From: a virus
DNA length: 64,000 bases
IMG/VR virus record: IMGVR_UViG_3300047472_000281
Location: 6,334-70,333 of that record
Strand: one strand, 5' to 3'
In this document: positions 1 to 64,000 of the stretch, piece by piece
Layout: every line of letters begins with the position of its first letter
Numbering within the stretch: the stretch's first letter is position 1
The notes under the pieces: generated by a model
What the model was told of the DNA's origin: nothing
What the model saw: only the letters and a program-made list of their open reading frames with translations
The model's database searches: none
Program-made: the position numbers and the translations under genes

Positions 1-10
1 GGTCCCCGCG

Positions 11-1498
11 ATGGACCTGGGCCACGGGCGTGGCCGCACCGAGGACGACGGCTCGCGGCACGATAACGCGCCCAAGGTCCAGCCCCACAACATGGAAGCC
101 GAGCAGGCTCTGCTGGGCGTGCTGCTGTACGACAACGGCGCCTATGAGCGCCTGATCGGCGTCCAGGACGGCCACTTCTACGAGCCGTTCCACAACCGGC
201 TGTTCGCGGCCATTGAGACGAAGGTCCGCAAGGGGCAACTGGCCGAGCCGATCCTGCTGGCCGACGAGTTCGCCAAGGACCCGGCGTTCATCGAGCTTGG
301 CGGCCTGCGCTATCTGGCCGATCTCGTCGACAGGGCGCCGCCGGCGATCAACATCGCCGACTATGGCCGAGCGATCTATGACCTGGCCTGTCGCCGGGCG
401 CTGATCCTGCTGGCCGGCGAGATCGAGGCCGAGGCCCGCGGCGACGTCCCCCTGATTCTGCCGGCCCGCGACCAGATCGAACTGGCTGAGAAGAAGCTAT
501 TCTCGCTGGCCAAGACCGGCGACACCCAGGGCGGGCCGCAGTCGTTCGCGCACTATCTGACTGGCGCGGTGGTGATGGCCGCCGAGGCGTACAGCCGCCC
601 AGGTGGAATATCTGGCCTCGCGACCGAACTGATCGATCTCGACGACAAGCTGGGCGGGCTGCGGCCCACCGACCTGATCGTCATCGCCGGCCGCCCGTCG
701 ATGGGCAAGACCGCCCTGGCGACCAACATCGCCTTCAACATCGCCCGTCGCTACGCATACGAAGTCCAGCCAGACGGATCACACAAGACCGTCTCGGGTG
801 GACGGGTGCTGTTCGACTCTCTGGAGATGAGCGGCGAGCAGTTGGCGCTGCGCATTCTCGCCGAAGCCTCCGAGATCTCGTCGCACAAGATCGCCAAGGG
901 AGAGATCCAGGCCCACGAGTTTGGCCGCATCCGCGACGCGGCCACCGAACTGAATGAGATCCCGCTCTACATCGACGCCACCGGCGGCATCTCGCTGGCC
1001 AAACTGGTCGCCCGCGCGCGTCGTCAGAAGCGCCTGACCGGCCTGGATTTGGTGGTGGTCGACTATCTGCAACTGATCGACGCCGGGATCATCGGCGACT
1101 CGAACCGCGTCGTTCAGATCACTATGATCACCATGGCGCTGAAGGCCCTGGCCAAGGAACTGGAGTGCCCGGTGATCGCGCTGTCGCAGCTGTCGCGGCA
1201 GGTCGAGCAGCGCGAGGACAAACGGCCACAGCTTTCGGACCTGCGCGAGTCTGGCTCGATCGAGCAGGACGCCGACCAGGTGTGGTTCGTCTATCGCGAG
1301 CAATACTACCGCGAACGCGCCGAGCCGCGCGAAGGCACCCCCGAACACATCGAATGGCAGGTCGCCATGGAGGCCTGCGAAGGTCTGGCCGACTGCATCA
1401 TCGCCAAGCAGCGCCACGGCCCCATCGGCACCGTGCGCCTCGCCTTCAACCCCGACCTCGCCAAGTTTTCCAACCTTTCCCGGGATCGACGCCCGTAA
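11..1498 (+). CDS. dnaB: Replicative DNA helicase (DnaB family); true start may lie elsewhere
   Basis: PHNxEAEQALLG N-domain, Walker A GRPSMGKT, VVDYLQL, LSQLSR, DLRESGSIEQDAD, KQRHGP motifs. Confidence 0.96.
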   Translation: MDLGHGRGRTEDDGSRHDNAPKVQPHNMEAEQALLGVLLYDNGAYERLIGVQDGHFYEPFHNRLFAAIETKVRKGQLAEPILLADEFAKDPAFIELGGLRYLADLVDRAPPAINIADYGRAIYDLACRRALILLAGEIEAEARGDVPLILPARDQIELAEKKLFSLAKTGDTQGGPQSFAHYLTGAVVMAAEAYSRPGGISGLATELIDLDDKLGGLRPTDLIVIAGRPSMGKTALATNIAFNIARRYAYEVQPDGSHKTVSGGRVLFDSLEMSGEQLALRILAEASEISSHKIAKGEIQAHEFGRIRDAATELNEIPLYIDATGGISLAKLVARARRQKRLTGLDLVVVDYLQLIDAGIIGDSNRVVQITMITMALKALAKELECPVIALSQLSRQVEQREDKRPQLSDLRESGSIEQDADQVWFVYREQYYRERAEPREGTPEHIEWQVAMEACEGLADCIIAKQRHGPIGTVRLAFNPDLAKFSNLSRDRRP

Positions 1499-1509
1499 CG
1501 GGGATTTGC

Positions 1510-2781
1510 ATGACAGACGCCCAGATTCTTCCAGACCCCCTGACGCCGCCCGGCTGCAACCTCAAAAGCATGCCGTCGATGCTGCTCGACGTTCAGCGCC
1601 TGTGCGACAGCGGGATCGCCAGCCACGAGAACGCCGAGGTGTTCCGCACCGCCATGCTGCTGTGGTGCAAGTCGTGGCATCAGATCCCGGCCGCCTCGCT
1701 GGATGACAAGGATTCCGAACTTGCCGGTCTGGCGGGGTTCGGCCGGGGCTCGCTCGACAAATGGATGGCGATCCGCGCGGACGTCCTGCGCAGCTTCGTC
1801 AAGTGCTCCGACGGCCGCCTCTATCACCCCGTCGTCGCCGAGAAGGCCCTGGAGCAGTGGATCAACAACCTGATGCGCAAGGTGTCGGGCGCCAAGGGAA
1901 ACGGCGCCCAGGGCAAGGCCGGAGCGAACGCCTCCGAGGCCCATATGGAAGCGCTGGGCGACGCCGCCTATCGCCTGCGCCGGCTGAACCCTTTGTCGGA
2001 CACCTTCAAGAAGGACGCTGTGAAGGTCGCCCTGGCGCTGTTCGACGAAAGCCCGCTTCGACCCGATCCGGACGCCGCGCGATTGGACCGCGAACGCATT
2101 GCGTCAGGCATGGTCGCGCACGGCGAACGCACTGCGTCACGCAGTGCGTCAGATATCGAGACGCAGCGCGTACCAACTGGGTCACGCAGTGCCGACGCAC
2201 CGCGAACGCAAGATAAAGGGAATAGAAATATATCCCCCCAACCCCCCTTGGAGGGGGGCGTTCGCGATGCGTTGTTCGACAAGATTTTCGCGGCCTATCC
2301 CGAGACGGGGAGGGCGTCGACCGATCAGCTGAAGGCCCTGAAGGCCCTGCCGGCGATCGTCGAGGAGATCGGCGCCGATGCGCTGCTGGGCTGCGTGGCC
2401 AAGCTGGCCGCGTCGGACTATGCCCGCCAGGACGGCGGCAAGAAGGTTTCCAGCCTGCACCGCTGGCTGACCGGCGGGAAGTGGCGAAACTGGTTGACGA
2501 CCGAGGCGGCACAGGCTTCGGCGCCGACCTGGGCCGGTCCTGCCGAAATCCGCGAAGCGATGATCGCCTACGTCGCCGACGCCAGGGGGGGCCGCGCCAA
2601 GGCCGAGGAATGGGCCGCCAGTTGGCTGGATAGCGTCACCACATGGTCGGAGGTGCCCAAGGCGATCGTCTGCCGGTCCGGGACGGTCCTGAAGCGGTTG
2701 CAGGAGGCGGTCGGGGCGATGCTGCGCACCGAATACGGCGTGCAGCTGCGCTTGGCCGTGGCCAGTGAGGTGGCGGCATGA
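1510..2781 (+). CDS. Phage replication initiator (DUF1376/YdaU-like N-terminus)
   Basis: ATG at 1510 within ORF 1165..2781; LLWCKSWHQIPAASL and DGRLYHPVVAEKA motifs; low-complexity linker containing DNA repeats; adjacent to DnaB. Confidence 0.75.
   Translation: MTDAQILPDPLTPPGCNLKSMPSMLLDVQRLCDSGIASHENAEVFRTAMLLWCKSWHQIPAASLDDKDSELAGLAGFGRGSLDKWMAIRADVLRSFVKCSDGRLYHPVVAEKALEQWINNLMRKVSGAKGNGAQGKAGANASEAHMEALGDAAYRLRRLNPLSDTFKKDAVKVALALFDESPLRPDPDAARLDRERIASGMVAHGERTASRSASDIETQRVPTGSRSADAPRTQDKGNRNISPQPPLEGGVRDALFDKIFAAYPETGRASTDQLKALKALPAIVEEIGADALLGCVAKLAASDYARQDGGKKVSSLHRWLTGGKWRNWLTTEAAQASAPTWAGPAEIREAMIAYVADARGGRAKAEEWAASWLDSVTTWSEVPKAIVCRSGTVLKRLQEAVGAMLRTEYGVQLRLAVASEVAA
2090..2233. 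repeat. Candidate replication origin: iteron-like repeats plus A/T-rich tract inside initiator gene
   Basis: GCGAACGCA at 2090, 2123, 2202; GTCACGCAGTGC at 2136, 2181; followed by AGATAAAGGGAATAGAAATATAT. Confidence 0.6.
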
Positions 2782-3101
2782 TCCCGCTGGACCAAGCCAT
2801 CGTGCTGGGGGCGTGTGTCGGCGCCGCCTGCCTGATGGGATACGCTCGAGGATCGCAAATTAAGGTGCGACCGCGTCCGCTCGTACTTCTGGTGAGGCGG
2901 CCTTGGCCAAAGCCGTTCAGTCGTCGCGCGGATGAATACTGGGTCCGTCTTCCGTTTGCCGGCGTTGAGGCCTTCACGGTCTGGAAGGGCGAGGATCCTG
3001 CCCCCGACGGTGGTTTCCACCGCAGCTGGAAAGCGGCCAGCGATCGCATCGCCGAAATTCAGGCGGCCGAGAGGGCCGCCGGTGGCGAGGCGTCAGCATG
3101 A
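2778..3101 (+). CDS. Hypothetical protein with N-terminal hydrophobic segment
   Basis: ATGA overlaps with both neighbours. Confidence 0.65.
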   Translation: MIPLDQAIVLGACVGAACLMGYARGSQIKVRPRPLVLLVRRPWPKPFSRRADEYWVRLPFAGVEAFTVWKGEDPAPDGGFHRSWKAASDRIAEIQAAERAAGGEASA

Positions 3102-3334
3102 CCCCCGAACTCAGCATGGCGATCAAGTTCGTCGAGAACGCGGGCTATCGGGTTCTTAAGCCGAAGCGCGCCGGCCTGCCGCCAGAGGCCATCAAAGCGG
3201 TTCTGCAGGCGCGACGAAACGATGATCCGTTCATCCGCATCGCTCGGCGACTGGGCCTGACAAAGGGCCAAGTGGCGGGCGTGACGACGCGCTATCGCCT
3301 CAACGACCTAGGTGTTGTGGAGCGACGCCGATGA
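3098..3334 (+). CDS. Small HTH protein resembling the GcrA N-terminal DNA-binding domain
   Basis: IARRLGLTKGQVAGVTTRYRL resembles GcrA-type IAxxLGxxxxxVxGxxxRL; translationally coupled. Confidence 0.5.
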   Translation: MTPELSMAIKFVENAGYRVLKPKRAGLPPEAIKAVLQARRNDDPFIRIARRLGLTKGQVAGVTTRYRLNDLGVVERRR

Positions 3335-4302
3335 CCGCTCAAGCATTCGGCGAGGCCCATCGGATTTACACGGATGGACCCCGGACCGGCTTCTACCGGG
3401 CCGACAGCACCCCGTGGGCGCCGGGGATCTACGACGCCCTGTCGGAACAAAGCCCATGGCGTGAAGTCTATGTGGTCAAGGGCGCTCAGCTCGGGCTGAC
3501 AGAGATCGGCATGATCTGGATCGGAGACGGCGCTGTCCAAGGCCTGCCTGGTCTCGTAATCGAGCCCACCGAGCGACATGCGCACCAGATCGCCAGCCGG
3601 AGGTGGACGGGCTTCGTCAACACCGCGCAGCCGCTTCGAGACCTGTTCGGCGGTGGTCAGCGCCAGTCGGCCCTGCAGTTCACATCGGACACGACGGACG
3701 TCACCTTCGCGGGATCAGGTAGCCCCGCCAGCTTTGTCTCTGCCGTCCCAGCCCGCGTGCTCGTCGACGACTACGATCGGTGTTCGCGCTTAAAGGGGGA
3801 GGGTGGCTTACTGCCCCTGATGCGCGACAAGATCGACGTCTGGGGAGAGCGCGGCAAGCTGTTCATTCCCAGCACGCCGGCCTGGGCCAACGATGGCATC
3901 TGGCCGGAATGGTTGCGGACCGATCAGCGGCTGTTCGAATGCCCGTGCCCGCTCTGTGGCCATCGCCAGCCTTGGGTCTGGGAAGACCTGCGCTGGAACC
4001 CCGGCCAACCCGAAACCGTCCATCTGACCTGCCGATCCTGTCGCGCGGGGCAGGTCGAATGGGCCTGGAAGTCTAAGTGGCGCGCCGGGCAATGGCGCGC
4101 GACAGCGGCCGTCTCTGATCCAAAGCGGGTCGGTTTCCACCTGTCGACCCTGTACGCGGCGCCGGGGACCCAGCCGTGGGAGCGCATTGCGAGGTTCTAC
4201 GAAGAGGCGCGGGACAGCCGCGATCCCCTGAAACTTCAGGTGTTCATCAACAGCGCCATGGCCTTGCCGGATGCGCATACGAAGATCGGTGGCGCGCTGT
4301 GA
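3331..4302 (+). CDS. Truncated GpA-type terminase large subunit paralog (ATPase and Zn module only)
   Basis: TPW, KGAQLGLTE, GKLFIPSTP, FECPCPLCGHRQ, GFHLSTLYA, QVFIN align with the N-terminal half of 8384..10372; ends before the nuclease domain. Confidence 0.85.
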   Translation: MTAQAFGEAHRIYTDGPRTGFYRADSTPWAPGIYDALSEQSPWREVYVVKGAQLGLTEIGMIWIGDGAVQGLPGLVIEPTERHAHQIASRRWTGFVNTAQPLRDLFGGGQRQSALQFTSDTTDVTFAGSGSPASFVSAVPARVLVDDYDRCSRLKGEGGLLPLMRDKIDVWGERGKLFIPSTPAWANDGIWPEWLRTDQRLFECPCPLCGHRQPWVWEDLRWNPGQPETVHLTCRSCRAGQVEWAWKSKWRAGQWRATAAVSDPKRVGFHLSTLYAAPGTQPWERIARFYEEARDSRDPLKLQVFINSAMALPDAHTKIGGAL

Positions 4303-4952
4303 GCGGTTCGGACGCCGAAGAGCGGGTGAGGGCGGTCGCGGTTGCCGCGTTGCGCCTCGAGATGCCGACGGCGCGGATCATCCATGAACTGGATGTCGGC
4401 GGCGCCCGTCTGGACCTGGCCGCGATCGAGACCGACCGCATCGTGCTGGTCGAGATCAAGAGCGAGCGGGACGTTCTGACCCGTCTGGCCGGCCAGCTGC
4501 GGTTCGCGCTGTCGGTCACCGACGACGTGCGGGTGGTCTGCACCCCGCGCCACCAGGCCAAGATCACGGCGGCGCGTGTGCCCTACATCCACGAGGGGCC
4601 AGATCGCGGCGCGAACGCCCTGCACATCAAGGGCCTTCAGCACTGCAGCCTGCATGTCGAGAGCCCCGCGGGCCTAGTCAAGGCCTGGGCCAACCACCCC
4701 CTCTACAACAAGAACTGGAACCGCGAACGCATCCGCGCCGAGCACGTCATGGACCTGATGCTGCAGTCCGAGGCCAAGGAAGCGCTTCGGCCGCTCGGCG
4801 CCAAGTCCCGGTGGATCCAGAGGGAGGTTACGGCCTTCGCGATGGAGCACCTGTCCGGCGCCCAGATCCGGCGAATGACCTGCGCGGCGCTGCGGGCCCG
4901 ACACTTCGCCCGGGCTGATGCCCCCATTCAAGCCGAGAGGATCGCGGCATGA
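4299..4952 (+). CDS. PD-(D/E)XK-like nuclease-fold protein (sce7726-like)
   Basis: HELDVGGARLDLAAI...VEIKSERDxLxRLxxQ motif; GTG start overlaps upstream stop. Confidence 0.7.
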   Translation: MSGSDAEERVRAVAVAALRLEMPTARIIHELDVGGARLDLAAIETDRIVLVEIKSERDVLTRLAGQLRFALSVTDDVRVVCTPRHQAKITAARVPYIHEGPDRGANALHIKGLQHCSLHVESPAGLVKAWANHPLYNKNWNRERIRAEHVMDLMLQSEAKEALRPLGAKSRWIQREVTAFAMEHLSGAQIRRMTCAALRARHFARADAPIQAERIAA

Positions 4953-5203
4953 GCCGGAAGTTTCGACCTGGCCGCCTTTTGCTGGCCGGCTGTCTGGCGG
5001 CGCCATTGTGCTTTGGCTTCTCCACCCTCGTCGTCGATGCGAACCAGAGATCCTTCGAGCGGGGGCAGTTGGTCGGCCAATGCCAGGTGGTCGTGAACCT
5101 CGTCGCCGCGAAGAAGCGCGCGGACCCCAGTTGGAGCCCGCCTCCGGGTGATCTGATGCAGAGGTGCAGAATTGCGCTCGCAAACGTTAGGGAGGGGAGC
5201 TGA
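4949..5203 (+). CDS. Hypothetical membrane/secreted protein
   Basis: Coupled ORF with hydrophobic N-terminus. Confidence 0.55.
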   Translation: MSRKFRPGRLLLAGCLAAPLCFGFSTLVVDANQRSFERGQLVGQCQVVVNLVAAKKRADPSWSPPPGDLMQRCRIALANVREGS

Positions 5204-5448
5204 TGGCAACGATCACATGGCGAGTCGAGGACTTTCGCACAGGCAAGGTCCGCGACGGCGAAAGCGCTGATGTCGGCGCCGCCCAGAAAGCCGCCTTGGC
5301 GGTGGTGCGTGACCTGGGGCGCAAGGATCTGGCCGGCATCAAGGCGACGGTCGTCCGACGACCCCGGAGTGCGCCGCCGAAGATCATGAACGCCAAGCTG
5401 GGCGAGCGCGGTCAGATCGAGTGGGTTGAGGCGGCGCTGGATGCTTAA
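5203..5448 (+). CDS. Hypothetical protein
   Basis: GGAGG SD and TGATG coupling. Confidence 0.65.
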   Translation: MATITWRVEDFRTGKVRDGESADVGAAQKAALAVVRDLGRKDLAGIKATVVRRPRSAPPKIMNAKLGERGQIEWVEAALDA

Positions 5449-5761
5449 GGACCAAACCCCTGACGATTGGCATCCGTGCGTCGTCCTGGACTGCCGCCGC
5501 ACGGGCAAGGTGCTCAAGGCGGGCCGGAAGTTCGTCTGTCACATCCACGTCGGCAAGGTCGGGGAGAAGCTGATCCGTGACCACACCCGGCACGCGGCGG
5601 ACCTGATCGACGCCCAGCGCCGCGCCGCGCTCAAGCCGGCGGCGAGTGACCGACCGGTGGTTGCCGCCAGCTTCGCGGAGGGCATGGCCTGGAACCGCAT
5701 CGTGCTGCGGGCCGGTGAATTGTTCGGCGTAAAGCCAGAGTTCGGGGGAGAAGCGTCGTGA
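5441..5761 (+). CDS. Hypothetical protein
   Basis: ATG at 5441 overlaps previous ORF end; coupled to next gene. Confidence 0.6.
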   Translation: MLKDQTPDDWHPCVVLDCRRTGKVLKAGRKFVCHIHVGKVGEKLIRDHTRHAADLIDAQRRAALKPAASDRPVVAASFAEGMAWNRIVLRAGELFGVKPEFGGEAS

Positions 5762-6666
5762 CGAGGAAGACCGCCAGGAAAGGCCTGTTCAAGCCCGGCT
5801 TCGCCGGCGCCAAGGACGAGAGCCTGGGCATGCCTGGCCGCGGCCAAGCCATCCCGGATGAGGGCGCGTTCGATGCGCTGGAGCAGCGCATCCACCGGGC
5901 CATGCTGACCTTGACCCGGATGTCGGGCGACGGCCCGTCCTCGCGCACCGGCTTCTGGCCCGACTATGTCGTCGAACTGGCCGACCGCATCGAGCGCGAG
6001 AAGGAAGAGGCCGCGCCGCCGCGTCGCTTCCGCCCGACCGGAACCGACGTCGACGACCTTTTGCCGGCGCTGGAGCTGCTGCAGGGCCTGCGCGTCGAGT
6101 ATTTCCAGCTGGTGCGCTACAAGGCCGTCGACGATTTCCGCCTCGACGGCGGCGCAACATGGGTCGACCTGGGCGACAGCTTCGGGCGCAGCGACTATTG
6201 GGCGCGCGAGAGCTATCGCCGCGCCATGCTGCAGGCGGCCAAGCGCGCCGGTCTGGTGTTCTCGGCGCCGACTGAATACGCGGTGGTCTGGGTGACCGTC
6301 ATGTACGACGGCCTGCTGATGACCTGGATCGGCACGTCCAGCAATCCGCGCCAGACCCTCTATGACAAGAAGGCCCACAACCCTGCCGAGATCGTCGATT
6401 GCTCGGCGGTGTGGGTGGCCGACAAGGCCACGGCGAAGGTCGTCCTGGACCAGACGCGGGCGCACCACACAGCCGATCGCAAGCACGGCGGCTGGCACAT
6501 CCTGAACCCCTTCGACGCCGAGGCGACGATCATGGACAAGGTCGAGGGGCTGAAGGCGACCTGGCGCATGGAATACTTGGCCGGCGAGCCGATCGAGGCG
6601 CCGGTGCGCCAGACGATCGAAGACGTGGCCGAGGCGGCCATGATGAGCATGGAAGGGGACGTTTGA
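5758..6666 (+). CDS. Putative late-gene regulator (DUF6362-like) fused to degenerate GIY-YIG/T5orf172-like domain
   Basis: WPDY...RFRPTxxDVD...W..LG.SFGRS HTH-like N-half; WIGTSSNPRQTL...NP...GGWH C-half; lies upstream of packaging genes. Confidence 0.5.
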   Translation: MTRKTARKGLFKPGFAGAKDESLGMPGRGQAIPDEGAFDALEQRIHRAMLTLTRMSGDGPSSRTGFWPDYVVELADRIEREKEEAAPPRRFRPTGTDVDDLLPALELLQGLRVEYFQLVRYKAVDDFRLDGGATWVDLGDSFGRSDYWARESYRRAMLQAAKRAGLVFSAPTEYAVVWVTVMYDGLLMTWIGTSSNPRQTLYDKKAHNPAEIVDCSAVWVADKATAKVVLDQTRAHHTADRKHGGWHILNPFDAEATIMDKVEGLKATWRMEYLAGEPIEAPVRQTIEDVAEAAMMSMEGDV

Positions 6667-6980
6667 TGGCCATCCGCGAGCAAGAGACCGGCGCGCTCAT
6701 CGAGTTCCTCAACGGGCTGTTGGAGGTCGATCGCCGGGCGATCACTCGCCTTGTCGCGACGCGCGTCCTTTGCGGGTCAGCTCTCGGCGAGCACCCGACC
6801 GTGCAGGTCGGCGTCCTGAAAGGTGTTGGGTTGGAAGTGGGCATGCTCGGCGTGCTGAACGGCTTCTGCGGTGTGTTTGACGAAGGCCCCAAGAAAGGCT
6901 GGGGCCCGATCATGGCGATCTACGACGGCGACCAGATCGCCCGTTTCCGCCGCACCGACGAGAAGGCCATCGACGCATGA
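6666..6980 (+). CDS. Hypothetical phage protein
   Basis: ATG at 6666 coupled to upstream TGA; LxEHPTVQV...VGMLGVLNG. Confidence 0.65.
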   Translation: MAIREQETGALIEFLNGLLEVDRRAITRLVATRVLCGSALGEHPTVQVGVLKGVGLEVGMLGVLNGFCGVFDEGPKKGWGPIMAIYDGDQIARFRRTDEKAIDA

Positions 6981-7354
6981 CCGTCGCCAAGACCGACGTG
7001 ACGCTGCTCGACGATGAGATATTCGGCCGCGCCTGGTACTACGAGAAGCTGGTGATCGACCCGCCGGTTTTCGAAGGCAAGGTTCTGCCCGTGCGCTCCG
7101 AGGACGGGCGGGTCATTGGCGCCGCCAGCTTGCACGCGGCCGCTGATCGGGTGAGCGCCGATGTCGAGATCACGGATCCCCTAGCAGGTGAGTTCTTCCG
7201 AGACGCCCTGGCCGGACCTTTTGCGGTCTACAAGGTCGGACGGTGGGAGGCGACAGATCAGATAGGCGCCAATGGACTACCCGTTTGGCTCGCCTGCGAT
7301 ATCGATTTGGTCAGCGTGACCCTCATGCCGATCGCGAAGGAGCCAAAGTCATGA
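6977..7354 (+). CDS. Hypothetical protein
   Basis: ATGA-coupled ORF. Confidence 0.6.
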   Translation: MTVAKTDVTLLDDEIFGRAWYYEKLVIDPPVFEGKVLPVRSEDGRVIGAASLHAAADRVSADVEITDPLAGEFFRDALAGPFAVYKVGRWEATDQIGANGLPVWLACDIDLVSVTLMPIAKEPKS

Positions 7355-7557
7355 GGTGGGAAAAGCGGCAGACCGGCGACTGGCGGCTGTTCGACGCCGA
7401 GGGCGAGATCGCGGGGGCGGTGGTCTGGCAGGATTTGGGACAGGGCCGGGTGTGGAACAGCGTCTCAGCGCGGCTTGCCCATGGTCCAGAAGAGGGCAAG
7501 CTAACCGAGTGCAAGCGTCGGCTGGAGCGCCTGTGGGACGAGGCCGGGAAGGCCTGA
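7351..7557 (+). CDS. Hypothetical protein
   Basis: AAGGAG SD, ATGA overlap. Confidence 0.55.
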   Translation: MRWEKRQTGDWRLFDAEGEIAGAVVWQDLGQGRVWNSVSARLAHGPEEGKLTECKRRLERLWDEAGKA

Positions 7558-7569
7558 ACGACGTGCCCG

Positions 7570-7645
7570 TGAAAAAAGTCAAATCTAGCAGATTGACCAA
7601 ACCCCGGTTTTGGGCGAATCAACGCCTAGCCGGGGCGAATCACGT
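7570..7645 (+). promoter_or_regulatory. Candidate late promoter/cos region with two GGGCGAATCA direct repeats
   Basis: A/T-richer intergenic gap before small terminase; TTGACC at 7593; repeats at 7612 and 7633. Confidence 0.45.
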
Positions 7646-7677
7646 TCCGCCGAAGTCGACGACACGGACGGCCTGAA

Positions 7678-8436
7678 ATGGCCACGCGGAAGTCGGCGAA
7701 AAGCTCAAAGAAAACCAAGGCTTCCAAGCTTCCTCATGCGGGAGGCGACCTTGTCACGGCCGCCGAGTACGCGCGCCGGGTCGGGATCTCGCCCCCGCGC
7801 ATGACGAAGTTCTTTCACGAGGGCATGCCCTTCGTGAACGGCAAGGACGCCGAGGGCCGGCGCGACTGCAAATTGGTCGATGTCCATGCCGCCGATCTGT
7901 GGCGGATGGCCAATACCGACATCCGCATCGATGCGGATGGGCGTTTGCGTGGACTGGAGTCGGGCGCTCGCGCGCCGGCTCCGGTTCCCGCGGGGGCGCT
8001 GGCTGGGACGGGCGTCCCCTCGCCAGCGGCCGAGCAGGCGACTCCCTCCCCCGTCTCCGGGGAGTCGCCTGCATCACCTAAGCCGCCCGCCGAGGAACTG
8101 ACCGGCTCGCAGCTGGCGGCGGCGCGGATCGCCGAGGCCAAGGCCGCCGGCGTCGAGGCCGACACCGACTACAAAAGGCAGCGGCTCGCCGCAGCCCAAG
8201 GGCTGCTGGTCGACCGCAAAGCGGCGATCGGAGCCCACCAGGCCTTCGTCCAGAAGGTCGGGGTCTCGATCGACCGCATGCCACAGAATTACGCCTCCAA
8301 GATCGCGGCGCGACTTGGGGTCTCGGAACACGAGGCCTTCAAGGCGCTCAAGGAAGTCGTCGCCCAGCAGATGAGAGAAGATCTTGCCCGCGACGCTCGC
8401 AGCCACGCCGACGCCGCCAGGCGGCGAGGGGGATAA
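7678..8436 (+). CDS. Terminase small subunit (Nu1-like)
   Basis: N-terminal HTH (AAEYARRVGIS), coiled coil then GLLVDR motif; directly upstream of GpA. Confidence 0.8.
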   Translation: MATRKSAKSSKKTKASKLPHAGGDLVTAAEYARRVGISPPRMTKFFHEGMPFVNGKDAEGRRDCKLVDVHAADLWRMANTDIRIDADGRLRGLESGARAPAPVPAGALAGTGVPSPAAEQATPSPVSGESPASPKPPAEELTGSQLAAARIAEAKAAGVEADTDYKRQRLAAAQGLLVDRKAAIGAHQAFVQKVGVSIDRMPQNYASKIAARLGVSEHEAFKALKEVVAQQMREDLARDARSHADAARRRGG

Positions 8437-10372
8437 CGACAACTGGCCATACCTGCTCGGCGGGGCTGAACTTCTAGACGCCGAAGCGGCGATGATGGCG
8501 CCGCAGAAGCGGCTGACACCTCTGGAGTTCGGCGACGAGCACCGGACGTACACCAAGGAAGGCCGCGCCTCGCGCTGGCGCTCCGAGGATACGCCCTGGG
8601 CCCGCGAGATCCTGGAGACCCTGGACGAGGACAGCCCGTTTCGGCGGGTGGTGGCGCCCAAGGGCACCCAACTGGGCTTTACCGAGCTTGGCCTGATCTG
8701 GGCCGGGCAGGGGATCATGCAGAGCCAGTCTCTGCTGATGATCCTGCCCAGCGAGGCGGTCGCCAAGCGGATCGTCAAGACCAAGTTCAAGCCGATGCTC
8801 AAGACCACGTCGGTCTTGGCCAACGCCTTTCCGGGGCGGTCGGTCGACACGGCGCTGCACTTCAGCAATGACGCCGTCGACCTGATGTTCGGGGGCTCCA
8901 ACAGCCCCAACAACTTCGCCTCGCTGACCGTCCAGCGGTTCATGGGCGACGAGGTCGATCGCTGGTCGCCGGAGCTGCTGAAGGAAGGCGACCCGGTCGA
9001 CCTGGCCGAGAACCGGATCGCCGAGTACGGCTTTCTGGGGAAGATGTTCCTGCCGTCGTCGCCGACGGTCGAGGGCGCGTCGATCGTCTGGCGCGAGTGG
9101 GAACAGTCCGACAAGCGGGTGTTCGAATGCCCCTGCCCGGGCTGCGGCCACAAGCAGCAGTGGCTCTGGGAAAACATCAAGTGGGAGCCGGGCGACACCG
9201 ACAACGTCACGCTGAAGTGCGTGGCCTGCGAAGAGAAGTTCCCGGAGGTCGACTGGAAGACCATCTGGAACGACGGGACGTGGCGCGCCACTGAGCCTAA
9301 CCCGGTCCGCCGGGACACGGCGGGCTTCCACCTGTCGACCCTGTATGCGCGGCTTGGCCAGCGCACCTGGGCCCAGCTGGCCCAGCAGTACGAGGCGGTC
9401 ATCAAGTCGGGCCTGTCGGCTCGGATGCAGGTGTTCGTCAACACCATCCTGGGCCTGCCCTGGAAGATCACCGAGGACGCGGTCGCGGTCGACGCGCTGC
9501 GCGAACGCCTCGACGACAGCCTGGAAAAGGGCGTCGTCCCCGCCGGCGCCCTGCTGCTGACAGCGGGCGTCGACTACCAGAAGAACCGCCTGGAAGTGTT
9601 CATCTTCGGCTGGGCGCGGGCTCGCGAGAGATGGCTGGTCGACAAGGTGGTCGTGCCGCGTCTGACGCTGGACGGAAAGATGCGTCCCGCCAAGGCGATA
9701 GCCGACGATCTAAAGGCCATGGCCCTGGAAAAGGATTGGCCGCACGAACTGGGCGGCACGCTGCAGGTCGAGATGGCCTTGCACGACGCCGGCGACCGAC
9801 CTTCGGACGTGTTCGATGTCCTGGAGCACCTGCGGCCAGACCGGAACGTGGCCTCGAAGGGCTTCGAGGGTTGGGGCCGGCAGATCCACTTCTCGGCGCC
9901 GAAGATCATCGACGTCCATCGCGACGGCAAGGTGGTCAAGTCCGGTCGCCTGCAGATGAGCATCTACACGGCCGAGGCCAAGCGGGCTTGGTACGACGAC
10001 CTTCGCCGGGCGCCTTCCGAGGACGGCGGCGCGTCGGAGCGCTACGTCCACCTGCCGATGTGGATCGACGAGGAAGAGGGCCTGCTGGCCGGCTTCGTCT
10101 CCGAGGAGATCCGCAAGTCCACGCGCGGCAAGATCCGCTGGGAAAAGATCGTCGAGCGCAACGAGCCGCTGGACTGCGCGATCATGGGCGAAGGCGCCCG
10201 GTGGCAACTGAAGTCGCACCGCTGGAACGAGGCCGACTGGCTACGCCGCGAGGCGATGGTCAACACGAACCCCGTCGCCGCGCCACCTGACCGGCCAGAC
10301 GATGACGAACCGCCGCCGACGTCGGGCGGGTTCGTTCGAGCAGAAAAGAATTGGTTCAACCGCAACCGTTAA
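8384..10372 (+). CDS. Terminase large subunit, GpA family (start uncertain)
   Basis: KGTQLGFTE Walker A, GDEVDR Walker B, SSPT, CPCPGCG, LTAGVDYQ and RNEPLDC nuclease motifs. Confidence 0.95.
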   Translation: MPATLAATPTPPGGEGDNDNWPYLLGGAELLDAEAAMMAPQKRLTPLEFGDEHRTYTKEGRASRWRSEDTPWAREILETLDEDSPFRRVVAPKGTQLGFTELGLIWAGQGIMQSQSLLMILPSEAVAKRIVKTKFKPMLKTTSVLANAFPGRSVDTALHFSNDAVDLMFGGSNSPNNFASLTVQRFMGDEVDRWSPELLKEGDPVDLAENRIAEYGFLGKMFLPSSPTVEGASIVWREWEQSDKRVFECPCPGCGHKQQWLWENIKWEPGDTDNVTLKCVACEEKFPEVDWKTIWNDGTWRATEPNPVRRDTAGFHLSTLYARLGQRTWAQLAQQYEAVIKSGLSARMQVFVNTILGLPWKITEDAVAVDALRERLDDSLEKGVVPAGALLLTAGVDYQKNRLEVFIFGWARARERWLVDKVVVPRLTLDGKMRPAKAIADDLKAMALEKDWPHELGGTLQVEMALHDAGDRPSDVFDVLEHLRPDRNVASKGFEGWGRQIHFSAPKIIDVHRDGKVVKSGRLQMSIYTAEAKRAWYDDLRRAPSEDGGASERYVHLPMWIDEEEGLLAGFVSEEIRKSTRGKIRWEKIVERNEPLDCAIMGEGARWQLKSHRWNEADWLRREAMVNTNPVAAPPDRPDDDEPPPTSGGFVRAEKNWFNRNR

Positions 10373-10403
10373 AGCGCCGCCGGCGCCGAGGAGACATGAC
10401 GAC

Positions 10404-10619
10404 ATGGCCGCTCTGACGATCGAGCAGCAGATCGCCCACCTCGTCAAAATGGCGGGGACCGGCGTCCTGGAGTCGGAGCAGGCCGACGGAAAGCGCGTGA
10501 AGTTCGCCGACATCACCGAGTTGAAGGCCCGCATCGCGTTCCTGCGATCGGAACTGACCAGCCCGCCCGGAACGGTGCGCGTCACGCGCACGACCTTCGC
10601 TAACTTCCGTCAAGACTGA
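10404..10619 (+). CDS. Head-tail joining protein (gpW-like)
   Basis: Small ORF between terminase and portal; DGKRVKFADITELKARI. Confidence 0.8.
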   Translation: MAALTIEQQIAHLVKMAGTGVLESEQADGKRVKFADITELKARIAFLRSELTSPPGTVRVTRTTFANFRQD

Positions 10620-12328
10620 TGGCCGGCTTCATGGAGCGGGCGGTGGACGGCGTGATCGCCGTCTTCGCGCCCAAGGCCGCGCTCATGCGGCGCGGCGCCC
10701 GCAATGCTCTGTCGGTTCAGAACGACGGCCAGGCGCTGCTGGCGGCCATGCGGATGGAGTCGCGCAAGTACGCGGCCGCCTCGCGCGACCGGTTCACGGG
10801 CGGCTGGCGCGCCAATGGTTCGTCCGGCAACGCCAACCTGCAGCCCGACCTGGCGCTGATCCGCGCCCGCACGCGGGGGATGGAGCGGGACAACCCGTAC
10901 ATCACCGCCGCGACCCGCAACCTGACGGTCGACCTGACGGGCCTGGACATGCGGGCCACGCACGAAAACCCCCGTCTGGCGAAGAAGGCCCAGCAGGCGT
11001 GGAACCGCTTCAAGAAGAAGACGAAGTTCCACATCCGCCAGAAGGTGGTGGTCCGCGAGACGATCACCGGCGGCGAGGCTCTGATCGTCTGGCGGCCCAA
11101 GGGCAACCTGCCCAACCAGCGCATGCAGGTGCTTGCCGGCGATCACCTGGACACCAGCAAGACCGAGATCCTCGCCAACGGCAACAGGATCGTCATGGGG
11201 GTCGAGTTCGACTCCGAAGATGGCGATCCGGTCGCCTACTGGATCTTCCCCGAGCACCCCGGCGATCTGGTGACCCGGAAGATAGCCTGGGTCTCGGAGC
11301 GCATTGACGCCCGCTATGTCGACCACGTGTTCGAAGAGTTGTGGCCGCAGCAGGCGCGCGGCGTGCCGTGGTTCTACGGCTCGGTCCTGACCTTCGACGA
11401 GATCGCGCAGCTGGAAACGGCGATGCAGGTCAAGAAGCGGGTCGAGGCCTGCGTGACCGTGTTCCGCACGCCTGGCACCGATCCCAACGCCGGATCCGAC
11501 GACCCGATCGGAGCGCGCAAGCGCGAAGCCGACGGCCGCATGCTCGAGGAAGTCGCGCCGGGCATGATCCTGCACGGCAACGTCGGCGACAAGTTTGAGA
11601 TCGTGAACCCGTCCAGCAACGGCGACGGCGGCGACTTCCTGCGCGCCCAGCTGATGAAGGGCTGCGCCGGCATCGGCGTGCCCTACCACATGGTCACGGG
11701 CGATGTGACGAAGGCGAACTTCTCCAGCCTGCGCGCCGACCTGATCCCCTATCGGGCCCGCCGCGAGGACTGGGCCTATACGGTGTTCACGCCCAAGGGC
11801 ATCGAACCCGCCTTCCGACGCTGCATGGAACTGGAAGCGGCCATCACCGGCGACCAGCGCTATCTGGACGTGATCGGCGAGGAAAGCCTGCCGCCGATGG
11901 AGTGGATTGATCCGCTCAAGGACATCATGGCGCTGAAGGAAAAGCTGCGGATCTTCCCCGGCATGCTGCCCGAGACGTTGGCCAAGCTCGGCCTGGACTG
12001 GCGCGTGCAGGTCGACACCCAGTCGGAGGTCGACCAGTACGTCGACCTGAAGAACGTCACCTATGACGCCGATGCGCGTCGCGTGAACGGCGCGGGCGCG
12101 CTGCAGACCGTCAAGGCCGGCGAAACGCCGACCGACGCCGGCGCCCAGGCCCAGGCGGCGATCAATGAGCGCACGACTGAGTTCGCGCTGCGGATCTGGG
12201 ACGCCCTGGATGAGCGCGACGGCGCATCACTGAATCTCGCCTTCGCCGAGGCCGCCCAGGCGGTTCGGTCGGGAGACCCCGCCGCCGCCGGCATGCACGC
12301 CGTGCTGATGGCCCTTACTGAACGCTGA
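10619..12328 (+). CDS. Portal protein, lambda family
   Basis: GVEFD...PVAYWI, QxRGVPW, GVPYHMVTGDVTKANFSSLRA, WIDPLKD. Confidence 0.95.
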   Translation: MAGFMERAVDGVIAVFAPKAALMRRGARNALSVQNDGQALLAAMRMESRKYAAASRDRFTGGWRANGSSGNANLQPDLALIRARTRGMERDNPYITAATRNLTVDLTGLDMRATHENPRLAKKAQQAWNRFKKKTKFHIRQKVVVRETITGGEALIVWRPKGNLPNQRMQVLAGDHLDTSKTEILANGNRIVMGVEFDSEDGDPVAYWIFPEHPGDLVTRKIAWVSERIDARYVDHVFEELWPQQARGVPWFYGSVLTFDEIAQLETAMQVKKRVEACVTVFRTPGTDPNAGSDDPIGARKREADGRMLEEVAPGMILHGNVGDKFEIVNPSSNGDGGDFLRAQLMKGCAGIGVPYHMVTGDVTKANFSSLRADLIPYRARREDWAYTVFTPKGIEPAFRRCMELEAAITGDQRYLDVIGEESLPPMEWIDPLKDIMALKEKLRIFPGMLPETLAKLGLDWRVQVDTQSEVDQYVDLKNVTYDADARRVNGAGALQTVKAGETPTDAGAQAQAAINERTTEFALRIWDALDERDGASLNLAFAEAAQAVRSGDPAAAGMHAVLMALTER

Positions 12329-12336
12329 GAGGCCCC

Positions 12337-14493
12337 ATGAAAAAGACCCTGATGGTCGGCGCCGCGCTCGCGGCGGCGCTGCTGACGCGTGAGTCGCCGC
12401 CGCCCGGCGTGACCCACGAACGCGGAACGCCGCCGCCCTCGCGCGGCGAGCGCTTCATGGCGTTCACCGGCAGTTCGTACGATCCGGCGACCCGCGAGTG
12501 CGACGCCACCTTCGCCACCGGCGAGGTGGTGTCGCGCTGGTATGGCACGGAGCAGCTGCAGATCGATACCGCGTCGATCATTCTGCGTCGGGTGGCGCTC
12601 AACCAGTGCCGCCTGCTGTTCGGCCACGACAGCCGCCAGCCGATCGGCTTGGTGATCTCGGCCGAGGTCGTCAATGGCCAGTTGGTCGGCCGCGTCCGCT
12701 TCGCCGAGACGCCGCAGGGCGACCTTTATGCTGGCATGGTCCAGCGCGGCGAGCTGACCGGAATCTCGGTCGGCTACAACGTCTTGCAGTGGACGCTCGT
12801 CAGCGAAGTCGACGCCGACTCCGACGCGTGGACCGCCACCCGATGGGAGCTGATGGAAGTCAGCCTCGTAACCGTTCCCGCCGACCCTTTTGCCGGGGTC
12901 AGGTCGGCGGAGCCTGCCCCAGCTAGCCCGCCTGTCGCCGATCCCGGCGCTGGCCAACGTTCTGAAGAGGAAAAAGACATGCTGACCATTGCTCAGGTGC
13001 TGGCTCTGCGCGCTCAAGCGCGTGCGCTGGGCGTCACCGCCGAGGCCGCCGAGGCGGTTCTGACCCGCGAGGGCATCACCCACGCCCAAGCCCTGGAAGA
13101 AATCATGGGCCTGGCGACGGCCGCCCGCGCCGCCGCCACCGCCGCGCCGGCTGTGGTCGCCGCCGCTCCTGCCCCCGCGCCGACCCCCGCCCTCGCTGGC
13201 GGCCTGAGCACCGCCGACGCTCTGAACCTGCGCAGCCAAGCCGTGGGCTATGGCATCGCCGAGGATACTGTCGACGCGATCCTCAGCCGCCAAAACATCA
13301 CCCGCCCCGAAGCGTCCGAGGCCATTCTGACCGCGGCGGCTTCGGCTCAGCGCGCCGCTGTCGCCCCGGTTCCGGCCGGCGGCGCCGCGCGCGTCACGGT
13401 CGACGAACGCGAGGTGCAGGCGGCCCGTATGACAGAGGCGCTGGCCGCCCGGATGGGCAACCGCGCGCCGGACTCCAGCGGCCGCGAGTTCATGGGCTGG
13501 AGCGTTCTGCATATGTGGGCCGAGCGCGCCGGCATCGACGCCCGCGACCCGGTCCGCATCTACGACACCATCGCCCGCAACTTCGGTCCGAGCATGTCTG
13601 TTCGCAGCGGCGCCATGATGACCACGGCGGACTTCCCGCTGATCCTGGAAGGCGCCGCCAACCAGACCCTGATGGCCGCCTACAATCTGCAGCAGCCCAG
13701 CTATCGCAACTGGGCCGCCAAGAAGCAGTTCCAGGACTTCAGGCCGCACCACTTCTATCGCATCGGCGACTTCCCCGAACTGCTGCCGTTGGGCGAGGGC
13801 GGCGAGATCAAGGCCGGCTCTTTCAAGGAAAGCAAGGAAAGCGCCGAGCTGGGCACCAGCGCGCGCCTGGTCATGATGACCCGGCCGATGCTGATCAACG
13901 ACAACCTCAACGCCTTCGGCGACTTCGCCGGCGGCGCGGGTCGTTCGGCCGCGCGTCGGGAAAACCTTCTGGCCTATACCTCGATCCTTTCGAACGCGGG
14001 CCTTGGCCCGACGATGTCGGACGGCAAGACCATGTTCCACGCCGACCATGGCAACCTGGCCGCCTCCGGCACCGCCATCACCGAGGACAGCCTGTCGGCC
14101 GCCCGCGAGGCCGGCTACGTCCAGAAGGATCTCGACGGTCACGAGCTGAACATCGACTTCCCGATCCTGCTGCTCGGTCCGAAGAAGCTGACCGAAGCCG
14201 AGAAGCTGCTGATCGAGGTCCAGCCGACCAAGACCGCCGACGCTCAGATCTTCGCCGGCAAGCGCCGCCCGGTCGCCGACGCGAAGATCAAGGACAAGGC
14301 CTGGTGGAACCTGGGCGACCCCGCCAACGGCGAGTCGAACTTCGTGTTCGGTTATCTCCGTGACCAGGAAGCTCCCGAGCTGCGCCAGGACAAGCCGTTC
14401 AACTATGACGGCATCGGCTTTGGCGTGATCCACGACTTCGGGTTCGGCGCCAACGAGTATCGCTTCGGCTACAAGAACGCCGGCGACAACTAA
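12337..14493 (+). CDS. Prohead protease-scaffold-major capsid fusion protein
   Basis: LLFGHD, ISVGY, WELMEVSLVTVPAD protease; duplicated helical linker; TTADFPLIL, DFRP, LINDNL capsid motifs. Confidence 0.93.
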   Translation: MKKTLMVGAALAAALLTRESPPPGVTHERGTPPPSRGERFMAFTGSSYDPATRECDATFATGEVVSRWYGTEQLQIDTASIILRRVALNQCRLLFGHDSRQPIGLVISAEVVNGQLVGRVRFAETPQGDLYAGMVQRGELTGISVGYNVLQWTLVSEVDADSDAWTATRWELMEVSLVTVPADPFAGVRSAEPAPASPPVADPGAGQRSEEEKDMLTIAQVLALRAQARALGVTAEAAEAVLTREGITHAQALEEIMGLATAARAAATAAPAVVAAAPAPAPTPALAGGLSTADALNLRSQAVGYGIAEDTVDAILSRQNITRPEASEAILTAAASAQRAAVAPVPAGGAARVTVDEREVQAARMTEALAARMGNRAPDSSGREFMGWSVLHMWAERAGIDARDPVRIYDTIARNFGPSMSVRSGAMMTTADFPLILEGAANQTLMAAYNLQQPSYRNWAAKKQFQDFRPHHFYRIGDFPELLPLGEGGEIKAGSFKESKESAELGTSARLVMMTRPMLINDNLNAFGDFAGGAGRSAARRENLLAYTSILSNAGLGPTMSDGKTMFHADHGNLAASGTAITEDSLSAAREAGYVQKDLDGHELNIDFPILLLGPKKLTEAEKLLIEVQPTKTADAQIFAGKRRPVADAKIKDKAWWNLGDPANGESNFVFGYLRDQEAPELRQDKPFNYDGIGFGVIHDFGFGANEYRFGYKNAGDN

Positions 14494-14521
14494 GCCTCGA
14501 CCCCACCGTCTCCCTGACCCT

Positions 14522-14564
14522 GCGAGGGCCGCCCGGCGAAAGCTTGGGCGGCCCTCGCCGTTTT
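14522..14564 (+). terminator. Rho-independent terminator after capsid gene
   Basis: GCGAGGGCCGCCC...GAAA...GGGCGGCCCTCGC stem then short T run. Confidence 0.6.
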
Positions 14565-14599
14565 GAGGCCCGCGACAGGGCCGAGCAAGGTTCAACACC

Positions 14600-15106
14600 A
14601 TGGCTAAGAACTTCATCTACAGCGGGTCGACGCACGACGCGCTGGTCGCTCCGGCCGGCGGCGTCGTCTCCGGCAAGGGCTATCTGATCGGCGCCATCTT
14701 CGTCATCGCCCTCACGAGCGCGGCCGAAGGCGACCTTTTCACCGGCCGTGAAGACGGCGCCTGGGAACTGGACGCCGTCGGCCACGTCAGCGCCCAAGCC
14801 ATCGGCCAGGGCGGCCCCGTCTATTGGGATACCGCCGCCGGTAAGGCGACCAAGATCCCGTCGGCCACCACGGTGCTGATCGGCGCCGCGATCGTGGCCA
14901 AGCCGACGGCCGACACGACCGTGCAGGTCAACCTGTGGGGCCGCGCCGCCGCTCCCGTGGCCGCCATCACCAAGCCGGTGGCGACCGCCGCGACCGCGAC
15001 CACCCCCTATGGCTTCGCGAGCCAGGCCCAGGCCGACGCGCTGGTCACCGCCGTCCGCGCCCTGATCGACGCGGCCGGTCTGCACGGCATCGCGATCCCG
15101 GCCTAG
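14600..15106 (+). CDS. DUF2190-like capsid cement/decoration protein
   Basis: MAKNFIYSG...APAGGVVSG...VYWD motif directly after capsid. Confidence 0.85.
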   Translation: MAKNFIYSGSTHDALVAPAGGVVSGKGYLIGAIFVIALTSAAEGDLFTGREDGAWELDAVGHVSAQAIGQGGPVYWDTAAGKATKIPSATTVLIGAAIVAKPTADTTVQVNLWGRAAAPVAAITKPVATAATATTPYGFASQAQADALVTAVRALIDAAGLHGIAIPA

Positions 15107-15267
15107 GCCGGGATCGCATAGAGAAGGAGTTCGACGCGGCGGCACCGAAAAGCATCGGCGCCGCCGCGTCGGACGACAAACGTCATTCGCCTGGGTCAGC
15201 CAGGCCACTTCTGAATGCTGACCGCTCCCCCTTCCGCCGGATAGTCCGGCCCTCCAAGGACGAGACC

Positions 15268-15801
15268 ATGGCTAATCACAACCGCACCTCCGGCGCGGCG
15301 CCTTCGCACGCCCAGGCCAAGGCCGCTCTTGCCGTCGCCCAAGCCGAGGTCGCCACCGCCCAGGCCGCCACCGCTGTCGCCCAGGCCGCCGCCGCCCAGC
15401 AGACGGAAACCGTCGATAGCGGCGCATCGGACAGCGCGATCAGCGGCGCCGGCGATGACGCCGTCATGGGCAGTGACGGTCGGGACTCCATCGACGCCAG
15501 CGCCTCCGGCGATAGCCTGGCGGGCGCCGACGGAAACGACACGGTCACTGGTCGTGATGCGAACGACGCCGGCGCGGCGCAGGGCGACGGCACTGGCGAC
15601 CTGGGCGACCTGGGCGACGACGCGATCCCCGATGTGGAGCCGGGAAGCGACCCGGTGTGGCTTACGACCCGATCCAGCGGGGAGTTCGGCCCGGACGGCA
15701 AGTTCGTCGACCTCTCCCAGAACTTGGCCAACACCATGCCCGAGGGCTTGCTGGTCCGCGCCACGGTCGCGCAGCTGGCGACCCGCCCGCGCAGCCTCTG
15801 A
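15268..15801 (+). CDS. Hypothetical structural-region protein with RTX-like Gly/Asp repeats
   Basis: AAGGA SD, ATG 15268; GAGDDAVM, SDGRDSID, ASGDSLA, ADGNDTVT at 9-residue spacing. Confidence 0.65.
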   Translation: MANHNRTSGAAPSHAQAKAALAVAQAEVATAQAATAVAQAAAAQQTETVDSGASDSAISGAGDDAVMGSDGRDSIDASASGDSLAGADGNDTVTGRDANDAGAAQGDGTGDLGDLGDDAIPDVEPGSDPVWLTTRSSGEFGPDGKFVDLSQNLANTMPEGLLVRATVAQLATRPRSL

Positions 15802-15827
15802 GTTTAAGCGACCTAGGAGCCGGCACG

Positions 15828-16187
15828 GTGGAACCAGATGACTTGGACGACATGGTCGTCGACCTGACCTATGAAACCCATGGGCTGGCCGCGACCTATG
15901 CTCCGCCATCGGGCGCCGCCGTGCCGGATATTCTTCTGGTGCTCCACCAGCCCAAGGCGGACCAGGCGCGCTCCTCGGCTTTCGATCTGAACGGCGGTTT
16001 GAGCATCGCCGAGAATGTCCTGACCGCCTGCGTGCGATCCTCCGAGGTCGCCCAGCCCGAGGCGGAGGGAACCTTCACCTTCAACGGCGGCAAGCTGGCC
16101 GGCCAGGTCTTCCGGTTGGGCGCCGATCCGACCGCCCACGAGGGCCAGACCCGCGAGTGGCGGCTGAAGCTGCAGAAAGTCGCCTGA
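15828..16187 (+). CDS. Putative head-tail joining/closure protein
   Basis: AGGAG SD with GTG 15828; position and size; ends WRLKL. Confidence 0.6.
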   Translation: MEPDDLDDMVVDLTYETHGLAATYAPPSGAAVPDILLVLHQPKADQARSSAFDLNGGLSIAENVLTACVRSSEVAQPEAEGTFTFNGGKLAGQVFRLGADPTAHEGQTREWRLKLQKVA

Positions 16188-16633
16188 TGGCCAACAAGGT
16201 TCGCGACGCCCACCAGCGCCTCTGGGCGCTGGTCGAGGCGACCTTTCCCGACGCCAGCCGTCACCGCAATCCGGCTGGGCCGCGCGCGCCAACCGCCAAG
16301 GCTGGCGGCCTGGCCCAATATGTATCGCTGACCGACGACAACATGCCCGACATCGTTGGGGTGATGTGCGGCCCGGTCTACGACCTGAAGGCCACCCCCG
16401 AACTGACTTTCGCCTTCAGCGGCAAGACCAAGGACGAGCGCCAAGAGGCCGCTTACGCCCAGGTAGAACTTCTGAAAGCCGCCATCGCCGCCGACCGCCA
16501 GCTGAGCGGCGCGGTCTCGTATTGCGACATCGCCGGCGTCCAGCCGACCGATGTGGCCGACAGCGACTGGATGGCCGGTGGCCTCTACGTCCAAGTCGGC
16601 CTGCTGCTCGACGCACCAACCCCCGCCGGCTGA
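16187..16633 (+). CDS. Putative tail terminator protein
   Basis: TGATG coupling; AIAADRQLSGAV motif; precedes tail tube. Confidence 0.65.
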   Translation: MANKVRDAHQRLWALVEATFPDASRHRNPAGPRAPTAKAGGLAQYVSLTDDNMPDIVGVMCGPVYDLKATPELTFAFSGKTKDERQEAAYAQVELLKAAIAADRQLSGAVSYCDIAGVQPTDVADSDWMAGGLYVQVGLLLDAPTPAG

Positions 16634-16655
16634 GCCGGCCAACCCCGAGAGCAAC

Positions 16656-17021
16656 ATGACCAAAGCCACTACCGGCCCGGCCGCCCTTAGCGCGGCCGGC
16701 GTAACCCTGTCTGCCGCGCTGGCCGCCGACACAGTCGCTGCTGGCGCGGGATCGGACACGACCGGCGACGCAAAGGCCTTGCCGATCCCCGCGGCGACCG
16801 AAGTCGCCAACACCGCCCCGATCGGCGCCGCAACGACTGACGCCGTGGCGGTACCGCTGGCCGACGTCGATGCTGTGCGCATGCCGTACCTGACGACCCG
16901 CGCGTCAGCCGAGTTCGGCGGCCAGGGCGTCTGGGTCGATGCGTCGGACGAAGAGTTCGAAGCCGCCCCCGAGGGCCTGCTGGCCGTCCCCACCGAGGAT
17001 CAGTTGGCCCTGCGCCGCTGA
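16656..17021 (+). CDS. Hypothetical protein; C-terminal domain paralogous to 15268..15801
   Basis: YLTTRASAEFG...PEGLLAVPTEDQLALR versus WLTTRSSGEFG...PEGLLVRATVAQLATR. Confidence 0.7.
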   Translation: MTKATTGPAALSAAGVTLSAALAADTVAAGAGSDTTGDAKALPIPAATEVANTAPIGAATTDAVAVPLADVDAVRMPYLTTRASAEFGGQGVWVDASDEEFEAAPEGLLAVPTEDQLALRR

Positions 17022-17059
17022 GCCTTTCCCCTCCCAGCCTCGTTTGAACGGAGAGCACC

Positions 17060-18016
17060 ATGCTCGGCCTTGATACTACCGTCTCGCTCGGCAAGCAGGC
17101 TTCGGCCAGCGACCCGACCACCCTGGCGCGCCAGTCGCTGCAGGTCTATTCGATCACCGGCGGCCAGTCCGAGAACCTCGTCGACGACGAGATCCTGGGC
17201 GGGGGTCTGAACAACTCGTCCGACCCCACCGAGGCCGCCCCTGGCCTCGACGACCACAAGGTGACGATCAAGTTCCCGCTCTGCATCGCGCAGGCGCCCT
17301 GGTGGTTCGCCGCCTTCTTCGGCACGGAAGCCGCTAGCGGCACCGATCCCGACTTCGAGCACCTCTGGCACTCCGGCGCCGCGCTGCCGTACATCTTCCT
17401 CGAGCACAAGATGACGACCGGCCGTTATCGCCGTCACTTCGCCATGGTCGGCGAAAGCCTGACGATCGACCTCGACGCCGAGCGTGAAGGCTTCGCCCAA
17501 GGCGAGATCACCTTCGTGGGCATGAAGGAACTGAAGAACTCGGCCGCCTTGGCCGGCGTCGTCACCGCCACCCCCGACCTCGACCGCCCGGCCGCCAAGC
17601 TGGCCAGCGTCATCTACAACGGCGTGGCCGGCGGCGACCTGATCGGCGGCAAGTTCACCTTCGCGCGCAAGCTCAAGCGCTATCGTGCCGCCGACGGCAC
17701 CGGCATCCCCTACAGCGTCGAGCAGAACGGCAAGTCGACCCTGTCGGGCTCGCTGCGCACCCGCTGCCGCGCCGACACGATCTATGACGACGGCGTGGCC
17801 CACACGCCGCGTTCGCTGTCGCTGCAGCTGCTGCGCGCGGCCGGTCGTGGCATGAAGTTCGACATGGCCCATATGCGGGTCAATCGGACCCCTATCAGCA
17901 TCGAGGGCGCCGATGAGATCGAACAAAACTACGACTATCGCGCCTGGCAGACGACCGCTGACGCGGCGCTGAACGTCACCGCGATGAATACCGAAGACAC
18001 GATCGCGTTCGCCTGA
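17060..18016 (+). CDS. Tail tube (major tail) protein
   Basis: GGAG SD; size, position before chaperones, ISIEGADEIEQNYDYRA C-terminus. Confidence 0.8.
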   Translation: MLGLDTTVSLGKQASASDPTTLARQSLQVYSITGGQSENLVDDEILGGGLNNSSDPTEAAPGLDDHKVTIKFPLCIAQAPWWFAAFFGTEAASGTDPDFEHLWHSGAALPYIFLEHKMTTGRYRRHFAMVGESLTIDLDAEREGFAQGEITFVGMKELKNSAALAGVVTATPDLDRPAAKLASVIYNGVAGGDLIGGKFTFARKLKRYRAADGTGIPYSVEQNGKSTLSGSLRTRCRADTIYDDGVAHTPRSLSLQLLRAAGRGMKFDMAHMRVNRTPISIEGADEIEQNYDYRAWQTTADAALNVTAMNTEDTIAFA

Positions 18017-18531
18017 TGGAAGGCTTCGCCCCGGCGGTTTACGCCCCGCGCAAGGCGGGCGAACTCCGCATCGCCGTGCTCCAGGAAGGAAGCGGCGAGA
18101 ACGCCCCGCCGCTGGCGGTGCAGTTCGCCGTTCCCGACTATCTGGAGATCTGCAAGGCCGAGGCGAAAGCCGCCGAGGCCATGGCGGCGATCCGTGAAGC
18201 GTCGGGGCACCTGACGGTCTATGGCCTGAAGGATCGCAAGATCGACGACACCGACTTGGCGGGCCTGGCCCGCCTGGTCAGCAATGTCGAGACCGCGCGA
18301 CACCTGTGGCGAGACTGGAACTTCCACGAGAAAGACGGGGAGGGCGTCCTTCACAAGGTCGCCCTCAACGCCGCCAACATCCTGCGCCTCCTGGAGGACT
18401 CGGGTTGTCGGACCGCGTGGGCGGCGCACTTCGACGCGGCCACGCCGCTGGAGCGCGCCGAGGGAAACGTCTCCGCCGCCTTGCCGAATGGGAACACGGT
18501 GAAGGCGGCGACTGGTGCAGACGTTGCGTAA
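18016..18531 (+). CDS. Tail assembly chaperone (gpG-like)
   Basis: Between tube and tape measure; contains in-frame G GGA AAC slippery heptamer. Confidence 0.8.
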   Translation: MEGFAPAVYAPRKAGELRIAVLQEGSGENAPPLAVQFAVPDYLEICKAEAKAAEAMAAIREASGHLTVYGLKDRKIDDTDLAGLARLVSNVETARHLWRDWNFHEKDGEGVLHKVALNAANILRLLEDSGCRTAWAAHFDAATPLERAEGNVSAALPNGNTVKAATGADVA

Positions 18532-18851
18532 AGCTCGATCGACCCTGTAGCCGCGGCCTCCCCCAGGTATCCGGACGGTTCTGTCCCCGGATCGCCAACC
18601 AGCCCCGGACGGCCGAGGGTCACCTGGCCCTCGATATCGGCGACCGCCCGGGCAATTGGGCCCGCGCGGGCCAGCTGGCCAGCATCGTCGGCCTCAACTG
18701 GTCGGCGGTGGTCGGCCTGATCCCATCGGCCGCCGACAGGGAGAAGATCGAGCACCTGCTGAAGGCCTATGAAACCGGCCTGATCTCGGGCGCGGCCAAG
18801 GCGGCCAGGGCGGCGCAGGACAAGGCCGACAAGGTCAAGGAACAGCAATGA
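18462..18851 (+). CDS. Tail assembly chaperone -1 frameshift extension (gpGT-like)
   Basis: GGGAAAC at 18462-18468 opens into the -1 frame ORF (KRLRRLAEW...CRRC...CPR) ending 18851. Confidence 0.75.
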   Translation, partial: GKRLRRLAEWEHGEGGDWCRRCVKLDRPCSRGLPQVSGRFCPRIANQPRTAEGHLALDIGDRPGNWARAGQLASIVGLNWSAVVGLIPSAADREKIEHLLKAYETGLISGAAKAARAAQDKADKVKEQQ

Positions 18852-19486
18852 TCGGGTACCGGCAGCGAGGCGACGACCTGGCCGCCTTCGTGCGCGGTTC
18901 CTTGATCGACAGCCAAGAGGCCGAACAGGCCGCCGTCCGGATGTCGGCGTTCCGGGCGGCGCGTGAATGGCGTCGTCAGATCAAGACTGGCTTCCGGACC
19001 GGCTCTCGCCTCTACAAGGCCAAGGGCTGGTCCAAAGGGGTCTTGGTCAGGAAGCGGACGCCGGTCCGCTATGAGGTCGGCGACAAGGCCACCTATTCTA
19101 AGGGCCGCTCGCAAAAGGTCGGGCTGTCGTGGGTGTTCGACAACGCGCCGACCATCCGAGGCCGGCGCGGCTGGGTGGCCGTCCCGATCGAAGGCCGAGC
19201 GCCGGTGGCGTCCAGCGGCCGCCGCTACATGTGGCCTAGCGAGGCCGCCGCCGCCGGCTATGAACTGGAAATCGCCCCCGTCATGGGCAAGCGGTACAAG
19301 CTGATCATGGGCCGGCGGGGCCCACACGACCACTGGATCGCCATGTGGTTCTACATCCCGCCATACCGGGCCAAGAAGGGCCTGGACCTTGACGGCATCC
19401 ATCGCCGCCAAGACGCCGCGATCGATCAGGTCTGGGGCGAAGAACTCGACAAGCGCACCGCGAGGCGGGCCCGCCGCTCCTTCTGA
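18848..19486 (+). CDS. Basic neck/tail completion-like protein (DUF6441-like)
   Basis: Arg/Lys-rich; TIRGRRGWVAVPI motif; ATGA overlap. Confidence 0.55.
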   Translation: MIGYRQRGDDLAAFVRGSLIDSQEAEQAAVRMSAFRAAREWRRQIKTGFRTGSRLYKAKGWSKGVLVRKRTPVRYEVGDKATYSKGRSQKVGLSWVFDNAPTIRGRRGWVAVPIEGRAPVASSGRRYMWPSEAAAAGYELEIAPVMGKRYKLIMGRRGPHDHWIAMWFYIPPYRAKKGLDLDGIHRRQDAAIDQVWGEELDKRTARRARRSF

Positions 19487-19540
19487 GCCGGGCTCTCGCC
19501 GCAGTGCGCCTCCACCACAACGCAAGGTACGGGCAAAGCC

Positions 19541-22500
19541 ATGGCGGTTCGCGAGTCGAAGCTGGTCTTCTCCGCGCCGGGGGCGGACTCCGCCAAGATG
19601 CGCGTGGTCAGCCTGACCGAGGCGCTGGAGACCCAGAAGCGCCGCAGCGACGAATTGTCCGTCACCCTGGCTAGGCAAAAGGTGGGCGTCGATCTGTTCG
19701 GCGCTGTCTCGCAGTCGGCGACGGCCAAGGTCACCAGCCTGACCAACAGCATCGGCCCGCTGGGCGCCGGTCTGGGCGCGCTGAGCCGCGGGATCGACCC
19801 CGGCGTCAATGGCCTGCTGAAGTGGGCGTCGGCGGCCGAGAAGGTGAGCCTCACCAACCGGCTGATGAACACCGCCTTCATCGGCGGTACGACGGCCATG
19901 ATCGCCGGCAGCATCGCCTTGGGCGCGATGATCGACGACGCCATTCGGGCGGGCGACACCTATTCGACCCTGCACGCCAGGATCCGCACCTTCTCGGACG
20001 GCCTCATCGCCACCGCCGAGAACGAACGGGCGATCTATGCGGCCTCGAAAGAGTCGCGGGTTGCCGTGGCTGACCTGACGACGCTCTACACTCGCCTGTC
20101 GCCGGCGGTGAAGGACTATGGCCGCAGCCAGCAGGACGCCCTGACCATCACCCAGTTGACCAGCAAGGCGCTGGCCATCCAGGGAGCGGACGTCCGCGAG
20201 CAGGCCGCCGCCACGGTGCAGTTCAGCCAGGCCATCGCGTCCGGCGTGCTGCGCGGCGACGAACTGCGCTCGCTGCTGGAAAGCTCGCCGCAGCTGCTGC
20301 GCTATGTGGCCCAGAACCTGGAGATCAACGGCAAGGTCGGCGTCGCCTTCAGCCAGCTGCGCAAGCTGGGCGAGGCCGGCACGCTGACCACGGACAAGCT
20401 GATCTCGGCGCTGCTGAAGGCTCAGCCGGCGATCGAGCGCGACTTCATCAACGCCCCGAAGACCGCCCAGCAGGGCTGGGTGGTGCTGAAGGATCAGGTC
20501 ACCCGCACGGTCGGCACGATCGACCAGACCATCGGCGGCCAGCGGGCGGTGGTCGAATGGCTCGGCAAGATGGCCGATGGCGCCGAAAAGTGGCGCCAGA
20601 AGATGCTGCTGGACCCAGCGTCGTTCAACGGCTTGAAGGCGGCCGGCGACTTCATCGGCGACGCCGTGGCCTCGATCGGCACGCTGGGCAAGGTCGCCGC
20701 TGAGAACTTCGACACCATCGTCACGGCCGGTGAAGGCGTGATCGCCCTGAAGCTGGGCTCGGTCATGGCCAGCTGGTTCGCGGCCGCCGCCCAGGGAGCC
20801 AAGAACGCTTATGTCGATCTGAAGGGCTTCCAGGACGCCGCGCGTTTCCAGGCCGGCGCGACCCAGAACCCGGTCATGGCGCAGGCCGCCACCGCCGCCC
20901 GCGCGGCCGCCACCGCCGCCGACGTCGCGGCGACCGAGAAGGCCGCCGCCGCCGAGATGGCGCAGGCTCGCGCTCTGGGGGTCCGCAGCGCCGCCGACAA
21001 GGCCCAGGCCGTCACCGAAGCGGCCCGTCGAACGGAGGCCAATGCGCAGGGCCGCGCCCAGGCGGCCTTGGCCAAGGTTGAGCGCGACGCCGGCAAGGAC
21101 ATTGCCACAGCTCAGCGATTGAAGGGCGAGGCGGCGGAGATCCGCGCCCGGCTCGAGGAAGACGCCAACCGGCGCATCGCCGCGTCCGCCAAGGCGGCCG
21201 ACGCCGCTACGGATGCGAAGGGGCTGTCGAAGGCGGGGATCGGCACGGCCGGCTCCTACTACGGCAAGCTGGCCCAGGAAGACGCCCGCACGGCGGCCAT
21301 GCTCACCGACCAGCAGCGCCAGCAGCAACTGGCCAGATTGCGCGAGATCGAAGTTGCCGAGGCGCGCGCGGCCGCCACCATCGAAGCCAGCGAACATCGC
21401 AAGGCCGCCGCTGTCGTGGCGGCGGACGCCGAGATCGCGTCCGCGTCGAACGCGGTGATCGCGCGCCAGGCGGCCGAGGCGGAGTCCGCCGCCCTGGTCG
21501 CGGCGGCCGAGCGTAGCGAAACCCAGGCCAAGGGCGCCAACGTCGCGGCGACGAACGCCGCCGCCGGCGCCGCCTTGCGCAACACGGTGGCCCAGGAAAC
21601 TGAGGCGCTCGTCACCAAGGACGTGACGACCGCCATGCTGATCAAGCAGGGCGCCATGAAGGTCGGCGTCGGCCTCTACAACCTGCTTGGCGGCGCCGTC
21701 GGCGTGGCGACCCTGGCGATTGGCGGTCTGATTTGGGCGGTCATGGAGGCCAACCGGGCCGAGAAGGAACACTACGACGCGATCCGCGCCACGGTAGACG
21801 TCACCGATCGGCTACGCGCATCGACGCAGGAACTGACAGCGGCGACCTGGGCGGAGGTGCCCGGCATCCTGGCGGCGGCCAAAGCGCTGCGCGAGAAGGC
21901 CGCCGCCGCCGAGGCTGACAACCGCGCGACGCTGCGCGGAAAGCAGGCCCGGCTCGAAGAGGTTCGCGGCCAGATGAAGGCGCCCGGCTCGCCGGAAGCC
22001 GCCCAGGGCCTGATCTATGAGGCCGCAAGTCTTGAAAAGGCGATCACCAAGCTCGGTGGCGCGCTCGGCAACGAGAACTTGAACGCCGCGACCCGCGCTC
22101 AAGCGGCCTATCGGGAACAGATCATCGCTGCTGCAAAGGAGAAGTCCTATGCCCAGACCCAGCTGGATCGCGGTACCGACGCCTCTGGACGCACGCTGAG
22201 CGCCGAGCAGAAATCGTCCCTCACCCAGCTGGTGAACGGCAAGCAGGCGTGGCTGCAGACCCAGGTCGACAAGATCCAAGTCGACATGGCGGTGGTTGAC
22301 CGAAAACTGGCCCTGACCGACGTCAAGCGCCCGCGCGGTCAATCCACGGCGGAAGACAAGCAGGGTCTGGCGGCGCTCAGCAAATCGCTGGGCGAGATCT
22401 TCAACTATGCGTCTGAAGGCGCTCAGCCATCGCGGACGGGTAAGCCGACAACGCCGACGACCAAGCCCAAGAAGGTCGCCGTTCCGGGCGGTGTTTCCGA

Positions 22501-24070
22501 GGCTTACACCGATCTCCTGAAAGCCGGCTTCCTGCAGCTGAAGGGCGGCGAGGGCTATGCCGCCGACGATGGCAAGGTGTCGCTGAACGGCAAGAACGTC
22601 ACGGCCCGCTCGGCCGACGAAGCGACCGCTCTGGCCAACTACGTCAAGGTGGTCGAGAGCCTGAACGACGCGACCGACAAGCAGTTGGCCAAGAAGGCCG
22701 AACAGCTGGGCGTGTCGGTCAAGACGCGCGCCGAGCTGAAACTGGCCGCCGGCGCCGTGCTCGCCGAGGAGATGGCCAACAGCAAGGCCGCCCAGGCCGA
22801 CGAGAAGTGGGCCGACATCAAGGCCGAGATGACGGGCACGACCCGTACGCAGATCAAGGCCGAGAACGACCTGCAGCGCCTGATCAAGGACGGCCTGGAG
22901 CCCAAGCAGGAAGACATCGACGCCTATAAGGCCTGGATCAAGGCGCGAGAGGCCGCGTCCAAGCTGGCCGAGCGACTGCAGCTGGCCAATCCAGTCGTCC
23001 AGCGCGGCTTCGACACGGCGTTGTCTGGATCCGTCACTCCGGTGGACAGCCGCGGCGTCGTCGACGAGGCCGCTGCGATCAAGCGTGTGATGGCCGCCCG
23101 CGCAGCGGTGATGCTTGATGAAGACCGGGCGGTTCGCGAGGCCATCGACCGGCTGAAGCGGACCGGCGAGGTCAATGACGTCAACGCGGCCCAGAAGGCA
23201 GCCGATCTGAAGGCGGGCTATGCGGTCGCGCTGGAAATCCAGACCCAGGACCAGATCCTGGAGATCCGTCGGGGCTATCTCCAGGAAAACACCCAGGCGG
23301 CCGAGCAGCAGGCGGCGGAATCGGCTGACGCGATCGTCGGCGCCCTGAAGGATGCGACCTTCGGCGGCGACTACCATGACGTCGGCAAGCGGATCGGCGG
23401 CGACATCATGTCGGCGATCTATGACGAGATCCTAGGCAACCCTCTGCGCCTGCTGATCAAGAGCGCGATCAGCGGCCTGATGACGCCAGGGTCCGGCGTC
23501 GGGCTGTTCGGCGGCCTGGTGAACGCCGGCCTGGGCATGGTCGGCCATGCCAACCTGAGCACGACGATCGCCACATCCATCGCCAAGAACCCGAACCTGT
23601 TCGCCGACGGCCGTGTGCCTGGCTACGCCAACGGTCGCCTGAATGGCCGGATGGACGGTCACATCTTCCGGGGGCGCGGTGGTCCGCGTGGCGACGAAAA
23701 CATGGTGCGGATCAGCGACAAGGAAGCGATCATCAACGCGCAGAGCACAGCGCGGTATCCCGGCCCGCTAGACGCGATCAATAAAGGCGTCTTCGAAGAA
23801 TATATCTATGGCCGCCGCCACGCCGACGGCTTCGTCCCTCAGGCGCCCCGAGTGAACCTGCCGTCATCGGCGATCAGCCGTCGGGAGGGCGACGTGTATC
23901 TCGTTAACCAGACGGGCGTGGATGCTAGGGCGACCAAGCGCACCGACGAGCGCGGCAACACCCACATCGACCTGAAGCCCTTGGCCGACCAAATGGCCAG
24001 GAGCGCGGGCCAGTCCGGCGCCCTGAAGCGCGGCCTGCAGCAGTCGCCCCAAACCAAGACGAGAGCGTAA
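19541..24070 (+). CDS. Tail tape measure protein
   Basis: 1509 aa Ala-rich; QFSQAIASGVLRGDELRSLLE tape-measure domain; FADG/GxGGPRGD C-terminus. Confidence 0.95.
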   Translation: MAVRESKLVFSAPGADSAKMRVVSLTEALETQKRRSDELSVTLARQKVGVDLFGAVSQSATAKVTSLTNSIGPLGAGLGALSRGIDPGVNGLLKWASAAEKVSLTNRLMNTAFIGGTTAMIAGSIALGAMIDDAIRAGDTYSTLHARIRTFSDGLIATAENERAIYAASKESRVAVADLTTLYTRLSPAVKDYGRSQQDALTITQLTSKALAIQGADVREQAAATVQFSQAIASGVLRGDELRSLLESSPQLLRYVAQNLEINGKVGVAFSQLRKLGEAGTLTTDKLISALLKAQPAIERDFINAPKTAQQGWVVLKDQVTRTVGTIDQTIGGQRAVVEWLGKMADGAEKWRQKMLLDPASFNGLKAAGDFIGDAVASIGTLGKVAAENFDTIVTAGEGVIALKLGSVMASWFAAAAQGAKNAYVDLKGFQDAARFQAGATQNPVMAQAATAARAAATAADVAATEKAAAAEMAQARALGVRSAADKAQAVTEAARRTEANAQGRAQAALAKVERDAGKDIATAQRLKGEAAEIRARLEEDANRRIAASAKAADAATDAKGLSKAGIGTAGSYYGKLAQEDARTAAMLTDQQRQQQLARLREIEVAEARAAATIEASEHRKAAAVVAADAEIASASNAVIARQAAEAESAALVAAAERSETQAKGANVAATNAAAGAALRNTVAQETEALVTKDVTTAMLIKQGAMKVGVGLYNLLGGAVGVATLAIGGLIWAVMEANRAEKEHYDAIRATVDVTDRLRASTQELTAATWAEVPGILAAAKALREKAAAAEADNRATLRGKQARLEEVRGQMKAPGSPEAAQGLIYEAASLEKAITKLGGALGNENLNAATRAQAAYREQIIAAAKEKSYAQTQLDRGTDASGRTLSAEQKSSLTQLVNGKQAWLQTQVDKIQVDMAVVDRKLALTDVKRPRGQSTAEDKQGLAALSKSLGEIFNYASEGAQPSRTGKPTTPTTKPKKVAVPGGVSEAYTDLLKAGFLQLKGGEGYAADDGKVSLNGKNVTARSADEATALANYVKVVESLNDATDKQLAKKAEQLGVSVKTRAELKLAAGAVLAEEMANSKAAQADEKWADIKAEMTGTTRTQIKAENDLQRLIKDGLEPKQEDIDAYKAWIKAREAASKLAERLQLANPVVQRGFDTALSGSVTPVDSRGVVDEAAAIKRVMAARAAVMLDEDRAVREAIDRLKRTGEVNDVNAAQKAADLKAGYAVALEIQTQDQILEIRRGYLQENTQAAEQQAAESADAIVGALKDATFGGDYHDVGKRIGGDIMSAIYDEILGNPLRLLIKSAISGLMTPGSGVGLFGGLVNAGLGMVGHANLSTTIATSIAKNPNLFADGRVPGYANGRLNGRMDGHIFRGRGGPRGDENMVRISDKEAIINAQSTARYPGPLDAINKGVFEEYIYGRRHADGFVPQAPRVNLPSSAISRREGDVYLVNQTGVDARATKRTDERGNTHIDLKPLADQMARSAGQSGALKRGLQQSPQTKTRA

Positions 24071-24957
24071 TGGCCGGCAACGGACTGACGAACGCCAGCT
24101 TCCTTGACGGGGTTGGCGCCTGGACCGCCGTGGGCGGAACCCTGAGCGTCGACGAAGGGGCGCCAGGACGGGGCGGCCAGGGCAGGGCAGTGCTCACCGC
24201 GACCCGCAACGCCACCGCTGGCGGTCAGACCGCTGGCGCCCGCTCGCAGGGCATCGCGGTGGTAGCCGGCCGGATGTTGGAGGTCGCATGCCTGTACGGA
24301 TCGACCGCCACGAACGTCGAGGCGGCCCTGGCGGTCTATTCCGGCGCGACGCTGCTGTCGCGCACTGTCCTGCCCCGCGGCTGGATCGCAGACGGCCCGA
24401 GCCGTCACGGCGCGCCGGAAACGTTGAACTCGGCCTATGCGCTGATGGCGGCGCCGAACACGGGCGACGCCAAGATCGAGGTGGTAGCGACGTCAGCCGC
24501 CGCCGGCGCAATGGAGGCCTGGCTCTCGAAGCCCTATCTCGACGGCGCCTGGCAGGACCGGAAGACCTATGTCTGGGATCCCGGTGCCTTCGACAATATC
24601 GACCTGGCCGGCTATCGGGTCTGGCCGCCCGCGTTCCCGCCTGTCCTGCTGGAAGGCTACAGCGCGAAAAAGACGCCTATCCGCGAGGCGTCGACCGGCG
24701 ATGGCGGCCGCGAGGAGACGATCCGCAAGGCGGGGATCGCCGCGACCCGGTTGACGGGCCGCATGCGGATGACGAGGGCGCTCTACGCCGATCTTGAGGC
24801 CTTCTTCGGCGCATCGGACCAGCCCTTCCTGTTCGTGAGGCCTGACACCGCCCAGTTGTGCAAAGCCACATGGCTGGCCGATGGCGAACCGGACACCGAG
24901 CCGACCGGCGTGGGCGACGTCTACGCCTCGTTCGGCCTGCAGCTGGTGGTGCTGTAG
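24070..24957 (+). CDS. Distal tail protein with N-terminal carbohydrate-binding-like domain
   Basis: Follows tape measure; LTNASF..G...W N-terminus; WPPAFP...PFLF C-domain. Confidence 0.6.
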   Translation: MAGNGLTNASFLDGVGAWTAVGGTLSVDEGAPGRGGQGRAVLTATRNATAGGQTAGARSQGIAVVAGRMLEVACLYGSTATNVEAALAVYSGATLLSRTVLPRGWIADGPSRHGAPETLNSAYALMAAPNTGDAKIEVVATSAAAGAMEAWLSKPYLDGAWQDRKTYVWDPGAFDNIDLAGYRVWPPAFPPVLLEGYSAKKTPIREASTGDGGREETIRKAGIAATRLTGRMRMTRALYADLEAFFGASDQPFLFVRPDTAQLCKATWLADGEPDTEPTGVGDVYASFGLQLVVL

Positions 24958-25425
24958 ATGACGCTGACCGGGAACATGGTCCGCGACCTCTATGCCGAGC
25001 AGGCCAAGCCCGGCGCGGTCCTGCTGAGCATCACGGGTCAGGGCCTGGCCGAACCGTTCCTGGCCACCAGCTGGCCCGGCGGTCTGGCGGCCGACGACAC
25101 CTTCTATCCCTACGTGCCGTTCACGATGGACTGGCCGGGCTCCGGCGAGGGCGAGCCCAGCCGGGCGGCCAAGCTGGTGGTGCACGCGAGCGGCGAGGCG
25201 GTCGAGATGATCCGCCTGGTCACGGGCGGCCAGCCGGAGTGCGAGATCAAGCGCGTGCGCGTGGTGGCGCCGAATGTCGCCGAGCGGGCGCTGCGCAAGG
25301 GAACCATGACGAGCGCGACGCTGGAGGGCGGGACGATCAACATCCCGATCAACGGCCGCGACTACGCCAAGGAACCGGCGGTCGGCGCGCGCTACACGAT
25401 CGGCCGGACTCCCGGCAACTACTGA
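24958..25425 (+). CDS. Tail tip protein (DUF1833-like)
   Basis: PFTMDWP and YTxxRTPG motifs; position. Confidence 0.65.
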   Translation: MTLTGNMVRDLYAEQAKPGAVLLSITGQGLAEPFLATSWPGGLAADDTFYPYVPFTMDWPGSGEGEPSRAAKLVVHASGEAVEMIRLVTGGQPECEIKRVRVVAPNVAERALRKGTMTSATLEGGTINIPINGRDYAKEPAVGARYTIGRTPGNY

Positions 25426-25844
25426 TGATCAGCCCCGCCGAGCTCGCCCTTCTGGCCAAGGCCGAGGGGTACATCGTCGTGCCCTATCGGCTGCATGGCG
25501 CGAGCGTCGAGGCCTGGGACTGCCTGGGCTTGGTCAAGGTGCTGGCGCCGATCCTGTTCGGCTGGGAAGCGCCCTATGGCGTGGGCTTCTACAGCCGCAG
25601 GGACGCTGTGATCCCTGAACGCCGCGCGGCGCTGCTGGAACAGGGCGCCAGGGCCTGGAAGCCGTGCATCGCAAGGCCCGGTGTGGTCGCGCTGTTCAAG
25701 GATCTGGGGCGGCCAAATCACGTGGCGCTGATGCTGACCGCCAAGACCTTCATCCACGCCCGCGATGAGACGACCGGAACCGTGATCGAGGACATGACCA
25801 GGACTTGGTCGGACAAGCTTGTGGGATATTTCGAATGCGCGTGA
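25425..25844 (+). CDS. Tail-associated NlpC/P60 protein
   Basis: VPYRLHG...WDCLGLV, PG, HVAL, FIHA catalytic Cys/His; ATG at 25425. Confidence 0.85.
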   Translation: MISPAELALLAKAEGYIVVPYRLHGASVEAWDCLGLVKVLAPILFGWEAPYGVGFYSRRDAVIPERRAALLEQGARAWKPCIARPGVVALFKDLGRPNHVALMLTAKTFIHARDETTGTVIEDMTRTWSDKLVGYFECA

Positions 25845-28800
25845 TTGAGCGGTGCGACACGGCGGTCGGGCTGTTCATCGCCAGGAATCCGTCCGCGCCC
25901 GAGACGCGCGCCGCCGAGGTGCAGGCCGGCGCCGACCTAGCCGACCTGATCGCCCACGCAGTCAACATCGGCGCCCTTGGCGAAGACGACCTGCCGGACC
26001 TGCGGGTCTATGTCGACGGCGAGTCGGTGCCGTTCGCGACCTTCGAGGAAAAGGTCGAAGCGCTGGATCTGGTCCCGGCGGCCGGGTCGATGGTCAATCT
26101 GCAAGTCGAGCCGGCAGGCGGATCGAATAGCAGCGCTCGGACGGCGCTGACCGTCATCCTGACCGCCGTCGCGGTGGTCGCCGCCTTCACCGTCGGCCCG
26201 TTCACGGCGGCGCTGTGGCAGCTGGGCGCGGCGATCGTTCCGCAGCTGACCTTCCCGATCAAGGCGCCTGACACCCTGGCGGGTCCGAACGACCAGGGCG
26301 CGCTGAACTCTGCCGCCAACCAGCGCCGGTTGCGCGGGATGATGCCGCTGCAGTTGGGCGAGGGGCGGGCGGCGTTCGACGTCGCCGCCAACGCCTACAG
26401 CAGCATCATCAACGGCGAGGTGTGGCTGACCGTCATTTTCGGCGTTCACTACGGCCCGTGCTCGATCCGCGACTACAAGATCGGCGAGACGCTGCTGTCG
26501 GACTATCCGGCCGAAGACGTTCAGATCGAAGAAAAGCTGCTGCCGGGTGAGCGGATCTTCTCGCTCTACGCCCAGAGCGTGTCCCCGCAGCCGATGCAGG
26601 ACGAGTTGGACCTGGGCGGCGCCGGCGAGGTCCACACCACGGCAGAGCAGTGCGAGCGCGTCGAGGTCGACCTGACCTGGCCACAAGGTCTATCGTTCCG
26701 CAAGGACTCCGGGTCGATCGTCCAGCAGGAAACCCGCTGCAAGATCGAGTGGGCGCCGGTCGGCTCGGACAGCTGGTCGGCCGCGCCGATCGAGAACGGA
26801 CCGTTCAGCGACCGCCTGGGCGCCGCCCTGCCGGTCGGCACGGTTGACGTGATGGCCAAGACCCAGGATCCGGTGCGCCGCACCTTCTCCTGGACCAAGG
26901 GCAACGCCGACCAGATCAAGGTTCGGGTGACCGCATGGGACCCTGAAGGCGACGACGCCACCAAGGCGACCCAGACCGTCTTCTGGACCGATCTGCGCTC
27001 GATCGTCTTCAAGCAGCCCATCGTCGACCAGAACCTGGCTTGCGTGGCGTTTCGCATCAAGTCTAGCGACGACCTGGGCGGCACCCTGCCCACGGTAACC
27101 GGCGTGGTGACCCCCCACGCCCCGGTCTATGACAGCGAGACCGGTGTCTGGGACGACGACCTAGCCAACTGGGCGCCGACAGCCAACCACGCCGCCCATG
27201 TGCGCATGCTGCTGATGGCTCCGGCCGCCGCGAAGCCGGCGGACCCGGACGAGTGGGGCGACAGCTTCGGCGACGTCTATGACCTGATCGAAGAGCGCGG
27301 GTGGAAGGGCAGCTATCGCCTTGACCGCGAGGCCAGCCAGGAAGACGCCCTGAAGATCCTGGGCGCGATGGGGCGGTTCTCGGCCTATGACGCGGGCGAA
27401 GGCCTGGTGCTGGTGCCGGATTGGGAAAAACCGGTCGCGCGGCAGATCTTCACTGGCCGCAACGTCGAAAACTACAGCTACACCCGGACGTTCCCCGACC
27501 CGTGCCACGCTGTCGTGGTCGAGTTCCAGAACATCGACGAGGACGGCAAGGCCGACGAGGTCATCATCTATGCCGAAGGTTTCAGCGCCTATGGCAGCGA
27601 GGCCACCGAGGACGAAGAGGCCACGCTTCCCGCGACCCTGCTGGAGACCATCCGGCTTGACTGGCAGGCGACGGGAGATCGAGCGACCAAGGAAGGCTAT
27701 GTCTTCCTGGCCAAGCGCAACATCTCGGTCGAGGCGCACGAGTGGACCGCCGGGCCCAGCGCCATCGCGGCGTCCTATGGCGCTCGGGTAAAGCTGCGGC
27801 ACTATTCGGCGCTGTACGGCGCCGGTGAGGGCAGGGTTCAGTTCCGCCACTTCTCGGGCGGTCTGGTCAGCGGCGTTCGCCTCGACGACGAAGTCGAGAT
27901 GGTCGAGGGCGAAACCTATGCCCTCGACGTACAGCGGACCGACCGGATCATCCCCGGCATGCTGCTGGTCACCACGCCAGGCCGCACCCGCGACCTGATG
28001 TTCCCGGTGGCGCTGGCGCCGGAAGACGCGCCGGAGGCCGACGACACCGTCGCGTTCGGCCGCACCGACGTGGTCACGGAAGATCTCGAGATCGTGGACT
28101 TCTCGCCTTCAGGCGATCAGGTGCAGATCTCGGCGCGCAAATACATCGGACCGGAGTTGGTGGCCGCCGAGACCGGCGACATCCCCGAGTTCACGACCAA
28201 ACTGACACCGACGGCCAGGGCGCCGCGCCCGCGCCTGCTGGGCATCACGGCGGCCTCTCCAGACGGGGTGAAGATCGCCTTCGATGTGGCCGAGGTGCGC
28301 GGCGCGCTGATCGAGAGCTTCCCGGTTCGCTGGCGTCGTTCGACCTCGGACACCGACGAGAACCCCTGGCAGATCCTGACGCCACTGGCGGCCAATCAGC
28401 GGCTGGCGATCACCCCGCCGTTCCCCGATGCCGCGTCGGCCGGCCAGGATCCGGAGTCGGCGTACAAGGTCGATGTCGAGATCCGCAGCAAGCTGCGCTC
28501 TGGCGACGTCTCGGCGCCGTTGCTGGTCACCGACATCCAGGTGTCGCGCCTTGTCAAGCCGCCGACCGGCTTCGCGGCCGCCGGCGTCAAGCGGACGGCT
28601 GCGGACGGCTCGTCCTATCCGGCGCTGACCGTCAGCGCCAACGCCATCACGTCGGGCCTCGAGCAGGATCTGATTGTCGAGATCCGCCCGGCCGGTGGCT
28701 CGGACACGTCCTGGAAGAGCGCCGGCCAGCCGCTGGCGGCCAGCAACCCGATCGGCGACTTCACGGCGGTGACCAGCGGGTCCCTGCTGGACACCCGCGC

Positions 28801-29995
28801 GCAGTGGCGCACCAGCGACAACTGGACCTCAGAATGGGTCGAGATCAGCGACGTGCTGATCCCCCTCAACGCCCTGATCAGCGCGGGCGTGACCACGATC
28901 GGGGGGCTGACGCCGGCGGAACTGGTCGCGGCTTTCGAGGCGACCGTCGATCAGGGCCGCGAGCTGACGCGGGCCACGCTGGAACTGAGCCTGCGGGCGA
29001 TCGAAGAGCGCGGCCAGCTGATCACCGAGACGTTCCACAATGGGGTCAGGGTCAAGCGGATCCTGATCAACGACGATCAGACCTGGGACGATGGCGACAA
29101 GTCGTTCTGGGAGCGGATGAGCCTGATGGCCATCCTGGCTGATGACGGGCTGTCGATGATCGTTCAGCACGACACGCTGATGTGGTCGCCGACCGAGAGC
29201 TATGCGACCCACGTCGAGGGCATTCGAACCCAGATCGGAACCGACATCGCGACGGCCACGGAGTCGATCCACACATGGGTCGACGAGGACAGCGCCGGGT
29301 CGATCTGGATCCGCGACCTCGAGGTGGCCTTCGGTCTCGACTTCATCGGGTCGATCACCGAGACGACCTCGATCGTGTCGGGGATCGGCGGCACGTATAC
29401 GCTGGCCTTCGACATCAATGGCCACGCCAGCGGCTTCCGCCTGGCCAACGATGGTTCGCTGTCGTCGATGGTGTTCCTGAGCGACGAAATCGGTTTCGCC
29501 AACAATGCCGGCGACGTCGTCTACCCGCTGTCGATCGTCGGCAGCATCGTCCGGGCGACGAACTTCGAAGCCGACATGATCAAGGCCAACACGATCACGG
29601 CCGACCGGATCATCGGCGGCGAGATCACCGACAGCGTGTTCTCGTCGTCGGGCTCGACCTATGGTCTTTCGATCGGCTCTTGGACCACGGTCCGGACCAT
29701 CAACTACACCAGCATCGGCGGCCGCCTGCAGATCCTGAGCCAGGCGACGGTGGAAGCGGTCGCGCCGAGCGACGCCTATTTCGGCTTCCAGATCGTGGTC
29801 GACGGCAGCGTGCTGGACGATTGGCCAAAGCGGGTCCTTTCGGGTGACTACGCCCGCGAGTTCGCGCTGTCCAACTGGACCCCGTCAGCCGGCGCCCACA
29901 CGATCGAGTATCAGATCCTGCTCTATGGCGGCAGCGGCGCGGGCAACTCGCTGAACCAGCTTCTCTACATCACCGAATACAAGACGGAGCACTGA
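25835..29995 (+). CDS. Tail tip/host specificity protein (gpI/gpJ-like)
   Basis: Large beta-rich protein; C-terminal DINGHASGF (DUF1983-like) and IKANTITADRI repeats. Confidence 0.85.
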   Translation: MRVIERCDTAVGLFIARNPSAPETRAAEVQAGADLADLIAHAVNIGALGEDDLPDLRVYVDGESVPFATFEEKVEALDLVPAAGSMVNLQVEPAGGSNSSARTALTVILTAVAVVAAFTVGPFTAALWQLGAAIVPQLTFPIKAPDTLAGPNDQGALNSAANQRRLRGMMPLQLGEGRAAFDVAANAYSSIINGEVWLTVIFGVHYGPCSIRDYKIGETLLSDYPAEDVQIEEKLLPGERIFSLYAQSVSPQPMQDELDLGGAGEVHTTAEQCERVEVDLTWPQGLSFRKDSGSIVQQETRCKIEWAPVGSDSWSAAPIENGPFSDRLGAALPVGTVDVMAKTQDPVRRTFSWTKGNADQIKVRVTAWDPEGDDATKATQTVFWTDLRSIVFKQPIVDQNLACVAFRIKSSDDLGGTLPTVTGVVTPHAPVYDSETGVWDDDLANWAPTANHAAHVRMLLMAPAAAKPADPDEWGDSFGDVYDLIEERGWKGSYRLDREASQEDALKILGAMGRFSAYDAGEGLVLVPDWEKPVARQIFTGRNVENYSYTRTFPDPCHAVVVEFQNIDEDGKADEVIIYAEGFSAYGSEATEDEEATLPATLLETIRLDWQATGDRATKEGYVFLAKRNISVEAHEWTAGPSAIAASYGARVKLRHYSALYGAGEGRVQFRHFSGGLVSGVRLDDEVEMVEGETYALDVQRTDRIIPGMLLVTTPGRTRDLMFPVALAPEDAPEADDTVAFGRTDVVTEDLEIVDFSPSGDQVQISARKYIGPELVAAETGDIPEFTTKLTPTARAPRPRLLGITAASPDGVKIAFDVAEVRGALIESFPVRWRRSTSDTDENPWQILTPLAANQRLAITPPFPDAASAGQDPESAYKVDVEIRSKLRSGDVSAPLLVTDIQVSRLVKPPTGFAAAGVKRTAADGSSYPALTVSANAITSGLEQDLIVEIRPAGGSDTSWKSAGQPLAASNPIGDFTAVTSGSLLDTRAQWRTSDNWTSEWVEISDVLIPLNALISAGVTTIGGLTPAELVAAFEATVDQGRELTRATLELSLRAIEERGQLITETFHNGVRVKRILINDDQTWDDGDKSFWERMSLMAILADDGLSMIVQHDTLMWSPTESYATHVEGIRTQIGTDIATATESIHTWVDEDSAGSIWIRDLEVAFGLDFIGSITETTSIVSGIGGTYTLAFDINGHASGFRLANDGSLSSMVFLSDEIGFANNAGDVVYPLSIVGSIVRATNFEADMIKANTITADRIIGGEITDSVFSSSGSTYGLSIGSWTTVRTINYTSIGGRLQILSQATVEAVAPSDAYFGFQIVVDGSVLDDWPKRVLSGDYAREFALSNWTPSAGAHTIEYQILLYGGSGAGNSLNQLLYITEYKTEH

Positions 29996-29997
29996 CC

Positions 29998-30222
29998 ATG
30001 GCCCGCGTCCTGGCCGTCTTCTACGACGGCGATGTCGCCGTGAGCGCCTTCAAGGGCTCCCAGGCACACTTCGAAGCCAACCGCGACAACGAGAACCTGC
30101 CCTGGCGGGTCCTAACCGGCACGCCGTGGGGCGACCTGCCGAACTATCGCGGCGCACCCACCCTGACTGAGTTCGACGCCTGGGTCGCCGCCCAGGCTCC
30201 CGATCCCCTGCTGCTCACCTAG
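29998..30222 (+). CDS. Hypothetical tail-associated protein
   Basis: GGAG SD; in operon. Confidence 0.65.
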   Translation: MARVLAVFYDGDVAVSAFKGSQAHFEANRDNENLPWRVLTGTPWGDLPNYRGAPTLTEFDAWVAAQAPDPLLLT

Positions 30223-30233
30223 GGCCCAAGCAC

Positions 30234-30470
30234 ATGACCAACCCGCCAGCCGCCAACCCCGCCCAGGGGCTGGCGATCGAGAAGCTGCGCCTGCTCGAAG
30301 CCCACCACCAACTGTCAGAGCGCATCAAGTCCGACACCGTCGAGCTGGAGCGCGTCAGCGCCCGCCTGGGCGAGGTGATCGGCGAGATGCGCGGCCGCAA
30401 GGCGGGCGCGGCCGAAGCCCGGGCCGAAGCCGCCAAACCCGACAAGCCCCCCACCGAGGATCAAGTCTGA
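30234..30470 (+). CDS. Hypothetical coiled-coil protein
   Basis: In operon; TGATG coupling to tail fibre. Confidence 0.6.
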   Translation: MTNPPAANPAQGLAIEKLRLLEAHHQLSERIKSDTVELERVSARLGEVIGEMRGRKAGAAEARAEAAKPDKPPTEDQV

Positions 30471-33400
30471 TGCCGTCCCTGCCGACTTCCACGCCGACCT
30501 TCGCGAGCCAGTTCGCCGCGCTGCTGGTCGATCAAGGCGTGACGCTCGACAATGCGACGACCTTCGCCACGTCCTTTTCCACCCAGCTGACTGACTGGCT
30601 GGGCGGCGAGGGGGCTATCCCCGCCGCGCTGTCGCAGAAGCTGGCGACGGCGATCGGCAACATCAACATCGACGCCCTGCAGCGCATCGAGTGGTGGACC
30701 GGGACGATCACCGGCGGGCCGAACAGCGACGGCCTGTATCCGATGACCAACGCGGCCGGGGTCACGACGCCGTTCCCCTGCCTGGCCAAGATCCTGTTGG
30801 ATGTGAAGGGCCTGATCCCAAAGGGCGAGAAGGCGACCTATGCCGAACTGCCGGCCTCCGGAAACAGCGTCGGTGACATGTGGAATGTCGCGCTTGACGG
30901 CCGTTCCTATGTATGGGGCACCGGCGCCAGCTGGATCGACATGGGCGCTTTCCGAGGCGCAACGGGCGCGAGCGCGGGCCAGGAGTTCACCATCGCCGGC
31001 GGCAACGCCGCGTCGGATCCTGGCAACGGCAAGATCAAGTTCAACAACGCCACGCCGGCCAGCGTGACGGCCCTCTACGTCGATAACCTCAATCAGGGCG
31101 GCTCCGACGTCACGGCCTGGCTTGACGCGATCAGCCTGCAGACCACTGCGATCCGCGCCCAGTTGACCCTGCGCCAGGTCGGTTCCGACAAGGTGATGAC
31201 GTTCAACGTCACCGGCGCCGTGACGAACGCCGCGAGCTACCGGACGATTCCTGGGGCGGTGGTCGGCACCGCGCCCGCGTTCGATGTGGGCGCTCGCCTG
31301 CAGCTTTCGGTGGGCTTTACTCCGGCTATGCTTGCCGAGGCGGCGGCGGCGACGGCGGACGCCAACACCAAGGCAGGTCTGGCGGACACTGCAGCGACCA
31401 ATGCCAACACCAAGGCCGGCCTCGCGCAGACGGCGGCGACGGCGGCCGACACAGCGAGAACCGATCTCGCGAGCGCCAGCGCTACGATCTTCGCCGCCAA
31501 GGACACCACGGTCGCTGCCCGGGACGAGGTCGTGGGCGTCTATGGCTCGAACGCCACCACTGGGACCTACCCAGCCGTAGACGGGACCAACACGTTCGCC
31601 TCAGGGCTGACCGCTTATCCGAACTCGCCGGTCACCGTGGCGGGCAACATCACCGGCGTTTCCCTGTTTGTCGCCGAAGCCGGCGCCGCCACGCTCGTGG
31701 TCTCATCGCTCAACGGGGACGGCACCCTAAAGCTTGAGGCCTCCAAGGACGTCACTCTCGCGATCGGCGTTAACACCTTCGAGGACTGGTATCCTAGCGT
31801 AAGCGTGGGCTGGTTCGTGGGTGTCTACCGGGCGGTCTCCGGACCCAGGTACGCGACCGGCGCCACAACGTACTACACGACAGGGCTCACCGGCGCGGCT
31901 AGCGCTAAGACATCCGCATCGGCCAACCTGCGCCTGAGCTACCGCGTCGAGACTGGCATGCTCAAGCGCATGCGGGTGGAAGAGGTCGCGTCAGCCGACG
32001 CCGTCGAGAAGATCACCGGCTCGACGACGACCTTTGGCACCTATCCCCCTGGCGATGGCTCGAACACCCTTGCCAGCAACATCACCACGATCCCGCAGGT
32101 TGCTTCGACGAAGGCCGGCACTGTCACTGACGTGGCGGTGCACGCGCTGCTGGCGGGCGCCGCGACGATCTGCGTGGTGTCGCTGAACGGCGATGGAACC
32201 GTCAAGCTCGAAGCCTCGGCGCCGGTGACGCTGGCGGTTGGGGCCAACGACTTCAGCGGTCTAACCTTGCCCATCCAGGTTGGCTGGTACGTCGGTATCC
32301 ATGCGGCCGCCTCGACGATCCGATATGCCGGGACTACACCCGGCATATATTACACGACCGGCATTCCTGGGCTGGCCACCGCCAAAAGCACGAGCACGGT
32401 GGGTGCCAAGATCGCCTATAAGGTTCGTACCGGGCTCACCTTGACGGCCGCTGGAGAAGCTTTCAGGGCGAAGGCCGCCGAACTGGCCAACTCCACGGCC
32501 ATTGCGGCGGAGACGGCCCGGGCCGGAGCCGCAGAGACTTCGCTGCAGGGCCAGATCACCGGGTCAACGGTTCAGCAGGGCTTGTACCCCGCCACTGATC
32601 AGACCTTCTCGCTGGCCGATGGCTACACCGCCATCAATGGGTCACCGATCTCCGCCGCTGGTCGACTCTCAACGGTGTCGGTGTTCGTGGCGGGCGCTCA
32701 GACCGGAACCCTCTGCTTGCTGACCAAGAATGGCTCCAACCAGTTCACGCTGGTGGCCAGCAAGGTGGTGACCCTCGCGACGGGCCTAAACGCCCTGACT
32801 TGGTCGCAGGCTGTCGCCGCGGGCCAATACCTGGGCCTCTACGCGCCCGGCAACGGTGTCGGTTCGAATAAAGGTGTGAAGTACGCCTCGGCGGGCGGCG
32901 CGGGGCTCAACAACTACTACGTCAGCGGCTTGCCGGCGACGGACTCGGCTAGCACCGCTCTTGGCACGAACACTCTCCTGTCGTTGGGATGGTCGTTCGC
33001 CCAAGGCCTTGGCACCCGGCTGACCGCCGTCGAGGACACTCAGGCAACCGAGTCGGGAGCAGCAGCGGCCGTGGCGGCCGAAATCACGCGGGCGACAAAC
33101 GCTGAAGCCGCACTGCAGGCCCAGATCACGGGCTCGAACGTCAGCCAAGGTCAGTCGCCGGCGGTCCACCTCTCGTTCGGCTTGGCCGACGGCTATACCG
33201 CGATCCCAGGCACGCCCATCAGCGCCAGCGGCAAACTGGCCTCGGTGTCGGTCTACTCCTCGGGTGCTCAGGCCGGAAAGCTCTGTCTTCTTACCAAGAA
33301 CGGCGCGAACCAGTTCACGCTGGTGGCCTCCAAAGATGTCACCCTGATCAACGGCCTCAACACTCTCGCTTGGTCGTATGCCATCACCGCCGGCCAATAC

Positions 33401-34918
33401 ATTGGTGTCTATGCGGCGGGGCCAGGGGGTGGCGGAAACCATGGGGTTGAGTACGCGACGACCGGCGGACCGGGGCTCAATAACTATTACCTTTCCGGCG
33501 TCGCGGCGACGAACACGGCCAGTTCGGCGCTTGGGACAAACAGCCTCTTCGCCATCGGCTGGACCTTTGCCCTAGGCCTGGGCACCCGGGTAACTGCCCT
33601 TGAGGATGCTCTTGCTTCGCCTCCGGCCCCCGCGTCGTTGACGGCGGCAGGTATTGGCCTCCTGGATGCGGCCGACAAAACCGGGGCGACAGACGCGACG
33701 GCTGTATTCGCGGCGGCCGTCGCCGCTCACCCTGCGCCTTATGTGCCGCCTGGGATCTTCGCCGTCACCGCGCTAGCGTCTGGTGGCGCGGGCTTCTGGG
33801 GGCCCGGCAAAGTCTATGTCAATGGCGTCCGCTATCCGCTGCCGGCGAGGCCGTCGAAGACCACCTTGCACCACAAACTGCGGTCAGGTTTTGGGCGGCT
33901 AGCGGGTACAGGCTCGCCGCTTGTCCTGATCGGCGACAGCTTGAGCGCGCACTTCACCGCGTCGGTGTTGGGCAAGCATTGGTTTAACCAGCTGGAGGAC
34001 TTCCTCAATATTGACAGCGCGCCAGGGTCGGAGCCATCCACGGTGGTGGTGCGCAACGATGACGGCACTACAGGAGAGACAGCGGCATTCTATGGCTTGA
34101 CGGTGTCGGGCGGCTCTAACGGGACGCGCGGGCCTGTCGGCAAGTCCGTGATCCTGGCGGCCGGTGACTATATTGAGCTGACGGGCGCCTACTCAGAGGT
34201 CGACGCTTTCTATCAGCAGCAATCTGGCGCGGGCCACATCCTGTTCAGCTACAACGGCGGAGCGGCATACAAGGATGTGGATGCGTCGGGTGCGACGACC
34301 TTGGACAAGTACACCGGCCCTAGCGCCACCGGCCAAACGGCCTCTGGCACCTATCGCCTGACCGCCAGTGGCGGACCTGTGGAAATTACGGGCATATTGC
34401 GCCACGCGCCGACCCTGTCGACGGGCGGCACGCCGCGACCGATTCGCTGTATGCGGGCTGCTTATGGCGGCTACACGGGCTCAAACTTCACCGACGCGCG
34501 GATCGACAGCATCATCGCCCAAGCAACGTCAGCGGCTGGCGGGCCAAACCCTGAATACATCATGGCGCCCTTTACGAACGACATGCTGTTCGGCTCTGCT
34601 CCCCGGCCGGCGACTTATGAGGGCAACCTTAATCGGATGATCGCTCGTGTCCAAGCGACGACACCGAGCCGGGTATCCCTGCTGACCCCGCCCCGTCCCC
34701 GCTTCAGCTCATGGGGAAGCTATCTTACGGCAGGCCAGGACTTCGACACCTTCCTGGCGATTGCCCAAAAGGTTGGTGCGTCCACCGGTTGCCCCGTGCT
34801 TTCGCTCGATACGGTAGACTTCGACGCCGAGGGATTATTCGGCGCCGACCACCTGCATTGGAACGACGCGGGCAACGATCGTGTCTTCGACATCTTCGCG
34901 GAGTGGCGTGCCCAATAA
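30470..34918 (+). CDS. Tail fibre/spike with four tandem beta domains and C-terminal SGNH hydrolase
   Basis: GGPNSDGLYP anchor; four related repeats; LIGDSL, TND and DHLHWN SGNH blocks. Confidence 0.85.
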   Translation: MPSLPTSTPTFASQFAALLVDQGVTLDNATTFATSFSTQLTDWLGGEGAIPAALSQKLATAIGNINIDALQRIEWWTGTITGGPNSDGLYPMTNAAGVTTPFPCLAKILLDVKGLIPKGEKATYAELPASGNSVGDMWNVALDGRSYVWGTGASWIDMGAFRGATGASAGQEFTIAGGNAASDPGNGKIKFNNATPASVTALYVDNLNQGGSDVTAWLDAISLQTTAIRAQLTLRQVGSDKVMTFNVTGAVTNAASYRTIPGAVVGTAPAFDVGARLQLSVGFTPAMLAEAAAATADANTKAGLADTAATNANTKAGLAQTAATAADTARTDLASASATIFAAKDTTVAARDEVVGVYGSNATTGTYPAVDGTNTFASGLTAYPNSPVTVAGNITGVSLFVAEAGAATLVVSSLNGDGTLKLEASKDVTLAIGVNTFEDWYPSVSVGWFVGVYRAVSGPRYATGATTYYTTGLTGAASAKTSASANLRLSYRVETGMLKRMRVEEVASADAVEKITGSTTTFGTYPPGDGSNTLASNITTIPQVASTKAGTVTDVAVHALLAGAATICVVSLNGDGTVKLEASAPVTLAVGANDFSGLTLPIQVGWYVGIHAAASTIRYAGTTPGIYYTTGIPGLATAKSTSTVGAKIAYKVRTGLTLTAAGEAFRAKAAELANSTAIAAETARAGAAETSLQGQITGSTVQQGLYPATDQTFSLADGYTAINGSPISAAGRLSTVSVFVAGAQTGTLCLLTKNGSNQFTLVASKVVTLATGLNALTWSQAVAAGQYLGLYAPGNGVGSNKGVKYASAGGAGLNNYYVSGLPATDSASTALGTNTLLSLGWSFAQGLGTRLTAVEDTQATESGAAAAVAAEITRATNAEAALQAQITGSNVSQGQSPAVHLSFGLADGYTAIPGTPISASGKLASVSVYSSGAQAGKLCLLTKNGANQFTLVASKDVTLINGLNTLAWSYAITAGQYIGVYAAGPGGGGNHGVEYATTGGPGLNNYYLSGVAATNTASSALGTNSLFAIGWTFALGLGTRVTALEDALASPPAPASLTAAGIGLLDAADKTGATDATAVFAAAVAAHPAPYVPPGIFAVTALASGGAGFWGPGKVYVNGVRYPLPARPSKTTLHHKLRSGFGRLAGTGSPLVLIGDSLSAHFTASVLGKHWFNQLEDFLNIDSAPGSEPSTVVVRNDDGTTGETAAFYGLTVSGGSNGTRGPVGKSVILAAGDYIELTGAYSEVDAFYQQQSGAGHILFSYNGGAAYKDVDASGATTLDKYTGPSATGQTASGTYRLTASGGPVEITGILRHAPTLSTGGTPRPIRCMRAAYGGYTGSNFTDARIDSIIAQATSAAGGPNPEYIMAPFTNDMLFGSAPRPATYEGNLNRMIARVQATTPSRVSLLTPPRPRFSSWGSYLTAGQDFDTFLAIAQKVGASTGCPVLSLDTVDFDAEGLFGADHLHWNDAGNDRVFDIFAEWRAQ

Positions 34919-34987
34919 GGGTACGGCGCACAGGCCTCGCGAGCAAATCGCATTTCCGGAACGACCGGTTGTGCTAAAGCTTAACCA

Positions 34988-35671
34988 ATGACCAGTCGGC
35001 CCAGCATCGCCTTGGCTCTGACCCTGCCGATTTTGGCAGGATGCGGCCTGCTGGTCGGATACAAGGCTTACCCTCTTCGCCATCCGGCTAACACGCATGC
35101 GGTCAGGGATAGAGCCATCGCCTCCCAGGCGGCTCAACTCGGCCACGTGGACACGCTTCTCGTCGGCGACAGTATTGTTGAGCTGTCCTACATCCCAGAG
35201 CTTTGCGGAACCGTGCTCAACGCGGGTGTCGGAGGTTCTGGGATTGCGGAGTTAGAGGCCGAGCTACCGGTTCTACAACGAGAACTGAAGCCTAAGCTCA
35301 TCGTGATCGCTACTGGCGTGAACGAAGGGGCGAGGGCGAAGAAGGTAGATGTAGCCGATTTCCGAGGGCGTTACGTGGGTCTGATCAGACTCGCTAAAGC
35401 ATCGGGTGCGAGAGTTGCGGTGGCCAACGTGCCTCCGGTTTCGGACGTCGGCCCCTTGGGCGTGAAGAATTTCGATCCCGCTGTTTTGCGGGCGCTCAGC
35501 TCGGCCGTCGACTCGTCTGCCGCGCAAGAGAACGTAAAGCTGTTGGACGTGCGCGCGGCCCTCGAAGGCCCCGATGGGGCGTTGAGGCCCGATGACACCG
35601 AAGATGGCGTGCATTTGCGGCCAAGCGGCTACGGCCGCTGGCGCCCGGTCATCATGACCGCCTGCAAGTAG
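34988..35671 (+). CDS. SGNH/GDSL hydrolase with N-terminal membrane anchor
   Basis: VGDSI, NAGVGG, GVNE, DGVHL blocks. Confidence 0.88.
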   Translation: MTSRPSIALALTLPILAGCGLLVGYKAYPLRHPANTHAVRDRAIASQAAQLGHVDTLLVGDSIVELSYIPELCGTVLNAGVGGSGIAELEAELPVLQRELKPKLIVIATGVNEGARAKKVDVADFRGRYVGLIRLAKASGARVAVANVPPVSDVGPLGVKNFDPAVLRALSSAVDSSAAQENVKLLDVRAALEGPDGALRPDDTEDGVHLRPSGYGRWRPVIMTACK

Positions 35672-35700
35672 GCTGGCCGAAAGCCAGCCGACAATCTTTT
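35671..35700 (+). terminator. Possible terminator hairpin
   Basis: GGCTGGC-CGAAA-GCCAGCC followed by a nearby T run. Confidence 0.4.
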
Positions 35701-35720
35701 CATCAGTAAGGGAGGGCCAG

Positions 35721-36089
35721 ATGGCCGACACCCCGGGCGAGCCACATCTGCTGGCCGTCCTTAGCAAACTCGCGCCCCTAGCACCGGGGGTAGCAGGCGC
35801 GGTCCTGTCCATGGCGTTCGGCGAGAAGCTGACCGTCAGGGGCAAGGCGCTCAGCGTCTGCATCGGCCTGGCGTGCGCGCTTTGGCTGGCGCCGGCGCTG
35901 ATGGCGTTGCTCTCGGCCATCTGGCCGTGGGGCAAGCTGCCTGTCGAGATGGGCCAGGCGGTCACCTTCCTGACCGGCCTGTTCGGCATGATCGTGTTGG
36001 CTGGCCTTGCCCCCTGGCTGGGCAAGGTGGCCGGCGATCCGCTCAGCCTGCTGAAGGTGCGGATCACGACCGGGGAGGTTCAGCCGTGA
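35721..36089 (+). CDS. Putative holin
   Basis: GGAGG SD; about three hydrophobic segments; upstream of amidase. Confidence 0.75.
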   Translation: MADTPGEPHLLAVLSKLAPLAPGVAGAVLSMAFGEKLTVRGKALSVCIGLACALWLAPALMALLSAIWPWGKLPVEMGQAVTFLTGLFGMIVLAGLAPWLGKVAGDPLSLLKVRITTGEVQP

Positions 36090-36469
36090 TCATGTACCTT
36101 TCAGTGTTCCTCGGCGCGTGCATCGTGCTGGTCATCGTCCTGGTGGCGCTGTTCGGCTGGGGCGGCATTCTCTCCCTCACCCAGCGCCTCAGTCTGGCGG
36201 CCATCGCCGCCGGCATCGTCTGGGCAGGGCCGGGCAGGGCGCTGGGCCGCGAGCCCGGCCCCGGAGACGCCTTGCTGCTGATCGGCGTGCTGGTCTACCT
36301 GATCGCCACCTATGGCCCGCGGATGTTCCAGCGACTCGACGGCCTGGACGGCGCCGTTGACGGTCGGATCGACGGTCCCTTCTCGATCGAGAAGGGCAGG
36401 GTCGCCGCCAAGCACATGGAGGTCGATCGCCTGCGCGCCAAGACGGCCCGCGAGCGCGGCCGGCCATGA
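36086..36469 (+). CDS. Membrane protein (holin/antiholin-like)
   Basis: GTGA overlap; about three hydrophobic segments; DGLDGAVDGRI tail. Confidence 0.65.
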   Translation: MIMYLSVFLGACIVLVIVLVALFGWGGILSLTQRLSLAAIAAGIVWAGPGRALGREPGPGDALLLIGVLVYLIATYGPRMFQRLDGLDGAVDGRIDGPFSIEKGRVAAKHMEVDRLRAKTARERGRP

Positions 36470-36567
36470 TCGCGCGCGCCTGGGATCGGCTGCTGGAATT
36501 GATCCTGGCCGCCGTCGTCATGGCGCTGCTCTACGCGTACCTGCGGCGACGCTCGCCGCCGAACTGA
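36466..36567 (+). CDS. 33-aa single-TM peptide (not in ORF track)
   Basis: ATGA overlap; MIARAWDRLLELILAAVVMALLYAYLRRRSPPN. Confidence 0.5.
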   Translation: MIARAWDRLLELILAAVVMALLYAYLRRRSPPN

Positions 36568-36617
36568 ACGACTGAACGCCTGGCGTTCAGCACCCCCTCA
36601 CATCAAAGGACGTCACG

Positions 36618-36833
36618 ATGACCGAAGCTCAGGTCCAGCACATGGTTGACCGCTTCCTGGCGTGGAAGCTGCCCGAAGCCTTCCGGCCGGACGGCGGCAT
36701 CACCTTCAAGGCCGAGTTCAACGAACACACCGACCACCCGATGAAGCACGAGCCGAGTGGGACCAATCTGCTCGACGCCTCCCAAGCCCAGGCGATGGTG
36801 CGTCACATGCTGGACGGCCTTCCGCAGGGCTAG
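36618..36833 (+). CDS. Hypothetical phage protein
   Basis: AAGGA SD; MVDRFLAWKLP...PSGTNLL. Confidence 0.75.
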   Translation: MTEAQVQHMVDRFLAWKLPEAFRPDGGITFKAEFNEHTDHPMKHEPSGTNLLDASQAQAMVRHMLDGLPQG

Positions 36834-36866
36834 TCCCTCCCCCCACATCGCTAGAAGGACATAATC

Positions 36867-37277
36867 ATGGGCCCCATCAGGTTCCTGACGATCCACTGCG
36901 CCGCTACACCTGAAGGACGCGACGTCAGCCCGGAAGACATCGCCGCCTGGGACATCAAGAAGTTCGGCCAGGAGAGCTATCACCACATCGTCACGCTGGA
37001 CGGCGCCGACCATGTGCGCTTGGCCGACAACGTGAAGGGCGCCCACGTCGGCGGCGCCAACACCGGCAACATCGGCGTCTGCTATGTCGGTGGTTGCGAT
37101 AAGGCGATGAACGCCAAGGACACCCGCACGATCGCCCAAAAGGCCACGCTGGCCAGGATCGTGAAGACCTATCAGGCCAAGTACCCCGGCCTGATCGTCA
37201 GGGGGCACAACGAATGGCCCGGCGTCGCGAAGGCCTGTCCGTCGTTCGATGTCAGCGAATGGCTGAAGGCGCTGTGA
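36867..37277 (+). CDS. Endolysin, N-acetylmuramoyl-L-alanine amidase (T7 lysozyme-like)
   Basis: IHCAAT, YH, GAHV, IGVCYVGG, GHNE, KACPSFDV Zn-amidase motifs. Confidence 0.95.
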   Translation: MGPIRFLTIHCAATPEGRDVSPEDIAAWDIKKFGQESYHHIVTLDGADHVRLADNVKGAHVGGANTGNIGVCYVGGCDKAMNAKDTRTIAQKATLARIVKTYQAKYPGLIVRGHNEWPGVAKACPSFDVSEWLKAL

Positions 37278-37498
37278 CCAAGGCCGCCATCGATCGCGAG
37301 GACGTGCTGGAGGTGTTGTTCGACATCACTCCTGTGCGGGTTCGCAAGGGTCGGCCGAACGCCTCCACCCCCGAAGACGACGACGTCAGGGCCATGGGCC
37401 GCCAGATCGGGCGGTTCCTGGAAGACCTGCCGGGCGAAGTCACCGTGTCGGAGCTGCGCGAGCTGCTGACCGAAGCCACAAGCAGGACAAACGCATGA
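37274..37498 (+). CDS. Hypothetical protein
   Basis: GTGA and ATGA overlaps. Confidence 0.55.
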   Translation: MTKAAIDREDVLEVLFDITPVRVRKGRPNASTPEDDDVRAMGRQIGRFLEDLPGEVTVSELRELLTEATSRTNA

Positions 37499-38100
37499 CC
37501 AAGGTCTTCTTCTGCGAAGAAACGCCTCACATCGAGGTGTTCCTGCGCCGCTTCGTCTTCAGCAAGGGCGACGGTGGGTGTTCCCACGACGCGTCCAGCA
37601 AGACACCGCTCGGCCGCTTCGAGTGGCCAGTGCGCAGCTATCTCGACGGCGACGTCATGGACGTCGATCGCGGCCACGCGCTGTGGCCGGTCGCCTGCGA
37701 CGCCTGCGGCTACCTCTTCCAGCCGACCGACGAGTGGCAGGCCTATCAGTGCAGGGTCATGCGCAGGATCGACACCGGCGAGGAACTGCCCGTTACCCGC
37801 CATCTGAGCAGTCTCCCGCCTGGCGCGGTCTTCGAATGCTGGTGGTCGGGCCGAGTCGGCGCCGACGGTCGATCCCTGGCGGTGGTCACACCTGGCGGGG
37901 AGTGGATGATCGACAGCCGCGCCTCCAACTGCACCAAGCCCGATGACGACACGCATCGCTGCTGGGTGCGGCACGGGCGGCCGGAAGATGGTGACCTGCA
38001 CGTCGACAAGGCGGGGCTGACCTGCGAGGCGGGCGCCGGCTCAATCATCGCCGGCGACTTCCACGGCTTCCTGCACCACGGCGAACTGAGGCCATGCTGA
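37495..38100 (+). CDS. Cys/His-rich hypothetical protein
   Basis: CDACGY, RASNC, HRCW, FHGFL motifs. Confidence 0.75.
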   Translation: MTKVFFCEETPHIEVFLRRFVFSKGDGGCSHDASSKTPLGRFEWPVRSYLDGDVMDVDRGHALWPVACDACGYLFQPTDEWQAYQCRVMRRIDTGEELPVTRHLSSLPPGAVFECWWSGRVGADGRSLAVVTPGGEWMIDSRASNCTKPDDDTHRCWVRHGRPEDGDLHVDKAGLTCEAGAGSIIAGDFHGFLHHGELRPC

Positions 38101-38210
38101 TGAAACAGGATGAACCTGGCCTTGTCGTGCCGATCGTCCTGATCCTGATCTGTGTGATCGGCGCCGTCTGCCTGGCTTCGGGCCTGCCTCTCGGGAGCAC
38201 ATGGGTATGA
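38100..38210 (+). CDS. 36-aa single-TM peptide (not in ORF track)
   Basis: TGATG and ATGA coupling; MKQDEPGLVVPIVLILICVIGAVCLASGLPLGSTWV. Confidence 0.5.
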   Translation: MKQDEPGLVVPIVLILICVIGAVCLASGLPLGSTWV

Positions 38211-38668
38211 ACCTGCCCGACCTCACACCGACCGGACAGATCCGCAAGGTCGGCAAGCTGATCGCGATCGCCGTGGCGGTGGTCATCAGCATCATCGGCG
38301 CGCTGGTTGTGATGAAGTTCGTCGGCGATCCGTTCGGCTTCGGTAAGCGCAAGACCGAGACCGCCCAGGCCACCGCCACCGTCAATGGCCAGCAGGCCGC
38401 CAGCAACGCCGCTGGAGCGGCCATCAATGACAATCGGGCTGGCAACGTCGCCCGGCTCGATAGAACCGCCCAGGAGGGCCAAAATGCGATCTGGCGTGCG
38501 GATGATCTCGACGCTGCTTATGGCAGCTACCTCGCTCACCTTGAGTGCCTGCGCGACCAGGGTCGTGCCCCTGTCGCCGTTCGTGCAGCTGACGACCGGG
38601 GACCGGACGCCGGCGCCGAACCCGACGGCGCCTGCGAGGCCGACGCTGCGGCCAGCGACCAGCCCTGA
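38207..38668 (+). CDS. i-spanin (Rz-like)
   Basis: N-terminal TM then helical periplasmic region; overlapped by lipoprotein ORF. Confidence 0.7.
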   Translation: MNLPDLTPTGQIRKVGKLIAIAVAVVISIIGALVVMKFVGDPFGFGKRKTETAQATATVNGQQAASNAAGAAINDNRAGNVARLDRTAQEGQNAIWRADDLDAAYGSYLAHLECLRDQGRAPVAVRAADDRGPDAGAEPDGACEADAAASDQP

Positions 38669-38858
38669 GGCCAGGGAAGAGCGCGACTATCTGATGGCGG
38701 TGGTGATCAAGCCGCTGATGGCCTTCAGTCTGCTCCAGGAGCGCGCCAAGCAGGCCGAGGGCCAGCGGGCCGACGGCGTGGTCGCCAAGGTAGACGCCTT
38801 CAATACGGCGGTCGAGCGCAAGCGGCGCTGGCTACCCTGGGCGCGCGACAAGCCCTGA
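38484..38858 (+). CDS. o-spanin (Rz1-like lipoprotein); start approximate
   Basis: Lipobox LSAC followed by Pro-rich segment; overlaps i-spanin in another frame. Confidence 0.7.
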   Translation: MRSGVRMISTLLMAATSLTLSACATRVVPLSPFVQLTTGDRTPAPNPTAPARPTLRPATSPEAREERDYLMAVVIKPLMAFSLLQERAKQAEGQRADGVVAKVDAFNTAVERKRRWLPWARDKP

Positions 38859-38885
38859 CCATATTGCTGACGTCAAGAACATGGT

Positions 38886-38917
38886 GCGCCCCTGGCTTCG
38901 GCCGGGGGCGCTTTTTT
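38886..38917 (+). terminator. Rho-independent terminator of late operon
   Basis: GCGCCCCTGGC-TTCG-GCCGGGGGCGC then TTTTTT at the convergence point. Confidence 0.85.
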
Positions 38918-38933
38918 GATTCCTGGGCGGTGG

Positions 38934-39251
38934 TTATCGCCTGACCCGGCCGGCTTGCGCCGCCGGCCGGCGGCTGCGGATATCATGCAGAAGCGAACGT
39001 CGGTGGCGAGCGGCGGCCGAACTTGCGAGGAATCGGCGCAACCAAGCATGCCCATTGCGCGTGATCGTGCAGGTACCCGTCCATTTGATGTCGGCCGTGG
39101 TGAAGTCCGCCTCGTCCTTGAGCGGATCCACATAGGCGTGGCGGGCTGGCCAGGTCAGGCTTGGGAACGTCAAGTCGACGGAGACCACTTCCACCCGCTC
39201 GCCGTTCACCGTCATGAGCGACCAAGAACCCGCCTGAACGGCGCCGGTCAT
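38934..39251 (-). CDS. Hypothetical protein
   Basis: ATGA coupling with upstream minus-strand gene. Confidence 0.55.
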   Translation of the reverse strand: MTGAVQAGSWSLMTVNGERVEVVSVDLTFPSLTWPARHAYVDPLKDEADFTTADIKWTGTCTITRNGHAWLRRFLASSAAARHRRSLLHDIRSRRPAAQAGRVRR

Positions 39252-39808
39252 AGGTCGCCGCCGCGCGGCCGCATGGCGAGGCGGGTCACGTTGGGGTCGT
39301 CGACTACCTTTAAGGCTTCACGCAGATAGGGCGTGTCGGCGGCGCGCCACCGGCCGGCCGCTTCGAACTCGTCCTGCAAGGCCATGTTCTTCTTGGCCCA
39401 GTCGATCGCTATCTCGGTCTTGCCGACCGAGGCGGGCTTGTGGATGACGACGATCTCGCCATCAGCCATCCAGCGGTCCAGACCCCAGAGGCCAGTTCCG
39501 CCGGGCGTGCCCTCGAACCGCCAGCCACGGCCCTCGCCGAGGGGCGTCCTTCGCTCCATCCAGTGCTCGCCGAGTCCCCTGACACGATCGGGGTAGAGGC
39601 ATTCCTTGGCGTCCAGGATCTTCATCCCAAGGCAGGTTCGCGCTCCGTCAGCGTCCCGCCCGAGCGCGGCGGGGTAATCCACGCCGATTTCGTTGACCTC
39701 TGCGCCGGTCAGCCAGACATAGTACGGGCGCTCCTGACCGCCCTCATCGGCCGCGGCGAGCAGTCGGCGGGTGTCCAATTCGGCCAGAAGCTGCTTCAGA
39801 ATGCTCAT
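39248..39808 (-). CDS. Hypothetical protein carrying terminase GpA-like motifs
   Basis: VVIHKPASVGKTE and GRWRAADTPYLREALKVVDDP. Confidence 0.6.
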   Translation of the reverse strand: MSILKQLLAELDTRRLLAAADEGGQERPYYVWLTGAEVNEIGVDYPAALGRDADGARTCLGMKILDAKECLYPDRVRGLGEHWMERRTPLGEGRGWRFEGTPGGTGLWGLDRWMADGEIVVIHKPASVGKTEIAIDWAKKNMALQDEFEAAGRWRAADTPYLREALKVVDDPNVTRLAMRPRGGDL

Positions 39809-40086
39809 GGCAGGCGCCCCGGAGGTCTCGGGACAGGGCGAACGCCCGTTGAGCCCTGGATGATGGCGTCGAGATCATGCTGGACGGCGGCCAGGCCACG
39901 CTGAAGGTGGTAGGCTAGGTCGCTACCGTCAGTCCCGTCGAGCTGCCGCCATGTGGTCATGAAGTTGAACTCACGGTCGGCGTTCTCGATGTGGATCGCG
40001 ATACCCTCAGGAAGGACGATGAGGGTGGTTGGGAATCGCGCCTTATCAGCCATCTCGGCCGCCGCTCGTAGCTGCAGGGTCCACAT
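39805..40086 (-). CDS. Hypothetical protein
   Basis: GGAGG SD; coupled. Confidence 0.6.
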   Translation of the reverse strand: MWTLQLRAAAEMADKARFPTTLIVLPEGIAIHIENADREFNFMTTWRQLDGTDGSDLAYHLQRGLAAVQHDLDAIIQGSTGVRPVPRPPGRLP

Positions 40087-40487
40087 CAGATCTCACCTCC
40101 AACAAAGGTCTCGTACAAGGCTAGCCGGGTGCGCTGGAGTTCCAGGGTTTGGTAGCCCTTCGCCGCGTCATCGTAGCTCTGGTTCAGGTCGATGATGGGC
40201 ATTGGAAAGCTGGACGCGCGAGCTTCGGCCAGATCAATAGGATCTCCCTCGCCCACGCCGACGATGGGCGGCGACAGGCGGGGATCGTATCCCAAGGCCT
40301 TGACCCAGCGGGCGCGCTCGCGATCCATCTGGCGCAGCGCTCGTATGGCCGGCGAGCCATAGATCCGCTCGAACACCTCGCGCGGGATGTGGTGCAGACG
40401 TCCGGTATGGCGGCTGATGTAGAAGTTCGCCGACGGCCGCCGCCAATACTTGCTCTTCACCCGGTGGTTGGCGGTGCGGAGACGCAT
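40086..40487 (-). CDS. Hypothetical protein
   Basis: TGATG coupling on both sides. Confidence 0.6.
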   Translation of the reverse strand: MRLRTANHRVKSKYWRRPSANFYISRHTGRLHHIPREVFERIYGSPAIRALRQMDRERARWVKALGYDPRLSPPIVGVGEGDPIDLAEARASSFPMPIIDLNQSYDDAAKGYQTLELQRTRLALYETFVGGEI

Positions 40488-40720
40488 CAGTCCGGCTCCC
40501 CGATGCCCAGCAGCCCGCGAAGGCTCGCCTGGATTTCATGCCGGCCCAAGCGCCGGGCCATGCTCATGGCCTTCGCAGCGGTGTTGGCCGAGGCCTCGTC
40601 GTCGAAGGTGATGCCGCCGAAAGGGCCAAGCTTGTCGCTAAGCCAGATCGTCCAGCGCTTGCCGTTGGGCTTGACGAAGAAGTCGTCGGCGATGGTGTCG
40701 TAGTGGACGAGCGCGACCAT
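40487..40720 (-). CDS. Hypothetical protein
   Basis: TGATG coupling. Confidence 0.6.
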   Translation of the reverse strand: MVALVHYDTIADDFFVKPNGKRWTIWLSDKLGPFGGITFDDEASANTAAKAMSMARRLGRHEIQASLRGLLGIGEPD

Positions 40721-40962
40721 CAGGCTTTCTCCGCTCGGACTTCGGCGATCATCGCCGAGAAAGCATCGGCCAGAATGCCAGGGCGGGGCTGGCCGGCCAT
40801 CGCCAACGCAAACTCGCGGAGCCCGGCCCTGACCATCGCTATATCGCGATCCTGCAGCGTGAATAGGAAGTCATCGACCAACTCGGCAGGAGTCTTGGCG
40901 CGCGCCATACCCTCGGCCGCAACTTCGAGCAGTCTTTCGCGCATTGTCTGTGGGTGAGCCAT
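40720..40962 (-). CDS. Hypothetical protein
   Basis: ATG at 40962 coupled to upstream stop. Confidence 0.55.
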   Translation of the reverse strand: MAHPQTMRERLLEVAAEGMARAKTPAELVDDFLFTLQDRDIAMVRAGLREFALAMAGQPRPGILADAFSAMIAEVRAEKA

Positions 40963-41483
40963 CAGACGGGCTCCCGGTCCATGACGACCGTGACGTCGTG
41001 GTTGTCGGTCCACAGCCAGCAGGCTGCGCGGGTGATGGCGGCGTCGACGACGGCGAAGAAGAAGCCCACGCCAGGATCGTTCAGCACGTCCAGCTGCTCG
41101 GGCTCGAGGCGCAGGCCATGATCGGGGAGGCGGAGCAGCTTCAGGATATGCCGCTCGCCCAGCGGCCGGCGGATCGGCGCCGACAGGCCGTCAGGATCCG
41201 CGCGGCGGGCCGCCAGCGCCTCTTCCTGCAGTTCCTTGGCCAGAGCCTCGACGGCCGTCTCGATCGACCACAGGGCGTCGCGCAGGGGATTGGGATAGCC
41301 GATCTTGGCTGAGCGCTCCCAGGACACCACGATGCTGTTGGTGGTCTCGCCGCGGCCGGCGTTGATCGCGTTGGCCAGGGCGGAGATGTGCCGGCGCTCC
41401 AGATTGATCGCGGTGCGCATCCCCCGGCTCTCTGGGCCGGTCAGGGGGCGGTCTCGGTGGCCGAACAGGGCGCGGGAGGTCAT
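40962..41483 (-). CDS. Hypothetical protein (repeat-array gene)
   Basis: Preceded by repeat copy with AAGGAAC SD. Confidence 0.7.
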   Translation of the reverse strand: MTSRALFGHRDRPLTGPESRGMRTAINLERRHISALANAINAGRGETTNSIVVSWERSAKIGYPNPLRDALWSIETAVEALAKELQEEALAARRADPDGLSAPIRRPLGERHILKLLRLPDHGLRLEPEQLDVLNDPGVGFFFAVVDAAITRAACWLWTDNHDVTVVMDREPV

Positions 41484-41533
41484 GGGCGGTGGTTCCTTGG
41501 TGAGCCGTGCTCCTGCGCGGCGTGGTTGCGATA

Positions 41534-41884
41534 TCAGAGGCGGCGCTTGGCCAGGGCGAGTCGTTCCATCCGGACAGCTTCACACCACCATGCGGCGCCG
41601 AGGATCCGTGTCGAGGGCGGCTCTTCAAGCCAGGCCTCCACCTCCGCCTGGGCGCCGGCGGTGTCGCCGTAATCCCCCTGGATCTGGAGGAAGATCAGAT
41701 AGGCGTCCTCGACCAGCACATAGGCCAGGGCCTTAGACCCGTTCGACGCGGCGATGCACGCCTGCAGAACGTCCAGATAGATCAGCGCGGCCTGCTGGGT
41801 GTTCAGGCCCATGGTCAGGGCGAGCTTGGCGATGCGCTCGTCGGTCGCATCGTTCTCGGGCGTGGCCTGCGAGGGGTTCGGCAT
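41534..41884 (-). CDS. Hypothetical protein (repeat-array gene)
   Basis: AAGGAG SD, ATG 41884. Confidence 0.65.
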   Translation of the reverse strand: MPNPSQATPENDATDERIAKLALTMGLNTQQAALIYLDVLQACIAASNGSKALAYVLVEDAYLIFLQIQGDYGDTAGAQAEVEAWLEEPPSTRILGAAWWCEAVRMERLALAKRRL

Positions 41885-41999
41885 AACGGCTCCTTGGCCT
41901 AGCAGAGTAGCACCGAGGGCGGATTGGGCCATAGGCTTCGCAGCTGACCCTTTCGCGTTTTGCGTCCACCCTTCACGCTGAAAGGGTGGCCTGAAAGGG

Positions 42000-42146
42000 T
42001 CAGCCATGGGCGAGCACTCCAAAGCCTTGCCGGGCAAGGGCTAGTAGGGGGCGAAGGGTGGCCAATCCGGCGCCCGAATAGAGCGGTTTTCCAGCCGCTT
42101 TCGCGGCCGCTCGGGCGTCACGGATAAGGGTCGATTTGGAAGACAT
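42000..42146 (-). CDS. Small basic hypothetical protein (repeat-array gene)
   Basis: TAAGGAG SD, ATG 42146. Confidence 0.5.
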   Translation of the reverse strand: MSSKSTLIRDARAAAKAAGKPLYSGAGLATLRPLLALARQGFGVLAHG

Positions 42147-42174
42147 GGGCGTCGTCTCCTTAGGCGAGGGCCGA

Positions 42175-43092
42175 TTAGGCCGGAGGGTTGTTGGGAGGGG
42201 CGGTGTCGCTGAAGGGCAGGGGCGTCCAGCCGGCGAACCAGTCGTCGTCGAGACCACCAAGGCCGAAGGGCCCAGCGAGCCCCCAGCCCTCGTCAAGACC
42301 TTCATCAACACCGTCGGTGTCGATGCCTGGGTGACGGATCACGACCCAGAGGCCGCCAAAGCGATCGAGATCGGCGCGCCCGGGGATTTCCGGCTTGAAG
42401 CGGGCCAGGACCGGCGTCCTGTTCTTCAGGGCCTTCGACATCGGGCGCAGAGCGTCGAGCAGTGGACCTTCCCATGTTGCCCGGCCATGCTCGCGCATCT
42501 TCTCGTCGATTGCCAGGCGGCAGGACCGCAGAGCGTTGGGCTCGGAGTCCTGCAGGTCGACGTCCTGGTCGCCCAACATCAGGCGATTGACGTTGTGGTT
42601 CATGACCAAGCGCCAGCGATAGGTCGTGCCGTACTTGGCATTGAGCCGGATATTGGCCTCGTCCAAGTAGTCGAGGCGGGCCTTGTCGGCTTCCAGCGCC
42701 GCGCACCTAGCCTCGGCGGCGACGGCGCGTGCGACCTGCTCCTCGCAGCGCAGGGCCATGTCCTCGGCGTTTTGGCGCCACGTCATGGGCCAGAGAGGCC
42801 CACAGCCATTGGGGCAGGGCTCGGTCTTGTTGTCGCCAGCCGTGATCGCGCCCGACTGGGCGTGGAGCACGTTGCGGACCAGGACGAACGAGCACTTGGC
42901 GCACCGCATCATGCCGGGGACGACATCGGCTCTGGCCGCCGAGCTGTCGCCCGACAAGGCTTGGGCCGCAACCACTAGCAGCGAGGCCGTTTCCTGAGCG
43001 TAGGGCGTGGCGCCGATCACTTCGCCCCGCATGAAGCGGTCCGCTAGCTCCAAGAGGCGCGGCGTGGGGTCAACTGTTTGGGGGGAAGACAT
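42175..43092 (-). CDS. Mosaic hypothetical protein with CxxC...CPNGC Zn motif
   Basis: Repeat and SD upstream; CAKC, EPCPNGCGPLW, DKARLDYL. Confidence 0.75.
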   Translation of the reverse strand: MSSPQTVDPTPRLLELADRFMRGEVIGATPYAQETASLLVVAAQALSGDSSAARADVVPGMMRCAKCSFVLVRNVLHAQSGAITAGDNKTEPCPNGCGPLWPMTWRQNAEDMALRCEEQVARAVAAEARCAALEADKARLDYLDEANIRLNAKYGTTYRWRLVMNHNVNRLMLGDQDVDLQDSEPNALRSCRLAIDEKMREHGRATWEGPLLDALRPMSKALKNRTPVLARFKPEIPGRADLDRFGGLWVVIRHPGIDTDGVDEGLDEGWGLAGPFGLGGLDDDWFAGWTPLPFSDTAPPNNPPA

Positions 43093-43177
43093 GGCGGTGG
43101 TTCCTTCGTAAGCCGCGCCTCATGCGCGGGGCTGATTGGGCTGTAGGCTTCAGGTCGAGGCTGATTGGGCTGCAGGG

Positions 43178-43603
43178 TCAGGGCCAGCCGCTCTTCATCA
43201 TACGCCGGCCGGGCGGAAACGGCGGCTTGACCAGGGTCAGATCGATTTGCACCGTGTTGGCGGTTTCACGCCTGACGGCCGATCCCAGCGGCGCACCGGT
43301 CAGATTGTTGACGATGATCGCGGGCTGAGCGACGACTGCGCCCGACTCGATATCCTCGGTGCTCCAGCCGTTCGCAGCGGCCAGGGACCAGAGTGCAGCC
43401 ACCCGCCGCGCGGCTTGGACGCGCTCATCTTGCGTCAGCAGGTAGGAATAGGCAGTGGTGGCCAAACCGAGAAAGCGGCCACCGACCTTGATCCGAACGC
43501 TGCGCCACCGGTCCCATTTCGCCGGCTTGGCCGCTAGCGGCTCGTTGTCGCCGCCGCGCTTTCCGATGGTGTTCGCCTCTTCGATCGCAAAGGGTGTGAC
43601 CAT
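43178..43603 (-). CDS. Hypothetical protein (repeat-array gene)
   Basis: ATG 43603 after repeat SD. Confidence 0.65.
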   Translation of the reverse strand: MVTPFAIEEANTIGKRGGDNEPLAAKPAKWDRWRSVRIKVGGRFLGLATTAYSYLLTQDERVQAARRVAALWSLAAANGWSTEDIESGAVVAQPAIIVNNLTGAPLGSAVRRETANTVQIDLTLVKPPFPPGRRMMKSGWP

Positions 43604-43662
43604 GGCGGTTGGTTCCTTGTGTTGCCGCGCCACATGCGCGGGGGCTGATTGGGTCGCAGGGT

Positions 43663-44844
43663 TCAGGCGAGAGCGGGCTGGCGCGGCAGGACGTCGCCGT
43701 CGAACCACTCTAGGTGGGCCATGGCGGCGTCCTTCTTGGACTTCGCTGCCAGCAAGTCTTCAAACCGCTGGATCACGGCCTCGGGCGTTGGGAACGTGTT
43801 CTCCAGACCATGATGAGCCAGGATGATCTCGCGGGCCGCAACGACCTGCACCGCCTCGTCATAGGTTGGGGCGCGCAGAGGCCAGCCCTTCACGTACCGC
43901 AAGCCCTTGGGCAGACTGGCCTCGAGGGCTTGGCGTTCGGCGCCGCGCACCTTGCCGACGGCCAGGCCTGCCGCGAGGGCCGGTGAGATCAGGTGCGGCG
44001 ACACATCGCCTAGCCAGCGCGTGGGCTGAAAGCTGAAGGTCGAGTTTGCCTCGACGCCGACCAGGTGACGATAGACCGCGTGGTTGTCCTCGCTGCGCGA
44101 CGAGGCTTCCTGATCACGGACCTTTTGCAGCACGCAGTAGGAGCAGCCCAGGCGAGACGTCCCGTGAACGCTGTAGGCAACGTGAAGGGGCAGGGCGTGG
44201 CGTTCATGATAGGCGAACACTTCGCCCAGCAGAACCTCGGCCGCTGGATGCCAGGACATCAGCGTCGTTCCGTCGCGCTTGGACCAACGAGGCTCGGGCT
44301 TCGACACCGGCGCCAAGCTGCGCGCGGGGCTCTCTTCGCGCCGGATCCCGATGACAGAGATGATCACGCGGCCGGGGAAAGCCTTCTGGAGGGCGGGCGA
44401 AATCACCTGCTGCTTGAGCTCGGCCGTGCAGAAGCGGAGACTAGCGCTCGACCAGGGTCCAATCAGGTTGAACACCTCCAAGGCGGCGTACCGGCGTTTA
44501 CCCTCGGCGAAGCGGGCCTCCCAGCGCGAAATCATGTCGTGGCGGCCATGGCGAACCACCATCAGCGGAACGCCCAGCTGCTCGGCGATGCGCTCGCACA
44601 TCGGCAGGCTTTCCTTCCACTCGATCCTGCCCAGGTCGGCGTGGATTGCCACGCGGTCCTCTTTCGGGTGGCCCAGCATGTCCAGGAGCCGGTTCGCGGA
44701 ATGCGCGGCGACCGAGGAGTCCTTGCCACCGCTCAGGCTGAAGGCAACGACGGCACCGGCTCGGATGGCCGCCAGGACCTCGGTGTCGACCGCGATCCCG
44801 ACCTCGCGGAACATCTCGATCTCTTCGGCGGTGGTCATCGTCAT
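43663..44844 (-). CDS. Phosphoadenosine phosphosulfate reductase family protein (PP-loop)
   Basis: SLSGGKDS, RFCTAELK, GIRREES..R, SRLGCSYC; ATG 44844 after repeat SD. Confidence 0.88.
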   Translation of the reverse strand: MTMTTAEEIEMFREVGIAVDTEVLAAIRAGAVVAFSLSGGKDSSVAAHSANRLLDMLGHPKEDRVAIHADLGRIEWKESLPMCERIAEQLGVPLMVVRHGRHDMISRWEARFAEGKRRYAALEVFNLIGPWSSASLRFCTAELKQQVISPALQKAFPGRVIISVIGIRREESPARSLAPVSKPEPRWSKRDGTTLMSWHPAAEVLLGEVFAYHERHALPLHVAYSVHGTSRLGCSYCVLQKVRDQEASSRSEDNHAVYRHLVGVEANSTFSFQPTRWLGDVSPHLISPALAAGLAVGKVRGAERQALEASLPKGLRYVKGWPLRAPTYDEAVQVVAAREIILAHHGLENTFPTPEAVIQRFEDLLAAKSKKDAAMAHLEWFDGDVLPRQPALA

Positions 44845-44899
44845 AGGGTCGTTCCTTGCTGGCCCGCGCCACATGCGCGGGCTGATTGATCTGGTGGGT

Positions 44900-45133
44900 C
44901 TACTGGCAGGCGACGTCGATGCTGGAGCGCAGCTCTTCGAAGTGGCCGGGCAGATCGTCCTGCAGGGTGGTGATCGCGTCCTGCATCTTGATTCCGCTGT
45001 CGGCGCCCTGAAGGCTCTCAGGGAGGTTTTCGAACGCGGCCTGTTCAGCGGCGAGCACCTCTTCGACAAGGGTCTCGGCCTGATTGATCAGCTCGGCGGC
45101 TTGCTGGAGCATCTTGCGGCGGTCGTTGTTCAT
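44900..45133 (-). CDS. Small acidic helical phage protein
   Basis: MNNDRRK...EQAAFENLPESLQ; ATG 45133 after repeat SD. Confidence 0.75.
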   Translation of the reverse strand: MNNDRRKMLQQAAELINQAETLVEEVLAAEQAAFENLPESLQGADSGIKMQDAITTLQDDLPGHFEELRSSIDVACQ

Positions 45134-45186
45134 GGCTTCGTTCCTTGGTGACCCACGCCATGCGCGGGCTGATTGAGCTTTAGGGC

Positions 45187-45984
45187 TTAGGCGGCCAGGT
45201 CGCGGCGCACCCCGATGAAGACTGCACCACGCGGCGCGCCATCCCTGGTCTTGCCGCAAAGCCGCACCGTGCCCAGTCGGCCGGGCAGATTGCCCCGTTG
45301 GGTCCAGAGCGACGCGGCCTGAGCGCGCGGCATGGCGACCGGCGCCGAGAACAGGCGCCCGGCATACTCAAGGGTGACAGACCCGACAGCGTCTGGATCG
45401 TCCAGCCGAGCGCGAACAGACCTGATAACGCCCTCTAGCTCGCCGGTCGGCTTCAGCTTGACCGCCTCGCAACGCGTGGAAGAGGCGTTGCCCTCGCGAT
45501 AACCCCACGTCCCGGCCTTCAGAACCAAGCCCTCGCCATTGCGGGCGACCACCTCGGCGAACGCCTCGTTGACGCTCTCAAGGGAGCGATGACAGAGGGC
45601 GGGCGACACCTGGACGACATCTTGAGCGCCAAGGGACGCCACAGCCTGCCGCACCTTCGCCAGACGATCCACAAAGGCCATGGAAGAGCCGGCCAGGTCG
45701 AAAACCATGAAGCGCCAGCCAGAGGGGAGAGCACCCGAACCCATGAAGGCGGATTGCGCGGCCTCAAAGCCGCCGGGGGCGGTCAGTTCGCCATGGTGAC
45801 CCCACAGAGCGCGCTGGGAGAGGAAGGCGCGGGCCTCCGGATTGGGAAGGGGAAGGCCCTCTTTCGTATGCAGGCCCATAGAGGGGCAGACCAGGCCGCC
45901 GACTCCATCGTGCTTTTCCTGCGACCAGCAAGGGAAGGGGAGGCGGGAGAGATCGGCCGTAACCGGGTGCATCGGCTTGAGCAT
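45187..45984 (-). CDS. Minimal ATP-dependent DNA ligase-like protein
   Basis: EKHDG, HGEL, FMVFDL, EGLVLK, KLKP motifs plus OB-like tail. Confidence 0.82.
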   Translation of the reverse strand: MLKPMHPVTADLSRLPFPCWSQEKHDGVGGLVCPSMGLHTKEGLPLPNPEARAFLSQRALWGHHGELTAPGGFEAAQSAFMGSGALPSGWRFMVFDLAGSSMAFVDRLAKVRQAVASLGAQDVVQVSPALCHRSLESVNEAFAEVVARNGEGLVLKAGTWGYREGNASSTRCEAVKLKPTGELEGVIRSVRARLDDPDAVGSVTLEYAGRLFSAPVAMPRAQAASLWTQRGNLPGRLGTVRLCGKTRDGAPRGAVFIGVRRDLAA

Positions 45985-46055
45985 GGCGGGCGTTCCTTGG
46001 TGACCCGCGCCACATGCGCGGGAGAGGCTGATTAAGGGGGCGGGTTAGGCGGTGG

Positions 46056-46391
46056 TCAATCTTCCTCGTGTTCTTCTTGGGCGGTGGTTTCGTCATCGCC
46101 CTCCGGCTGCTCTATCCCGGCGTCTTCGTGCGACACGAACACCCACGCCATGACATAACCGCCATCACTGCCCTCGGACACGATCGCGTCGCCGTCGACT
46201 TCGACTTCGCCTTCGCTGAGAAAGCCGGTGTTGCCGGCGCCATCCGCATAGGCGGACAGGTGCGGTTCGGTCTGGCGCTGATGCTCAGCGAAGACGGGAA
46301 CGGCGCGCCCGAAATTCAGGCCGGCTTCAATCAGCGCCAGTAATTGGTCTTCTAAGCTCGGGGCGGTGGTGCTCTGGACGGTCGCGGACAT
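46056..46391 (-). CDS. Highly acidic hypothetical protein
   Basis: EGEVEVDGDAIVSEGSDGGYVMAWVFV; acidic tail; ATG 46391 after repeat SD. Confidence 0.75.
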   Translation of the reverse strand: MSATVQSTTAPSLEDQLLALIEAGLNFGRAVPVFAEHQRQTEPHLSAYADGAGNTGFLSEGEVEVDGDAIVSEGSDGGYVMAWVFVSHEDAGIEQPEGDDETTAQEEHEED

Positions 46392-46443
46392 GGTTGCGTT
46401 CCTTGAAGGCCCACGCCACATGCGCGGGGCTGGCCATACAGGC

Positions 46444-46842
46444 CTAGAGCTGTTCCGAAGGGAAATTCGGCGTTTCGTTCGAAGCGAGGGCGGCTTGCAA
46501 CTGCTCCACGAGAGCCTTGTTGTCCTCGGTGTTTTCGTAGGTCCCGTCGGCGATGCCGGATTCAAGGTCTTCCAGGTAGGACTGCGCAGCGTCGCTAAGG
46601 CGGTCGAGGACCGAACGCCGGACCAGAACGAACGGGTCTGACGGTATGGCGGGCGGATCGTACTGCGACACCGACCCGCCGGTAACCTTCATGATGTTCC
46701 GCCCACGCTTGCGAAGGCAAATCTCGTTTCCGAGTTCACCAGCATGCTCGAAGTTGTAGGCCTCGACGTCGCCGCTCCAAGCGCCGGGGTTGCCGGCGTT
46801 CGTGCAGTAGAGAACCTCAACATGATATCGGCCTTTGGGCAT
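46444..46842 (-). CDS. Hypothetical protein (repeat-array gene)
   Basis: ATG 46842 after repeat SD. Confidence 0.7.
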   Translation of the reverse strand: MPKGRYHVEVLYCTNAGNPGAWSGDVEAYNFEHAGELGNEICLRKRGRNIMKVTGGSVSQYDPPAIPSDPFVLVRRSVLDRLSDAAQSYLEDLESGIADGTYENTEDNKALVEQLQAALASNETPNFPSEQL

Positions 46843-46922
46843 GGTCTCGTTCCTTGCTGGCCCGCGCCACATGCGAGGGCTGATTGGCTCATATGGTCGC
46901 CGGGCTGATTGGCCTGGCGGGT

Positions 46923-48116
46923 CTAGGCGGCCAGACGCAGCGCCACGGCTCGCGGGGCGTCCAGCGTGACGCAGGTCCCGTCACTCGCGGTGAGGCGGAA
47001 GGCGAAGCCCCCGGCCAGGCGCCGGGCGGTGTAGCGGACTAGGCCGCCCTCCGGCGCCGTGGCGTGGCGCTCGACCAGCAACAGCAAGGCGCGGGCCTTG
47101 TGCTTCGCCTCGGTCGATGCGCGTTCGAAGGCCGCGACGATTCCCGCCAGATCGAAGACGACGGCCGCTCCGTCGAGGTCATGCATGTTGGTCGGCGCCG
47201 TGGCTCCAGGAACGGCCGTCGCTTTGGCGACGATGACGGGCGGAAGTTCGAACGCTGCGACAGCGGCCGCACGGCGCGACGCCAGAAAATCGCATGCGCC
47301 GTCCGCGACGCGCAGATGGCCTGAGCCGTCCATTTCATAGGCGATGCCGGGGCTATGGGCTCGGCCTCGGAAGATGCGCCCGCCTTGGGCGGAAATCTCC
47401 GCCTCGCGCCAAAACAGGCGCGGCGGGACGATTCGGGCTTCGAGATTGGCCGCCTCATTGGCGTCGCCGGCGCCGTAGCGGCCGCCAGGGGGCGGCGTGA
47501 ACGTCTCGCCGGTGTTCTCGTCATAGATCGCCAACAGAGCGGCCATCGGACGCACACGGGCGAGGTGTTGCCAATCGGGCGAGTCGGCCATCACGCCACA
47601 CGACGTGCGAACCTGCATGGCGCGCAGCTCCACCCCGGCCATGGCCTCCAGCTGTCGGGCATACTCATGGCGAGCGCGGAGGCGGCGCAGCGTGTCGCCA
47701 GCCGCTAGGGCGGCCGCCCAGCGGGTCTGGGGCTTCCCGCCGTGATAGACGACGCCACAGACGCGGGTCGCCGTGCCATCGGCCCAGACGCACCAGAACG
47801 CGCCGGTGGCGGCCTTGTTGCGGGGAGGGCGGGAAAACAGCGCGGCTAAGTCATCCTCGACCCTCTCAGCCCGCGCCGTGCGCTTCTTGGCGGCTACGGG
47901 AGCGGCTTGCTCGCTGGGAGCGCCAAGGGCGGCCGAAAGAGGCGCGGAGGGGCGCAAGGTCGCACCGATGATGATTTGCCGCTGCAGGGCGCGGGCCAAG
48001 GCGTGCGCGGCGGCTTCATAGGCCGAGGCGGCGCCGGAAGTGCGCGCCAGGTCATAGAGCGCCAGGGCGGCTTGGGGGGAGGTGGCGCCCAGAGGGGCGG
48101 CTAGGGTGGCGATCAT
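46923..48116 (-). CDS. Ala-rich hypothetical protein (repeat-array gene)
   Basis: 397-aa ORF directly after repeat copy at 48123. Confidence 0.7.
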   Translation of the reverse strand: MIATLAAPLGATSPQAALALYDLARTSGAASAYEAAAHALARALQRQIIIGATLRPSAPLSAALGAPSEQAAPVAAKKRTARAERVEDDLAALFSRPPRNKAATGAFWCVWADGTATRVCGVVYHGGKPQTRWAAALAAGDTLRRLRARHEYARQLEAMAGVELRAMQVRTSCGVMADSPDWQHLARVRPMAALLAIYDENTGETFTPPPGGRYGAGDANEAANLEARIVPPRLFWREAEISAQGGRIFRGRAHSPGIAYEMDGSGHLRVADGACDFLASRRAAAVAAFELPPVIVAKATAVPGATAPTNMHDLDGAAVVFDLAGIVAAFERASTEAKHKARALLLLVERHATAPEGGLVRYTARRLAGGFAFRLTASDGTCVTLDAPRAVALRLAA

Positions 48117-48204
48117 TGGTCAGTTCCGTTTCAGGCCACGCCGCATGCGTGGCGGTTAGAACGTCGAGCCGTTCGGCGAGGCCCTGCAGCGCTAGGCGGA
48201 AAGG

Positions 48205-48594
48205 CTAGTTCAGGGCGGGCGGGTTCATGGGCCAAGTGGACCAATCTCCCGCGTCGCCGCTTTTGGCGTTGTCTCGGTCCTGCCAGGCGCGGGCGGCGTC
48301 CTCAGTAGGGAAGGGGCCAATCACAGGCGTCAGCAGTTCGGGTCTGAAGACAACCCAACCAGCGGCGGCTTCTTGGAACACAAACACATATCCCTTGATG
48401 GTCTCGCCGCCGACCAGCTCGCCCGGGCCGCAATAGCGCTCAGCGAGGGCTTTGGCCGCGGCCATGTGATTAGCGCTCTGCGAAAGGTTGTGATCGTAGG
48501 GCACAACGACGCGGCTATCCTGCTGGCGCGCCACGATGCGCGCGCTCTTGGTATTCGTCGCACCTAAAAAGCTGGTCTCAATCGCTGATCGCAT
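48205..48594 (-). CDS. Hypothetical phage protein, first gene of repeat array
   Basis: AIETSFLGATNTKSARI...NHMAAAKALA...KGYVFVF; ATG 48594 after repeat SD. Confidence 0.75.
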   Translation of the reverse strand: MRSAIETSFLGATNTKSARIVARQQDSRVVVPYDHNLSQSANHMAAAKALAERYCGPGELVGGETIKGYVFVFQEAAAGWVVFRPELLTPVIGPFPTEDAARAWQDRDNAKSGDAGDWSTWPMNPPALN

Positions 48595-48742
48595 TTGGTC
48601 GTTCCTTGCTGAACCACGCCGCATGCGTGGTCGGGATGTTGGCGCCATCCTGACTTCTCCGAGTTGGTGAGGTCAGAACCTCGAGCCTTTCATGATGCGC
48701 CTCGACCAAATGCGAGACGTCCAGGACGGCGCCGACAGCCGA

Positions 48743-48770
48743 AACATAGGCGCGGGCGATGCTGCGTCAA
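48743..48770 (-). promoter_or_regulatory. Predicted sigma70-type promoter of the repeat array
   Basis: Minus-strand TTGACG-16 nt-TATGTT with A/T-rich upstream and near-inverted repeat TGCTGCG...CGTAGCA. Confidence 0.6.
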
Positions 48771-49001
48771 CAAGAAAATGCAGTGCGTAGCAAGTATTCA
48801 ACAGCTCAGGCTCCGGGCGCTGACGCGATAGCGCCCGGTAATGCAGTAACCGTCTGGTCACGCGGCGGGTCCTTCCTGCCGGGAATGAATATGCGGGGAA
48901 AAGACCCGCCGGTCTAAACTGAAAAATATTTAGAAACGATGGTGTAGTGTAGGGTGGATATTGTCGCGGAAAAATCCGGCGGCGCGGCGTCGTCGCCCTT
49001 G

Positions 49002-49039
49002 TGGAATATTCCAATGCGGCATATATTCCAGTCTGGAAT
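49002..49039. promoter_or_regulatory. Palindromic operator-like sites before XRE gene
   Basis: TGGAATATTCCA (49002-49013) and ATTCCAGTCTGGAAT (49025-49039). Confidence 0.6.
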
Positions 49040-49061
49040 TATCCAAGTTGGAGCAACGAAA

Positions 49062-49376
49062 ATGACCGACGTGAAGTATGAGGATTGGCGGCCGGCTCTG
49101 TCGCCTGAGGAGGAAGCCCAGGTCGCCGAAGGCGTAGTGGCGCTGAAGGCGCGTGTTTCCTTGCTGCGCACGCTGCGCGAGCGCATCGGTCTAACTCAGG
49201 CCGAATTGGCCGAAATCCTTGAGACCTCCCAGTCGAACGTCTCCAAGATCGAAGCAAAAGACGACCCATACGTCTCGACGCTCAGGAAAGTCATCGAGGC
49301 GAAGGGCGGAAAGCTGAAGGTGATCGCGACCTTCCCTGAGGGCGACATCGAGATTCCACTGTTCTTGTCGGTTTAG
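49062..49376 (+). CDS. XRE-family HTH protein (HigA antitoxin-like)
   Basis: LRTLRERIGLTQAELAEILETSQSNVSKIE...STLRKVIEAKGGKLKVIATFP. Confidence 0.85.
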   Translation: MTDVKYEDWRPALSPEEEAQVAEGVVALKARVSLLRTLRERIGLTQAELAEILETSQSNVSKIEAKDDPYVSTLRKVIEAKGGKLKVIATFPEGDIEIPLFLSV

Positions 49377-49382
49377 CCGGCG

Positions 49383-49649
49383 CTATCGGCGCCTACGCAG
49401 CGGCCGGGTCGGCGTGCCTGGCGATGGGCCGTAGTGAAAGATGACCTTGTGCCCGCAGCCTGGCGTGGGGCAGGTCGGGCTGCGATCGGACAGGTCGAAG
49501 CCCTCGCCGTATTTGGCGATGATCGCGTCGAGATCCACCGGCCGGAAGAACTGGCACTTTGCGCACATGACGTTGACGACGGCGGTCGACGCCTTGAGCG
49601 CGCCGACCGATTGCGCCCAGGTTGGCAGGTAGGCGGGGTTCTTTCCCAT
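49383..49649 (-). CDS. Small Zn-finger protein, likely SOS-regulated
   Basis: CAKC...CPTPGC; GGAG SD before ATG 49649; LexA box upstream. Confidence 0.7.
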   Translation of the reverse strand: MGKNPAYLPTWAQSVGALKASTAVVNVMCAKCQFFRPVDLDAIIAKYGEGFDLSDRSPTCPTPGCGHKVIFHYGPSPGTPTRPLRRRR

Positions 49650-49662
49650 GGTCAGCTCCAGC

Positions 49663-49677
49663 GAACGGAGCCGGAAC
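49663..49677. promoter_or_regulatory. Alphaproteobacterial LexA (SOS) box
   Basis: GAAC-GGAGCCG-GAAC, i.e. GTTC-N7-GTTC on the minus strand. Confidence 0.7.
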
Positions 49678-49681
49678 ATTA

Positions 49682-49931
49682 TTCGGGACTATTCCGGGAC
49701 TTCTAGTCCCGAACCACCCCTTTTTTCGCCATTTGTTCCCACTTTCGACCACGTTTGAAGTGGCCGTTTTTGGGAGAAAAGTGTAGTGAAAACAAAGAGA
49801 AAGGTGGTGCCGGATGAGGGGATTGAACCCCCGACCTTCGGTTTACAAAACCGCGCTGTGAAGTGGCGCAAAGCCAGGCTCAATAAGGTGTTGAAGGCTG
49901 CGGTCTCGGAGTGGTTCGGGAGTATTCCGGG
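49682..49931. other. attP: core is 3' half of tRNA-Thr(UGU) (49805-49854, minus strand) flanked by arm-type repeats
   Basis: Minus strand GCGGTTTTGTAAACCGAAGGTCGGGGGTTCAATCCCCTCATCCGGCACCA; TTCGGGASTATTCCGGG at 49682 and 49915; directly downstream of integrase. Confidence 0.9.
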
Positions 49932-49976
49932 GAAGTCTGCAAGCGCGGCGGGCCCAAAAAGGACCTCGGTGGGGCC

Positions 49977-51110
49977 TTAGCCCGTCGCCTGGCCGTCGTC
50001 GACCACCTGGGCGGCCGCTACCGGAGCCGCAACGACTTCGTCTTCCAGGGCCGAGCGGAGATCGCTGGAGAGCACGTGCGCGTAGCGCTGCGAACTCTGG
50101 ATCGTGGCGTGGCCCAGGAGCGCCTGGACGGCCTTCAGGTTCTTGGTGCGCTTCAGAACGGTCGAGCCGGCGTGGTGGCGCGCGCCGTGGATGCGTCGGG
50201 CGCCGGTGAGCCCCGCGGCGTCCGCCGCCTTGCTGACGCGGTATTCGATCTGGTTGTACGTGTAGCAGACCAGCTTCTTGCCCTGCTGGTGGAACCACAG
50301 GTGTTCGAGGCCGGCCTCGACGGCGCAGGAGTGGCGGGCGGCCAGGGCGCGGCCGTGGTCCAGGCGAAGGGGAATGACCAGCAGGACGTCGCGCTTGCGG
50401 CCCTTCTGCAGGGTCAGCGTCGGATCCTCGGGGTCGAGGTTCAGCGCCGAGGGCGGGAACAGCAGCTCGCCCAGGCGCAGGCCATAGGTCAGCAGCATGT
50501 CGACCGCGAGCGCCATGTCTTCCTCGGCCGCGGCGATCCATCCTGTCCGCTCGGCCGGACTGTAGAGCCGGCTCAGGCCGCGCGGCTCCCGCAGACGCAG
50601 GACGCGCCAGTCGATATCGGGCAGGCCATGCGGGGTCTCGGCCGGCGTCCAGTGCGTTCTGGCGCGGCGGAGGATCGGCCGGAGGGTTTCGATGACGTCC
50701 CGGTTCACGGTCGAGTTTGACGGCTGATAGACCAGCGCGTCGTCGGCATGGCCGCGCTTCAGCGTCTGTTTCTTCCGGTCTTCGATCGCGGTGGCGACGA
50801 TGTCCTGGCCGATCGAGCCCAGTGTTTTGTTCTTGCCGATCAGCGCCACCAGGTTGTGAACCCTGCGCTCGACATCGCGATTGTCGCCGCGATGGATGCC
50901 GACCTCTTCCCACCAACGGCCGGCGGCTATGTCCAAGGTCATCAGCGAGACCGCGCCCAACTGGCCGGTGGCGGCCGCCATGCGCTTCTTGGTCTCTACG
51001 GCCTCGGCTGCACGACGCGTAGCCTGACCGGTCGATCCATGAAACCGCGTCCCGCCGATGACGAAGTCGTACTGCCAGAAGCGGCTTTTGGTCGGTTTGT
51101 AGACGGACAC
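49977..51110 (-). CDS. Tyrosine integrase
   Basis: GLRLGE, HGARH, LGH, RYAH catalytic residues; N-terminal arm-binding region. Confidence 0.95.
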   Translation of the reverse strand: MSVYKPTKSRFWQYDFVIGGTRFHGSTGQATRRAAEAVETKKRMAAATGQLGAVSLMTLDIAAGRWWEEVGIHRGDNRDVERRVHNLVALIGKNKTLGSIGQDIVATAIEDRKKQTLKRGHADDALVYQPSNSTVNRDVIETLRPILRRARTHWTPAETPHGLPDIDWRVLRLREPRGLSRLYSPAERTGWIAAAEEDMALAVDMLLTYGLRLGELLFPPSALNLDPEDPTLTLQKGRKRDVLLVIPLRLDHGRALAARHSCAVEAGLEHLWFHQQGKKLVCYTYNQIEYRVSKAADAAGLTGARRIHGARHHAGSTVLKRTKNLKAVQALLGHATIQSSQRYAHVLSSDLRSALEDEVVAAPVAAAQVVDDGQATG

Positions 51111-51355
51111 TGCTCCGGCTCCTTGGGCTTCACGACTATCGGCGGCGGGTTGATCAGATAGGCCCGCAGCACCGCCTCGCTATAGGTCGGCCTGCTGCCA
51201 CGCGGGCACGCCTGGATGTCGCCAGACGCAGTCATCGCTCGCAACACCTTCACGTCAAGACCGATCAGCTTGGCGGCCGCCTTGGCAGTGATCGTCGCGC
51301 GGTCCGCGAACTCGACTTGGAATCGCGCTTCGGTGGCCGGACCGAGGAAGGTCAT
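50996..51355 (-). CDS. Putative excisionase (HTH)
   Basis: AKAAAKLIGLDVKVLRAM winged-helix-like; overlaps integrase 5' end. Confidence 0.7.
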   Translation of the reverse strand: MTFLGPATEARFQVEFADRATITAKAAAKLIGLDVKVLRAMTASGDIQACPRGSRPTYSEAVLRAYLINPPPIVVKPKEPEQCPSTNRPKAASGSTTSSSAGRGFMDRPVRLRVVQPRP

Positions 51356-51858
51356 GACGACCTTCCCGCAGGGACAAGAGCTGCGGCCAGGGCGGCTTCA
51401 GGCGTCGCGCCAGACCCGATCAAGGTCCACTCGCGGTCGTTCACGCCGCCATTGACCCGGTGAACGCACCAGCCGTCGTCGCCTTCGTCGGCCCTGTGAT
51501 AGTCGAAGCTGAGCTCGAAGTTCTTGTTCTCGCCGAGCCGCTTCAACAGGTCCATCTCCCCCAGAGCCGCAGGTGCGGGAGAGGCGTCGGAGTTAAGCCG
51601 GATATGGCCGGTGATGCCCGGCTCCTTCAAGCGCTCGGGGTGAGCCGCGCGGTAGGCCGAGAACTCGTCCAGGCGGTCCATCACGGCCTGTCGGTGGTGC
51701 GGGTGGCTCACCATGTCGAGATAGGCCATCAGCACGGCGATGGAGTGCTTGTCGCGAGCGCGAAACAGGATCACCGGCTCATCATCGGGGATCGCCTCGC
51801 CCGATACGCGGTTGACGAACCCGCCGTCTTCGAACTTGAACTTGCGGTCTTCAGCCAT
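51352..51858 (-). CDS. Hypothetical phage protein
   Basis: IPDDEPVILFRARD motif; coupled. Confidence 0.75.
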   Translation of the reverse strand: MAEDRKFKFEDGGFVNRVSGEAIPDDEPVILFRARDKHSIAVLMAYLDMVSHPHHRQAVMDRLDEFSAYRAAHPERLKEPGITGHIRLNSDASPAPAALGEMDLLKRLGENKNFELSFDYHRADEGDDGWCVHRVNGGVNDREWTLIGSGATPEAALAAALVPAGRSS

Positions 51859-52426
51859 GGGTCAGGACTCCGGTGCGGCTGTCGACGATCCCGACCGCGC
51901 AGGCCCGCCAGAGCAGAACGTCGACCGTGGCGACCTTGAAGCCGCTTTCGGCGGCCAGGCGCTCGCACAGGGCCTGCGCGGTGCAGCCGGCGTGGTCGGC
52001 AAGACGCTGAAGGTGGACATCGGGCTTGGCGACCTGCGCGCCGAAGTTCTTGGCCAGGTGATATTTGGTGATCTTGCCGATGTAAGGCAGGCCGCCGCAG
52101 AATTCGACGAGATCACCCGTGGTCTGAAGGGCGGCGTACAGTTGGTCGCGCTCCGCCCAGATCCTGTCGATCGCCTTGGCCTTGCCGACGTTGCGCAGGC
52201 CGTCGAACGCAGGCCGTCCGGCTTCTAGGGCGGTCATGACGCGGTCGTAAATCTTGCGCGCGGTGGCGAACTTCATGCCCCCGTTGCAGATGACAAAGAT
52301 CGCCTCTTGAGCGAAGTCCTCGGCGGTCGCTGGCATCGTGATCGCTTCCGACCAGGCGATGTCGTCTTCGCCCCATTCGGTGCAACGGAGGCGTTCGACC
52401 ATGATCTTGAAATCGGACGGGCTCAT
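51851..52426 (-). CDS. HhH-GPD DNA glycosylase-like protein
   Basis: LPYIGKIT HhH followed by KPDVHLQRL and VDVLLW; ATG 52426. Confidence 0.65.
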   Translation of the reverse strand: MSPSDFKIMVERLRCTEWGEDDIAWSEAITMPATAEDFAQEAIFVICNGGMKFATARKIYDRVMTALEAGRPAFDGLRNVGKAKAIDRIWAERDQLYAALQTTGDLVEFCGGLPYIGKITKYHLAKNFGAQVAKPDVHLQRLADHAGCTAQALCERLAAESGFKVATVDVLLWRACAVGIVDSRTGVLTHG

Positions 52427-53013
52427 CGCGTTGCTCCATCGGTAGCGGACCTCAGAACCGCGGTCGACAGAGCCAGCGGACCCAACAGGATCGAGCACGT
52501 GCCCGCGCCCCCCTCGACGCCGAAAGCCCAGTGGCTGAGGTTGAAGAATAGGGCGAGGCCCACGGGGTCCGACATTCTCCAGAACCAGAGCGTTCTCCAT
52601 GATCCCGGCGGGACCAGTTCGACGCGCGTCAGACCCGTTTCCAACCCGGTCGGCCTCGGATAGGTGGCCTCTACGGCCGTCAAAATCTGATCGGCTAGGC
52701 TGCGTTCGGAGGTGAACACCGGCGCGCCGGCGCCTGTGCCTTCCTCCGCGATCATGCGGGCGATCAAGTCGGCGACAGGCCGCTCAAACGGCACCTTGCA
52801 GTTCAAGCAGCGCGCGCCGTGAAGGATGGGCCGGTCATAGTTCGCCGGCACGGTCCAGGTTTCCGGCGTCTTGTGCAACGCGCTGATGCAGGTCGGACAG
52901 ATGATCCATCCGTCCCAATAGTGCCGCCACCCGGCGACCTCGGCCGCGCTAAGAGCCCGGCCGCGAACGGGGCTGAGTCCTAGAATTCCACCTTGTTGAA
53001 CCGCGTCGGTCAT
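52423..53013 (-). CDS. Hypothetical protein with CxxC motifs
   Basis: CPTC...CLNC; ATGA coupling. Confidence 0.6.
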   Translation of the reverse strand: MTDAVQQGGILGLSPVRGRALSAAEVAGWRHYWDGWIICPTCISALHKTPETWTVPANYDRPILHGARCLNCKVPFERPVADLIARMIAEEGTGAGAPVFTSERSLADQILTAVEATYPRPTGLETGLTRVELVPPGSWRTLWFWRMSDPVGLALFFNLSHWAFGVEGGAGTCSILLGPLALSTAVLRSATDGATR

Positions 53014-53591
53014 GCCGCCACCGCCTCGGCCCGCTCGGCGATGATCGCAGCAGTGAAGTGTGGCCAGATCTCAGACCAGAACCCCTCGGCTTGCGGGTCG
53101 TACTTCTCCCACTTGTCGTCGTAGAGGTCGTGTCGCGACATAAGGCAATTGGACTCGCTGTCCCATTGGGCGAGGAAGTGCTGGCAGTTAAAGGCGTCGC
53201 CCCGCGCGCTCTCGATCGCATCGAACAGCTGTCTGGCGTCGGCGCGCGTCAGACCATCATGGCGGCGCCGTTCAACCACCAAGCCGCGCGCCTTGTCCGC
53301 TGCCTCGCTAACGTCCAGCGGCGTCCAGAGCCGCAAGCCCATCATCTTCTTCATGGCGTAGTCGAAATCGAGGCTCGCCAGGAAGTCGCGCCAGTCGCCG
53401 CCGATGTGCGACCAACAAAAGCCGAACGATCCGTAATCGGAGATCACGCTGACGTTGACCCAGCGGCGCTCGCCGGAGGTCAGCTTGTCGTCCGTGACCA
53501 CGCCATGGTCGACATAGAGGTAAGCCCAGGCCCAACCGTTCCGGACGGTGTAGCGGGTGGCAGGTGAGGTGTTGACGGTCAGTTTGGTCAT
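53010..53591 (-). CDS. Hypothetical phage protein
   Basis: ISDYGSFGFCW...FW.EIWPHF; coupled. Confidence 0.75.
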   Translation of the reverse strand: MTKLTVNTSPATRYTVRNGWAWAYLYVDHGVVTDDKLTSGERRWVNVSVISDYGSFGFCWSHIGGDWRDFLASLDFDYAMKKMMGLRLWTPLDVSEAADKARGLVVERRRHDGLTRADARQLFDAIESARGDAFNCQHFLAQWDSESNCLMSRHDLYDDKWEKYDPQAEGFWSEIWPHFTAAIIAERAEAVAA

Positions 53592-54025
53592 GGCTGCACC
53601 AGATCATCAGGAACGTTGAACCAGCCCTGGCCGCCCTTCCAGGGGATCGGCGTGTCCAGGAGGCGTCGGTCTTCGCCGCGCCAGGCGAACCGGCCGTCTT
53701 CCCAGAGGCCGAAGATGCGATCGAGGTTGTGGGCTGGCGCGACGCCGGTCATCGGACCCATCTTTCGGCAGTCGGTTATGACGACCGAGCCTACCAAGGC
53801 GCCGAACGGCAGGGTCTTGCGCCATCTGGAGCCGAAAGCGCCCACGGCGGCGGCTTCGGCCTCCGCACCGATTATCGCCGGCGTCACGACGCGCTTGGCG
53901 GCATGGATCATGACCCGCTGGCCGATGATGGCCGGAGGACAAACCCAATGACGGGTCTCGTTGACCTTCAGTTCGTCGTGGAGATAGGCGCTGGCGTAGG
54001 GTTGCCAGAGGGAGATCGCCTTCAT
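53588..54025 (-). CDS. ASCH domain protein
   Basis: MKAISLWQPYAS, KxxETRxW, IHAAK, PIPWKGGQGWF. Confidence 0.9.
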   Translation of the reverse strand: MKAISLWQPYASAYLHDELKVNETRHWVCPPAIIGQRVMIHAAKRVVTPAIIGAEAEAAAVGAFGSRWRKTLPFGALVGSVVITDCRKMGPMTGVAPAHNLDRIFGLWEDGRFAWRGEDRRLLDTPIPWKGGQGWFNVPDDLVQP

Positions 54026-54510
54026 GACGTCACCTCCGGCGCCTTCAGGCGGATGTGATTGCCGTCGTTTTCGATCAGGAAGAGCGTGCGCAGGCCCTCG
54101 GCCTGTTCGGTTAGCAGACGCTGCATCTCGGACTCGCTTTCGATCTCCGAAATGCAGGAGATGACCTCGGAGATCGCGCGGCAGACCAAGAAGCGCCTGC
54201 CCGCGCGGCGGCGCCGCATCGCGCGGTCGCTCTCAAGGGCCTGTTCCCCTGCCGATTTGGGGTATGGGCCCCATAGGCCGTTCCCCTTCAGGTGATCCTG
54301 AAGGTCTTGGCAAAGGGCGTGGAACTGCGAACGGCCCAGCAGTGCTTCTAGGTCATCGCAGACCTTATCGTACCAGGGCTGGCGTTCAGCCGACCGACCG
54401 AGGCTGAACAGCCTCAGTCCCCAAGCCAGCTGATAAACCGGTGTCGCCGGCGCGCCGTAGCGGATCGCTGCGGCCATGACCGGGTGGCTGGTGCTATCGC
54501 GCGAGATCAT
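54022..54510 (-). CDS. Hypothetical protein
   Basis: GGAGG SD, ATG 54510, ATGA overlaps. Confidence 0.55.
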   Translation of the reverse strand: MISRDSTSHPVMAAAIRYGAPATPVYQLAWGLRLFSLGRSAERQPWYDKVCDDLEALLGRSQFHALCQDLQDHLKGNGLWGPYPKSAGEQALESDRAMRRRRAGRRFLVCRAISEVISCISEIESESEMQRLLTEQAEGLRTLFLIENDGNHIRLKAPEVTS

Positions 54511-55571
54511 GCGCCCACCTCCGGCATGGCGTTGTGCTCGATGCCGTCCAGTAGGCGGCCAGACGCCTTCTTGCCGATGAATTTCAGCTGGGTGCCCAGC
54601 GTATGGACCCCGTCGTCGTCGAGCCGTTCCCAAGCGACGGCGTAGCGCCCCTGACTTGACTGTAACAACGAGACCGAACCCAGCGGATGCGTGACCTCAG
54701 TCGCCCGGAACGGACGGTCGAGGTCCGGGTCGGCACCCCATGCGCCCCACTGTTTGAAGAAGAAGTCGACGCCCTCCGCCTCGCAGGCGTCGCGGAGCCG
54801 GCGGACCCAGTCGGGGTGCATCGGGCGCGCGCCGGCGCCGCTCTCGCCGCCGACGATGATCCAGTCGAGCGGCGGGACGTCGGGAAACGGCTCGCCGTCG
54901 TCGTCCTCGCAGTCGGTGTCCCAGCGCAGCGGGTTCAACTCGCTGTACCCGCCCATGACATCGATCGGGCCGGGGTCGATCGGACTCAGCATCGGCTCGA
55001 CCGAGACGAAGCGTTTGGCGGCGATCGTCCACAGCAGCTCGGGGACGCGCTCGTCCCACATGATCTGGTTCTCGGCCGACACGCCCAGCCAGACGTTCGG
55101 AAGCGGCAGTTTCACGCCGTCGGGAAAGAGGTCGTACATGCCGGTGGCCACGAGGCGGTCGTGCAGGTTGGCGGCCAGTCCCGCGAAATACTCCCGCATC
55201 CGCTGGGAGCGCTTGGTCAGCACCTGATACGTGTGCCAGGGCGAAAGGTGCATGATCGCGACGACCATATCGATCCAGGCGTCAGGAACGCCTTCCGCGA
55301 ACAGGTCGCCGTGTGCGCAGACAAAGATGCGGCGCGGCTTCTTCCAGTGGATCGGCTGAGACAGCCAGCCTTCGTTCAGGCGGACCTCGCCGGTCCAGAC
55401 TGGGCCGGCCTTGCTGGGCTTGGTCAGGCCGGCGCGGCTGGGGTGGTGCTGGAGCCGCCCGCCTGCGAGCTTCATCGCATAGCAGTTGGTGCAGCCAGAC
55501 GAGACGATGTCGCAGCCCGTGATCGGGTTCCAGGTCGCGTCGGTCCATTCGATGTGGGACTTGTCGGCCAT
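54507..55571 (-). CDS. DUF5131 / phage Gp37-Gp68 family protein (radical-SAM-like)
   Basis: IEWTDATWNPITGC...GCxNCYA, LTKR, WIIVGGESG, FFFKQWG. Confidence 0.93.
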   Translation of the reverse strand: MADKSHIEWTDATWNPITGCDIVSSGCTNCYAMKLAGGRLQHHPSRAGLTKPSKAGPVWTGEVRLNEGWLSQPIHWKKPRRIFVCAHGDLFAEGVPDAWIDMVVAIMHLSPWHTYQVLTKRSQRMREYFAGLAANLHDRLVATGMYDLFPDGVKLPLPNVWLGVSAENQIMWDERVPELLWTIAAKRFVSVEPMLSPIDPGPIDVMGGYSELNPLRWDTDCEDDDGEPFPDVPPLDWIIVGGESGAGARPMHPDWVRRLRDACEAEGVDFFFKQWGAWGADPDLDRPFRATEVTHPLGSVSLLQSSQGRYAVAWERLDDDGVHTLGTQLKFIGKKASGRLLDGIEHNAMPEVGA

Positions 55572-55572
55572 G

Positions 55573-55842
55573 TCAGGCGGCCTTTCCTTTGAACGCGCCG
55601 ATGCGCAGGGTCTCGCGAAGGGTCTGTTCGCCGACCAGAGCGGCCGCCCAGACGCCGGTGTCGTAGCTGGCCGCTGCTAGCGGATCGGGGGACGGCAAGG
55701 TGCTCTGATGGCGCCGCCATGCGGCCACGTGCGCCAGCGCCTCGCCGGCGGTTTCGAACGTCATCGGCCAGAATGCCACGCGGCCGTCCCGATAGAGGAA
55801 CACCGGATAGGCCCGAGCCCTGGAGTTGAAGGGGCGCGACAT
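55573..55842 (-). CDS. Hypothetical protein
   Basis: TGATG coupling. Confidence 0.55.
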   Translation of the reverse strand: MSRPFNSRARAYPVFLYRDGRVAFWPMTFETAGEALAHVAAWRRHQSTLPSPDPLAAASYDTGVWAAALVGEQTLRETLRIGAFKGKAA

Positions 55843-56544
55843 CAGGCGGCCCTTTCGATGCCAGAGGCCTCGATTTCCAGCCGCTCGACCCGCGTCCAGA
55901 TGGCCTGATAGGTTTCACGCGGCAGCAACTCGCGCGCCGCGTCGATGAACATCCGCTCGCGACCGCTGTTCTGCTCGGCGGTCTTGGCGACTCTATCAGC
56001 GCGGCTGATCACGCCCCGGCGGACCTGCAGGGCAGAGCGGAGCGACTTCATCGCGCGGATCAGGGTGTTGGTCGCGGCTAGGAAGCCCTCGTCGCGCTGG
56101 CCCGATGGGAACCCGATCTCGTCGTTCCGGTCATTCTCGACAGCGACGATGCGTTCCGCCAGCCAGGCGACATGGCGGTCGATCTCGACGACGGTGGAAA
56201 TGCCTTCAGGGTCGATCTGAGGCCGGCGGGCGAGCACTTCGTTCGTCAGAGGGTCATTGTCGCCGGCTGGCCGCACGTGAGCGACGCCCTTGATAGGCTT
56301 GGGCCCCGATTGACGCCGGAGGGTCTTGATCCGTGCCCAGAGGAGTTTGGACGCGTGACGATGGGCCGTCAGCGCGCCGATCGCCCGATGGCGCCAACCG
56401 TCCACGTCGTCCTGGGTGTTCTGAAGGGTGGTCTCGATCCGCGTCACGACCAGATCGACCTCGTCGCGAAGCGCGATCAGGGCATTGAGGTCCGTGATTG
56501 CCTCGACCTGCGCCGCAGTAGGGAGTTCGATGCGCTCGCCCATA
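55842..56544 (-). CDS. Hypothetical helical protein with internal duplication (start approximate)
   Basis: Two similar helical modules; ERMFIDAARELL C-terminus. Confidence 0.65.
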
Positions 56545-56811
56545 TCAGTCGGCTCCGAAGATGCAGGCGGTGAGGTCGCGGCCGACATTGGCGTCCGCGA
56601 GGGTGAGGGTCAGCCGCGGCGGCTGTTCCACCGTGCTGTCGTCGGCGAGCCCGACCTTCCATTCGCCGGCCAGGCCCAGGGCCCGCATATCGCGGACGGC
56701 GTCGGCCAGGCGGTTGAGCGCGATGCGTCGCGACTCGGCGGTCTTGCGCACCTTCTCGGCCGCCACCTGGGCGATCGAGTTAGCCGTGGCGAAGGGGCGG
56801 GCGGCGCTCAC
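56545..56811 (-). CDS. Hypothetical protein
   Basis: GTG 56811 overlapping upstream stop. Confidence 0.5.
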   Translation of the reverse strand: MSAARPFATANSIAQVAAEKVRKTAESRRIALNRLADAVRDMRALGLAGEWKVGLADDSTVEQPPRLTLTLADANVGRDLTACIFGAD

Positions 56812-57053
56812 AGCCGCAGATCCTGGATGTGCCCGTTGGCCAGGCCTCGCTGGCCGTGGGCGATGTGCCGCTTGTCCCAGCCGTGAAACTCCTCGGCGCT
56901 CAGGCCGTGAGCCTTCAGCACCTCGTAGAGCGTCAGTTCGCCCTTGCGGACGGCGAGCACCACGGCCGCCTTGCGGCCTGGCGTCCAGCGGCGGACGGGG
57001 GTGAGCAGGTGCAGCGGGCTGGGCGGCGGAGCACGGTGCGGAACGTACGGCAT
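56808..57053 (-). CDS. sciP: SciP-like (DUF1153) CtrA-inhibitor homolog
   Basis: RRWTPGRKAAVVLAVRKGELTLYEVLKAHGLSAEEFHGW...HGQRGL...IQ matches the SciP pattern RWxxxRKAxVVxAVRxGxL...EEFxxW...HGxxGL. Confidence 0.85.
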   Translation of the reverse strand: MPYVPHRAPPPSPLHLLTPVRRWTPGRKAAVVLAVRKGELTLYEVLKAHGLSAEEFHGWDKRHIAHGQRGLANGHIQDLRL

Positions 57054-57055
57054 GG

Positions 57056-57268
57056 TCAGGTGTCCATGATCTCGGTTTGGGCAGGGCCCGCGCGCACGCC
57101 GAAGGCAAGGCCGGTGTGGGAGACGAGGGTGGTCAAGACACCTTGGGTCACCCATGCGGCGGCCAAGTCCTGGGCCAGACGCTCAGCGAAGGCTTCGGGC
57201 ATGCGGTCCTCGTCGATCGTGACGTGGGCGACGTGCTGGACCAGAACAGCGAAGGTACGCGCGGCCAT
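57056..57268 (-). CDS. Hypothetical protein
   Basis: Fills operon gap exactly. Confidence 0.55.
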   Translation of the reverse strand: MAARTFAVLVQHVAHVTIDEDRMPEAFAERLAQDLAAAWVTQGVLTTLVSHTGLAFGVRAGPAQTEIMDT

Positions 57269-57270
57269 GA

Positions 57271-57687
57271 TCAGGCCGTCGCGCTCTGCGGGGTCGTCAG
57301 GATCCGCGCGCAGGTGATCATGCCGCTGCGCGCCATGGTCGAGGCCTGCAGGTAGCGCTGGGCGATCTCCAGACCGCCCGGCTCGACCGTCAGGCGGATG
57401 GCGGGGTTGTCGATCTCGGCCGTGCTGGTCGGGTCGGTCTCGAAGCCTTCAAAGAAGGCGGCTGGCCCCACATCGAGCCTTTTGGCGATGGCCCAGAGCT
57501 TGGACGCCGAGACTCGGTTATGGCCGTTTTCGTACTTCTGGACCTGCTGGAACGACAGGCCCAGGCTATCGGCCAGCTGCTCCTGGCTGACGCCGATCTG
57601 CTTGCGACGGCTGCGGATCATCGCGCCGACGTGCTTGTCGATCTGGGTGGCGGCCTTGGCGGGTGTTTCGGTCTGGGGATTGCTCAT
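57271..57687 (-). CDS. XRE-family transcriptional regulator
   Basis: IDKHVGAMIRSRR...SQEQLADSLGLSFQQVQKYENGHNRVSASKL. Confidence 0.92.
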   Translation of the reverse strand: MSNPQTETPAKAATQIDKHVGAMIRSRRKQIGVSQEQLADSLGLSFQQVQKYENGHNRVSASKLWAIAKRLDVGPAAFFEGFETDPTSTAEIDNPAIRLTVEPGGLEIAQRYLQASTMARSGMITCARILTTPQSATA

Positions 57688-57698
57688 GGGGGGCGTCC

Positions 57699-57788
57699 TC
57701 AAGCGGCGGTGGCGATGAAATGGGCGAGCAGTCCGAACGCCAGCAGCACGGCCAGGCAGAGCAGGTTGTGATGCGGCGTTCGGAGCAT
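57699..57788 (-). CDS. 29-aa hydrophobic peptide
   Basis: MLRTPHHNLLCLAVLLAFGLLAHFIATAA fills operon gap. Confidence 0.4.
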   Translation of the reverse strand: MLRTPHHNLLCLAVLLAFGLLAHFIATAA

Positions 57789-57799
57789 GTCAGCGCGGC

Positions 57800-58084
57800 C
57801 TAGCGGCGGCCGTGCATGGGCGGGTTCGCACGCGCCGTGGGCGGCTTGTCGAAGCCCGGGGTGTGGCCGTTGTCGAGGTGGATGACGGGATGGTTGGGGT
57901 CGATGTCCAGACGCTGGACGTCGAACCACTCGCCTTCGCGGGTCTTGCCATCGGTATCGACCGGCGGCGTCACGGAGACCCGATTGCAGCCGGTCAGATA
58001 GATGCAGTAGGCGGTGGCCACGCCCTTGAAACCGGTCACCCGGTCTTTGACGGTGGCGCCGAGGATGGCATTTGCTTCAGTCAT
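57800..58084 (-). CDS. Hypothetical phage protein (SH3-like)
   Basis: LGATVKDRVTGFKGVATA...LTGC...WFD; AAGGAG SD. Confidence 0.8.
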   Translation of the reverse strand: MTEANAILGATVKDRVTGFKGVATAYCIYLTGCNRVSVTPPVDTDGKTREGEWFDVQRLDIDPNHPVIHLDNGHTPGFDKPPTARANPPMHGRR

Positions 58085-58109
58085 AGGTCTTCTCCTTGGG
58101 TTGAAGGGG

Positions 58110-58856
58110 TTAGGCCGCGTCGGCCGGCGCGCTTTGGCGCTGTTGCTGGCGCAGCGTCTGGTGGTGGCGGGCCGTGAACATCACGTCCGCGTCGAAGTCC
58201 CGATCGAGGATCCAGAACAGGAAGCTGTCTTCGGCTTCGGTCCATGGACGACCCTTTCGGTCGCCGAACGGCATTCGCGCCAGCAGCGCCGGCTGGGTGG
58301 TCCACTCGACCAGCTGGTCGGCGGTGGCGATCTTCAGCAGCTCGCGCAGCAGGAAGGCCGTGACGTAGGCGTCGGGGCCGGCGCGATGGGCGGGCGTGGC
58401 CAGCGCACGATCGAGGCCGTCTGGCTTCAGCCAATAGCGCAGAGCCTGATTGCTGTGGCTGGGCGCTTCAGGCCAAGCGTGCAGCGCGCATTTCCAGGTG
58501 CAAATCCACGGCGTGTCGCCGGTGTGCTCGCCGAGGTAGTGGCGCTCCATGCCGATGTTATGGGCGACGAAGGCCAGCACGTCGGCGTTGTCGACGAAGG
58601 GCTTAACGACGTCATCGATCCGAGGGGCGCGCTCGACATCCTCGTCCACGATGTGATGGACCGCGCTGGTCTGCGGCGGGATCGGGACGCCAGGGTTGAT
58701 CAGGCAGGCGTCGGGCGTCAGCGGGACGAAATGGACGCCGAGAACGTTGTTGTGCACCTGAACTAAGTCGCACTTTGCGATCTCGACCACCTTGCCCTCG
58801 GGGGCGAAGTCAGTCGCTTCAAGGTCCAGGATACGGAAGAAGGGCAGGAGATTCAC
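58110..58856 (-). CDS. DnaQ-family 3'-5' exonuclease (exonuclease X-like)
   Basis: LDLEAT, VAHN, WICT, HRAGPDA, MPFG motifs; GTG 58856. Confidence 0.9.
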   Translation of the reverse strand: MNLLPFFRILDLEATDFAPEGKVVEIAKCDLVQVHNNVLGVHFVPLTPDACLINPGVPIPPQTSAVHHIVDEDVERAPRIDDVVKPFVDNADVLAFVAHNIGMERHYLGEHTGDTPWICTWKCALHAWPEAPSHSNQALRYWLKPDGLDRALATPAHRAGPDAYVTAFLLRELLKIATADQLVEWTTQPALLARMPFGDRKGRPWTEAEDSFLFWILDRDFDADVMFTARHHQTLRQQQRQSAPADAA

Positions 58857-59629
58857 GCTGCAGTCCTTTGAGCGTTGATATGGGCCAGCAGCTGCAAGCC
58901 CATGTGGTGGGTGAAGGCAGGGGGGATGGCGTTGGACAGCTCGTCGAGCGTCATCCAATCGATGCCCATGGCCTCGCTGGCGGCGGCCTTGTGGCCACCG
59001 ATCCAGACGTCCTTGGTGCCCCGGCCGCCGTACTTGGCGGCGCGGTTGCGGGCGTGGCCGCCATAGACGCCGATGACGGGCTGAGTGTGGGCGCATGGGC
59101 CAGGCGCGGTGGCCGGGAAGCTGGTCTCGAACAGGCGCTCGCGCTGCAGCTGGTGGCCTTGGGCGCCGAGGCCGAACATCGAGCCGCACAGCATCAGGGG
59201 ATTGATCATGTCCCAGCCTGCGTCGACGACGTTCTCGATCACGTAGGGCAGGCCGGTGGCCTTCAGCAGCGTGCGGAAGGCCGGAATCATGCAGGGCTTG
59301 CCCTTAGCGCCCGGCGCGTGACGCATGCCGGTGTAGCCCTGGCAGTCGGGCGAGGCGTGGACGCCGTCGAAATTGGCGGCGATCCAGGCCGGGTCGAGCG
59401 CCAGAGCGTCGGTGACCATCAGTTCGTACGGATAATTGCGCTGCTTGGTCAGATCGGCGCCGACCACTTCGAAACCCGCGTCGGCATAGCCCTTGCTGCA
59501 GCCGCCGGCCTTGCAGGCCAGATCGAGCAGCCGGGGCTTGCGCGCCCAGTTCGAAACATCGAACTCGATGCGGTCGGTTGCGACGTCTGGTTGGCCGGGA
59601 GCCAGGAGTGTGGAGCGGACGGCCGTCAC
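58853..59629 (-). CDS. Short DNA cytosine methyltransferase-like protein
   Basis: LLDLACKAGG, HASPDCQ, IENV, RxRLFE, AIPPAF. Confidence 0.8.
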   Translation of the reverse strand: MTAVRSTLLAPGQPDVATDRIEFDVSNWARKPRLLDLACKAGGCSKGYADAGFEVVGADLTKQRNYPYELMVTDALALDPAWIAANFDGVHASPDCQGYTGMRHAPGAKGKPCMIPAFRTLLKATGLPYVIENVVDAGWDMINPLMLCGSMFGLGAQGHQLQRERLFETSFPATAPGPCAHTQPVIGVYGGHARNRAAKYGGRGTKDVWIGGHKAAASEAMGIDWMTLDELSNAIPPAFTHHMGLQLLAHINAQRTAA

Positions 59630-61662
59630 AGCGGCATGCTCGACGTGTCGACCGACAGGGCGATCATCAGCTGGCGCTGGGGCGCGACCCAGATCGGATC
59701 GGTCGACAGCATGAACGTCTGGCCCGACCAAGCCAGCAGTAGGGTCTTGCCCATGACGCTGGCGATGGCGGCCGCGGCGTCGGAAGGGACGGCGTTACCA
59801 ATACGCTCGCGCCAGGCGCTGTCCGACTTGCCGTCGAGCGTGAAACCCCAGGCTTCTTCCGGTTCGAAGAAGCTCTGCAGGCCCGCCAGATCCAGCGTAG
59901 TGAACGGGCGATGCCACGTGCCGTCCAGAGACCGGATCACGCAGACGAGGCGATCGCCCTTGGTGGGCAGGGCCTCGGTCTGGTCGCCGACGGCCTCGCG
60001 CGGGTCCGCGACCGACCATGAGCCATTGTTATTCTTGGCGTAGGCGGGGATCGCCTTGCTGGTTTCGTCCCAACCTATGACGCCGTAGTGCCCCTGGTTG
60101 GCATAGGTGTCGCGGTTCTTGCCGGCCAGGCCGACAGGGCGAGGGTCAGCGACCGACCAGCGACCGTTGTCCCAGGGGTGGGCGTTGCCCAGCACAGCGC
60201 CGGTGTGATCGTCCCAGGTCTGGACGCCGTAGTGGTCGGCGCGGTGCGTCTCGGCGGCGTTGAGCCCTACTGGTCGCGGATCAGCGACCGCGAAGGCGCC
60301 GTCGCCGGTAGTGCTAGCCGAGATCACCGTCCTGGACGTGCCCGAGTAGGGCGTGACCAGATACTTGGTGTGCTCGTAGCCGTCGCCGGCGGGATGGCGC
60401 GGATCGGCGACGCAGGCCATGCCGCCGCGCGCCGAGGTGACGGCGCCCGAGGCATCGCCATAGCGCACGATCTTATAGACGTTGGAGAAGCGCGGCCCGT
60501 CATCGCCCACGCGCGGGTCTGAGACGGCGAAGCCGCCCTGGCCGGTGCTCTTGACGTTGATGATCGCCCCGGTCGTGTCCTTCCAGCCGCGCACGCCGTA
60601 TTGCCCGGCCTCGTAGCCGTTGGCGTCGAAGCGGGGATCGGCGACACTGTTGGCGCCGTTCGTCGGCGACGAGCGGCCGGCGACGACGCCGGTGTGCTCG
60701 TCCCAAGTCCGAACGCCCAGCACGTCGCTGTTCCAGTTGACGTCGCCAGGACGGACATCCGTCGCCGGCTCGGGGCGACCGCCGTCGGGCACGATCCCGA
60801 AGTCCTTCAGGTGGCCGTCTTCGACCGCCAGCTTGTTCAGCGACCGCCAGTCGGACCCAGCCTCGACGAAGGCCAGGCGAACCCAGGTCTGCCACTGCAG
60901 GGCCGGGATCCGGTGCATAGGGCCGGCGCGCTCGTCGCCTGGCAGGGGCATGCGGTCCAGGATCTCGCCGACGCCGCGCAGGCCGCGCTTGGGCGGCTCG
61001 TACAGGAACGGCGGCACTTTCTTCTCGTGGCGGGCGACCAGCAGGAACCGCTTGCGGCTCTGGGCCAGATTGCCGATCTCCCCGCAGTCATGGGTGGTCT
61101 CCGACACCGCGTAGCCATAGGCGCGCAGCATGCCGGTGATCTGGTTGAGCAGCTTGCGGCCGCGCTTGGCGATCCGAGGCACGTTCTCGAAAATGAACAG
61201 CTCGACCGGGTCGTCGGCATAGGCTTCCAGCGCCAGCATCATGCCGCGCACGGTCAGTTCGTTCAGCGCCTGATACTTGTCGGTCTTGCTGGTCGTCTCC
61301 GACAGCAGGCCGGAGAAGCCCTTGCACGGCGCCGACAGGAAGATGATGTGCGGCTTCTTGAAGCCAAACGCGGCGTGGATGTCGTGCGGCAGGGCAGGGG
61401 TCCAGCCCGGCGGCGGCAGTTGGCCGTGGAAGGCGACATACTGCTCGAAGCTGAACAGGTCACGCACCGTGGCCTTGGTGCCCGTCAGGGTCTCGAAGTC
61501 ACGCACGCCGGCCGCGTCGACATCGATGCCGCCGACGCATTCGAAGACGGCTTCCATGCTGCCGACGCGGGCCTGGCCCATGTTGAAGCCGCGCGCGCCC
61601 GAGCCCAGGCCACAGAAGATGTGGCCGTGGCGGACGACCTTTTTGATCGTGATCTCGCTCAT
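59626..61662 (-). CDS. DNA cytosine-5 methyltransferase with expanded repetitive variable region
   Basis: FCGLG, SAPCKGFS, ENV, QSRKR, IGNAVP motifs; repeated VADPR units. Confidence 0.92.
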   Translation of the reverse strand: MSEITIKKVVRHGHIFCGLGSGARGFNMGQARVGSMEAVFECVGGIDVDAAGVRDFETLTGTKATVRDLFSFEQYVAFHGQLPPPGWTPALPHDIHAAFGFKKPHIIFLSAPCKGFSGLLSETTSKTDKYQALNELTVRGMMLALEAYADDPVELFIFENVPRIAKRGRKLLNQITGMLRAYGYAVSETTHDCGEIGNLAQSRKRFLLVARHEKKVPPFLYEPPKRGLRGVGEILDRMPLPGDERAGPMHRIPALQWQTWVRLAFVEAGSDWRSLNKLAVEDGHLKDFGIVPDGGRPEPATDVRPGDVNWNSDVLGVRTWDEHTGVVAGRSSPTNGANSVADPRFDANGYEAGQYGVRGWKDTTGAIINVKSTGQGGFAVSDPRVGDDGPRFSNVYKIVRYGDASGAVTSARGGMACVADPRHPAGDGYEHTKYLVTPYSGTSRTVISASTTGDGAFAVADPRPVGLNAAETHRADHYGVQTWDDHTGAVLGNAHPWDNGRWSVADPRPVGLAGKNRDTYANQGHYGVIGWDETSKAIPAYAKNNNGSWSVADPREAVGDQTEALPTKGDRLVCVIRSLDGTWHRPFTTLDLAGLQSFFEPEEAWGFTLDGKSDSAWRERIGNAVPSDAAAAIASVMGKTLLLAWSGQTFMLSTDPIWVAPQRQLMIALSVDTSSMPL

Positions 61663-61976
61663 GCCTTGGCCGCCTTCGCAGCCAAGCCGGGCATGACCTT
61701 TTCGCTATAGTCGAATACAGCCTGCAGCGCCGTTCGCGCGGCCGCTTCGTCGTTGACGGACTCGCCGAAAATCTTCGCAACGACGTGGGGATGGCCCGAG
61801 ATGCTCATCGAGATCTCGCCGTCGATCTGGTCGCACCCGACCGCGAAAACGACACTGTCGCGACTCGCGTCGTCCTCATGCTCCCGGACGGAGACCAGCA
61901 GCTGCCAGCCGTCGATCTCCCAGAACTTCCAGAGCTTCAGCGGCGTCAGGCCATAGGTGTTAAGGGGCGCGCTCAT
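61659..61976 (-). CDS. Hypothetical protein
   Basis: ATGA coupling on both sides. Confidence 0.65.
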   Translation of the reverse strand: MSAPLNTYGLTPLKLWKFWEIDGWQLLVSVREHEDDASRDSVVFAVGCDQIDGEISMSISGHPHVVAKIFGESVNDEAAARTALQAVFDYSEKVMPGLAAKAAKA

Positions 61977-62242
61977 GCGCGGGCCTTCAGGGCTTCGTTC
62001 TCGGCGCGAACGATGGTGATCAGGCCCGGGTCGAAGTGGTTATGCTGGTAGATGCACTGCTCGCAGGCCAGTTCGATGAAGTAGTCGGCCAGCAGCAGGC
62101 CGACCTCGCGCGGCGTGGCGTCCTCGCCGATCTCCGGCGGCGCCTTGCCCAGTTCGGGCAACAGGACGCGCTTTTCGCCCTGGGCGAAGATGTCGGCGAT
62201 CTGGCTGCGAGACAGCGTCACCTCGTTGATCCGGATAATCAT
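61973..62242 (-). CDS. Hypothetical protein
   Basis: ATG 62242 coupled to upstream TGA. Confidence 0.6.
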   Translation of the reverse strand: MIIRINEVTLSRSQIADIFAQGEKRVLLPELGKAPPEIGEDATPREVGLLLADYFIELACEQCIYQHNHFDPGLITIVRAENEALKARA

Positions 62243-62373
62243 CAGAGGAAGGGTCCTTGGATCCACAGGAGGACGTGCAGGCCGAGCGCCAGGCCGGCGA
62301 TGCCGACCAGGGCGACTTGGAACGGGGTGAGGGGCGGGGGCGTCTGGCGCTCGGGCGGAGGACGGCCGGGCAT
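62242..62373 (-). CDS. 43-aa single-TM peptide (not in ORF track)
   Basis: TGATG coupling on both sides; MPGRPPPERQTPPPLTPFQVALVGIAGLALGLHVLLWIQGPFL. Confidence 0.5.
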   Translation of the reverse strand: MPGRPPPERQTPPPLTPFQVALVGIAGLALGLHVLLWIQGPFL

Positions 62374-62762
62374 CAGATCAGCCCAACGGCGGTGCGCAGG
62401 ACGAAGAACAGCGCAACGGCCCCCATGCCGACGTAGATGATGCGGTCACCGATCCGGGCCCAGGCGGGAACGGGGCGGGGCGGCGGGATCGGGCGAAGCG
62501 GGCGGGCGGCGTTGCCGGCGGGCGTGAGGTGGTGGCGCGGCTCGCCCTCCAGCGGCGGCGGCAGGCCTTCCTCGAGTATCAGCGCGCAGCCCTCGGGCGG
62601 GCGGACGGATTCGTAGACGCGCGTGTAGGCGTTCATGGCGGCGTCGCCCACGCGGATGAACTCGGCGGGGCATTCGCCGCGCTCGGCCATCTGGGCCGCC
62701 GTCAGAGTTTCGCCGGTCAGCAGGGCCATGAGGCCGGGACGCTGGGTTTTCGGCTGGGCCAT
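62373..62762 (-). CDS. Hypothetical protein with C-terminal TM
   Basis: Pro-rich linker and hydrophobic C-terminus. Confidence 0.6.
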   Translation of the reverse strand: MAQPKTQRPGLMALLTGETLTAAQMAERGECPAEFIRVGDAAMNAYTRVYESVRPPEGCALILEEGLPPPLEGEPRHHLTPAGNAARPLRPIPPPRPVPAWARIGDRIIYVGMGAVALFFVLRTAVGLI

Positions 62763-62765
62763 GGC

Positions 62766-63335
62766 TCAGGCCCCCGCCACGGTGGTCGACGGCCAGCGAT
62801 AGGCCCGGCAGGGCACGCGGCCGAAGGCGGTGTTGAGGCGGATCTCGGGGCCGTGGGGCGCCCAGACCAGGGCGACAAGCTCGCCGCGGTCCTGGGTCTG
62901 CGCATCGGTGACGACGCAGCAGTCCGGCCCGTTGCCCAGGGTCATGATGATGTCGCCGGGGAGGGTCTTCAGCGGGAAGACATGCTCGATCCGCTGCAAG
63001 CCCCAGGACTCGATCGCGGCGCAGATGGAGTCACCCGACGGGTCGTGGTCGGGCCAGCCCATGTAGTCGCGAAGGTCGGCCAGATCGGCCGGTACGACGA
63101 AGCCGTGCCCTTCGGCCCAGCTTGCCGCGACCTCAGCGCACCAGCGGACAAAGCCGAAGGCGTCAAAGCCCTCGGGCGTCGTGCGGCCACCCGGCGTGTA
63201 GGTCGGGTGATATTTCGTCACGAGGGTTTTGGCCGCCCAGGCCATGACTTCGGCGCGGGTCAGCGTCGCCGGTAGCGGCGTGGTTACGCTGAAGTCTAAC
63301 GCCTTCTCGGCGCACGGTGCGGTAGTGGCGTCCAC
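62766..63335 (-). CDS. NlpC/P60-like protein lacking the catalytic Cys; first gene of early-left operon
   Basis: YTPGGRTTPEGFDAFGFV and LPGDII; GGAG SD. Confidence 0.6.
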   Translation of the reverse strand: MDATTAPCAEKALDFSVTTPLPATLTRAEVMAWAAKTLVTKYHPTYTPGGRTTPEGFDAFGFVRWCAEVAASWAEGHGFVVPADLADLRDYMGWPDHDPSGDSICAAIESWGLQRIEHVFPLKTLPGDIIMTLGNGPDCCVVTDAQTQDRGELVALVWAPHGPEIRLNTAFGRVPCRAYRWPSTTVAGA

Positions 63336-63362
63336 GATGGTCTCCCCCGAGGTTCTGGGGAG

Positions 63363-63413
63363 ACGATAGGAAACCTATTTCAAGCGGTCAACGAAAAAGA
63401 TAGAAAAAATATC
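63363..63413 (-). promoter_or_regulatory. Early leftward promoter (PL-like) with two operator palindromes
   Basis: Minus-strand TTGACC-17-TATCGT; GATAGGAAACCTATT (63365-63379) and GATAGAAAAAATATC (63399-63413). Confidence 0.75.
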
Positions 63414-63747
63414 ATTCGCCCGTGCCGATATGTTTGTTACGCGCACCCTCGGCGCCCGGGTTGCCTCCGAGCTGCGATAGGCGCTCATCTAGGCGTGTCG
63501 GCCTATTCGCAAGGGTGGTGTTTGCAGACTCAGACCCTAGCCATGCGATGAGTGAGGTTGCGCCAATAACGAGCGTGGCCACCAGCGCGATCCAGCACCA
63601 AGCTGGAACCTTTTGCGCTAGACCCAGTCCGACAGCGATAACGATCATGAGTAGTGCAATCCGGCTTAGAGCCGTGATTGCACCAGTAATCGCACCCACG
63701 CCAAGCAGGAGAATGGCGACAATCATAAGCAACAGAAAAACGATCAT
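63412..63747 (-). CDS. Membrane protein co-transcribed with repressor
   Basis: About three hydrophobic segments; lower GC; starts right after repressor stop. Confidence 0.65.
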   Translation of the reverse strand: MIVFLLLMIVAILLLGVGAITGAITALSRIALLMIVIAVGLGLAQKVPAWCWIALVATLVIGATSLIAWLGSESANTTLANRPTRLDERLSQLGGNPGAEGARNKHIGTGE

Positions 63748-64000
63748 CTAGGCGGCCTCTGACCATCGACGGATGATCTTCTGCGCTTGAATTGGCGGTA
63801 TGATCGCCGTGATGTGCGCTGCCCAGCGGATCTCGACGTCTTCAAGCGTTGGTCCCAGTATCGACTGAAGGTCAAAGCGACCGGTTGCCGATCCTCGCAT
63901 CAACCGCTTTACAAGGACGCGGCCATCCATTGTTTCCACGATCACCACCCTGTTGAGCATGTCCTTGCCAGGCTTGGTGACTTGTTCCTCGAAGTAGAGC
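63748..64000 (-). CDS. CI-like repressor C-terminus (S24 peptidase domain), 5' end outside window
   Basis: DGRVLVKRL, FDLQS, DVEIRWAA motifs; sits upstream of PL-like promoter. Confidence 0.8.
   Translation of the reverse strand, partial: LYFEEQVTKPGKDMLNRVVIVETMDGRVLVKRLMRGSATGRFDLQSILGPTLEDVEIRWAAHITAIIPPIQAQKIIRRWSEAA

Follow-up and report, generated by a model that had tools for sequence, protein, structure and literature searches.

A stand-alone GpA-type terminase ATPase domain encoded in a variable slot among the early genes of a temperate, lambda-like phage

Analysis of a 64,000-nucleotide stretch of a viral genome (IMG/VR record IMGVR_UViG_3300047472_000281, positions 6,334 to 70,333; hereinafter the window, to which all coordinates refer) identified a separate gene for a terminase ATPase domain devoid of the nuclease, which resides in the same genome as a full-length large terminase subunit (TerL). 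This gene, terLN (3331..4302, + strand), encodes a 323-aa stand-alone GpA-type terminase ATPase core with a Zn ribbon and a lid subdomain, as delineated from the ORF list, BLASTP, Pfam and AlphaFold2. The gene is intact, is foreign to the temperate, lambda-like phage that carries it, and belongs to a module that was swapped into a variable slot behind a replication gene. What terLN is used for is still a guess because it has no close relative anywhere in the collections searched; the explanation that we favor, with a rough probability of 0.45, is that terLN is a functional accessory protein that would act by binding, that is, a captured, hydrolysis-attenuated ATPase domain.

Domain architecture, active site and descent of terLN

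In accord with the preliminary description, the terLN protein is collinear with the N-terminal half of the phage's own TerL: residues 1-313 align with residues 44-359 of the 662-residue TerL, with 130 of 318 positions identical (41%; BLASTP E 2e-80) and 7 gap positions. The Pfam GpA_ATPase model (PF05876) is matched over positions 4-247 of 247 (E 1.2e-34; 120.5 bits vs a cut-off of 25.6), and the corresponding PHROGs family is phrog_15 (E 4e-51). The GpA_nuclease model (PF20454) is matched over positions 2-48 of 294 only, and the columns of the invariant nuclease aspartates (D397, D468 and D597 of the own TerL) are missing from terLN. A match to a CNF1-family NCBIfam model is a chance one (E 0.033; 12 bits vs a cut-off of 950).

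The protein starts 2 residues ahead of the first conserved motif and ends with the lid, lacking both the first 43 residues of the resident TerL, its N-terminal extension, and the C-terminal part. The TerL homology stops at residue 313, the last residue of the lid subdomain, so the stop was correctly placed at a domain boundary; residues 314-323 form a short tail. The in-frame translation upstream of terLN contains no terminase-like sequence detectable by eye, and no terminase remnant is present downstream, where the next gene, pdexk, begins 30 nt past the end of the homology. A search for a programmed -1 frameshift between terLN and pdexk detected no X XXY YYZ heptamer within 4100-4302.

The Walker A motif of terLN (KGAQLGLTE, residues 50-58, 3478..3504, + strand; KGTQLGFTE in the own TerL) and the four cysteines of the Zn-ribbon insert (C206, C209, C234 and C237; 3946..4041, + strand) are retained, as originally noted, and all four cysteines fall in invariant columns of the alignment. 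Residues K50 through T57 together with D146 occupy conserved or invariant columns as well; K50 aligns with lambda K76, and Q53 with lambda R79, a position at which Q is the usual residue of the family. The S-T-P coupling motif (S181, T182, P183) is conserved. The lid helices, residues 283-313 (4177..4269, + strand), were delineated from the AlphaFold2 model and by alignment to lambda residues 327-364, which comprise the lid subdomain according to Table 1 of PMC6379665.

The claim that the catalytic Glu is replaced by Asp in an altered Walker B motif is borne out by the alignments: terLN has VLVDDYDR (residues 143-150, 3757..3780, + strand) vs FMGDEVDR in the own TerL, and D147 (codon GAC, 3769-3771) corresponds to the catalytic E179 of lambda gpA, in a column that is occupied by Glu in 95% of 134 full-length GpA TerLs. 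There is a second replacement nearby, K167 (codon AAG, 3829..3831, + strand), which aligns with R211 of the own TerL and R200 of lambda (as counted on alignment A2) and takes the place of a near-invariant Arg that is found in 96% of the 134 sequences, in all 80 TerLs from viral contigs and in all 19 short matches. Overall, the changes specific to terLN in columns with at least 80% conservation are E147D, R167K, P160L, S189G and L310M; both changes in the catalytic region, E147D and R167K, preserve the charge.

The AlphaFold2 model of terLN is compact (pLDDT 94.0, pTM 0.92) and ordered up to about residue 313, with pLDDT below 50 at residues 317-323; the lid helices, 283-296 and 299-310, are predicted with pLDDT above 95. 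The best Foldseek match of the model is the ATPase domain of P74-26 TerL (4znk, E 2.7e-7), and the N-domain of T4 gp17 (2o0j) is matched with E 7.5e-7 at 14% identity. The Avs3-bound PhiV-1 terminase (8dgc_E) is also matched (E 5.3e-4), a likeness that any TerL ATPase domain would give. A sequence search of the PDB found no GpA-type structure.

In the phylogenetic tree, terLN is the sister group of the TerL clade of its own phage, with an end branch of 0.93 vs root-to-tip distances of 0.57-0.78 in the sister clade, that is, approximately 1.2-1.6 times longer. A profile of 130 outgroup N-domains gives terLN 239.4 bits vs 241.9-288.7 bits for six full-length sisters, and the outgroup consensus (130 TerLs) is matched by terLN at 103 of 302 columns vs 117-120 for the full-length sisters. 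Among the columns with 60-80% conservation, terLN matches 27 of 73 vs 36-41 in the sisters, and in the columns with at least 90% conservation, three changes are unique to terLN, or roughly one tenth of these columns. By these comparisons, the fit of terLN to the family profile is nearly that of genuine TerLs, with near-normal conservation; the earlier argument against long neutral decay is upheld by the consensus counts and the branch length. The GC content at the three codon positions is 0.64, 0.54 and 0.78, so that coding-type periodicity is kept; the GC3 value of 0.78 compares with 0.86-0.91 in core genes and 0.69-0.79 in other small accessory genes. The dN and dS values between terLN and the own TerL (0.60 and 1.02, respectively; NG86) are saturated and hence uninformative.

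The two genes share a DNA stretch, as had been pointed out: the 20-mer TTCCACCTGTCGACCCTGTA is present in exactly two copies, at 4135 and 9326, vs 0 expected. This stretch codes for a conserved motif, FHLSTLY, and the genome is rich in GC3; the third-position identity of terLN and the own TerL is 0.47 over the whole alignment, with the same codon at 72 of 131 identical residues; given the conservation of the motif, the GC3 bias and this overall third-position identity, the shared DNA is no evidence of recent exchange.

Genomic setting, the swap-in module and the search for relatives

The genuine packaging module of the phage (7678..12328) consists of the small terminase subunit TerS (7678..8436, + strand; phrog_57, E 1.6e-14), the full-length, 662-aa GpA-type TerL with both ATPase and nuclease (8384..10372, + strand; Pfam, PHROGs) and, after TerL, a lambda-family portal (10619..12328). 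The terLN gene is located 3.4 kb upstream of this module, among the early genes, which are arranged in the order DnaB, replication protein, p107, hth78, terLN and pdexk. The DnaB gene is most similar to that of a Caulobacter phage, no more than a hint as to the host. The description of terLN as a second, nuclease-less GpA-type ATPase in the early (replication) gene string, after DnaB and the replication protein, thus stands. The complete 70,333-base record contains two GpA-like places, one short (terLN) and one full length; of the 191 phage records in which a GpA-like match was found, 190 contain a single such place and 1 contains two.

The reading frame of terLN is intact and, as previously claimed, coupled on both sides, by ATGA (3331-3334) with the upstream gene and by GTGA (4299-4302) with the downstream gene; GGAG is located 8 nt 5' of the terLN ATG. 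Every junction from the replication gene through p84 involves the same kind of start/stop overlap. No terminator-like sites were detected on the + strand in 1-8500, and in the promoter and terminator scan, the number of sites was not above that in shuffled sequences.

The first gene of the module, p107 (2778..3101, + strand), is an orphan ORF of 107 aa from the ORF list, with an N-terminus that looks hydrophobic by eye; at 2778-2781, its start codon shares an ATGA with the stop codon of the replication gene, and it has no match in Pfam, PHROGs, NCBIfam or PADLOC and no relative in viral contigs. The second gene, hth78 (3098..3334, + strand), which starts with an ATGA overlap at 3098, encodes a 78-aa helix-turn-helix protein according to weak profile matches (HTH_28, E 0.072; phrog_7061, 'HTH DNA binding protein', E 0.0019); in the Atlas, HTH_23-like leads were obtained, all below 0.9, and no relatives were found in viral contigs. 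As a candidate small terminase, hth78 was rejected: it shows no similarity to the phage's TerS, and its HTH leads are sub-threshold only. The predicted complex of terLN with hth78 received a score of 0.00 and a mark of 0.32. PADLOC yielded no matches for terLN, hth78 or p84 either.

Downstream of terLN, pdexk (4299..4952, + strand; phrog_984, E 3.6e-17), with a GTG start that overlaps the terLN stop, encodes a 217-aa PD-(D/E)xK-like protein with a D...ExK signature recognizable by eye; it also matches sce7726_fam of NCBIfam (E 1.6e-16, under the model cut-off) and PDLC02989 of PADLOC (E 3.1e-11). A terminase-like gene is found beside pdexk relatives in none of the 19 viral loci, nor in the relative L024, where pdexk lies upstream of dnaB; pdexk is a separate mobile gene rather than a conserved partner of terLN.

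The three genes p107, hth78 and terLN comprise a swap-in module (2716..4292, as delimited by a contig junction), and the slot that they occupy, directly after the replication gene, is variable. One metagenome contig joins 2715 to 4293, with 436 other letters in place of 2716-4292; in another contig, 168 letters replace a larger block, 2710-5255; and in the relative L023, about 40 bp stand in place of the module. Related contigs regain homology at 4293, a breakpoint that was seen in two runs. The same phage, with a piece of terLN (3879-4029, 1 mismatch), was also detected in a run from another study.

Among 1.84 billion representative proteins, no relative more than 40% identical to terLN was found, the best non-self match being a 40% identical, full-length protein. 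The best match in any collection, from the word-indexed protein search, is a longer protein with 44% identity, and near the length of terLN, this search retrieved only terLN itself and two weak short matches. Viral, metagenome and genome contigs contain no relative, the sole match being one of 48 residues in a Bryobacteraceae MAG (E 3e-4). Neither of the two closest phages, with TerL 92% and 77%, has the gene anywhere in its whole record, nor do the related-phage contigs that bridge the site. Thus, terLN is a singleton in the collections searched and no short terLN-like family was found; since the gene is missing from both of the nearest phages, conservation of a function is not in evidence. 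Of the 19 GpA-like matches shorter than 560 aa, 18 have D-E at the Walker B site (16 in the printed window of the match and 2 in their own sequence) and 1 has D-D; the tails of several of these look out of frame by eye. A 377-aa protein with D-D (P0149; 28% identical to terLN), which ends 30 residues past the lid, was considered as a family member and rejected: its nearest viral-contig relatives are 48% identical and have E-E at that site, so there is no family. Apparent 'DA' and 'DG' variants among the GpA matches are alignment shifts of LDEVDAY-type motifs, which was confirmed for P0021 and P0125 and assumed for 4 loci.

Possible functions of terLN

Lacking the nuclease, the C-terminal part and the 43-residue N-terminal extension, terLN cannot be a terminase; in lambda TerL, the N-terminal extension and the C-terminal tail bind the small subunit and the prohead. 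Under the explanation that we favor, terLN, the ATPase half of a GpA-type TerL (ASCE core, Zn ribbon and lid) copied with domain precision from a lineage that is the sister of the resident TerL clade, arrived together with the orphan genes p107 and hth78, as one module, in the variable slot behind the replication gene, and would be translated as an accessory gene. In favor of this explanation are the structural boundaries at both ends of terLN, the coupling overlaps with both neighbors, the limited erosion of the sequence, the charge-preserving changes in the catalytic region, the recurrence of the phage in another study and the precedents discussed below (vs.8 and Gpi); against it are the lack of close relatives or of a short family, the absence from the two closest phages and a GC3 value that is lower than in core genes, albeit similar to that of other small accessory genes. 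With the active site tuned down by D147 and K167, the protein would bind ATP and hydrolyze it slowly or not at all, and may exert its effect through occupancy and not through motor activity. It might compete for the contacts of a TerL ATPase domain, whether with DNA or with further TerL subunits, in which case terminase assembly would be hindered or delayed; the most plausible victim would be a related phage, either co-infecting or resident. Within the binding explanation, packaging interference of this kind is the specific mechanism that we prefer, but it is speculative and, taken by itself, unlikely. In lambda, the E179D mutant is described as retaining weak ATPase activity, with an approximately 8-fold slower motor, and as lethal for packaging (PMC6379665). 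The same source reports that E179D also harmed folding and assembly, and so the D-D site of terLN may simply mark a damaged protein; moreover, alteration of two highly conserved residues of the catalytic region is expected from release from selection as well.

The main alternative is that terLN is a relic of recombination: an illegitimate or module-swap event would have brought in a terminase gene from elsewhere as its 5' half only, which is still open because it is young but is functionless and bound to decay or be lost. This we regard as a serious possibility, albeit one to be held tentatively. It would account for the singleton status of terLN in every collection searched and for its absence from the nearest relatives and from the related contigs bridging a slot that exchanges blocks, with the recurrent breakpoint at 4293. 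The replacement of both the catalytic Glu and the near-invariant Arg, the modest deficit of consensus matches in the 60-80% columns and a GC3 value under the core-gene level point in the same direction. Even the neat cut of terLN can be a survivor effect because fragments with poorly placed ends would be eliminated on account of misfolding. However, both ends of terLN coincide with structural boundaries and both have coupling overlaps, and the rest of the terminase left no remnant on either side. There are no stops or frameshifts, with only 7 gap positions per 318 aligned residues, and conservation is near normal by both profile bits and consensus matches; by a rough estimate, neutral drift matching the three unique changes in the at least 90% conserved columns would predict several indels or a stop in 969 bases. 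Furthermore, the two changes in the catalytic region are the most conservative possible.

The suggestion that terLN and pdexk form a two-gene ATPase/nuclease machine for replication or recombination, similar to a terminase or to a helicase-nuclease, in which a PD-(D/E)xK enzyme would replace the RNase H-like nuclease, is compatible with the GTGA overlap that couples the two genes, with their location among replication genes and with the D...ExK signature and the sce7726-like and phrog_984 matches of pdexk. Nevertheless, this scenario appears highly improbable: the pairing is unique (0 of 19 pdexk loci, and not L024, have an adjoining terminase-like gene), the 4293 breakpoint parts terLN from pdexk, which is placed elsewhere in relatives, for example, upstream of dnaB, and an attenuated active site is ill-suited to a motor role. 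Equally remote, in our assessment, is an anti-defence role, with terLN as a non-productive mimic or a titrating agent directed against terminase sensors (Avs1-3, Upx). Variable slots of the kind in which the module resides often hold anti-defence genes, and the model of terLN resembles the Avs3-bound PhiV-1 terminase (8dgc_E). In addition, Avs1-4 are described as sensing the large terminase and portal folds (PMC13581612), and the authors of PMC13601566 raise the possibility of such a role for terminase-ATPase-like proteins, such as vs.8 of T4. Yet, according to the same account, the ATPase domains of five terminases, on their own, activate EcAvs2 strongly, and vs.8 itself is toxic together with EcAvs2 (PMC13601566); terLN, for its part, has no PADLOC match. 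Given that ATPase domains alone activate the sensors, an early extra ATPase domain is more likely to be a trigger than a shield, and the proposal in the preliminary description that terLN is a decoy for Avs is weakened by the reported activation of Avs2 and Upx by isolated terminase ATPase domains (PMC13601566). The two other proposals of that description, a dominant-negative packaging inhibitor and a repurposed ATPase, may hold.

The boldest reading casts terLN as an ATP-binding, slowly hydrolyzing early protein that would poison the oligomeric packaging motors of related competing phages or satellites, or else manipulate the Avs2 and Upx sensors; we consider this doubtful. As a weapon or shield made from the motor half of a rival's packaging enzyme, terLN would be an independently evolved GpA-type counterpart of T4 vs.8. 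In the literature searched, we found no published terminase decoy, dominant-negative terminase ATPase domain or report on lambda R200, the matches to 'decoy' reflecting mass-spectrometry usage.

Comparison with known terminases and terminase-related proteins

Compared with GpA-type TerLs, of which lambda gpA is 20% identical to terLN (alignment A2), terLN shares the Walker A motif, the Walker B Asp, the S-T-P motif, the four-Cys insert and the lid, whereas the nuclease, the catalytic Glu and the conserved Arg of these enzymes are replaced in terLN by no nuclease, Asp and Lys, respectively; furthermore, GpA-type TerL adjoins the small subunit and the portal, and terLN adjoins neither. The terLN model matches in fold and extent the crystallized ATPase-domain constructs of TerL (4znk, which is P74-26 TerL 1-256, and 2o0j), with Foldseek alignments of about 200-317 columns at 14-15% sequence identity, but these constructs are laboratory truncations of full-length enzymes. 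To our knowledge, the crystallized constructs carry no Zn-ribbon insert of the GpA kind.

What is new here is the singleton status of terLN and its swap-in module; with a single phage lineage known to carry the gene, the finding has modest weight at present. If functional, terLN would join T4 vs.8 as a second, independent example of a phage that has kept a terminase ATPase domain as a separate protein, and would be the first such protein with a deliberately attenuated active site. It would then be a natural reagent, with packaging interference, timing control and interplay with Avs2 and Upx, which recognize exactly the terminase ATPase domain, as the candidate roles, and would probe whether catalytically slow subunits poison terminase motors. 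If terLN is a relic, it would be a tidy example of module exchange depositing domain-sized gene fragments, of little further interest.

Among proteins encoded by mobile elements, a role of the same kind as that proposed here for terLN is illustrated by the PLE inhibitor Gpi, which binds the large terminase of ICP1 and shows that, when mobile elements are in conflict, this subunit can be targeted for inhibition (PMC11417361). Gpi, however, is encoded by a satellite, PLE, and the abstract of PMC11417361 gives no indication of a terminase origin; the analogy is one of function only, a function that is putative for terLN. The nearest precedent is T4 vs.8, a stand-alone terminase-ATPase-like phage protein (PMC13601566): both vs.8 and terLN are phage-encoded second copies of the terminase ATPase domain without the nuclease. 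The two differ in that vs.8 derives from a T4 gp17-type terminase (PMC13601566), whereas terLN is of the GpA type and resembles gp17 at the fold level only; and vs.8 is spread across a phage taxon, for which a phylogeny has been built, whereas terLN, with its altered catalytic residue, is a singleton that is not conserved in its lineage.

Anatomy and coupling of a stand-alone terminase ATPase

The 323-aa ORF terLN (3331..4302, plus strand) shares 41% identity with the phage's own full-length TerL (662 aa) in an alignment that covers TerL residues 44-359 (130/318 residues, 7 gap positions, E 2e-80). The Pfam domain GpA_ATPase is present in full (120.5 bits), and GpA_nuclease is matched over its initial 48 of 294 positions only, in agreement with the preliminary description of a second, nuclease-less GpA-type ATPase. 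The Walker A loop, the Walker B aspartate, the S-T-P motif and the four zinc cysteines are retained, and the catalytic glutamate is replaced by D147, which aligns with lambda E179, again as described previously. Residues 283-313 align with the lid subdomain of lambda gpA (lambda 327-364 according to Table 1 of PMC6379665). The AlphaFold2 model, built with a 64-row alignment (pLDDT 94.0, pTM 0.92), is ordered to approximately residue 313, with pLDDT below 50 at 317-323; together with the lid alignment, this supports the earlier view that the protein stops at a domain boundary. The top structural matches of the model are crystallised TerL ATPase-domain constructs (P74-26 4znk, E 2.7e-7; T4 gp17 2o0j, 7.5e-7). 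The alignment, the order in the model and these matches jointly indicate that terLN encodes exactly one complete ATPase-plus-lid unit.

The frame is intact and coupled on both sides, as claimed: the terLN start overlaps the upstream stop (ATGA), with GGAG 8 nt 5' of it, and the terLN stop overlaps the downstream GTG start (GTGA). Between the replication gene and the ORF at 4949, all genes adjoin through such overlaps. The reported DNA similarity to the TerL gene is real as well, a 20-mer coding for the conserved FHLSTLY motif being present in two copies where none is expected. Over the whole alignment, third-codon-position identity is 0.47; therefore, the two genes are old DNA-level relatives, not recent copies.

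Unusual residues, ancestry and rarity

Among the columns that are at least 80% conserved across 134 full-length GpA terminases, terLN deviates in 19 and own TerL in 17, of which 14 are common to both. Changes confined to terLN are E147D (Glu in 95% of the column in this set), R167K (Arg in 96% of the column, in 80/80 viral-contig TerLs and in 19/19 short matches), P160L, S189G and L310M. Counting along the alignment, we place K167, which is situated after Walker B and before the S-T-P motif, opposite lambda R200; a literature search found nothing in print on R200. The lambda E179D enzyme retains weak ATPase activity and a motor slowed approximately 8-fold, but the substitution is lethal for packaging and also weakens protomer and tetramer assembly (PMC6379665). 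According to the same paper, almost all terminases have an arginine as the third or fourth Walker A residue; the "arginine toggle" position (lambda R79) is glutamine in this GpA subfamily, namely Q53 in terLN (Walker A at 3478-3504) and Q96 in own TerL (8669-8695), with Gln in at least 90% of the equivalent column of the 64-row alignment.

A maximum-likelihood tree built from 32 N-domains (rows shorter than 560 aa omitted) places terLN as sister (SH-aLRT 99) to a clade of six TerLs that consists of own TerL, those of the two closest relatives and three metagenomic proteins. The terLN end branch measures 0.93 changes per column, only 1.2-1.6 times the 0.57-0.78 that separate the shared node from the sister tips. 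Scored with a profile of 130 outgroup N-domains, terLN reaches 239.4 bits and the six sisters reach 241.9-288.7, and terLN matches the outgroup consensus in 103 of 302 columns, compared with 117-120 for three sisters; the deficit falls mostly in the 60-80% conservation class (27/73 vs 36-41/73), plus three top-class columns. Branch length, profile score and consensus matches all indicate that, for nearly all of its evolution, terLN was constrained as a genuine terminase ATPase domain is.

In 1.84 billion representatives, an exhaustive HMMER search yielded 3,990 relatives of terLN, the best non-self match being a full-length protein with 40% identity; word-indexed protein searches reached at most 44% identity, and scanning viral, metagenome and genome contigs by pattern for relatives returned nothing usable. 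Among isolated-phage records with a GpA-like match, 190 of 191 have one matching place and one has two; the short GpA-like matches among those listed look like fragments. A 377-aa GpA-like protein from the HMMER list (28% identical to terLN) also has D-D in Walker B and stops about 30 residues past the lid, with a tail that looks out of frame; it was rejected as a terLN-type relative, as no close kin of this protein was found.

An exchange-prone slot in a lambda-like phage

The virus record (70,333 bases, direct terminal repeats, rated complete; the window spans bases 6334-70333) belongs to a temperate lambda-like siphovirus, with 61-71% GC all along the window. The early genes include DnaB helicase (11..1498) and a replication protein gene ending at 2781; the packaging and structural set comprises the small terminase (7678..8436), own TerL (GpA type, 8384..10372), a lambda-family portal, a protease-capsid fusion (a 718-aa ORF at 12337-14493 with Peptidase_S78 prohead protease and Phage_capsid_4 major capsid domains), tail tube, tape measure and a GpJ-like tip protein. 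A GDSL-type esterase gene lies 3' of the tail genes (34988-35671, plus strand). The other arm carries, on the opposite strand, a PAPS-reductase-like protein (43663-45069), the tyrosine integrase (49977-51110), a DUF5131 protein (54507-55571, 1e-86) and a 678-aa protein with a C-5 cytosine methylase domain (59626-61662).

The terLN locus is a swap-in module. In the closest phage (L023; TerL 92%, DnaB 78% identical), the replication gene is directly followed by a homolog of the ORF at 5203, with about 40 bp in place of 2781-5197. The next relative (L024; TerL 77%) lacks terLN and has a PD-(D/E)xK-like gene 5' of dnaB; neither record, taken whole, contains a TerL other than its full-length one. 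The slot takes three forms in related-phage contigs from public runs: 2709 joined to 5256 with 168 other letters between; 2715 joined to 4293 through 436 other letters, with pdexk present and p107-hth78-terLN (2716-4292) absent; and a third in which homology likewise starts at 4293. A run from another study contains the same phage at at least 99%, including terLN bases 3879-4029 with one mismatch. The small upstream genes p107 (2778..3101) and hth78 (putative helix-turn-helix, 3098..3334) are orphans. The PD-(D/E)xK-like 3' neighbour pdexk (4299..4952; phrog_984, sce7726-like below cut-off) matches PADLOC candidate model PDLC02989 at 3e-11 and has relatives at 19 viral loci, none of them with a terminase-like neighbour. 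This gene is mobile among related phages, following the replication gene here, preceding dnaB in L024 and occupying other places elsewhere. Related phages show further replacement hot spots at 4955-5200, swapped for 238 other letters in public-run contigs, and at 6620-7370, where 6620-7368 is swapped for 370 letters or skipped outright.

Accessory protein, relic or decoy

The terLN gene is real, intact and domain-precise, and is an orphan within a mobile module. Several features speak for continued selection: terLN is cut neatly at either end, coupled to its neighbours and open throughout, its conservation is close to normal, and both of its catalytic-region changes keep the charge. We tentatively favor a functional accessory protein (probability about 0.45). 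Carrying D147 and K167, and devoid of the nuclease, the N-terminal extension and the C-terminal part, terLN is unable to package DNA. Binding of ATP, and of the usual contacts of a TerL ATPase domain, would still be feasible; this combination would favor action by occupancy, most plausibly through interference with terminase assembly, and such a role would suit a gene that was acquired from a related lineage and is kept in a variable slot. A young relic is a somewhat less probable but serious alternative: a singleton that close kin lack, sited in an exchange-prone slot and having lost two near-invariant residues, fits it equally well. The missing relatives do not discriminate between the accessory protein and the relic because the source lineage is unsampled either way.

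The preliminary description also proposed a decoy for terminase-sensing immunity. Its premise holds, given that Avs1-4 sense terminase and portal (PMC13581612), but the decoy itself is weakened. According to PMC13601566, EcAvs2 is strongly activated by the lone ATPase domain of five terminases and shows toxicity together with T4 vs.8, a separately encoded homolog of the T4 terminase ATPase domain; thus, an extra ATPase domain is more likely to be a liability than a decoy. The authors also raise an anti-defense role for vs.8-like proteins as a possibility.

Any terLN ortholog or phenotype would sharply raise its importance. As a second terminase ATPase that lacks a nuclease, terLN has its closest known counterpart in T4 vs.8; unlike terLN, vs.8 is of the gp17 type, keeps its Walker motifs and is spread over a taxon (PMC13601566). 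Proteins of this kind have thus been noticed before, in T4, and we regard terLN, a putative accessory protein, as a new variant among them, of the GpA type and with probably attenuated catalysis.

Follow-up and report, generated by a model that had tools for sequence, protein, structure and literature searches.

Results of our analysis indicate that, in a minus-strand gene array at positions 41481-48645 of the window (the whole 64,000-nt stretch of viral DNA analysed here), nearly every intergenic gap consists of a unit of about 60 letters. This element is best explained as a modular linker of the early-left accessory operon in a small group of temperate Caulobacter-type siphophages, and the different genes that related phages carry around the same unit give it the look of a standard connector by which single genes are expressed and exchanged. 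We give about an even chance to the reading that it works at RNA level as a module for intercistronic expression, and that its repetition also promotes the exchange of one ORF for another through homologous recombination. The sequences themselves show the anatomy of the unit, its conservation, the covariation of its stem, the turnover of cassettes and the homogenisation of linkers; the RNA-level action, an effect on translation, the participation of any factor, and the attribution of turnover to recombination are what we infer from them.

Each linker fills the whole gap between the stop codon of the upstream gene and the next ATG, and comprises, in this order, one or two C-rich boxes of about 23 nt (consensus ACCCTnCAG-nCCAATCAGCC), a 7-bp GC hairpin, AAGGAAC, 7-9 nt, and the ATG. 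The GC stem varies from 6 to 8 bp, its loop of 3-6 nt differs among the copies of the window and of the relatives, and 5-7 nt separate the stem from AAGGAAC. The motif given in a preliminary description of this region, AATCAGCC, is present but is only a part of the unit, which begins at the upstream stop codon and includes one or two of the tandem boxes. The boxes are asymmetric, oriented and intergenic, and occur in one to three tandem copies with a period of 23-25 nt; tandem duplications were found in two linkers of the window and in seven linkers across two relatives, and at some linkers stop codons are embedded in the boxes. The pre-hairpin segments, measured in eight cases, contain 43% C and 19% G (105 and 47 of 245 nt), as compared with 34.6% C and 31.6% G strand-wide. 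AAUCAG is the sole A/U-containing single-stranded patch and lies directly 5' of the stable stem. The pairing of AAGGAAC with the host 16S tail extends over AAGGA only, and its trailing AC is invariant.

Reading of the minus strand and a regular-expression search over SD-ATG sites recovered the same twelve genes and start codons that had been listed in the preliminary description (Table 1). Family searches agree with the gene content reported there: the PAPS-reductase-like gene (PF01507, E 5.8e-10) and the ATP-dependent DNA ligase gene (phrog_114, E 5e-32) are accompanied by unrelated genes, ten in number, that belong to no family or match only PHROGs of unknown function.

Table 1. Features of the array and its neighbourhood (window coordinates; bit scores are those of covariance model R1)
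Feature	Position	Strand	Score or basis	Remarks
Twelve leader-served genes	40962-48594	−	Regular expression and gene annotation	
Leader 1, 129-aa gene (start 48594)	48592-48645	−	50.7 bits, E 3.3e-9	Hairpin ACCACGC/GCGTGGT, in MFE fold; AAGGAAC; no canonical box
Leader 2, 397-aa gene (start 48116)	48114-48177	−	35 bits, E 1.1e-5	Hairpin GCCACGC/GCGTGGC (MFE fold examined); SD variant ACGGAAC
Linker, 132-aa gene (start 46842)	46840-46925	−	65.7 bits	Two tandem boxes, exact CCAATCAGCC at 46902-46911 and 46877-46886; one U.C mismatch in hairpin; SD present
Leader, 111-aa acidic gene (start 46391)	46389-46450	−	53.8 bits	One G.U pair in hairpin; degenerate box
Leader, ATP-dependent DNA ligase, 265 aa (start 45984)	45982-46058	−	62.5 bits	Box variant TAATCAGCC; 4-nt insert ahead of hairpin, common to the orthologous leader in relative A
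Leader, 77-aa gene (start 45133)	45131-45192	−	67.7 bits	Loop region 2 nt shorter, stem nonetheless formed (MFE fold)
Leader, PAPS-reductase-like gene, 393 aa (start 44844)	44842-44905	−	73.6 bits	Best copy: perfect 8-bp stem, −20.3 kcal/mol, z −2.1
Leader, 141-aa gene (start 43603)	43601-43668	−	67.5 bits	
Linker, 305-aa gene (start 43092)	43090-43180	−	69.1 bits	Two tandem boxes (43158-43167, 43129-43138); loop ATGAG; SD
Degenerate copy, 48-aa gene (start 42146)	42144-42194	−	19.6 bits, E 0.029	Stop codon within box TAATCGGCC; no hairpin; SD is AAGGAG
Degenerate copy, 116-aa gene (start 41884)	41882-41943	−	12.2 bits, E 0.84 (whole-genome)	Box CCAATCCGCC, then a different weak stem and AAGGAG
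Last leader, conserved 173-aa gene (start 41483)	41481-41546	−	48.6 bits	Hairpin GCCGCGC-AGGA-GCACGGC, one C.A mismatch
Sigma-70-like promoter match	48743-48770	−	Consensus match only	TTGACG-16-TATGTT; likely promoter of the entire array
Perfect palindromes	49002-49013, 49026-49038			Between XRE gene and array promoter
Divergent XRE-family HTH gene	49062-49376	+	PF01381, E 9e-8	
Tyrosine integrase, upstream of array	49977-51110	−	PF00589, E 5.6e-12	

The element is confined to the array. The 26 copies used to build model R1 (10 of the window and 16 of two relatives) match it by construction, and what is informative is where matches are absent. Within the window, 11 matches reached E<=1; all are minus-strand, and ten of them have E<=1.1e-5. 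On the whole 70,333-bp genome the model gave 13 at E<=1, namely those ten again, two weak matches within the array (window positions 42144 and 41882), and, outside it, a single partial match of chance level on the plus strand (E 0.93). The ten clear and two degenerate copies of the preliminary description were thereby reproduced, as was its statement that the element occurs nowhere else in the window; the genes downstream of 40962 are, as also described there, TGATG-coupled and devoid of the element. Exact matches to CAATCAGCC all fall within 43130-46911 on the minus strand (7/7), and all six matches to the hairpin core with 0-1 mismatch lie inside the array; with up to three mismatches the core has 15 matches against 12.9 expected by chance, i.e., no excess. 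CAAGGAAC occurs 13 times against 1.3 expected, with eight occurrences in leaders. No further copies were detected in the 5.4-Mb Caulobacter host genome among the 150 candidates scored of about 8062 found at first look.

The hairpin is most likely a folded single strand, and most likely one of mRNA, as judged by its pattern of variation. Its stem is paired in 93.3% of 180 cells (87.1 +/- 1.2 in shuffles) and its covariation score is 0.171 (0.069 in shuffles), values that none of 500 shuffles reached; ten cells are changed on both sides, as compared with 2.8 expected, and sliding the 3' partner by 1-3 columns lowers the pairing to 35-75% of cells. Stem pair 4 is seen as GC, AU, GU, and CG, the copy at 8329 of relative L007 has an extra base in both arms with pairing kept, and the hairpins of the 173-aa gene orthologues differ in stem sequence in all four phages and are still paired. 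In fixed register, non-wobble mismatches occupy 10 of 182 cells, and a mid-stem mismatch is present in four copies. In all ten clear copies the hairpin belongs to the MFE fold, with the SD and AUG for the most part unpaired. Single copies do not fold with better energies than shuffles (z −2.1 to +0.95). The mean unpaired probability at positions −16 to +3 is 0.60; 200 positions drawn at random from this strand gave 0.38 +/- 0.12. The hairpin and GGA are 7-8 nt apart in the window and likewise in relative L086, where the neighbouring protein is only 44% identical and the SD letters differ. Compensatory pairs, the compensated insertion, the variable loop, and the kept SD spacing strengthen the earlier proposal of an RNA element; the factor that was proposed to bind or cleave it was not found.

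The only sigma-70-like match within 38000-50000 lies upstream of the first leader. Since none of the copies falls on a promoter-like or terminator-like site, the genes appear to be read from one transcript, and the array operon is probably transcribed as one message from this site. Terminators, sigma-70 promoters, CRISPR repeats and CsrA sites were rejected as the identity of the element. The preliminary description placed the array beside attP: an integrase gene does adjoin it, but attP was not located in the window.

The same linker architecture, with different genes between the linkers, is present in three other virus records and one named Caulobacter genome. The element has been seen in only four genomes. 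In these, every strong copy (10 in the window, 11 in L007, 6 in L008, and another 2 in the named Caulobacter genome) has the orientation of the genes and terminates at an ATG. Between the conserved 397-aa and 173-aa genes there are 10 genes in the window, 12 in L007, and about 8 in L008, whereas L086 has none and contains just three tandem boxes. Sharing is limited to the ligase, 48-aa, 116-aa, and 173-aa genes and a part of one further gene. Of the 18 ends of orthologous blastn blocks, 10 are no more than 10 nt away from a linker, against 2.55 expected (none of 5000 random draws reached 10), an enrichment confounded by the general preference of phage mosaic joints for gene borders and by the alignment of linkers with each other. 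Linkers that are positional orthologues and share private variants precede unrelated ORFs (46842/a12829, 45133/a11044, and 43092/a7490), and the ORF a11044, which is the same as b7313, lies on opposite sides of the ligase gene in two phages. Certain joints are off the linkers: one lies 62 nt into the PAPS-reductase-like gene, and others fall within the 111-aa gene family. Linkers have also been homogenised: four consecutive ones of L007 are 88-97% identical over all columns, while orthologous DNA of the window and L007 is 75-83% identical, below the linker identity within L007. Conservation of genes and gene order without the repeat had been named earlier as evidence against the interpretation proposed there; the repeat is kept in the relatives. 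Gene content differs from cassette to cassette, as had been anticipated for the repeat boundaries, within the confounding indicated above; of the earlier idea of a recombination handle, this cassette-wise change holds, and no link to site-specific recombination was found.

In the mechanism that we favour, the hairpin would act in the mRNA by sequestering GC-rich upstream sequence, the C-rich, G-poor boxes would remain unstructured, and each unrelated ORF would thereby obtain the same exposed initiation region, with AAGGAAC and the start codon lying open amid A-rich sequence. The hairpin would probably also be a handle for one common factor or nuclease, with a role in translational control or in protection of the 5' end after cleavage in the box. 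The invariant AC and the conserved boxes go beyond simple insulation and suggest a further partner. With these same ~60 nt bordering each ORF, linkers could undergo homologous recombination with one another, either inside a single genome or across relatives that infect together, and whole ORFs would be replaced, deleted or inserted precisely between ATG and stop codon. If so, the region is a hyperplastic cassette array.

Among the alternatives, the foremost, although unlikely, is that the box and/or the palindrome are multi-copy dsDNA sites by which a phage repressor or regulator silences or times the operon in the lysogen, similarly to the stoperators of cluster A mycobacteriophages or to the reading proposed for ESAS. 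The asymmetric, oriented boxes repeated in tandem every 23-25 nt resemble protein-binding iterons, the phage encodes two HTH regulators, and the authors who described ESAS preferred DNA-binding proteins for it. There is little strand asymmetry (3 sense-strand G.U cells vs. 2 C.A cells), so that the folded strand could also be DNA. However, a dimeric dsDNA operator would keep its sequence and spacing, and is disfavoured because the loop length varies and one copy has a base inserted in each arm, besides the stems that change and still pair; the fixed SD spacing would have no role, and the palindromes of the XRE operator (TGGAATATTCCA, TTCCAGACTGGAA) are unrelated to the box or hairpin. Ranked after it, and likewise unlikely, is the cutting of each linker by a host or phage endoribonuclease to yield monocistronic mRNAs with a protective 5' hairpin. 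The early region of phage T7 has one RNase III-type site per gene junction, much as the early operon studied here has one element per junction, and a cut in the AAUCAG patch would leave the stem, predicted in every clear copy, at the new 5' end. Against it, RNase III requires a stem longer than 7 bp, the box departs from the preference published for enterobacterial RNase E, and family searches recognised no nuclease gene in the array.

Improbable too, and next in order, is an action on transcription elongation, in which the boxes would be Rho-loading (rut-like) sites and the hairpin a boxB-like antiterminator handle, as in lambda nutR/tR1 with its boxB between rutA and rutB, so that distal cassettes would be expressed only with active antitermination or a translated next cistron. 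The C-rich, G-poor composition of the pre-hairpin segments, the position of the box in the untranslated gap right after the stop codon, the small boxB-like loop, and the location in the early-left operon of a temperate phage that has a repressor-like gene in divergent orientation are consistent with it. However, known systems of processive antitermination rely on one or two nut sites per operon rather than on one for each gene; rut regions are typically longer than the ~20-45 nt of the box, the fixed hairpin-to-SD spacing would be superfluous, and no N-like, Q-like or Psu-like protein was recognised, N-like proteins being hard to detect. Very improbable is a site-specific cassette system producing single-gene circles, with the box or hairpin as a recombinase site (integron attC-like, or REP/RAYT-like and single-stranded), for which the tandem box duplications, the "empty" three-box site of L086, the stop codons embedded in boxes, and the adjoining tyrosine recombinase gene could speak. 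An integron was rejected, as the integrase scores 30 bits with TIGR02249 against a cut-off of 265, and so was a REP element, as no Y1/RAYT transposase was found in 3/3 phage records. Moreover, the att core in the prophage relative, a tRNA-Leu 3' end, has no relation to the box, the 7-bp stem is far shorter than attC bottom-strand hairpins, and the single DNA run covering the region, kept as contigs, which mask rare forms, contained no joints. Leaders stay while ORFs change, which fits crossovers anywhere in the linker better than a fixed cut.

The designation of the array as an undescribed system in the preliminary description was too strong, since close analogues of its linkers have already been published. 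The closest are the PeSL cassettes of T4-like phages and the SAS/ESAS repeats of cluster K mycobacteriophages.

The related leaders that precede each of twelve consecutive minus-strand genes of the window represent a real, phage-specific, and well-defined element, referred to below as the linker. A covariance model of the linker (R1), trained on 26 copies (10 from the window and 16 from two array-bearing relatives: relative A, L007, and relative B, L008), recovered the ten clear copies with E<=7e-6 in the whole 70,333-bp genome. The two degenerate copies scored E 0.018 and 0.84, and outside the array just one partial, chance-level match (E 0.93) was obtained. All seven exact CAATCAGCC matches and all six near-exact hairpin cores are also located within the array, on the minus strand. 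This genome-wide search, together with the motif counts, confirms the preliminary description of ten clear and two degenerate leaders confined to the array.

The conserved unit is the entire gap between the stop codon of one gene and the ATG of the next (50-88 nt over all gaps listed). Directly after the stop codon, or with the stop codon embedded in it (TAATCCGCC type) in several linkers, lies a C-rich unit, (A)CCCTnCAG-nCCAATC(A/C/T)GCC, present in one or two copies with a period of ~23 nt; two-unit linkers number 2 in the window and 7 in the relatives. It is followed by a GC stem of 6-8 bp with the loop ATGYG or its 3-6-nt variant and, 5-7 nt past the stem, by the near-invariant AAGGAAC, with the ATG another 7-9 nt on. 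The pre-hairpin segments (n=8 measured) contain 43% C and 19% G, vs. 35% and 32% for the strand. Pairing of AAGGAAC with the 16S tail of the Caulobacter genome extends over AAGGA only, and therefore the conserved trailing AC is not explained by Shine-Dalgarno (SD) pairing. Outside the array, CAAGGAAC has four matches, three of them on the plus strand. Two of these are placed at plus-strand gene starts and look like ordinary SDs; hence, this SD variant is not exclusive to the array.

Positions of features of the window (W), its relatives, and the Caulobacter prophage
Feature	Record	Position	Strand	Remark
Window	virus record	6334-70333
Starts of the twelve array genes	W	48594 to 41483	-
Tyrosine integrase gene	W	49977-51110
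XRE-family gene	W	49062-49376	+	divergent
Perfect palindromes	W	49002-49013, 49026-49038		TGGAATATTCCA, TTCCAGACTGGAA; between XRE-family gene and promoter-like site
Sigma-70 promoter-like site	W	48743-48770		upstream of the first array gene, outside all linker copies
CAAGGAAC at gene starts	W	1153-1160, 18836-18843	+	just upstream of ORF starts 1165, 18848
Spacer between 48-aa and 116-aa genes	W	41885-41999	-	115 nt
Same spacer	L007	6775-6892
Same spacer	L008	3548-3625
Small acidic protein	W	46056-46391
Small acidic protein	L007	11986-12483
Small acidic protein	L008	7523-8005
Cargo of relative A	L007	7547-9814		DUF4942 + methyltransferase protein; Dam-like N6-adenine methyltransferase
Cargo of relative B	L008	5646-6182		DUF5983 protein
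Four close copies of GGAACCGT	L086	3225-3290		just upstream of hairpin preceding the 173-aa homologue
25-bp direct repeat bounding prophage	L087	3656-3680
25-bp direct repeat bounding prophage	L088	9312-9336

The virus record of the window has 70,333 bp with direct terminal repeats, and the window has a G+C content of ~66%. The plus strand encodes the large terminase, portal, capsid-protease fusion, and tail genes, which, together with the tyrosine integrase and two HTH regulators, identifies the phage as a temperate siphophage. Since a prophage in the named genome of Caulobacter sp. Root343 carries an array equivalent to that of the window, the host is probably Caulobacter.

Results of our analysis of the aligned linker copies (MAFFT alignment A4) support the hairpin. 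Stem positions pair in 93.3% of 180 cells, as compared to 87.1 +/- 1.2% after shuffling, and the covariation score is 0.171 vs. 0.069, neither value being reached by any of 500 shuffles; when the partner is slid by 1-3 columns, pairing is far lower. Pair 4, for instance, is GC in 14 copies, AU in four, GU in two, and CG in one, while the stem sequence of the hairpin preceding the 173-aa gene differs among all four phages. The hairpin is present in the predicted fold of all ten clear copies, and the stretch around SD and AUG is more open than random positions (0.60 vs. 0.38). Evidence against the hairpin comes from a census of the 182 cells, in which Watson-Crick pairs account for 165, G.U for 3, C.A for 2, other mismatches for 10 (including two alignment artefacts), and gaps for 2, with mid-stem mismatches in four copies. 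A further point against it is that folding energies of single copies are no better than those of shuffles.

An exact-pattern scan of virus records revealed arrays in relatives A (6 pattern matches) and B (5), in which R1 detected 11 and 6 strong copies, respectively, as well as three single matches with R1 E-values of just 0.09-0.14. In the 5.4-Mb Caulobacter genome, with 150 of ~8062 first-look candidates scored, all eight R1 matches fall within one prophage array. The prophage spans ~69 kb between copies of a direct repeat that corresponds to the 3' end of a tRNA-Leu(tag) gene; the virus-record boundary assigned to it cuts through the array. In a more distant virus record, L086, the homologue of the 173-aa protein is 44% identical, and the layout of the window linkers recurs in other letters: three tandem 25-nt boxes and, further on, a 7-bp stem of different sequence with a 6-nt loop and GGAG 8 nt later, ahead of both the 397-aa and the 173-aa homologues. 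By this comparison, the architecture and the hairpin-to-SD spacing are conserved despite sequence drift, which is the best evidence that the hairpin and the SD act together. The GGAACCGT copies of L086 possibly represent an internal promoter or operator.

The searches for further relatives are samples, and the absence of the element holds for the collections searched. Neither megablast of the array nor tblastn with the 397-aa and 173-aa proteins as queries gave a match in 50,697 phage records. A related-locus search with the single 173-aa protein yielded 27 pattern matches, none of which was confirmed, and those with alignments A5 and A6 returned an identical set of three virus records each time. 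Pattern scans gave 28 stretches in genome_contigs, with multiple copies only in the Caulobacter sp. Root343 contig, and 37 stretches in metagenome_contigs, with one match apiece; in those 63 other loci, R1 detected no array and gave five matches, all of them weak or partial (24.9-27.7 bits). Among 151 genomes of the host's family, R1 detected the element in the already known one, and among 401 genomes of the order, A5 detected the 173-aa homologue in two, namely the known genome and one weak partial match.

All-against-all BLASTP of the array proteins indicates a common backbone consisting of the 397-aa gene, the C-terminal domain encoded by the 111-aa gene, and the ligase, 48-aa, 116-aa (window and relative A only), and 173-aa genes. 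Only the window has the 132-, 77-, 141-, and 305-aa genes; in their place relative A carries 91-, 89-, 150-, and 141-aa genes, a 465-aa gene (DUF4942 and methyltransferase domain), and a 260-aa Dam-like gene. Relative B has the PAPS-reductase-like gene in common with the window and also a DUF5983 gene, and in L086 no gene separates the 397-aa and 173-aa homologues. The methyltransferases and the DUF5983 protein of the relatives, taken with the ligase and the PAPS-reductase-like protein of the window, suggest DNA modification, DNA repair, and anti-restriction as the cargo theme.

The ends of orthologous blastn blocks lie within 10 nt of a linker in 10 of 18 cases vs. 2.55 expected, a count to be read with the caveat that joints of phage mosaics fall at gene borders anyway and that linkers align mutually. 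The block of the ligase, for example, comprises the gene and both flanking linkers and stops 5 nt beyond the ATG that follows. Private variants (loop ATGAG, GAAGCC spacer) are common to three linkers that are positional orthologues but are followed by unrelated ORFs; one ORF precedes the ligase in relative B and follows it in relative A. In relative B, the ligase gene no longer has a leader of its own and is coupled instead to the gene before it (TGACTATG). Four consecutive linkers of relative A, flanking cassettes that the window lacks, are 88-97% identical, as compared to 75-83% identity of orthologous DNA between the window and this relative, a difference that indicates recent spread or gene conversion. 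As a further caveat, certain joints are intragenic, e.g., one in the PAPS-reductase-like gene, 62 nt short of its end. The small acidic proteins of the window and both relatives are alike (36-65% identity) only over the C-terminal ~90 aa, their N-terminal halves being unrelated, which places an exchange joint inside the gene. A DNA sequencing run that contains the region, and is possibly the source of the window DNA, gave a single identical contig with no array joints or variants; contigs hide rare forms.

In the spacer between the 48-aa and 116-aa genes, a word of the ACCCTTTC type occurs four times, twice direct and twice inverted, and these copies form nested stems. In relative B, matching changes affect the two sides of the stems (CCC to CCG, GGG to CGG). 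The spacer may thus be a structured RNA or, alternatively, a set of four binding sites.

Several identities of the linker were considered and rejected. The array is not an integron, as the integrase is not IntI (TIGR02249, 30.3 bits vs. a cut-off of 265; NF011946, 23 vs. 435). The linker is not an integron attC site (R''/L''-L'/R' boxes, GTTRRRY core), its stem being of 7 bp and the GTT of the core, for which the linker sequences were inspected, being absent from 9 of 10 clear window linkers (the sole GTT-bearing clear linker precedes 48116). Nor is it a secondary att site of the phage integrase, since the prophage att core is the 3' end of tRNA-Leu, of which no stretch of at least 12 nt occurs in the window. 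A REP/RAYT system was rejected because all eight host matches, among the 150 of ~8062 first-look candidates scored, are confined to the prophage array and Y1 transposase (PF01797) is encoded in none of the three phage records. In the search for a CRISPR direct repeat or an Rfam family, the one match at E<=1 in 38500-49500, on the plus strand between the two degenerate copies, was to an unrelated lncRNA model and below the gathering score. The CsrA/RsmA family (PF02599) is absent from the four records searched (three phages and the Caulobacter genome), with 3 of 14 well-known genomes positive as a control. A Chi-like hotspot is not supported by the occurrence of CCAATCAGCC, found 15 times per 5.4-Mb host genome, including twice in the prophage. 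As judged by eye, a sigma-54 promoter would require a GG-to-GC spacing of 10 instead of 9, and the GC is unconserved across the A4 copies, while GGAAC as an ECF-type -35 box lies 7-9 nt before the ATG with no conserved -10 after it. A trans-acting antisense RNA was rejected because, besides one chance-level partial match, no opposite-strand copy of the element was found. No sigma-70 promoter-like site coincides with any copy, and an intrinsic terminator is not indicated, as the stem is followed by an CCAGCAAGG-type sequence and not by a U tract.

In the region 38000-50000, the only sigma-70 promoter-like site lies upstream of the first array gene, and none of the nine terminator-like sites falls in any linker copy. 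We therefore interpret the array as a single operon controlled by the divergent regulator of XRE type. The two palindromes located next to its promoter-like site are likely operators unrelated to the linker repeat.

In our favoured reading, to which we give an even chance, the linker acts at the RNA level as an intercistronic expression module and at the same time provides the substrate for ORF-for-ORF homologous exchange. The letters that are invariant beyond the SD, together with the boxes, suggest that some factor binds or cuts the linker. The strand asymmetry of mismatches (3 G.U vs. 2 C.A cells) is too weak to choose between RNA and a folded DNA strand. It is unlikely, in our view, that the linkers are double-stranded DNA binding sites in the manner of stoperators, which are 13-bp repressor sites distributed across both genome arms and not tied to start codons. 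Like these, the linker is a short asymmetric site with many oriented intergenic copies in a temperate phage; unlike these, it is confined to one operon and tied to the SD. The stoperators in question are those of cluster A mycobacteriophages, mentioned in the paper on start-associated sequences and extended SAS (SAS/ESAS; PMC3203893). One linker copy has an extra base on both arms with pairing kept, and in another the loop region is 2 nt shorter with folding retained; the compensated insertion and the variation in loop length speak against a palindromic operator on double-stranded DNA.

The reading in which RNA processing is the principal function ranks lower and seems improbable. The RNase III sites of the T7 early region are long irregular duplexes of ~20 bp or more that are cut by this enzyme; they are, similarly to the linker, one conserved structured element between successive early-operon genes, although the linker stem has 6-8 bp. 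A Rho or antitermination module comes next in descending order, and we doubt it as well. In lambda nut/tR1 (boxA, boxB hairpin, rutA/rutB), boxA is bound by NusB/S10 and boxB by N protein, giving processive antitermination. The linker likewise presents a linear box, then a short small-loop hairpin, in C-rich RNA of a temperate-phage early operon; however, there is one linker per gene and one lambda nut site per operon, no sequence similarity was found, and no N-like protein was identified; only the general box-plus-hairpin layout is common to both. A site-specific cassette system is very improbable. Integron arrays also consist of co-oriented promoterless single-gene cassettes with a hairpin-forming repeat between them and with a tyrosine recombinase gene and one promoter adjoining, but the linker hairpin is far shorter than attC, and the linker carries the SD of the next gene.

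A bolder reading, which we consider fairly unlikely, regards the linker as a 'plug-and-play' cassette standard. One dedicated putative factor, phage- or host-encoded, would recognize the box and hairpin in RNA (or in a folded DNA strand) and control or process every early accessory cistron, and any ORF could be captured exactly between stop and start without a dedicated recombinase. If true, the array would amount functionally to a counterpart of an integron that needs no recombinase, with genes for DNA modification, DNA repair, and anti-defence as its cargo.

Gene-start repeats of the SAS/ESAS and PeSL kinds have been on record in the accessory regions of phages for more than 10 years, and their mechanism is unproven. 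The Caulobacter-phage version is unusually clean, being a complete stop-to-start unit with a covarying hairpin and a variable number of C-rich boxes, and in four genomes this one unit frames differing cargo (ligase, PAPS-reductase-like, DUF4942 and Dam methyltransferases, DUF5983, and many unknowns). Since one copy resides in a cultured, genetically tractable genus, RNA vs. DNA action, a common factor, and linker-driven ORF exchange become testable questions. If working as proposed, the linker would be a natural standardized insulation of ribosome-binding sites within an operon and would help to explain the gene-by-gene turnover of phage early accessory and anti-defence genes. Our search of article full texts on phage and prophage intergenic repeats found no published description of the linker.

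By kind, the linker is nearest to SAS/ESAS of cluster K mycobacteriophages and PeSL of T4-like phages, which the preliminary description had named as analogues, and is a member of neither, lacking the SAS motif as well as a promoter and a terminator. SAS is defined as a 13-bp motif, GGGATAGGAGCCC (<=2 mismatches), located 3-8 bp upstream of start codons (PMC3203893); this consensus has three matches with two mismatches in the window vs. 2.0 expected, none of them in the array. Both SAS/ESAS and the linker are phage-specific repeats restricted to the non-structural half of a temperate siphophage, present before 11-19 unrelated genes, always in one orientation and only a few nt ahead of the ATG, and absent from the host genome. 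Both combine an SD core with invariant letters incapable of 16S rRNA pairing, a puzzle raised also by the SAS authors (PMC3203893), and the function of SAS/ESAS was still unexplained in 2025 (PMC12699233). The linker is thus, as SAS/ESAS are, an oriented repeat before the ATGs of unrelated non-structural genes that is absent from the host, which is a likeness in kind and not homology. The sequences are unrelated, the linker host is alphaproteobacterial, and the linker, unlike SAS/ESAS, includes tandem boxes rich in C and extends from the stop codon of the upstream gene. An inverted repeat precedes about half of SAS copies, and the ESAS arms are of 17 bp, with RNA pairing unsupported according to the authors (PMC3203893), whereas the linker stem is of 7 bp and covaries.

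PeSL (promoter-early stem-loop) consists of a terminator and an early sigma-70 promoter (PMC4122927), and therefore each PeSL ORF is its own transcription unit; the linker copies coincide with no promoter-like or terminator-like site and carry an SD where PeSL carries a promoter. The linker phage also differs from PeSL phages in being temperate and of high G+C. As PeSL is described (PMC4122927), both are short conserved composite motifs with a stem-loop that flank small variable ORFs in hyperplastic regions, both mark indels or replacements between close relatives, as seen here in the block ends and the exchanged cassettes, and for both the proposed mechanism is recombination between the motifs.

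Follow-up and report, generated by a model that had tools for sequence, protein, structure and literature searches.

Ten successive early genes of one minus-strand phage operon are each preceded by a copy of a hairpin repeat, and the explanation that we favour, at roughly even chances, is that the repeat works at the mRNA level as a module associated with gene starts, which may also be a point of cassette exchange. Coordinates refer to the window, a stretch of 64,000 nt of IMGVR_UViG_3300047472_000281, the complete phage record having 70,333 bases; the phage is described as a temperate siphovirus of Caulobacter-type hosts. A covariance model run over the whole 70,333-base record detected 10 copies (E values of 8e-15 to 5e-7), 10/10 on the minus strand, which span window positions 41492-48644 and in every case lie shortly upstream of a gene start. 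The unit is composed, in order, of CAATCAG, a G+C stem of 7 bp closed by the loop ATGYG, a spacer of 5 nt, and AAGGAAC, and the start codon follows 4-8 nt past its end. When the pattern formed by the 3' arm and the Shine-Dalgarno sequence (SD) was searched allowing up to 2 mismatches, 16 matches were obtained against 6.0 +/- 2.5 in shuffled sequences, and 0 of 100 shuffles reached 16. The matches with 0 or 1 mismatch numbered 10, all of them on the minus strand (41492-48619). The repeat is genuine and far above chance expectation. Its copies, including degenerate ones, are the following:

48601-48644, minus strand: unit 1, lying in the leader ahead of the first gene (129 aa, start 48594); type II, with stem ACCACGC/GCGTGGT and loop ATGCG; covariance-model match of 52.6 bits.
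48123-48169, minus strand: unit 2, ahead of a conserved gene of 397 aa (start 48116); stem GCCACGC/GCGTGGC, loop ATGCG, SD variant ACGGAAC; orthologous units occur at L010:14286 and L020:151, where the variable pair is A.C and C-G, respectively.
46849-46892, minus strand: unit 3, before a 132-aa gene (start 46842); stem CCCTCGC/GCGCGGG.
46398-46442, minus strand: unit 4, before a 111-aa gene (start 46391); variable pair G.U, loop ATGTG, no CAATCAG box.
45992-46040, minus strand: unit 5, before an ATP-dependent DNA ligase gene (45190-45984); G-C stem, loop ATGTG, 5 extra nt between CAATCAG and the stem.
45140-45181, minus strand: unit 6, before a 77-aa gene (start 45133); variable pair G.U, 3-nt loop ATG.
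44851-44894, minus strand: unit 7, before a PAPS-reductase-like gene (43666-44844; Pfam PF01507, 5.8e-10); consensus copy CCCGCGC ATGTG GCGCGGG and best covariance-model match, 65.6 bits.
43612-43657, minus strand: unit 8, before a 141-aa gene (start 43603); C.C at the outermost pair.
43100-43144, minus strand: unit 9, before a 305-aa gene (start 43092); loop ATGAG, with an orphan upstream half-unit directly upstream (43154-43185).
41492-41534, minus strand: unit 10, before a conserved 173-aa gene (start 41483); 4-nt loop AGGA, C.A stem mismatch; covariance-model match of 41.2 bits; in the Root343 ortholog, L015:1627, the variable pair and the mismatched pair are each C-G.
41888-42195, minus strand: two degenerate units, before a 48-aa gene (start 42146) and a 116-aa gene (start 41884), recognized from the sequence, the SD-anchored listing and the repeat family; an AATC-type box and AAGGAG are retained, and the first has only its 5' arm left.

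Eight of these copies had been named in a sequence-only reading, and all eight are present with the coordinates, arms and loops (ATGAG, ATGTG, ATGCG and ATG) that it reported, the variable pair being G-C at 43100, 43612, 44851 and 45992, A-U at 48123 and 48601, and G.U at 45140 and 46398. The nearly constant distance from hairpin to SD was also confirmed, with 5 nt between the stem and AAGGAAC in 10/10 window copies. The two copies that it overlooked, however, weaken its central point, the covariation of that pair: at 46849-46892 the pair said to covary is a U.C mismatch, and the C.A of 41492-41534 is a wobble pair on the plus strand only. The copies, loops, spacing and non-chance nature of the repeat stand; the covariation as then argued is weakened, and the strand asymmetry does not hold.

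The same unit was found in just two related phages, a prophage of Caulobacter sp. Root343 and an IMG/VR contig, which brings the total to 29 copies in three phages; the tallies of stem, loop and spacing are based on these (7 pairs x 29 = 203 stem cells). All the copies, both in the record (10/10) and in the three phages (29/29), lie on the gene strand in intergenic gaps. The stem is separated from the SD by 5 nt in 26/29 copies and by 6 nt in 3/29, and from the downstream start codon by 16-21 nt (18 nt in 15/29), while its distance to the upstream stop codon varies from 4 to 59 nt. The unit is thus fixed in position relative to the downstream start, not the upstream stop, and for that reason the downstream cistron is its most likely target. 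Over the 29 copies, information content is close to or at 2 bits for five stem pairs, for the loop A, T/G, G and final G, and for GGAAC, against 0.2-1.4 bits for the 5-nt spacer and the upstream leader.

The surroundings of the array include the following features:

48743-48770, minus strand: sigma-70-like promoter match, the sole one in 38500-49500, about 100 nt upstream of unit 1 (consensus match only).
49002-49045, no strand assigned: TGGAAT/ATTCCA palindromes, A+T-rich, adjoining the XRE gene start.
49062-49376, plus strand: XRE-family HTH regulator (Pfam HTH_3, 9.1e-8; PHROG transcriptional regulator families), divergent from the hairpin-bearing operon.
49980-51110: tyrosine integrase, about 1.3 kb from the start of the array.
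38886-38911, no strand assigned: strong terminator-like hairpin (11 bp, with a T run) at the junction of the minus-strand operon and the plus-strand late genes.

The canonical terminators of the phage have a T tract, which the repeat is without. One promoter-like site was found upstream of unit 1 and none within the units, and a promoter reading fails. A terminator reading fails too, no terminator signal being present in the unit; when the nine terminator-like sites were compared by position, none coincided with a unit. A CsrA reading fails as well. A search for a candidate RNA-binding protein found none. The model of the 397-aa protein, conserved in all three phages, was of mediocre quality (pLDDT 68.7) and gave no PDB match at E <= 0.001, and the protein at 53591-54025, put forward earlier as an "ASCH" candidate, had no Pfam match at E <= 0.01.

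Pairing of the stem is preserved. The 203 stem cells comprise 187 Watson-Crick and 5 G.U pairs, 3 A.C combinations and 8 true mismatches, and the paired fraction (94.6%) exceeds that of shuffles (85.8%; 0/500 match it) and of every slid register (<=65%). RNAalifold independently predicts the identical 7 pairs, at -13.67 kcal/mol. In three of the seven pairs, both sides have changed with pairing kept: pair 22-34, in mid-stem, is GC in 14 copies, AU in 5, GU in 3 and CG in 2, being unpaired in the other five (4 true mismatches and 1 A.C), and pair 19-37 is CG in 18, GC in 6, AU in 1 and GU in 1. By our own reading of the flanking orthology, double changes also separate orthologous units: those ahead of the 397-aa gene differ as A-U versus C-G, those ahead of the ligase gene as G-C versus A-U, and those ahead of the 173-aa gene as G-C versus C-G. 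In L010:8338-8383 a matched insertion of one base per arm lengthens the stem by one pair, and the stem is intact whether the loop has 3 nt (1 copy), 4 nt (3) or 5 nt (25). Once shared ancestry is allowed for, our count of independent double changes falls to about 8, of which 6 are complementary (p of roughly 0.02 if chance is 1/3). The covariation is suggestive, not overwhelming. Folding of the 91-nt units is no better than that of shuffled sequences (z of -0.55 to +1.34), and the hairpin is within the minimum-energy fold in 6/10 of them. It had been proposed earlier that the inverted repeat is a folded stem and not two protein half-sites, and this part of the interpretation survives, given the double-sided changes, the matched insertion, the 3-5-nt loops and the single orientation in 29/29 copies.

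The same alignment bears on a duplex-DNA site, in which a 17-19-bp palindrome would be bound by a dimeric phage regulator, such as one of two XRE proteins, silencing or roadblocking the accessory operon like stoperators or the inverted repeats of Clusters O and EG. We consider such an operator rather unlikely, and less likely than an mRNA-level module. In its favor, five of the seven stem pairs are nearly invariant in 29 copies from three phages, a constraint more usual where duplex DNA is read base by base than in an RNA stem; 5/29 copies tolerate a mismatch at the central pair; and an XRE regulator gene adjoins the operon. The layout of 7 + 5 + 7 also resembles the 7 + 3 + 7 repeat of Cluster O mycobacteriophages, which the authors assign to dimeric DNA-binding proteins (PMC4351075), and Pope et al. 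favored DNA-binding proteins for the Cluster K ESAS (PMC3203893). Both the 17-18-bp repeats of Cluster O and those of the Microbacterium Cluster EG phages are described with invariant 7-bp arms, a short center and many copies (PMC4351075, PMC7302621), the latter being located in short intergenic gaps, 14-22 bp before start codons, and conserved despite differing flanks (PMC7302621). On the other hand, the loops of 3, 4 and 5 nt place the half-sites at different distances, and one copy has a base inserted in each arm, the two being complementary; a rigid dimer would tolerate neither. Most double changes are complementary. The conserved A-T-G-Y-G center is asymmetric and in one orientation in 29/29 copies, none of which lies in a gene or in the promoter region, whereas the Cluster O sites are unoriented, a third of them inside genes and few if any in rearrangements (PMC4351075); here loop length is variable and the sites mark rearrangement points. 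Like stoperators, the units are many sites in short intergenic gaps of a temperate phage, oriented with transcription, but stoperators are 13-bp asymmetric duplex sites, genome-wide and repressor-bound, and the unit has a palindromic core, keeps its pairing and is confined to one operon. As repressor operators, the A+T-rich palindromes beside the XRE gene, whose sequence differs from that of the G+C hairpin, are better candidates than the hairpin.

The earlier argument for RNA had been that G-U pairs work on the coding strand only. With 5 G.U against 3 A.C among the 203 cells of 29 copies, the asymmetry is not significant (stem paired in 94.6% of cells on the coding strand versus 93.6% on the other). 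The A-U stems are not independent compensatory events: all five carry the ATGCG loop and so form one subfamily; none of the G-C stems of the window or L010 has this loop. Since G.T wobble is tolerated in DNA hairpins too, wobble cannot in any case separate RNA from sense-strand single-stranded DNA.

That tolerance would suit a single-stranded DNA hairpin, either a recombination site of the integron attC kind for the nearby tyrosine integrase or an N4-like hairpin promoter, as would the array of promoterless variable cassettes in one orientation with a hairpin at each boundary, and the short distance from the integrase to the array. We regard this as very improbable. An attC site is defined by paired inner and outer boxes and extrahelical bases, which the stem of just 7 bp is without; the integrase adjoins a tRNA-like attP core, as ordinary phage integrases do; and the fixed distance to the SD would be left unexplained. 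No virion or single-subunit RNA polymerase was found, and the earlier suggestion of a single-stranded DNA promoter is not supported. The three ORFs of >1300 aa encode a tape measure protein, a tail protein and a 1482-aa protein that is unassigned and matches no polymerase.

The leading example of the sequence-only reading, a boxB/nut-like site of processive antitermination read by an N-like protein, fares worst, and we judge it the most improbable. What the unit shares with lambda-type nut/boxB is a short G+C hairpin whose pentaloop is conserved, placed within the early-left transcript of a temperate phage; the first copy is in the leader. The boxB loop, however, is a purine-rich GNRA-like pentaloop, unlike A-U-G-Y-G, and ten sites are present in the operon instead of one. 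The boxA partner is also missing: boxA-like motifs gave 11 matches against 16.3 expected by chance, none of them on the minus strand in 41000-49000. Moreover, none of the nine terminator-like sites lies at a unit, and L010 keeps its units although the first gene product is absent there.

Rearrangements among the three phages fall at the units. In the array, 6/9 ends of the long homology blocks shared by the window and L010 coincide with a unit; gene 1 is missing from L010, where one hybrid unit is left; the 86/93-aa gene is before the ligase gene in Root343 and after it in L010; and orphan half-units are found at 43154-43185 and 46901-46926. It is possible, though quite unlikely in our view, that the repeat is a mere by-product of this traffic, an intergenic segment copied with accessory genes or spread by recombination or gene conversion, with a plain ribosome binding site and a hairpin of no regulatory role. 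The block ends, cassette differences and half-units are consistent with it, as are the homogenized loops of Root343 (ATGCG in 7/7 five-nt loops), the different subtypes at orthologous positions (type I at window 45992; type II, A-U with loop ATGCG, at L010:11905) and the two array genes that, in the SD-anchored listing, work without a hairpin. A precedent is the shuffling at the promoter-early stem-loop (PeSL) motifs of T4-like phages, which are likewise small composite intergenic motifs with a stem-loop, repeated before variable accessory ORFs, where insertions, deletions and replacements among close relatives occur (PMC2839356, PMC4122927). PeSLs, however, contain an early promoter and function as promoter/terminator composites in lytic myoviruses; here the unit has neither signal, and it is the ribosome binding site that accompanies the hairpin as its conserved partner. 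Against a by-product, the spacer, the leader and the SD-to-start gap have widely diverged while stem, loop and GGAAC are kept, which points to selection on the conserved parts, and pairing has been kept through double changes and a matched insertion. A hairpin is also found at the equivalent place in the more distant provirus L135, whose neighboring protein is only 37% identical: two genes there, including the ortholog of the 397-aa gene, are preceded by a hairpin based on CCCGC/GCGGG, at a distance of 7-8 nt from GGAG.

The unit resembles the unexplained start-associated repeats of actinobacteriophages, the start-associated sequences (SAS) and extended SAS (ESAS) of Cluster K mycobacteriophages, with similar motifs in Microbacterium Cluster EF phages (PMC3203893, PMC7302621). 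Both systems have an over-conserved motif in the ribosome-binding position a few bases before the ATG, with conserved bases unable to pair with 16S rRNA and an inverted repeat directly upstream; 10-19 copies occur in one orientation before non-structural genes only, often of different families. The sequences are unrelated and the hosts differ (Actinobacteria there, Alphaproteobacteria here). ESAS arms are of 17 bp with a spacer of 4-13 bp, against 7-nt arms and a 3-5-nt loop here, and the authors state that departures from ESAS do not preserve RNA pairing (PMC3203893), whereas the double changes here do.

In the mRNA-level explanation, the repeat would be a portable module placed between the cistrons of a single leftward early operon. 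Transcribed within a polycistronic mRNA, it would fold into a G+C hairpin of 7 bp, followed after 5 nt by an extended SD (C-AAGGAAC) and after 16-21 nt by the start codon. Judging from the sequence, its most plausible putative role is in translational control or as an endoribonuclease or stability site. A trans-acting factor could read the hairpin and the GGAAC box, bringing the translation or processing of some ten accessory genes under joint control; alternatively, the hairpin could be a cis element that confers stability and insulation from the 5' side. In either case each gene would bring its own ribosome entry site, and the repeated module of about 45-65 nt may provide the homology by which gene cassettes are gained, lost and reordered.

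Ten copies of a repeated unit are found on the minus strand between positions 48644 and 41492, each directly before a gene, and they constitute a real, strongly non-random, oriented module in which a hairpin is joined to a ribosome-binding (SD) sequence. Read 5' to 3', the unit with its surroundings comprises an upstream stop codon, a C-rich, G-poor leader that often contains CAATCAG, a stem-loop, 5 nt, the sequence AAGGAAC, another 4–8 nt, and the start codon. The stem is a 7-bp G+C helix (consensus CCCGCGC/GCGCGGG) and the loop is ATGYG. A pattern of the 3' arm plus SD gave 16 matches at two mismatches or fewer, versus 6.0 ± 2.5 in shuffled sequences, and a covariance model built from the copies matched the whole record at exactly 10 sites, every one of them on the minus strand. 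Two array genes (starts at 42146 and 41884) are preceded by degenerate units whose hairpin is incomplete. All of the copies listed in the sequence-only reading are present, and two had been overlooked: 46849, with U·C at the position described as covarying, and 41492, with C·A, a wobble only on the other strand. An E-value search of positions 38000–64000 against Rfam returned no family for the unit, the sole match being a chance-level miRNA at 51549.

The source record, of which the window covers bases 6334–70333, is an IMG/VR virus of 70,333 bases with direct terminal repeats and a G+C content of ~66%. Its left part encodes, on the plus strand, a helicase, a replication protein, terminase, portal, head, tape measure, and tail proteins, and its right part, on the minus strand, a tyrosine integrase (49980–51110), two XRE-type regulators (49062–49376 and 57274–57702), a methyltransferase, an exonuclease-like protein, and many unknowns. 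Adjoining the integrase gene is a 48-nt tRNA-like stretch (49805–49852, minus-strand sense), which shares 94% identity with a portion of the annotated tRNA-Thr genes of Rhizobium phages and corresponds to the 3' part of a tRNA; the ARAGORN tRNA scan found no complete tRNA. This stretch is probably the attP core, and the phage therefore appears to be temperate. It was also the sole match of positions 42001–50000 in a blastn search of phage GenBank sequences, which yielded no relatives. Two separate plus-strand ORFs, 3331–4299 and 8384–10369, match overlapping parts of the profile of the terminase large subunit family phrog_15 (E = 4e-51 and 1.8e-141, respectively); judging from these matches, the former, which lies ~4 kb upstream of the full gene, could represent a further, partial terminase-like gene. 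The 354-aa protein encoded at 54510–55571 (minus strand) is a full-length member of DUF5131 (Pfam E = 1.3e-86; phrog_2045 E = 6.4e-102), a family conserved in phages and of unknown function.

IMG/VR, a set with one genome for each prokaryote species, and metagenome contigs were scanned for the pattern, and only two multi-copy carriers besides the window phage were recovered:

Other phages carrying multiple copies of the unit
IMGVR_UViG_3300028584_000650 (L010): 11 copies
Caulobacter sp. Root343 prophage (L015 and L020, together IMG/VR contig 2643221642_000002): 8 copies

With the filters off, a model search brought the total to 29 copies in the three phages (alignment A2). In the Root343 genome (5.4 Mb), a 7-kb stretch of one strand holds all 8 matches (150 of 8198 candidates scored), and among 151 Caulobacteraceae genomes, with 41 candidates scored in each, the only one matched was Root343 itself. 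Loci with a single match in the pattern scans were rejected, as their model scores (at most 32 bits in one group and 21.2 bits in another) were owed to the pattern. A protein scan seeded with the 173-aa protein of the array found no further relatives, and one seeded with the ligase found the Root343 prophage only; in a PAPS-reductase relative (L009) the genes overlap and the unit is absent. The unit is restricted to a single early operon, and its carriers form a small clade of Caulobacter-type temperate phages. The more distantly related provirus L135/G154 encodes a protein 37% identical to the 397-aa protein of the array, and the gene for this homologue and the next gene are each preceded by a hairpin with the same basal pairs (CCCGC/GCGGG), a different 6-nt apex, and a position 7–8 nt before GGAG. 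Just upstream of this variant hairpin, at ~3255–3290 of L135 (plus strand), three close direct repeats of an 8-nt word with GGAAC precede the gene at 3329; the window units likewise have GGAAC as their invariant box.

In 29/29 copies AAGGAAC lies 4–8 nt before the start codon, oriented with the gene and within one early operon. The near-constant distance between hairpin and SD reported from the sequence was borne out, being 5 nt in 26 copies and 6 nt in three, and the stem is 16–21 nt from the start codon. The distance from the upstream stop to the stem, approximate because it was measured to the nearest long ORF end, ranges from 4 to 59 nt. As the stem is locked to the SD and start codon but variable relative to the upstream stop, the hairpin goes with the initiation region of the downstream gene rather than with the end of the upstream one. 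The ATG of the loop is in frame with the downstream gene in three of nine window copies, which is the chance rate.

The loops of the 29 copies are ATGTG, ATGCG, ATGAG, ATTCG, ATG, AGGA, and AGGC; 25 copies have a loop of 5 nt, three of 4 nt, and one of 3 nt. A boxB/nut site has a purine-rich, GNRA-like pentaloop on a 5-bp stem and a boxA shortly upstream, and it occurs once in an operon. The proposal that the hairpin acts in boxB-like antitermination, the lead example of the sequence-only reading, is hardly credible, since these loops sit on a 7-bp stem and are not GNRA-like, boxA-like matches number 11 versus 16.3 expected, the minus strand of the array has none of them, and ten sites fall in one operon. 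Information content is near 2 bits at five stem pairs, at most loop positions, and in GGAAC, and 0.2–1.4 bits in the spacer and leader. This constraint at the level of sequence suggests a reader, either a protein or another RNA, and it is the best argument for the unit being a duplex-DNA site, which we nevertheless consider unlikely. A dimer-bound duplex operator of the Cluster O type is difficult to reconcile with a centre of 3, 4, or 5 nt, which makes the half-site spacing vary, with the copy that has an 8-bp arm, and with the single orientation of all 29 copies. More natural operators are the A+T-rich overlapping TGGAAT/ATTCCA palindromes at 49002–49045, 17–60 nt from the start codon of the divergent XRE gene; these are likely the operators of the lysogeny switch, and they are unrelated to the G+C hairpin.

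Selection for pairing of the stem is likely, but not proven. RNAalifold predicted the same seven pairs unprompted. In A2, which leans toward structure through having been fitted to the covariance model, 94.6% of 203 cells are paired versus 85.8% in column shuffles, a level reached by 0 of 500 shuffles, and slid registers are at most 65% paired. Two of the seven pairs are invariant, two vary by mismatches only, and three change on both sides:

Composition of the three stem pairs that change on both sides (A2 columns)
Pair 19-37: CG 18, GC 6, AU 1, GU 1, other 3
Pair 21-35: CG 27, GC 1, UG 1
Pair 22-34: GC 14, AU 5, GU 3, CG 2, other 5

In addition, the copy at L010:8338 has one added base per arm, and the two are mutually complementary, giving an 8-bp stem. 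The copies are related to one another. The ATGCG loop accompanies every one of the five A-U stems and is absent from the G-C stems of the window and L010, which places the A-U stems in one subfamily. Loop type is homogenised per genome: all seven five-nt loops of the Root343 prophage are ATGCG, and the window and L010 mix ATGTG, ATGCG, and ATGAG, with A-U stems always on ATGCG. Estimated from the orthology of flanking genes, there were ~8 independent double changes, 6 of them complementary (roughly p = 0.02 against a one-in-three chance). The further argument that G-U pairs mark the coding strand did not survive the larger alignment, where 5 G·U stand against 3 A·C and 8 other mismatches, so that the stem is 94.6% paired on the coding strand versus 93.6% on the other. 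Moreover, since G·T wobble forms in DNA too, wobble pairs cannot tell RNA from sense-strand DNA. It is the setting of the stem that is strand-specific: all 29 copies share one orientation, the loop is conserved and asymmetric, and the flanks differ. The 91-nt units are no more structured than shuffles (z −0.55 to +1.34) and the hairpin appears in 6 of 10 minimum-energy folds; it is predicted to be a local stable stem in otherwise open RNA.

Several other readings of the unit were rejected. As an intrinsic terminator it lacks a T run, the tail after the stem being NCANCAAGGAAC, and none of the nine terminator-like sites in 38500–49500 coincides with a unit; the clear phage terminator at 38886–38911 has a T run. 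No promoter-like site lies within the units by an E. coli-type sigma-70 consensus, a weak test, whose sole match in 38500–49500 is at 48770–48743 (minus strand), upstream of unit 1. Patterns for Caulobacter housekeeping, sigma-54, ECF, SOS-box, and CcrM sites were compared by eye, and none fits in register. An N4-type hairpin promoter is read by a virion-encapsidated giant RNA polymerase, and none of the 56 proteins compared with family profiles (40 with PHROGs, 27 with Pfam), which come from the record beyond its first 6333 bases, matched an RNA polymerase family; of the three ORFs of >1300 aa, one encodes a tape measure protein, one a tail protein, and one an unassigned 1482-aa protein without polymerase match. 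The ssDNA promoter offered as an alternative in the sequence-only reading finds no footing here, and a function as an ssDNA site of any kind seems very improbable. A CsrA/RsmA site was discarded because PF02599 is absent from phage and host, with no matches in the sequence sets G000, G001 (the Root343 genome), and G002 and with matches in control genomes.

The hairpin and the invariant GGAAC could together be an RNA operator, through which one RNA-binding protein or endoribonuclease of phage or host would read ~10 cistrons on one transcript; we put this forward tentatively. Among the candidate readers is the 397-aa protein (46926–48116, minus strand), which is conserved across the three phages with units and for which public assemblies contain 12 more homologues, representing at least eight additional relatives. 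No Pfam or PHROG family includes it, and its AlphaFold model (pLDDT 68.7, pTM 0.38) had no Foldseek match in the PDB at E ≤ 0.001. The protein at 53591–54025, previously suggested as an ASCH-domain candidate, has no Pfam match.

The units also coincide with differences in gene content between the phages. Long homology between the window and L010 falls into five blocks:

Long homology blocks shared with L010 (window positions)
48932-48600
48153-47371
47012-46840
46074-45126
42201-40718

Six of the nine judgeable block ends are at a unit. L010 is without gene 1, the 129-aa gene after unit 1, and retains one hybrid unit, the left flank of which matches that of window unit 1 and the right flank that of unit 2. 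The three phages share a backbone of the 397-aa gene, a 111/165/160-aa gene, the ligase, a 48-aa gene, and the 173-aa gene, between which the small genes differ; an 86/93-aa gene precedes the ligase in Root343 and follows it in L010. Orphan upstream halves of the unit (43154–43185 and 46901–46926, minus-strand sense) immediately precede units 9 and 3; they consist of the C-rich leader and CAATCAGCC with no complete hairpin, and they resemble scars left by unequal exchange from unit to unit. Because phages commonly have mosaic joints at their gene boundaries, the block ends are consistent with exchange at units without proving it. That the unit is just a by-product of such cassette traffic we regard as rather improbable.

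Over-conserved start-associated repeats are known from the early regions of several actinobacteriophage clusters (PMC3203893, PMC7302621), and the closest described system is the SAS/ESAS of Cluster K together with similar Microbacterium phage motifs. SAS are defined by a conserved asymmetric motif in RBS position, 3–7 bp before the start, in one orientation and at non-structural genes only; the Cluster K consensus is 13 bp, and the ESAS are 17-bp imperfect inverted repeats with a 4–13-bp spacer, for which an RNA hairpin was judged unlikely (PMC3203893). Our units resemble them in sitting at the RBS position, in keeping to one orientation and to non-structural genes, and in having an inverted repeat upstream, but have another sequence, 7-nt arms, a 3–5-nt loop, and a support for pairing that ESAS, as there described, lack; the unit is hence an analogue and not a member. 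The PeSL of T4-like phages likewise is a stem-loop beside variable ORFs, at positions where related phages differ by indels (PMC2839356, PMC4122927), but it carries an early promoter, which the weak E. coli-type consensus scan did not find within units. The 17-bp repeats of Cluster O also have 7-bp arms, but are unoriented and often within genes (PMC4351075). The unit is not described for Caulobacter phages in the literature searched, which comprised papers apart from their supplementary files.

On balance, we give an even chance to the unit being an mRNA-level, start-associated element that doubles as a point of cassette exchange. This proteobacterial example differs from the actinobacteriophage repeats in that pairing is kept, the element is locked to the downstream start codon, and it appears to mark points of cassette exchange. 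Because the unit is also found in a prophage of a cultured strain of Caulobacter, a genus with good genetics, the question of RNA versus DNA and any effect on translation or mRNA stability are directly testable. If the unit is a self-contained, insulated translation start, it would be a ready-made expression part for G+C-rich hosts. If the RNA operator is true, these phages would have a post-transcriptional regulon inside an operon, which captured genes would join by recombining in behind a unit, and it would offer the first way into the mechanism of start-associated repeats, a puzzle in actinobacteriophages since 2011.
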